Part shown: positions 1-17,624 of the stretch, in pieces
Numbering within the stretch: position 1 is the first letter of the stretch
Layout of the letters: every line of letters starts with the position of its first letter
Virus record (IMG/VR): IMGVR_UViG_3300031566_000011
Coordinates: 1-17,624 of that record
DNA from: a virus
Lineage: Duplodnaviria > Heunggongvirae > Uroviricota > Caudoviricetes
Direction: 5' to 3' (one strand)
Length of the DNA: 17,624 bases
The notes under the pieces: model-generated
Databases searched by the model: none
Told to the model about the DNA's origin: nothing
The model's input: the letters and a program-made list of their open reading frames with translations, nothing else
Translations under genes and position numbers: made by a program

Positions 1-544
1 CACTGCAATCAAAACGACCACCAACTTTTTGAGGACAACCTTTTAAACTTGTTAGCTGGTTATTGCTGCAAGAAAACCAATCACCAACTTTTTGCGGACA
101 ACCTTTTAAACTTGTTAGCTGGTTATTGCTGCAATAAAAATCACCACCAACTTTTTGCGGACAACCTTTTAAACTTGTTAGCTGGTTATTGCTGCAATAA
201 AAACCACCACCAAATTTTTGCGGACAACCTTTTAAACTTGTTAGCTGGTTATTGCTGCAATAAAAACCACCACCAAATTTTTGCGGACAACCTTTTAAAC
301 TTGTTAGCTGGTTATTATCACAATCAAAATCACCACCAACTTTTTGCGGACAACCTTCTAAACTTGTTAATTGGTTATTGCTGCAAGAAAACCAACCACC
401 AACTTTTTGCGGACAACCTTCTAAACTTATTAGCTGGTTATTGCTGCAATCAATATCTCCTTTATAGTTTTTCCCTTCAATATCCTCGTTTCCTTTAATA
501 ACCGTCCACCAATACCCAAATGATCCTTTTTTATATTTATTCAT
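1..544 (-). CDS. Leucine-rich repeat protein, paralog 1 (3' end runs off the window; absent from the ORF track)
   Basis: ATG at 544 reads MNKYKKGSFGYWWTVIKGNEDIEGKNYKGDIDCSNNQL..., has 7 repeats of NNQLTSL(E/K)GCPQKVGG and stays open to base 1. It ends in RFDCS, the same junction that precedes the C-terminal domain in paralog 2. Purine-rich RBS upstream. Confidence 0.9.
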   Translation of the reverse strand, partial: MNKYKKGSFGYWWTVIKGNEDIEGKNYKGDIDCSNNQLISLEGCPQKVGGWFSCSNNQLTSLEGCPQKVGGDFDCDNNQLTSLKGCPQKFGGGFYCSNNQLTSLKGCPQKFGGGFYCSNNQLTSLKGCPQKVGGDFYCSNNQLTSLKGCPQKVGDWFSCSNNQLTSLKGCPQKVGGRFDCS

Positions 545-573
545 TATTACCCCCTTCCCTTTTTTTTATATTT

Positions 574-1716
574 TTATTTCTTAAAAAACTCTTTAAATTT
601 ATTACTTCCATACTGGTTTTGTGTTAAATCAATAATTTCTTTTATTGAATACTTTCGTTTTTCCACATTATTTGTTTTTATAAAATCTCTACATCCAAAC
701 CCACAAGCCCCAGTTATTGTTCTATACATTTTTATCATTTCTTCAAAAGATATGATTGTATCAATATTCATGTCTTTATATTCAGTTGTATCACTATTTG
801 ATATTTTATATATCCAGTCCTCTTTTGCTTCTTTTAATGTTTTTCCGTGAGAATATATACCATCTTTTTTTATGCAAACACCATCTTCAAAATAATATAT
901 ATCTATATTTTTTTGTTTTCTTTGTTTTAAGACATTCTTCTTAACTCCGTCAAAAAAACTCCACACTTCATCTTTATACAAATAAATATCACCAAATAAG
1001 CTATCTGTAAACTTAAAATCGTCTGGGATAATTGTTATAGAATTATCACTGCAATCAAAACGACCACCAACTTTTTGCGGACAACCTTTTAAACTTGTTA
1101 GCTGGTTATTGCTGCAAGAAAACCAACCACCAACTTTTTGCGGACAACCTTTTAAACTTGTTAATTGGTTATTATCACAATCAAAACTACCACCAACTTT
1201 TTGCGGACAACCTTTTAAACTTGTTAGCTGGTTATTGCTGCAAGAAAACCAACCACCAACTTCTTGAGGACAACCTTCTAAACTTGTTAATTGGTTATTA
1301 TCGCAATAAAAACTACCACCAACTTTTTGCGGACAACCTTCTAAACTTGTTAGCTGGTTATTGATGCACCAAAACCAACCATCAACTTTTTGCGGACAAC
1401 CTTCTAAACTTATTAGCTGGTTATTGCTACAATAAAAATCACCACCAACTTCTTGAGGACAACCTTCTAAACTTATTAGCTGGTTATTTCTGCAATAAAA
1501 ACAACCACCAACTTTTTGCGGACAACCTTTTAAACTTGTTAGCTGGTTATTGCTGCAAGAAAACCACCCCCCAACTTGTTGCGGACAACCTTCTAAACTT
1601 GTTAGCTGGTTATTGTTGCAATCAATATCTCCTTTATAGTTTTTCCCTTCAATATCCTCGTTTCCTTTAATAATCGTCCACCAATACCCAAATGATCCTT
1701 TTTTATATTTATTCAT
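574..1716 (-). CDS. Leucine-rich repeat protein, paralog 2 (9 x 21-aa LRR plus C-terminal domain with HGKT...YRTITGAC...QYG)
   Basis: 380-aa ORF; repeat xFxCxNNQLTSLxGCPQxVGG fits the LxxLxLxxNxL LRR pattern. Non-repetitive C-terminal region of about 150 aa. Confidence 0.9.
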   Translation of the reverse strand: MNKYKKGSFGYWWTIIKGNEDIEGKNYKGDIDCNNNQLTSLEGCPQQVGGWFSCSNNQLTSLKGCPQKVGGCFYCRNNQLISLEGCPQEVGGDFYCSNNQLISLEGCPQKVDGWFWCINNQLTSLEGCPQKVGGSFYCDNNQLTSLEGCPQEVGGWFSCSNNQLTSLKGCPQKVGGSFDCDNNQLTSLKGCPQKVGGWFSCSNNQLTSLKGCPQKVGGRFDCSDNSITIIPDDFKFTDSLFGDIYLYKDEVWSFFDGVKKNVLKQRKQKNIDIYYFEDGVCIKKDGIYSHGKTLKEAKEDWIYKISNSDTTEYKDMNIDTIISFEEMIKMYRTITGACGFGCRDFIKTNNVEKRKYSIKEIIDLTQNQYGSNKFKEFFKK

Positions 1717-1745
1717 TATTACCCATTTCCCTTTTTTTTATATTT

Positions 1746-2508
1746 TTATTTCTTAAAAAACTCTTTAAATTTATTACTTCCATAGAAAACGACCACCAAC
1801 TTTTTGCGGACAACCTTTTAAACTTGTTAGCTGGTTATTGCTGCAATAAAAACTACCACCAACTTTTTGAGGACAACCTGCTAAACTTATTAATTGGTTA
1901 TTATCGCAAGAAAACCAACCACCAACTTTTTGCGGACAACCTTCTAAACTTGTTAATTGGTTATTATCGCATTCAAAACGACCACCAACTTTTTGCGGAC
2001 AACCTTTTAAACTTGTTAGCTGGTTATTGTTGCAAGAAAAACGACCACCAACTTTTTGAGGACAACCTTTTAAACTTGTTAGCTGGTTATTGCTGCAAGA
2101 AAAACTACCACCAACTTTTTGCGGACAACCTTTTAAACTTGTTAATTGGTTATTATCGCACCAAAACCAACCACCAACTTGTTGAGGACAACCTTCTAAA
2201 CTTGTTAATTGGTTATTATCGCATTCAAAACGACCACCAACTTCTTGAGGACAACCTTCTAAACTTATTAGCTGGTTATTGCTACAATAAAAACCACCAC
2301 CAACTTTTTGCGGACAACCTTCTAAACTTGTTAGCTGGTTATTGATGCACCAAAACCAACCACCAACTTCTTGCGGACAACCTTTTAAACTTGTTAGCTG
2401 GTTATTATCGCAATTAATATCTCCTTTATAGTTTTTCCCTTCAATATCCTCGTTTCCTTTAATAATCGTCCACCAATACCCAAATGATCCTTTTTTATAT
2501 TTATTCAT
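1746..2508 (-). pseudogene. LRR paralog 3, C-terminal domain deleted and frameshifted (ORF 1774-2508, 10 repeats)
   Basis: Same N-terminus as paralogs 1 and 2. Bases 1746-1784 equal 574-612 (last codons and stop of paralog 2) but are joined directly to a repeat; about 440 bp are missing and the frame ends at FLWK*. It may still be expressed as a truncated protein. Confidence 0.8.
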
Positions 2509-2628
2509 TATTAACCCCTTCCCTTTTTTTTTAATTCATTAAATATATTATTACATATTTTGTTTAAAAATGCAATCTTTTTTTTATTTTTTTAGAACTA
2601 TTTTATGTTTTAGTGAAATTTGCATCTT

Positions 2629-2938
2629 CTAATTCAATTTAACATCTAATTCTTCTTGTGTTATTTTTATTCTTTTCCATCCCTTTTTTATTGATTTATT
2701 CAAAAAATCTCTTATAGTATATTCACTGATTTTTGATTTTGCATTGTTTCTAATTTTATTTGCTTTTTTAAAATATTGTTTCTTTAATTCTTTATTTAAT
2801 TTATATAATTAAATATAAAATTTCCTTTTTAATCCAGAATATTAAATCTCTAAATAAATTTTATAATCTCATCATTTTTACAGAAAATAAAAATAATAAA
2901 ATCAATAGTAAAATATAAATCATTTCTTGCTTTTCCAT
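2629..2938 (-). pseudogene. Small hydrophobic ORF (2861-2938, MEKQEMIYILLLILLFLFSVKMMRL) possibly continuing as a disrupted gene to 2629
   Basis: Good RBS (AAAAGGGG) before the ATG at 2938. After the TAA the frame continues 19 codons, and a start-less 58-codon basic frame ends at 2629. Confidence 0.3.
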
Positions 2939-2957
2939 TTCTTATCCCCTTTTTTTT

Positions 2958-3134
2958 TTAATTTGTTATAGCCCTCTTTAAAAATATTAAAGCCATGTTT
3001 CTTTTACTATCAAGACTATGTTTTTTATATTTTTTGTTCAAAAATGATATGCAATTTATTAAATCAATTTTAAGTCTTTTGTCATTACTAAATTTTTCTT
3101 TAAGAAAATTAAATATTTCTGATTGATTTTCCAT
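2958..3134 (-). CDS. Hypothetical protein, 58 aa (MENQSEIFNFLKEKFSND...)
   Basis: Manually translated ORF with strong RBS GAGGCGGTGA, co-oriented with its neighbours. Confidence 0.7.
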   Translation of the reverse strand: MENQSEIFNFLKEKFSNDKRLKIDLINCISFLNKKYKKHSLDSKRNMALIFLKRAITN

Positions 3135-3163
3135 TTTTACTCACCGCCTCTTTGTAGTATTGA

Positions 3164-3526
3164 TTAAATTTCTAATGATAAATCATTTATAGCTAAATTC
3201 CGTAATGTTTCCTCGTATCCAAGCCATGCTAAATTATTTGTATTTAATTCAAAAGGTATTTCTCCGCATTCCTGTCTTATATTCTCCACTATCTCCAAAA
3301 TCTCTTCTGAAAATTTATTAAAAAATTCATGAGTATCTTTAGAATAAATAAGTCCGTGAACACCGCCAGAAATACAACCATGCTTTAATGTTTGATTAAT
3401 AAAATCAAAAATATCATCAGCATTATCTACTTGATTTGGTAAATTATCAAGAATATAATATTCCAAGCTCCCAGAAAGATAATTCTTTTTTAATTCCTCT
3501 AGTTTTTTTAATGTAATTTTTTTCAT
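3164..3526 (-). CDS. Conserved-looking phage hypothetical protein, 120 aa
   Basis: ORF with RBS AGGGG. Motifs HGCISG..GLIY.KDT.EFF and NLAWLGYEE resemble a recurrent phage early protein family (from memory, unverified). Confidence 0.8.
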   Translation of the reverse strand: MKKITLKKLEELKKNYLSGSLEYYILDNLPNQVDNADDIFDFINQTLKHGCISGGVHGLIYSKDTHEFFNKFSEEILEIVENIRQECGEIPFELNTNNLAWLGYEETLRNLAINDLSLEI

Positions 3527-3607
3527 TTTTCTATTCCCCTTTTTTTTTTATTTGCACTTCTTGAATTTAAATTTTCCATTTTCCTTGCCCCTTTTTTAAC
3601 TAATCTT

Positions 3608-3640
3608 AAATATATTATAGCAAATTTTGCAAAAAAGTCT
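3608..3640 (-). promoter_or_regulatory. Leftward extended -10 promoter
   Basis: Minus strand TGCTATAAT (3614-3622) upstream of the leftward gene block; weak -35 (TAGACT). Confidence 0.55.
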
Positions 3641-3686
3641 ACTAAATAATCAAATAAATGAATAAATATTTAAAATAATAAAATAA

Positions 3687-3715
3687 TTGCTTGAATATTC
3701 TAGCCAATATATACT
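3687..3715 (+). promoter_or_regulatory. Sigma70-type promoter
   Basis: TTGCTT-17 nt-TATACT. Confidence 0.4.
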
Positions 3716-3773
3716 ACTATTTATACAAGGCACGAGAATATAATATTAAGCGTTATTTGTTATTTGTATACTA

Positions 3774-4002
3774 TGTGTCAATAATCATAAAATAATGGCT
3801 AATTTGTTGGTTTTTGTGTGTGTTTTGCGGTGCATTATCCTATTTGTAATAGTAAAATTGTGATATGAATTATAAGTATAATTATGCAAGCAAATATTTC
3901 ATTGTTTGTCAAGATAAATAAAGTATCAAAAAAAATGAATATTTTATTGACAAATACATTATTTTTTTGTAAAATATGTATAAGATAATCAAATAAAAAA
4001 GG
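3774..4002 (+). repeat. 229-bp direct repeat, copy 1 (promoter module)
   Basis: About 7 differences from 5548-5775 by manual alignment. Confidence 0.95.
3947..3975 (+). promoter_or_regulatory. Sigma70 promoter in repeat copy 1
   Basis: TTGACA-17 nt-TAAAAT upstream of the ATG at 4012. Confidence 0.75.
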
Positions 4003-4011
4003 CGGTAAAAA

Positions 4012-4125
4012 ATGTTAAAATTAAAAAATAATTATGTAACAATTCTAAAAGCAAGATTAAAAATGATATTTAAAAAAAGATATTGCAAACAGGATACAAA
4101 AGAAATCCGATGGGTTAAATTATAA
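4012..4125 (+). CDS. Small basic hypothetical protein, 37 aa (MLKLKNNYVTILKARLKMIFKKRYCKQDTKEIRWVKL)
   Basis: Sits right after a consensus promoter and RBS GGCGG, at the position equivalent to ORF 5787 behind repeat copy 2. Confidence 0.55.
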   Translation: MLKLKNNYVTILKARLKMIFKKRYCKQDTKEIRWVKL

Positions 4126-4517
4126 AATTAAAGATAGTTTTAAAAAAACTTGATAGATACATCAAAACATGCTTTATATTGCTTCTTTATAGTAGACAAG
4201 TAACTACATATCGATAATAGTATGATCGTATCAGTAGTGTTGATACTACTACATACGTATAGTGATAACATTACTACTATGATTGTATAATAACATAGAT
4301 ACATCGTTATACTAATGCAGAAGCATAGTAGTATAATTATATCTACAATAAAAAAAACATTTTCCGAATTTCAACATTTAATCGCTCTTTACATGATTAT
4401 ATGTAATACCACGATAATAAGATTGCAAGAATAATAATATATAGATAGTAATATGGAGATAATGGTATAATATTACTACTACCTATATAATACAAAATAT
4501 ATTTCAAAAAACTATTC

Positions 4518-4646
4518 CAGAGACCTATCTCAAGGGCAGAGACCTATCGCAAGGGCAGAGACCTATTGCAAGGGCAGAGACCTATCGCAAGGGCAGAGAC
4601 CTATTGCAAGGGCAGAGACCTATCGCAAGGGCAGAGACCTATTGCA
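4518..4646. repeat. 19-bp tandem repeat x 6.8 (CAGAGACCTAT(C/T)GCAAGGG)
   Basis: Units start at 4518, 4537, 4556, 4575, 4594, 4613, 4632. Non-coding and GC-rich relative to the flanks. Confidence 0.95.
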
Positions 4647-4660
4647 GAAAAATTTCAAGG

Positions 4661-4945
4661 TCAATTATTATAAATTTTCACTATATAAGATTTGTAGATT
4701 TCCTCATCTATGTAATCTTTTTTAAGTGGTAGACCAACAGCTAAAATAAAATTTTCTATAAAATCCTCTTCTACTTCGCTAGAAATCCCTTCATTAAGAA
4801 AATGAAAAAAAATATCATCCTCATCTTCTAATTCTGGGCAATATCTTTCAAAGTCACTTTTAGAAATTTCAATAGTTTTTCTTTTTAGCGATTTGTTTTT
4901 GTTGCCTCTAATCCAAACGAATAAATCAATTTTTACATTTTCCAT
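4661..4945 (-). CDS. Acidic hypothetical protein, 94 aa
   Basis: ORF with RBS GAGGTG; no recognised motif. Confidence 0.75.
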   Translation of the reverse strand: MENVKIDLFVWIRGNKNKSLKRKTIEISKSDFERYCPELEDEDDIFFHFLNEGISSEVEEDFIENFILAVGLPLKKDYIDEEIYKSYIVKIYNN

Positions 4946-4962
4946 TTTTACACCTCTTTTTT

Positions 4963-5361
4963 TTATTTTTTGTCGTCGTCTGTATCGTAGTCAAAGCATA
5001 GTTTGCATCGGTCGCATCGGTCGCAGTCTACGCAGTCTACGCAGCCGTCGCATCGGTCGCAGTCGTCGCATCGGTAGCAGCCGTCGCATCGGTCGCATCG
5101 GTCGCATCGGTCGCAGTCTACGCAGTCTACGCATCGGTCGCAGTCGTCGCATAGAACACAGTTTTTGCATCGGTCGCAGTTTTTGCATCGTTCGCAGTCG
5201 TTGCATCGGTCGCAGTCTATGCAGTCCCAACAGCCATGATTCGTAGCATTCATTTCTTCCCAGTTTTTGTGTTGATTAGCAAAATTTCGAGAAACCCCGT
5301 TGATTTTTTTATCGTCTCGTTTTGCAAACTCAGCATAGCACTCAAATATTTTTGTTTTCAT
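4963..5361 (-). CDS. Cysteine-rich CxxCxx repeat protein, 132 aa
   Basis: RBS GAGGTGG; more than 20 Cys at strict 3-residue spacing (CDRCDDCVDC...), encoded by a 9-bp repeat. Confidence 0.8.
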   Translation of the reverse strand: MKTKIFECYAEFAKRDDKKINGVSRNFANQHKNWEEMNATNHGCWDCIDCDRCNDCERCKNCDRCKNCVLCDDCDRCVDCVDCDRCDRCDRCDGCYRCDDCDRCDGCVDCVDCDRCDRCKLCFDYDTDDDKK

Positions 5362-5547
5362 TTTCCACCTCTTTTTTGTTATTATCTTATAAATATATTA
5401 GCAAATAATGCAGAAAATTACAAACAAAAAGTATTAAAAAAATAAATATTATATAATATATAATGATAATATATACCACATTTGTAGTAGTATTTATCAA
5501 ATGAAAGGAATGGCTGGAATTATGAGTTATTATATATTTTGATATAT

Positions 5548-5775
5548 TGTATCAATAATCATAAAATAATGGCTAATTTGTTGGTTTTTGTGTGTGTTTT
5601 GCGGTGCATTATCCTATTTGTAATAGTAAAATTGTGATATGAATTATAAGTATAATTATGTAAGCAAATATTTCATTGTTTGTCAAGATAAATAAAGTAT
5701 CAAAAAAGTGAATATTTTGTTGACAAATACATTATTTTTTTGTAAAATATGTTTAAGATAATTAAATAAAAAAGG
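5548..5775 (+). repeat. 229-bp direct repeat, copy 2 (promoter module)
   Basis: Matches 3774-4002. Confidence 0.95.
5720..5748 (+). promoter_or_regulatory. Sigma70 promoter in repeat copy 2
   Basis: TTGACA-17 nt-TAAAAT upstream of ORF 5787. Confidence 0.75.
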
Positions 5776-5786
5776 AGTGAGGAAAA

Positions 5787-6080
5787 ATGAAAATTTCAGG
5801 AATAGAATTAAAAAACAGATTTGGAATGATTTGTAACAACGAGGATCTAATAATATCTATTGAATATCCAGAGGATATTATTGATTTTGATGCAAATTGC
5901 AACATAGAATATGAAGATAGAATTAATGATTTATGGTGTGATTTGGAAATAAATAAAGAAATAAAAGTTATTTGTTTTTCTTCAAGGTTGCATTTTGGGT
6001 GTCCTATTTGTTTGATTCGTAGAGAAAATGGAAAAATAGTTTGGAAAGATGAAAAATTAATAAAAGATATGAGAAAATAA
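5787..6080 (+). CDS. Hypothetical protein, 97 aa
   Basis: ORF with RBS GGAGTGAGG. Confidence 0.8.
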   Translation: MKISGIELKNRFGMICNNEDLIISIEYPEDIIDFDANCNIEYEDRINDLWCDLEINKEIKVICFSSRLHFGCPICLIRRENGKIVWKDEKLIKDMRK

Positions 6081-6118
6081 TAAATATTATAAAATAAATA
6101 AAAAAAGAGGTAAGTAAA

Positions 6119-6418
6119 ATGAAAAAAATAGAGTCATTAAAAAATAAATTCGATTTTAATAATGTTCCAAATAAAGATATTTTGGAATTTGCAAGATTAA
6201 ATTATACTAAATTTTATTACCTAAAATTTAAGAATTTTATGGAAACTAATTTTGGAGATAAAATTGAGAAACAAAAATTCAAAGAAAGATGGAATTCCTC
6301 TAATTCTAAAATTTTGGATTTGCACAATGACTATTTTAAAATACGATGCACACTAGCAAAGCCTATGCCATATTTTGAATATTCACAAGATAGTTTTGGA
6401 AATGTGTGCGTAAAATAA
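6119..6418 (+). CDS. Hypothetical protein, 99 aa
   Basis: ORF with RBS GAGGT. Confidence 0.75.
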   Translation: MKKIESLKNKFDFNNVPNKDILEFARLNYTKFYYLKFKNFMETNFGDKIEKQKFKERWNSSNSKILDLHNDYFKIRCTLAKPMPYFEYSQDSFGNVCVK

Positions 6419-6436
6419 AAAAAGGAGTGAGGAAAA

Positions 6437-6733
6437 ATGGAAAAAATTATATGCACATTAGGAAACAACTCTAAAGTTATTGTTGAAACTTTTTTGACAG
6501 AGGAGGAATTTTGGCAAAAATTTCAAGATAATTTTGACGAGAAGTATCGATGTTTCATATGGGATAGAGTAGATATTGATTTTGAAATTCACGAAAATGA
6601 TTTTAAAAAATTGATGCCAAAAAATTGTGAACTTATTCAATATGGTCGTGGTGAATATGGTAATTATTTCATGCACAATTTATCGGTTGAAAAACAAAAA
6701 GAAATAGAAATTGAATGGCAAATTTCTGATTGA
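6437..6733 (+). CDS. Hypothetical protein, 98 aa
   Basis: ORF with RBS GGAGTGAGG, identical to that of ORF 5787. Confidence 0.8.
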   Translation: MEKIICTLGNNSKVIVETFLTEEEFWQKFQDNFDEKYRCFIWDRVDIDFEIHENDFKKLMPKNCELIQYGRGEYGNYFMHNLSVEKQKEIEIEWQISD

Positions 6734-6734
6734 G

Positions 6735-6846
6735 GCTTTTCATCTCCAAACTTCTGATTAGGGCTTTTCAGCTCCAAACTTCGGGTTGGGGCTTTTCAGC
6801 TCCAGCCTGCGGGTTGGGGCTTTTCAGCTCCAGCCTGTGGGTTGGG
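6735..6846. repeat. 28-bp tandem repeat x 4 (GCTTTTCAGCTCCA..CT.CGGGTTGGG)
   Basis: GCTTTTCA starts at 6735, 6763, 6791, 6819; contiguous units with no spacers. Confidence 0.9.
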
Positions 6847-6912
6847 GAAGCTACCACCCCCCCCCATACCCCTCTATCCAGTTCGTAGTATTACATATTA
6901 AGACACACACCC

Positions 6913-7066
6913 CTCCCAAAAAATTTATGACATTTCTTCAAGCATTTGTATTAAAAAAGTGAAACTCCCAAAAAATTTATGACATTTCTTCAAGCATTTG
7001 TATTAAAAAAGTGAAACTCCCAAAAAATTTATGATAATATTTAACGCATTTGTGCTAAAAAAGTGA
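6913..7066. repeat. 52-bp tandem repeat x 3 (two identical, third diverged)
   Basis: CTCCCAAAAAATTTATGA starts at 6913, 6965, 7017. Confidence 0.95.
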
Positions 7067-7110
7067 TATATTCTATGGTATTTCCATATATTCTGTGGTA
7101 TTTCCATATA
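7066..7110. repeat. 20-bp tandem repeat x 2.2 (ATATATTCT(A/G)TGGTATTTCC)
   Basis: Units at 7066 and 7086 differ by one base. Confidence 0.9.
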
Positions 7111-7206
7111 CTTTAAATAATATGACAATATATGGTATTAAATTGGATTATAAAAGAATTGTATTGATTTGTGGGTGTTTAAAATAATTTTTGGTAATTT
7201 GGTGTG

Positions 7207-7239
7207 GATAGTTTAAGTTAAGCCTAACTATCTTTTTTT
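7207..7239 (+). terminator. Putative intrinsic terminator
   Basis: GATAGTT/AACTATC 7-bp stem, 12-nt loop, followed by T7. Confidence 0.45.
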
Positions 7240-7416
7240 ATCTTCACAAATTGTCATAGCAAATTTAATATTTTTAATGTCAATAATCAGTGGCTTTTGT
7301 CCTTCACAAAAATATCGTTTCTCATCAAAAACACCATAATTTGGTAATTGTCGTTTGTAATATTTATGTTTAATTTTACCATATAAATCTATTCTTCTAA
7401 TCTTAAAATGCGATAC
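7228..7416 (-). pseudogene. nadE: Internal fragment of glutamine-dependent NAD+ synthetase (nitrilase/CN-hydrolase domain)
   Basis: Manual translation ...GKIKHKYYKRQLPNYGVFDEKRYFCEGQKPLIIDIKNIKFAMTICEDKKR*. K..LPNY.VFDEKRYF and ICED are hallmark motifs of this domain. No ATG start; TAG on both sides. Confidence 0.85.
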
Positions 7417-8203
7417 CTATGACCTTTCTTAATATATTAGTTTCTTTGTATTATATTATATTTTCTTATATTATATTACACTATATTACATTATCTTAAA
7501 TTCCCATACTTACCTTAGAAGCTGGTAAAGTAAGGAGATAGATCAGCTTTAGCCATGCCATAATATTATAGACGGGTTATGCTCTATAGATACTAATGAT
7601 GTCCTTCCGTGAATGATAATATTGTATAACTTCTATTGTATGCTTGGGATATCTTTGATATTAAATCTTTTTGAATTATGATTTAAAAAGTATATCGTTA
7701 TCGCATACTATATCATTTATATTATTAAAAATCAATAATACATTCTTTTCATAAAAAGCGTTCTATTACTTTTGTTCTTTTTGTGTTTTGTTAAAGTTTT
7801 TTTTACCTTGTCGCTGTATAATGCAAGTATGCTATTCAGTTCTCTAATTTTCGTTCCCATCAGGAGACCCGTGTTGATGGTAAAGAATGATTGCTATATT
7901 CTAAAACGCATACATCTGTGCGATAATAGAGATGTGACACATGTGTATAGCGGTTATATCCATTCGACACCATAGATGTTTTATTGGACTTTCCCTTTTT
8001 GTTCATTCTGTGAAAACTGCCTTAGATCAATCGCTAATTAAATATTTTTTATTTAATTAGAAATATCAAGATCTCGCTTTCTTCCTTGCCAGAGAACAGG
8101 CTTGGAAGGTTTGTTAGGGTTGTCAGCTGTGGGACATTGCCCTGCAAAGAAAATTTCATAGAACTATATTTCGCTATCATTATCAAATTTTTGGTAGCTA
8201 AAT

Positions 8204-8435
8204 ATATTATAGCATGCTTGTCAAGCGATTTTCTTCATTTTTCGTTAAAAAAAACATTTTTCTCGTCGTGAAGAAAAAAAACATAATTATTTTAGACCCT
8301 AAAAAGGGCGAAAAAAGGGGTTTTTTTGGTTAAAAAAAAAGTGCTCTCGTCTAGAAAACGTTAAAAAAGTGCCTTACCCCCCTTGACAAGAATCGTGCTT
8401 TTTGGCTAAAATAGTGTCTTTTTGGGTAAAAATAG
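8204..8435. repeat. 232-bp inverted repeat, left copy
   Basis: Reverse complement of 11830-12061; one mismatch over the outer ~190 bp, more diverged in the inner ~40 bp. Confidence 0.97.
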
Positions 8436-8496
8436 TGCTTCTTTTGTAGTAATAACATCATTAACATGCACATAATATTCACGCCATATATGTTTC

Positions 8497-9210
8497 TTAT
8501 TTATACCTGAACAATTTTTCCACACTTACCTTGTTACCGCCTGTTTTGCCGTTTGCAGATAAAGAAGATTTTGCTTCCTTTTCCCAAACACATTTAAAGT
8601 CGGCAGGTGCGTTGTATTCACTTACAAATACGGTGTGTCCTTGTCTGCTTATATTTCTTACCCAATTCCAAAAAAGGTTGTGGTCAAATTCATCTACCTT
8701 GTACTTTGAGGTTCCCTCGTATGGTGGGTCACAATAAACAATACTTTTTGGCGGTAATTCCAATTCATAATAAGGTTTGTTTTGAAATATAACGCCCTTC
8801 ATTTTAGGTACTTGTTTCAACACATTTTTAATTGCTTCAGTTTGGTAGTCTCTTACTGTTCCTATTTTGGTTTTTGTTTCTCCAGCAAACCCGCTAAAAT
8901 AAACACCAGAGTAAGAGCAATTAAAACCTACCCAAGCAACTTCGTGCGGTGGGTATTTCCCCTTGTTTTCTCTAATTTGTTTGTGTTCTTCACGGGTGTA
9001 CTTTTTTGGCATCCAACCGCCAACAAGTTCACGCCACATTTGTATTAAATGAGAGTGTATATCATTGGCAATCCTATTGCCTTGCACCTCGCAAATAGCG
9101 TTCATTCCCCCTGCAAATGGTTCAACATACCATTGTTCAGGCTTTCGGTCTTTTAAAATAATAGGCAAAATCTCTTTACTAAATCGTGCCTTACTACCCA
9201 TGTATTTCAT
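8497..9210 (-). CDS. DNA adenine methyltransferase (Dam/D12-class N6-MTase)
   Basis: N-terminal YMGSK, motif I YVEPFAGG, motif IV YCDPPY. Confidence 0.92.
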   Translation of the reverse strand: MKYMGSKARFSKEILPIILKDRKPEQWYVEPFAGGMNAICEVQGNRIANDIHSHLIQMWRELVGGWMPKKYTREEHKQIRENKGKYPPHEVAWVGFNCSYSGVYFSGFAGETKTKIGTVRDYQTEAIKNVLKQVPKMKGVIFQNKPYYELELPPKSIVYCDPPYEGTSKYKVDEFDHNLFWNWVRNISRQGHTVFVSEYNAPADFKCVWEKEAKSSLSANGKTGGNKVSVEKLFRYK

Positions 9211-9448
9211 TTAAAATTTCCTCATATATTTTTAATGTTTTTTTTAATTTTTCAATTTTTTGTTTAATTTCTTGTTTTTCTTTGTTTATATGTTTTGATA
9301 TATTATTTTTTGTTCCTATAATAAAATCATATCCATTGCTAGAAGAATACCACCCATGACCAATACATCCATATGCTTTCTTTATATCATCTTTATTCAA
9401 AAGTTTCAATTTATTATTTTTTGTAGATAATTTATATATTTTCGTCAT
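9194..9448 (-). CDS. Hypothetical protein, 84 aa, C-terminal coiled coil
   Basis: ORF with RBS GGAGGG; overlaps the MTase start by 17 nt. Confidence 0.7.
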   Translation of the reverse strand: MTKIYKLSTKNNKLKLLNKDDIKKAYGCIGHGWYSSSNGYDFIIGTKNNISKHINKEKQEIKQKIEKLKKTLKIYEEILNEIHG

Positions 9449-9498
9449 TTTAAAACCCTCCTTTTTTTAAATATTAAATAATAATTATTAGTTAATTA

Positions 9499-9948
9499 TC
9501 AGACTAATTTTCCATCTTTCCAATTCGTTTTGCTTTCAATCTCTCCGTTTTCATAATATTTAATAGCTTCGCCATCTAGTTCTCCATTTTTACAATTATA
9601 TTTCCATTTAATCGTTCCGTTTTCATAACATTTAATAGCTTCGCCATCTAGTTCTCCATTTTTACAATTATATTCGCATGCAATCTCTCCGCTTTCATAA
9701 TATTTAATAACTTTTCCGTCTAATTTTCCATCTTTAAAATTCAAGTTTCTTCTAACCTTGCCGTTTTCATAATAGTCAATTGCTTCGCCATCTAGTTCTC
9801 CATTTTTACAATTATATTTCCATTTAATCTTTCCATTTTCACCATATCCAACAGCTTTGCCATCTAGTTCTCCATTTTTAAAATTCCTTTTCAATTTAAT
9901 TATTCCGTTTTCATAATATTTAATATGTTCGCCATTTTTCTTTTTCAT
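9499..9948 (-). CDS. MORN-variant repeat protein (YwqK antitoxin-like fold)
   Basis: 24-aa repeats YYENG.I....N.KNGELDGEA; 72-bp DNA periodicity. Confidence 0.88.
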   Translation of the reverse strand: MKKKNGEHIKYYENGIIKLKRNFKNGELDGKAVGYGENGKIKWKYNCKNGELDGEAIDYYENGKVRRNLNFKDGKLDGKVIKYYESGEIACEYNCKNGELDGEAIKCYENGTIKWKYNCKNGELDGEAIKYYENGEIESKTNWKDGKLV

Positions 9949-10134
9949 AATTTTAATCCTTTAATTTTTAAATAACAATAGACGATTGCTAAAGCTAAAA
10001 TTGCCGATATTATTAAGATTTCTTTTAAATCGTATATGTAAAATAACAAAGTGCTAATCTACATGTAAGTTCATAACATCTATATTTGTTTTGTAAGTGC
10101 AAATTGTGATCCCAAAGATTTTTTATAATCCCAA

Positions 10135-11697
10135 TTATAAATTAAATAATTCTGTTTGAATATCCAACTCTTTTGTTGGAAAATTCTTTATTTGATTACT
10201 TGTTATTGATTTATACCCACCAGAAAAATCTTTACCTGTAATTTTTATATATTTTAAAAATTCATTTGAATTCAAAATATTTTTTATTATTTCCCAATTT
10301 GATTTCTTTTTTTTCTTTATAATAAAAATACCTGAATAAACAAAAGTTTTATCATCTAAATCATAAAATTTAATAGAATCTTTCATCAAAGTGCTAATTA
10401 CAATTTTTTCATTATGAATTGTTTGCAATCCTTGACTTCTTCCAAATTCATACCACAAGGAACATTTATCAATATCTCTTTTCAATAATTCTTTTTTATT
10501 TTCCAATAAATAATCATAACACTTTGGATATTTAACTTCTAATTCTTGTTCTTGAATTACCTTAAATTTTTCGTTATCTTTTTTATATGGAAATATTATA
10601 TATTTAACTTCTTCATCATTTCCCTTATATGTTGACCCTTTTATAACTTTATACAAAATATTTTTTTCAACCCAATGTTTATTAAATAAAACTAATGAAT
10701 CTTTTTCTTTCTCAATTTCCCCAATAAAAATATTATCCCTTAAAGTTGCAATCCCATATTGAACATCAAAAAAATCTGATACCTTTTTATATCCCACAGA
10801 AAATATTTTTTTCAAAAAATTCATTTCTTCCGTATTTGAAAAAGACCAATCATTATCATTCAATACAACATAATTAATTTTATTAACTTCAATTATTTCT
10901 TTATCAACCAATTCTTTATATATAAATTCATTTTTAAAATCATAAAAATTTATTATAGTTATTGCTGTATATGTAGAAACATTATTGAAAATTTTATTAG
11001 ACTTAAAATTCGTTAAACTTCTAACTGCTTTTGCCTCTTTTAAATATTTTCTGAAACTTTTATAAGATGAATTATGCAAATAACTATTAGGTGTGATATA
11101 CCCTAAAATACCTTTTTTATTTAATAATTTAAAACCTAATTCAAAAAACGAAACATAAATATCAATTGTTCCTTGCGAAAATAAAAATTCTTTTTTTAAT
11201 ATTTTTCTAGTTTCCTCATCCAAATTATGTATTCTAATATAAGGTGGATTCCCAACCACAAAATCAAAAAAACCTAAATATTCTTTATATTTATAAAGTG
11301 TATTTTCGTTAGATATTTCCCAATCAATTTTTATTTTTTGATTTAATTTTTTTTCAACTACATCGTTTAAATTATTTATACAATTTTTAAATTCTTTTGT
11401 ATCAATTTCTATTCCATAAATATTATTTTCTAAAATATTTTTTATTTCATGAACTTTTTTATTTTGTTTCAAACTTTTATCTATAATTCTTTGAACAATA
11501 ATTTTTAAAAATGCTCCATCACCACAAGCAGGATCTATTATTTTTTTACTTAAAATATTGTCATTTTGGGATACGAACCCAACAGAATCAAGTATTTCTT
11601 CTACTATCCAATCTGGAGTAAATACCTGTCCTAATATTTTAATTTTCTTCATTCTTACATTCCCTTTATCTCTAAATTTATATCGTAAATTTTCCAT
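10135..11697 (-). CDS. Gamma-class N6-adenine DNA methyltransferase (TaqI/Eco57I-type architecture); start may be the ATG at 11652
   Basis: GQVFTP, IIDPACGDGAFL, VVGNPPY, GYITPNSYL, and a C-terminal specificity region with WYEFGRSQGL. Confidence 0.93.
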   Translation of the reverse strand: MENLRYKFRDKGNVRMKKIKILGQVFTPDWIVEEILDSVGFVSQNDNILSKKIIDPACGDGAFLKIIVQRIIDKSLKQNKKVHEIKNILENNIYGIEIDTKEFKNCINNLNDVVEKKLNQKIKIDWEISNENTLYKYKEYLGFFDFVVGNPPYIRIHNLDEETRKILKKEFLFSQGTIDIYVSFFELGFKLLNKKGILGYITPNSYLHNSSYKSFRKYLKEAKAVRSLTNFKSNKIFNNVSTYTAITIINFYDFKNEFIYKELVDKEIIEVNKINYVVLNDNDWSFSNTEEMNFLKKIFSVGYKKVSDFFDVQYGIATLRDNIFIGEIEKEKDSLVLFNKHWVEKNILYKVIKGSTYKGNDEEVKYIIFPYKKDNEKFKVIQEQELEVKYPKCYDYLLENKKELLKRDIDKCSLWYEFGRSQGLQTIHNEKIVISTLMKDSIKFYDLDDKTFVYSGIFIIKKKKKSNWEIIKNILNSNEFLKYIKITGKDFSGGYKSITSNQIKNFPTKELDIQTELFNL

Positions 11698-11738
11698 GTT
11701 TACTCATTTTTGTTTTTTATCTACTTATTTATATCAAA

Positions 11739-11766
11739 ATTATATTAAAATTAAAAATAAAGTCAA
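11739..11766 (-). promoter_or_regulatory. Sigma70 promoter of the methyltransferase operon
   Basis: Minus strand TTGACT-16 nt-TATAAT. Confidence 0.65.
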
Positions 11767-11829
11767 GCATTTTTACAAAAAAAATAAAAAAATATTAATA
11801 AAATTCATTGATTTTTTCACAAAAACAGC

Positions 11830-12061
11830 CTGTTTTTACCTAAAAAAGCACTATTTTAGCTAAAAAACACGATTCTTGTCAAGGGGGGTAAGGCACTTTT
11901 TTAACGTTTTCTAGACGAGAGCACTTTTTTTTTAACCCAAAAAACCCCTTTTTTCGCCCTTTTTAGGGTCTAAAATAATTATGTTTTTTTTCTTCACGAC
12001 GAGAAAAATGTTTTTTTTAACGAAAAATGAAGAAAATCGCTTGACAAGCATGCTATAATAT
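11830..12061. repeat. 232-bp inverted repeat, right copy
   Basis: Reverse complement of 8204-8435. Confidence 0.97.
12051..12059 (+). promoter_or_regulatory. Extended -10 promoter upstream of terS
   Basis: TGCTATAAT about 50 nt before the terS ATG; mirrored at 8206-8214 on the minus strand. Confidence 0.55.
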
Positions 12062-12110
12062 GTATATGGAAAGAAAATAGTATTATCTTTTGGATAATTT
12101 AGGCGATATT

Positions 12111-12743
12111 ATGGCAAACAAATGGAATAATAGTGGATATAGTTTTAAAGACAAAGTATCTGAGTTGCAAAAAAAGAAAAAGCAAATAGAAGAAAAGAAT
12201 GGTGATGTTTTATCAAAAGAAAGCATAGTTCATGAATTTGAAAAAGACATTAAAGATAATATAGAAAAAGATGATATTCTTTTAAGGTCAATTGAAAGAC
12301 GTGAGATATTAAATAAATACTATAATTTAAAAACTAATATGTTTGCATTCAGTGAATTAGAAATAGAAGAATTGGGACGTAGTTTAGTTGATTGGGCTGA
12401 TATGGATGAAAAGAACTTTATAATTAAAAGTTTTTTTTCAAAAAGAATGATTCCAGATAGTATTGTTAAAGATTTTATATCAAAGAATACTTTCTTTGCA
12501 AGGTGTTACGAGATAGCTTGTGATAGATGTGAGTCTAAGTTAGTTGATGATAGTTTAATGGTTGGAAGTCGTGTTAAAGGTAATATGGCACAGTTTGTGT
12601 TAGGTAATAATTCTGTAGCACAAGCTAATAATGACGACGTTAATGAAAAATTGAAGCATTCAAAAGAATTAATTGAATTTAGAGAAAAGTTGGGTAATGC
12701 TAGTATTGGTGATTTAGAAAAATTCCTATTACCAAAACCTTAA
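12111..12743 (+). CDS. terS: Probable terminase small subunit
   Basis: Position before terL. C-terminal F..CYE.A....E..L and N..MAQFVL.N pattern resembles terS proteins. ATG 12111 preferred over TTG 12090. Confidence 0.65.
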   Translation: MANKWNNSGYSFKDKVSELQKKKKQIEEKNGDVLSKESIVHEFEKDIKDNIEKDDILLRSIERREILNKYYNLKTNMFAFSELEIEELGRSLVDWADMDEKNFIIKSFFSKRMIPDSIVKDFISKNTFFARCYEIACDRCESKLVDDSLMVGSRVKGNMAQFVLGNNSVAQANNDDVNEKLKHSKELIEFREKLGNASIGDLEKFLLPKP

Positions 12744-12831
12744 TAAAAACCGATCAACAAAGAGATGATGGCGTGTAAAACTTGTTTTATACATTGCATA
12801 GTAGCTGACAAAGCGAATCTCTTTGTTAATT

Positions 12832-12863
12832 GGTGGAGTTTGGTCGGTCTCCACTGTTTTTTT
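12832..12863 (+). terminator. Intrinsic terminator-like hairpin between terS and terL
   Basis: GGTGGAG/CTCCACT stem (12832-12838 with 12849-12855), 10-nt loop, then GTTTTTTT. Confidence 0.6.
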
Positions 12864-12896
12864 AAAAATAAGATATATAGAGGTTTATTTTTACAC

Positions 12897-14339
12897 ATGC
12901 AACATAATGATCGATTTGTAGATATTTTAAAGCAAGAGGTTAAGCTACGGCTTATTAGGAAGTATGTAGATGCCTGTGATGTTTTGAAATGGGGGAAATT
13001 ATTGTTCCCTTATAAGTTTAAAGGTGAATTTTGTCAAGAATTACATCAGTATTTAATAGATACTATGAATGAAGAGACGACTGTTGTTTTGGCTCCACGT
13101 GGTTCTGGAAAAACTATTATTAGTTGTTTTTTGATACCAATATATTTGGCATTAAATCATCCTGATAAATACATACATTTTTTAAGTATACAGTCAACAT
13201 ACAAGAAAGCTGCAGGAATAAATACAAATATTAGAGATGAAATAGCAAATAACGAACTATTAAAAGAATATTATGGTGATTTAGTTTCTAAGCATTGGAC
13301 TAAGGATCAATTTGAGCTTACAAATGGAGTTGTTTTTACATCTATTGGTTGCGAAGGTAGTCTGAGAGGGTTGAATTATAAAAGTTATAGACCAGATTAT
13401 GTAATTATTGATGATTTATACGCTGAGAATGATTATAGATCAAGAGAAGCTAGAGAAAGAAAAGAAATTTGGTATTTTTCATCGTTATTTCCTGCGATTT
13501 CTTCGTTTGGAGATACAGAGCCATGTATTAAATTACAAGGAACAGCAGTTGCAAGTGATGATTTATATCACAAATTGAAAGAAAATACTAGGTATATTTT
13601 CCGTAAATTTCAATCAATTATTGACTGGGAAGAAAAACAAGTTCTTTGGGCAGACATGAAAACTTTTGAAGAGTTAATGGTATTAAAAGAATCAATGCCT
13701 GCTGTGTTGTTTTATAGAGAATATCAAAATGATTTATTTAGCAACGAAGAAAGTATTATTAATTTAGATTGGATAAAATATTACGATGAAATAAATCTAC
13801 AAGAGGAAGACATTGTTTGCAAAATGTTAGGTATTGATCCTTCTGTTGGTGAAAGTAAAAAAAGTGATTATACTGGTTTTGCAATTGTATACAGGACTAT
13901 TTTTAAAGATAATCCTAGTCGTAGTAATTATTACGTTTTAAGAATTGAACAACACAGAATGTCTATGCAAGACAGAATAGATTATATTGTGGATTTACAT
14001 AAAGAATATAATTTTGATTTTATTTTTGTAGAAGATGTAGCAGCGTTTAGAGACTTTGCTGTTAGATTAATGAATACTGGTAATTTGCCTGTAATACCTA
14101 CTTCTGAGCTAGGAAAAGGAAATATAGGTAAAAGGGTTACTCTGGAAAATAAATCTATATATTTTCAGCGTGGATGGGTTTTTTTTAATGAAACCATAAT
14201 ACGAAACCCTAGTGATAGAGCTTTACTTGAAGAACAAATAACAATAAACGATCCTCCACATGATGACATGAGGGATGCTTTATTTTTAACGTTAACTGAT
14301 ATGTTCGATAGCAATGTTAGCTTTGAAGTTGTTTGTTAA
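12897..14339 (+). CDS. terL: Terminase large subunit
   Basis: Walker A APRGSGKT, Walker B YVIIDD, nuclease motifs LGIDPS and HDDMRDA. ATG 12897 with upstream AGAGGT preferred over 12765. Confidence 0.95.
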   Translation: MQHNDRFVDILKQEVKLRLIRKYVDACDVLKWGKLLFPYKFKGEFCQELHQYLIDTMNEETTVVLAPRGSGKTIISCFLIPIYLALNHPDKYIHFLSIQSTYKKAAGINTNIRDEIANNELLKEYYGDLVSKHWTKDQFELTNGVVFTSIGCEGSLRGLNYKSYRPDYVIIDDLYAENDYRSREARERKEIWYFSSLFPAISSFGDTEPCIKLQGTAVASDDLYHKLKENTRYIFRKFQSIIDWEEKQVLWADMKTFEELMVLKESMPAVLFYREYQNDLFSNEESIINLDWIKYYDEINLQEEDIVCKMLGIDPSVGESKKSDYTGFAIVYRTIFKDNPSRSNYYVLRIEQHRMSMQDRIDYIVDLHKEYNFDFIFVEDVAAFRDFAVRLMNTGNLPVIPTSELGKGNIGKRVTLENKSIYFQRGWVFFNETIIRNPSDRALLEEQITINDPPHDDMRDALFLTLTDMFDSNVSFEVVC

Positions 14340-14374
14340 CATTAAATAATTTTATAATTGAGGAACTTTTATAT

Positions 14375-15775
14375 ATGGGATTTTTAAATTACAAGCCAAG
14401 TGAGAAAAATAAATGGTCTCAGTTTGGATTAAGAAGTGTCCCTAATTCTGATTTGCCAATACTTGATATGTTATTAAATACTTCTACGCAGGAATATTTA
14501 AGTGATAGTGATGCTATATATTACTATAACAATATATCTATTGTTGGGGAAGCAATAAATAAAATAGTTGATGCTATGGCACAGGTAGACTTATCTGTAT
14601 ATGATGAAGAAAAGAAAATATATATAAACTATTATTCTGAATCTTTGAAAAAATATGAACCACAAGAACAAGAAAGTTTGCAAAAATTGTTAAAAATATT
14701 AAAGATGCCTTCTCCATTAGATAATAATTTAACATTTTTATCAAGTTTATGCAAGTATTTTGTTGCTACAGGAACAGTATATTATGTTGCTTATGGAAAT
14801 GTAAATTATCCACCAATTGAGCTTGAGGTTGTTGATAGTAGACATATAGTTCCAAATAGTAATTTAAATGATAGATTTCCAGATTCGTATAATGTTAATA
14901 CAGAATCATTAAGTGGTATTGAATTTAAAAGGGTTAATGACAGTAAGGCACAAAGAATAAGATATATACGAGAAGATAATTTGGCTGAGCTTTATTGTAT
15001 ACATAATATGTCAACAAAGTTAAATAGTTTTGTTGGTGTTCCATTTATAAATTCTTTAAAACAAGAAATAAATCAGTTCTTTGAGGGTGGAAAACATAAT
15101 TATGCTTTATTGAAAAATGGAGCAAGATTATCTGGTGCATTTATGACTGAGCGAACATTATCGCAGAAGTCAAAAGAAGATTTAAAGGCTTCACTTAAAG
15201 CACAGTTTACGGGATCTCAAAATGCTGGATCTATTGCATTATTTGATGGTGGAAATTTTAAATATCAAAACCTATCAAATAATTTAAGAGATATGGATTT
15301 TAAAGATTTAAGAAAAATGCTACAGGATGCAATCTATAATGGGTTAGATATTCCATTAGCAATGGTGGATCCAGAGGCAATGGGACAATCAAGTTCACAA
15401 GTTGCATATTATTATTTTTACAAAAATAATGTTTTACCAAAATTAACTTATGTTCTTACAAGTTTAAGCAGACTAATGATGCATAGATATGAAGGGCTTA
15501 GTTTTTTAAAGTTTTGTGTTTCCTATATACCATTTAATATTCCTGTAATTAGGAATATGGAATTAGAGAATATTCAAAAATTGGAAAGAATATATGCAGT
15601 AACAGTTAATGAGCGAAGACGAATGTTAAACATGCAAGACATAGAGAATGGAGATCAAATACTAGTCCCAGCAAATACAATGCCTTTAGATATTATTTCA
15701 GAATATTATAGTTCAAAAAAAGATAATACAAATACGATAGGAAATGATGCATCGAATATACACAATAATGGCTAG
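14375..15775 (+). CDS. Portal protein, HK97 family
   Basis: Follows terL; motifs LLKNGARLSG, NAGSIALFDGG.FKYQ.L, DMDF, GLDIPLAMV, TVNERR. RBS GAGGA before ATG 14375. Confidence 0.92.
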   Translation: MGFLNYKPSEKNKWSQFGLRSVPNSDLPILDMLLNTSTQEYLSDSDAIYYYNNISIVGEAINKIVDAMAQVDLSVYDEEKKIYINYYSESLKKYEPQEQESLQKLLKILKMPSPLDNNLTFLSSLCKYFVATGTVYYVAYGNVNYPPIELEVVDSRHIVPNSNLNDRFPDSYNVNTESLSGIEFKRVNDSKAQRIRYIREDNLAELYCIHNMSTKLNSFVGVPFINSLKQEINQFFEGGKHNYALLKNGARLSGAFMTERTLSQKSKEDLKASLKAQFTGSQNAGSIALFDGGNFKYQNLSNNLRDMDFKDLRKMLQDAIYNGLDIPLAMVDPEAMGQSSSQVAYYYFYKNNVLPKLTYVLTSLSRLMMHRYEGLSFLKFCVSYIPFNIPVIRNMELENIQKLERIYAVTVNERRRMLNMQDIENGDQILVPANTMPLDIISEYYSSKKDNTNTIGNDASNIHNNG

Positions 15776-15799
15776 GAAATAGCTTATTAAGGAGTTTTT

Positions 15800-16936
15800 A
15801 TGACAAAGGTTACAAAAGATATTAGGAACATAGACAAACTTAAGTCTTTAAAAGATAAAATTATTTATCAGGGATTTGATTTAAAATATACAGATAAAAA
15901 CAATGAGAATGATAAATACTTTACATTTAGTGGATATGCATCTACTGATAAATTAGATTATCAAGGAGACATTGTTGTTCAAGAAACTTGGGAAAAGAAT
16001 GGTTATATAGGAGAAGAATTTCCAGTTTTATGGAATCATAGAAAATTTGAAGGTGATTATCCATTAGGATTAATAAAATTAGTGCGTGTTGATGATAAAG
16101 GACTATTTGTTGAAGCTAAACTTCCAAGAGCAGATGCTCGTGTTAGAGATATTATTATTCCTCAAATAGAAATTGGAAGTATTAAAAAAATGTCTATTGG
16201 AGGTTATGCACGAGATGGAGAATACGATGAAGTTCACGATATTTTTTATATTACAGATTTTGAATTAATGGAAATATCTCTTGTTATCTTTCCTGCCAAT
16301 GATGAGGCTTTAATAACATCTTTCAAAAGTAATGTTATGCAATTACAAGATTATTCATTTGCGGAAGACGATACTGAATGGGATAGCCAAGAAGCAGACA
16401 AGCGATGGAGAGAATATACTAATTCTCAAGATAAACCATCCGATGAATATAAAAAAGGATTTTTATACTACGATAAAGAAAATAAAGACAATTTTACTGC
16501 TTATAAGTTTTTAATTGTAGATGTAATAGATAACGAACCAAAAATTATTCAAAAAGCTATTATGACTTCGGTTTCATATATAAATAAAACATATAATAAG
16601 TCAGATATTCCATACAAAGAAACAGAAAAGATAAAAAAACTATTATCTAAATATCATAAGTTAATGGATATAGAATCACCAGAATTTAAAAAGTATAATA
16701 ATGTATCTGAGTATTACGAAGATAATGTTAAAATAATTACAGATATTTCTGATATTTTAAAAGATAAAGGTTTTAGTAATAAGGAATCTAATATTTTTAT
16801 TTCTAAATTTAAACAAATTATTAATGAAGAAATTTCTCGAAAAGAGAAAAAGATAGTTGATAATGAGGATAAAAAAAGTCGAAACGATAATGAATTTTGG
16901 AATAAAGCAATGGAATCATTAACTAAAAATAAATAA
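15800..16936 (+). CDS. HK97-family prohead protease with ~200-aa C-terminal extension
   Basis: FSGYAST..LD.QGDIV, VLWNH, GL.V.A.L, MSIGG, LMEISLV.FPAN.EA. Confidence 0.92.
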   Translation: MTKVTKDIRNIDKLKSLKDKIIYQGFDLKYTDKNNENDKYFTFSGYASTDKLDYQGDIVVQETWEKNGYIGEEFPVLWNHRKFEGDYPLGLIKLVRVDDKGLFVEAKLPRADARVRDIIIPQIEIGSIKKMSIGGYARDGEYDEVHDIFYITDFELMEISLVIFPANDEALITSFKSNVMQLQDYSFAEDDTEWDSQEADKRWREYTNSQDKPSDEYKKGFLYYDKENKDNFTAYKFLIVDVIDNEPKIIQKAIMTSVSYINKTYNKSDIPYKETEKIKKLLSKYHKLMDIESPEFKKYNNVSEYYEDNVKIITDISDILKDKGFSNKESNIFISKFKQIINEEISRKEKKIVDNEDKKSRNDNEFWNKAMESLTKNK

Positions 16937-16967
16937 AAGCTAAAAAGCTAATCACAAGGAGATAATA

Positions 16968-17624
16968 ATGGGCGATAAAAATGCAACACCAGAAGAAGTT
17001 TTAGAGATATTAAAATCTGAAATGAAAACTGATTATCAATTAGAGTTAAAGAAAACTGCTGATGAAATTAAACAAGAAATGGCTGAGTTTAGAAAATCTC
17101 ATTCAAATGGAAGAACAAATGAAGAGATAGATAAAGAATTTAATTTAAAAATGGATGAGATGGAAGCTAAATATGCATCTATAAATACAAAAATTGAAGA
17201 ACAAGCATCTTTTAGAGAAAAATTAGAAAAAATGGAAGGGCAAATAGATAACATTGAAGCTAATAGTGCTAGAATGAAAGTTAAAGATGAGGAGAAGGCA
17301 ACACAATCTAGGTATAAAAAAGACGCTTTTAAATTTTTGTTAAATAATGCACAAAAGAAATTTAATGAAAACGATAAATTAGAAAGTATCAAATCTCTAA
17401 GATCTAATGTAGCTGAGCAGGGTGGTTTGGTTTTAAGAGAAAGAGAAGCAATGATGCTAACACAACTTCCTAATATTTCTGATTTTTTAAATAATGTTGG
17501 CATGATTACTGGCGAAGAAAAATTTTTTCCAGTGATAATCAGTATGGTTAATTCAAATACTGCTGGTGTAGGCGAAAAAGGAACAACTGGTAATTTCCCA
17601 GGAAATAACTTTAAATCTGAAAAT
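16968..17624 (+). CDS. Major capsid protein, HK97 family (partial, runs off the window; absent from the ORF track)
   Basis: RBS GGAG, ATG 16968, open for 219 codons. Coiled-coil delta-like N-terminus followed by SLRSNVAEQGGLVL, typical of the start of the mature HK97 fold. Confidence 0.85.
   Translation, partial: MGDKNATPEEVLEILKSEMKTDYQLELKKTADEIKQEMAEFRKSHSNGRTNEEIDKEFNLKMDEMEAKYASINTKIEEQASFREKLEKMEGQIDNIEANSARMKVKDEEKATQSRYKKDAFKFLLNNAQKKFNENDKLESIKSLRSNVAEQGGLVLREREAMMLTQLPNISDFLNNVGMITGEEKFFPVIISMVNSNTAGVGEKGTTGNFPGNNFKSEN

Follow-up and report, generated by a model that had tools for sequence, protein, structure and literature searches.

Tandem phage leucine-rich-repeat genes that look like fast-evolving target binders joined to a conserved viral domain

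Introduction

A tailed-phage (Caudoviricetes) sequence of 17,624 nucleotides (hereafter the window; positions 1 to 17,624 of IMG/VR record IMGVR_UViG_3300031566_000011) opens with three adjacent genes whose repeated units are almost the same. What such genes do for the phage, and by which process their repeats came to differ, is the question raised by this locus. A first-pass annotation, made from the DNA letters alone, interpreted the genes as a recombination-shuffled repertoire of binders. Judged from sequence, genes A, B, and C look like fast-evolving target binders, because they differ almost only at three residues per repeat, because their repeats are reshuffled between otherwise identical genomes, and because the proteins are associated with a conserved viral end domain.

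Results

Three Tandem Genes Share One Scaffold

The window is the start of an 81.6-kb contig (about 84% complete) whose first bases lie within gene A and whose last bases lie within a C-terminal domain. Identity between the large terminase of this phage and those of cultured phages does not exceed 28%, and a megablast search with window positions 1-8000 against deposited phages yielded no match. Tandem Repeats Finder located 63-bp (21-aa) repeats at positions 3-450 (7.1 copies, 90% matches), 1049-1622 (9.1 copies), and 1771-2414 (10.2 copies), with one array in each of three minus-strand ORFs. The following features were distinguished (LRR, leucine-rich repeat):

2-544, minus strand: gene A, N-terminal 181 aa, comprising N-cap, cap unit, six internal LRR units of 21 aa, and the first part of the terminal unit
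545-573, minus strand: B-A intergenic spacer with a purine-rich ribosome-binding site
574-1716, minus strand: gene B, the complete member (380 aa), with N-cap (aa 1-27), ten LRRs (aa 28 to about 237), and C-terminal domain (aa 226-380)
577-1041, minus strand: C-terminal domain of gene B (155 aa), a beta-hairpin sheet followed by five helices
1027-1635, minus strand: LRR solenoid of gene B, unit GGxFxCxNNQLTSLxGCPQKV, hypervariable at positions 3, 5, and 7
1717-1773, minus strand: C-B intergenic spacer, part of a duplicated tail-plus-junction segment
1746-1784, minus strand: deletion scar, in which the last approximately 39 nt of a B-type C-terminal domain and its stop are joined out of frame to a repeat unit
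1774-2508, minus strand: gene C, an LRR-only derivative (244 aa) with N-cap, ten LRR units, and the end ...GGRFLWK*

The N-cap is 99% identical among the three genes, whose opening 93 nt differ at no more than one site, and the regions upstream of A and B show two differences in 60 nt. The B-A junction sequence is also present upstream of B and past the scar in C. No signal peptide was visible in the N-cap when its sequence was read directly. A scan for promoters and terminators was uninformative, as it returned fewer sites than shuffled sequence. A diverged fourth paralog is located at positions 50683-51450 of the same contig.

Tandem Repeats Finder, the ORFs, and the N-cap comparison thus bore out the near-identical tandem paralogs with 63-bp repeats described in the first-pass annotation. 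All eight modules that it listed (WFSCS and seven others) were found, and the triplets WSS, GYS, DYS, and WWI reappear in different genes at different places. Its account of three paralogs with 7, 9, and 10 repeats required amendment for two of them. The contig start interrupts gene A, and the tail of its C-terminal domain was found at the other end of the contig (81475-81624). Gene C is a frame-shifted deletion product, which lacks a C-terminal domain because the deletion is out of frame. The same scar closes LRR-only genes with 4, 6, and 13 units in relatives.

Repeat Arrays Differ Between Otherwise Identical Genomes

Close relatives were gathered from metagenome contigs with a degenerate N-cap DNA pattern; a long version of this pattern gave no match in viral contigs. 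L097, an independent metagenome contig from another sample, matches the window without a difference over about 1.7 kb, including all 735 nt of gene C and its flanks. It departs from the window exactly at the first repeat of B, where it has 11 units with other modules and another allele of the C-terminal domain. At the position of gene C, ten units in this contig correspond to four in L113; at that of gene A, at least eight units correspond to five in L110 and 11 in L103. Overall, between 4 and 13 modules, differently ordered, occupy the same genomic positions in close relatives, although these are short-read metagenome assemblies, which can mis-order near-identical repeats. Where relatives have different arrays, their flanks show complete or 95-99% identity; relatives also swap entire cassettes together with the allele of the C-terminal domain. 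The variation was seen between genomes, and all copies are complete ORFs with their own starts, save gene A, which is truncated by the contig start.

Module order and number are therefore not fixed across relatives, in agreement with the shuffled repertoire proposed earlier. Recombination among modules is only a part of the process, however, since point substitutions and whole-cassette swaps act as well. In sibling metagenomes, identical flanks give way sharply to diverged arrays, which points to an arms race now under way.

Many related contigs break inside the LRR genes. Such breaks, together with exact repeats of up to 102 bp within the array (the longest measure 102 and 98 bp) and the contig ends inside gene A and inside the C-terminal domain, are what would be expected if short-read assembly had multiplied one or two genes in a repeat region. 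That explanation is very improbable. A second assembly contains an identical gene C, every gene comes with a start and a spacer of its own and a distinct series of units, and 22 of the 23 internal units are distinct at the DNA level. The two contig ends are moreover bridged by a complete gene in L110, which is 99.4% identical to contig positions 76398-81087 and continues through that gene into sequence resembling positions 545-579. Relatives also share the tandem arrangement.

Variation Is Concentrated at Three Codons per Repeat

Among the 23 internal units, entropy was 2.32, 2.06, and 1.71 bits at positions 3, 5, and 7, respectively, and at most 1.19 bits elsewhere. When 86 units were pooled with those of close relatives, the corresponding values were 2.26, 2.22, and 2.03 bits, against 0-1.1 bits at other positions. 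The three positions together accounted for about 61% of total entropy, while F4, C6, N9, L11, and L14 were invariant in the 86 units (C6 in 86/86). The proposed preference for three positions was thereby upheld, but the word "confined" was too strong, because positions 15 (E/K) and 20 (K/E/Q) each carried about 1.1 bits and positions 12 and 19 about 0.4-0.5 bits. Residues at positions 3, 5, and 7 came from restricted sets in which W, Y, D, S, R, and G were prominent, and formed 33 triplets.

Selection was assessed in homologous blocks (21 unit pairs from short-read assemblies). The three codons showed 16 nonsynonymous and no synonymous changes, and the 18 scaffold codons 16 and 11, respectively. 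In a separate comparison, pN was 0.47 at the three codons, versus a scaffold pN of 0.036 and pS of 0.164. Because the three codons are saturated and contain few synonymous sites, a Nei-Gojobori pN/pS within them (0.90) was discarded and scaffold synonymous change was taken as the yardstick. Nonsynonymous change at the three codons was about 2.2-fold above that yardstick, a marginal difference (Fisher p = 0.04), and exceeded scaffold nonsynonymous change with p = 3e-6.

These data bear on whether the genes are simply decaying duplicated DNA, in which neutral repeat instability and relaxed constraint on the surface generate differences that are not selected. The marginal test against synonymous change, the freely varying repeat number, and the origin of gene C as a frame-shifted deletion product would all fit such decay. 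We nevertheless consider it decidedly unlikely, given that nonsynonymous change at the three codons outstrips synonymous change in the scaffold with no synonymous change at those codons, and that the residue alphabets are restricted and rich in aromatic and charged residues. Open reading frames are moreover kept in all copies, the scar-bearing LRR-only type persists with 4-13 units in several assemblies, and the family has thousands of relatives.

Sharp localization of variation in a few codons also resembles the targets of diversity-generating retroelements, which raises the idea that a dedicated diversifier, either such an element or a site-specific shufflon recombinase, writes the variation. 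This is hardly credible for the present array. Variable codons differ at all three codon positions rather than by adenine-specific change, a template/variable repeat pair is absent, and the repeats are direct, not inverted. No reverse transcriptase (RVT_1) was found in the 81.6-kb contig under conditions in which control genomes gave matches, and the ORFs scanned in the vicinity of the array included no recombinase. The earlier suggestion that diversity arises without a dedicated enzyme accordingly held for this contig; because it is about 84% complete, a reverse transcriptase or partner gene could lie in the missing part.

Variable Residues Map to the Predicted Concave Face

The array consists of tandem LxxLxLxxNxL units predicted to form a solenoid, the hallmarks of the LRR superfamily, and gene B matched Pfam LRR_4 (E = 1.6e-11); a partial match to the NCBIfam SspH2 model had E = 6e-16. 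Phmmer matches in the LRR part were led by SspH2 (1e-14) and included internalin-J (1e-13). In an AlphaFold model of gene B (pLDDT 89.9), each unit contains one strand region, with strands at unit positions 4-5, and the Foldseek list for this model was filled by LRR structures, with IpaH3, YopM, and SspH2 at the top.

In LRR proteins, the alternating x residues of the LxxLxLxxN strand lie on the concave face. The variable residues of the phage array occupy the positions on either side of F4 and C6, the invariant core residues of this strand, and alignment with SspH2 also sets these variable residues at LRR positions 3, 5, and 7. Modeled strand, SspH2 register, and the general LRR rule therefore agree with the binding-face location predicted in the first-pass annotation; positions 3, 5, and 7 would lie on the concave face, their exposure being taken from the strand register.

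The Repeats Are Joined to a Conserved Viral Domain

The LRR arrays had been interpreted as a repertoire of binders. They are not free-standing but proved to be the variable half of a two-part protein, of which the constant half is a conserved viral domain that had been missed. This domain, present in gene B, in gene A (as the tail at the contig end), and in the fourth paralog, belongs to a family of approximately 130-150 aa with the pattern D...HG.T..A...YK...YR.ITGAC..G...F...FF. Near-invariant residues are, in gene B numbering, D256, H290-G291, K304, Y331-R332, and T335-G336-A337-C338; across 163 instances, C and K were conserved in 100%, H-G in 99%, and D in 93%. The near-invariant Asp, His, Lys, and Cys suggest a possible active or ligand-binding site.

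The family comprises 945 representative clusters at 50% identity, mostly viral, and in viral contigs the domain occurs behind many kinds of repeat arrays. Its nearest ESM Atlas clusters are 70-92% viral and all hypothetical. Searches with the domain against Pfam (alone and over 41 members), NCBIfam, and PADLOC gave no match or none that was informative, and BFVD returned only unnamed family members. In structural comparisons of the domain model, Foldseek found no fold match in the PDB (best E 0.1, rmsd about 15 Å), and VIA-align against 48,161 chains reached at best a Z of 5.1 over 39 residues, representing a common beta-beta-beta-alpha piece. A literature search, mostly outside subscription journals, found no description of this family. 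Since the domain is without a recognizable fold relative, calling it an "effector" is a guess. No conserved partner gene emerged: of two large ORFs that lie downstream of family members, one encodes an SF1 helicase-nuclease and the other an intein-bearing NrdD, with no relation between them.

Genomic context was used to weigh where in the infection cycle the proteins might act. If they were internal or decoration proteins of the virion, or were co-injected with the DNA, their LRRs would bind host molecules on or after entry. Consistent with this, the phage encodes a prohead protease, and the arrays in L007-L010 bear a different, conserved N-terminal leader. However, transcription of the LRR genes points away from the module for packaging and head genes, and in cultured phages the gene for the C-terminal domain lies within a recombination and replication module, adjoining ERF, exonuclease, and helicase genes. 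Cultured phages with this gene include Riemerella phages CRP5 and CRP6 and Tetrasphaera phage TJE1. A virion location is accordingly judged unlikely.

Discussion

Proposed Role and Mode of Diversification

The reading that we favor, and regard as probably correct, is that the genes encode cytoplasmic proteins in which a binder is combined with an effector, and that unequal recombination, the exchange of cassettes, and selected point changes have diversified them. In the variable part, the N-cap is followed by a solenoid built from bacterial-type LRRs of 21 aa that carry a cysteine ladder; residues 3, 5, and 7 of each unit, on the predicted concave strand, may form a changeable recognition surface. 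The LRRs would guide the C-terminal domain to a target that varies, the likeliest being a protein of the host or of a rival element that is encountered early in infection. The anatomy, the placement of the variation, the differences between near-identical genomes, and the lack of a reverse transcriptase in the contig are observations; the concave-face location, the cytoplasmic early role, the binding, and the function of the C-terminal domain are inferred.

Diversity could then arise without a dedicated diversifier by three routes. Unequal homologous recombination among the 63-bp repeats would alter module number and order. Whole cassettes may be exchanged between paralogs or co-infecting relatives, with putative homology arms provided by the N-cap, which is invariant, and by the conserved tail and junction. 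Finally, point substitutions would be preferentially kept in the three codons for surface residues. Copies reduced to LRRs, gene C among them, would be stable products of one deletion and may be plain blockers.

A more far-reaching idea, possible but doubtful, is that phages possess in the C-terminal domain a new kind of enzyme or adaptor, whose site comprises Asp, His, Lys, and Cys, with the Cys at a helix N-terminus, and aim it at changing host targets by swapping arrays (several LRR classes and other solenoids). The proteins would then parallel, on the phage side, the effectors IpaH and SspH, in which LRRs are joined to a catalytic domain, and the tandem paralogs would form a heritable, recombining specificity repertoire against host defenses.

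If the proteins are binders, phages possess a compact, natural, recombining scaffold with specificity in three residues per 21-aa module, joined to a widespread, uncharacterized viral domain. Which phage recognition target changes so fast would then become a testable question. The family would also offer a designable repeat scaffold, and it marks sites at which viral metagenome assemblies systematically break.

Comparison With Known LRR Systems

The best sequence and fold matches are the LRR domains of NEL-family type III effectors (SspH1, SspH2, IpaH, SlrP) and YopM, which likewise have short bacterial-type LRRs with an NQLTSL...P motif. NEL-family effectors also combine an LRR recognition domain with a constant C-terminal domain and form multigene families. 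In contrast to them, the phage units are 21 residues long and place a Cys at core position 6, and the phage C-terminal domain is not a NEL ligase, as profile and single-sequence searches of the PDB matched the LRR only. The phage proteins are furthermore virus-encoded, without a secretion signal, and occur as tandem paralogs with near-identical scaffolds.

Somatic assembly from flanking cassettes, involving cytidine deaminases, generates the lamprey variable lymphocyte receptors (VLRs), whose LRRNT and LRRCT caps contain disulfide bonds. The parallel with VLRs drawn in the first-pass annotation applies to the hypervariable residues of the concave strand, and module number is variable in both. 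It does not extend to somatic or programmed assembly, of which the phage gave no sign; the sequence match was insignificant (E 0.2-0.3), and no AID/APOBEC-like deaminase was found among the ORFs scanned, which cover part of the contig.

The repeats fit the "Bacterial" (LPX) LRR class, with its 20-22-residue unit LxxLxLxxNxLxxLPxLPxx; in the phage, P18 is conserved and L17 is replaced by C or A. Internalin-J from Listeria (PDB 3bz5; profile E = 1e-30) and the IRREKO class resemble the array in their 21-residue LxxLxCxxNxL unit with a cysteine ladder. According to PMC2946307, IRREKO repeats have a nested 10/11 periodicity and a second half LDLxxNxx. The second half of the phage unit is instead the proline-containing xGCPxxVGG of the "Bacterial" class, not DLxxNxx, and the phage proteins show neither nested 10/11 periodicity nor a signal peptide or cell-wall anchor.

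Like the phage locus, plant resistance-gene LRR clusters such as Cf-4/Cf-9 and RPP8 (see also PMC6771003) contain tandem paralogs, alter their repeat number by unequal crossing-over, exchange sequence between genes, and show diversifying selection at the x residues of xxLxLxx, which face the solvent. The phage array differs from them in residing in a viral genome of about 82-97 kb, in its near-invariant scaffold, and in varying between otherwise identical genomes.

Kinship of the C-terminal domain with PcfJ-LRR proteins (PF14284) of phages and mobile elements was considered and rejected, as profile comparison aligned LRR to LRR only. PF14284 was not found in the contig. In PcfJ-LRR proteins the PcfJ domain is N-terminal, whereas the phage genes carry an unrelated C-terminal domain. 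The two groups nonetheless share the repeat GGxFxCxxNQLTSLxGxPxxV, with the same variable positions.

Organization of the LRR gene array

The contig (IMG/VR, 81,624 bp, of which the window is the first 17.6 kb) was classed as linear and about 84% complete, with a G+C content in the window of about 25-35%. Its source is an uncultured tailed phage. The large terminase was at most 28% identical to those of deposited phages, among which megablast with positions 1-8000 found no relatives. Tandem Repeats Finder detected 63-bp arrays at 3-450 (7.1 copies), 1049-1622 (9.1 copies) and 1771-2414 (10.2 copies), located in three consecutive minus-strand ORFs.

Main features of the contig
2..544, minus: LRR gene A, ORF open at contig start
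574..1716, minus: LRR gene B, 380 aa
1774..2508, minus: LRR gene C, 244 aa
8.5-11.7 kb: DNA methyltransferases
From 12.7 kb, plus: large terminase, portal, prohead protease
50683-51450: fourth paralog, diverged, with four LRRs and C-terminal domain; adjoins intein-bearing nrdD

The same 27-aa N-cap opened all three genes, with at most one differing site among them over the first 93 nt; the repeat units behind it were 21 aa long and had the pattern GGxFxCxNNQLTSLxGCPQKV. These results bore out the first-pass annotation, which had described three tandem paralogs with near-identical N-caps and 63-bp repeats. All modules named there were present, and four triplets at unit positions 3, 5 and 7 (WSS, GYS, DYS and WWI) occurred in different genes at different places.

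Beyond its last LRR, gene B encoded a 155-aa C-terminal domain. In gene C, the last 'GGRF' was joined directly to the final ~39 nt of a B-type domain, and a frame shift of one base at this point gave the ending ...FLWK and a stop. At the contig start, gene A broke off exactly at the terminal LRR unit, the one followed in gene B by the C-terminal domain. The opposite contig end (81475-81624, same strand) encoded the last 50 residues of such a domain, 98% identical to B. A metagenome contig (L110), 99.4% identical to contig 76398-81087, continued through a complete C-terminal domain, LRRs and N-cap into sequence resembling the region upstream of gene A. The two contig ends were therefore joined through gene A, a bridging that is new.

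Once joined, the gene order was C, B, A and, immediately downstream of A's C-terminal domain, a 1227-aa SF1 helicase (DUF4011, AAA_11, AAA_12) with a C-terminal MTES_1575 restriction-endonuclease-like domain (L094:9417-13100, minus strand, equivalent to contig 77416-81099). Directly downstream of the fourth paralog, the gene for NrdD (anaerobic ribonucleotide reductase) was split by intein/LAGLIDADG sequences (L095:2-3661, minus strand, equivalent to contig 47001-50660).

LRR class and location of the variable residues

The LRR part matched Pfam LRR_4. In a confident AlphaFold model of gene B (pLDDT 89.9), unit positions 20-21 and 4-5 formed short strands, and top-ranked Foldseek matches were IpaH3, YopM, SspH2 and SDS22. 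By sequence, the best solved relatives were SspH2 (1e-14) and internalin-J (1e-13; 1e-30 with the family profile). In the alignment register of SspH2, the F, C and second N of the phage unit corresponded to LRR positions 4, 6 and 9, so that the variable residues fell at positions 3, 5 and 7. LRR residues at these positions are classically exposed to solvent on the concave strand, and the variable residues would, by this register, lie on the concave face. The phage unit shared its proline-containing second half with the 'Bacterial' LRR class and its cysteine ladder at position 6 with internalin-J and the IRREKO class; the nested second half of IRREKO, as described in PMC2946307, was absent.

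Over 23 internal units, entropy peaked at positions 3 (2.32 bits), 5 (2.06 bits) and 7 (1.71 bits); it was zero at eleven other positions and at most 1.19 bits at the rest. The earlier claim of confined variation was slightly too strong, since positions 15 (E/K) and 20 (K/E/Q) alternated between two or three residues. Pooling with relatives (86 units) yielded 33 triplets, each position drawing on few residues (W/G/R/S/D at position 3, Y/S/D/W/E at 5, S/D/R/I at 7).

Diversity among relatives

A degenerate N-cap pattern retrieved 21 metagenome loci, of which seven, from sibling samples, belonged to the same close clade. Contig L097 matched the window base for base over about 1.7 kb, from the upstream region through the whole of gene C (735 nt) and the spacer to B's N-cap, and differed from B's first repeat onwards, with 11 units, other modules and another C-terminal domain allele. 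Such a base-perfect flank beside a diverged array in an independent sample is new; it ruled out a one-off mis-assembly and revealed a sharp boundary of variation. That the array is an assembly artefact was considered very unlikely. All relatives were short-read assemblies, and the array here contains exact repeats of up to 102 bp, so that individual module orders are provisional.

Module order and number were not fixed among relatives (L097, L103, L110, L113). The gene C position held 10 units here and 4 in L113; the gene A position held at least 8 here, 5 in L110 and 11 in L103. LRR-only genes with the same scar end had 4, 6, 10 and 13 units, and L114 carried an extra family member after the ortholog of the fourth paralog. 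In L096, a segment matching window 3553-2331 was inverted relative to one matching 3560-4646, a rearrangement beside the array. Three IMG/VR contigs of 44-86 kb (L007, L009, L010) each carried eight or more tandem paralogs with the same 21-aa repeat type (3-11 units per gene). Their conserved N-terminal leader (MKYLLESSKF...) was a different one, and their short C-terminal tail (...NQEDYSIWRRDGTLDEFRF...) was also conserved.

Origin of the diversity

Multi-unit blocks common to different genes differed mainly by single changes at the codons for positions 3, 5 and 7. In homologous blocks, these three codons showed 16 nonsynonymous and 0 synonymous changes, against 16 and 11 in the 18 scaffold codons. 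Nonsynonymous change per site at the three codons exceeded both scaffold rates, by 5.6-fold for nonsynonymous (p=3e-6) and 2.2-fold for synonymous change (p=0.04); all-pairs figures were concordant (0.47 versus 0.036 and 0.164, respectively). Neutral decay of the array was regarded as improbable. A synonymous pair, CAA-TTA / CAG-CTA, went with Asp or Ser at position 7, which shows that descent and recombination, too, have spread the modules.

No reverse transcriptase was found in the contig (about 84% complete), and codon changes at variable positions were not adenine-specific. The array was therefore rejected as a DGR target, and a dedicated diversifier of any kind was hardly credible. Together with the relatives' arrays, the substitution pattern and the synonymous linkage, this absence pointed to three ordinary processes that would act jointly: unequal recombination between 63-bp repeats, cassette exchange in which the invariant cap and tail serve as homology arms, and point substitution under selection at the three codons. 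Repeat exchange without a dedicated enzyme, as first proposed, was retained as one component of a broader mechanism.

The constant C-terminal domain and possible function

The C-terminal domain had no match in Pfam, NCBIfam or PADLOC, and comparison with PDB structures gave no fold relative either (best E 0.1 by Foldseek; best Z 5.1, over 39 residues, by VIA-align). Among 1.84 billion representatives searched, 945 clusters matched at E<=0.001, and every match listed carried the domain C-terminally. The nearest ESM Atlas clusters were 70-92% viral, and BFVD matches were exclusively unnamed members of the same family. Across 163 instances, a Cys (100%), a Lys (100%), His-Gly (99%), an Asp (93%) and a YRxITGAC motif (91-100%) were conserved. 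This pattern, with the conserved Cys at a helix N-terminus in the predicted model, would be that of an active or ligand-binding site.

At 79 viral loci (L015-L091), the domain was preceded by many kinds of array: besides the 21-aa Cys LRR, there were two further LRR-like types with 20-aa units, and beta-helix-like repeats of 8 aa. In about twenty cases the contig ended inside the upstream repeats; viral metagenome assemblies systematically break in genes with this domain. Thousands of proteins also combined the 21-aa Cys LRR type with PcfJ, a domain placed N-terminally to the repeats. PcfJ was not found in this contig, and by profile comparison, in which only the LRRs aligned, the two constant domains are unrelated. 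A literature search found no paper describing this LRR and C-terminal domain family; linking LRR arrays to this large and undescribed family of viral C-terminal domains is new.

The most likely reading, of moderate confidence, is a two-part recognition-plus-effector protein family with a fast-evolving specificity surface. In the few cultured phages with the domain (Tetrasphaera phage TJE1, Riemerella phages CRP5 and CRP6), its gene lay among ERF, exonuclease and helicase genes, consistent with an early, intracellular role, and no signal peptide was seen in the N-cap. Packaging of the proteins in the virion was judged unlikely. From context and tempo only, we infer an anti-defence or host-takeover role for the recognition-plus-effector family. 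Its evolutionary mode resembles that of plant resistance-gene LRR clusters and its architecture that of IpaH/SspH effectors; membership in the NEL family or the lamprey VLR system was rejected.

Other features of the window

A gene for a 120-aa DUF7222 protein (3164-3526, minus; Pfam E=1e-15) shared the strand of gene C and lay about 650 bp upstream of it. A non-coding, iteron-like array at 4518-4646 comprised 6.8 head-to-tail copies of a 19-bp unit, CAGAGACCTATCGCAAGGG, with 94% matches. A 132-aa ORF (4963-5361, minus), coded by GC-rich 9/18/27-bp tandem repeats (5005-5217), contained a long series of Cys-x-x-Cys-type repeats (CDRC/CVDC/CDGC); it had no match in a Pfam search, and its product may bind metal. 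Further tandem arrays occurred at 6730-6847 (28 bp x 4.2) and 6913-7066 (52 bp x 3). A 149-aa MORN_2 repeat protein (9499-9948, minus; Pfam E=1e-20) was coded by 72-bp tandem repeats, and its homologs (about 73% identity) directly adjoined LRR-only genes in the related contigs L098 and L103.
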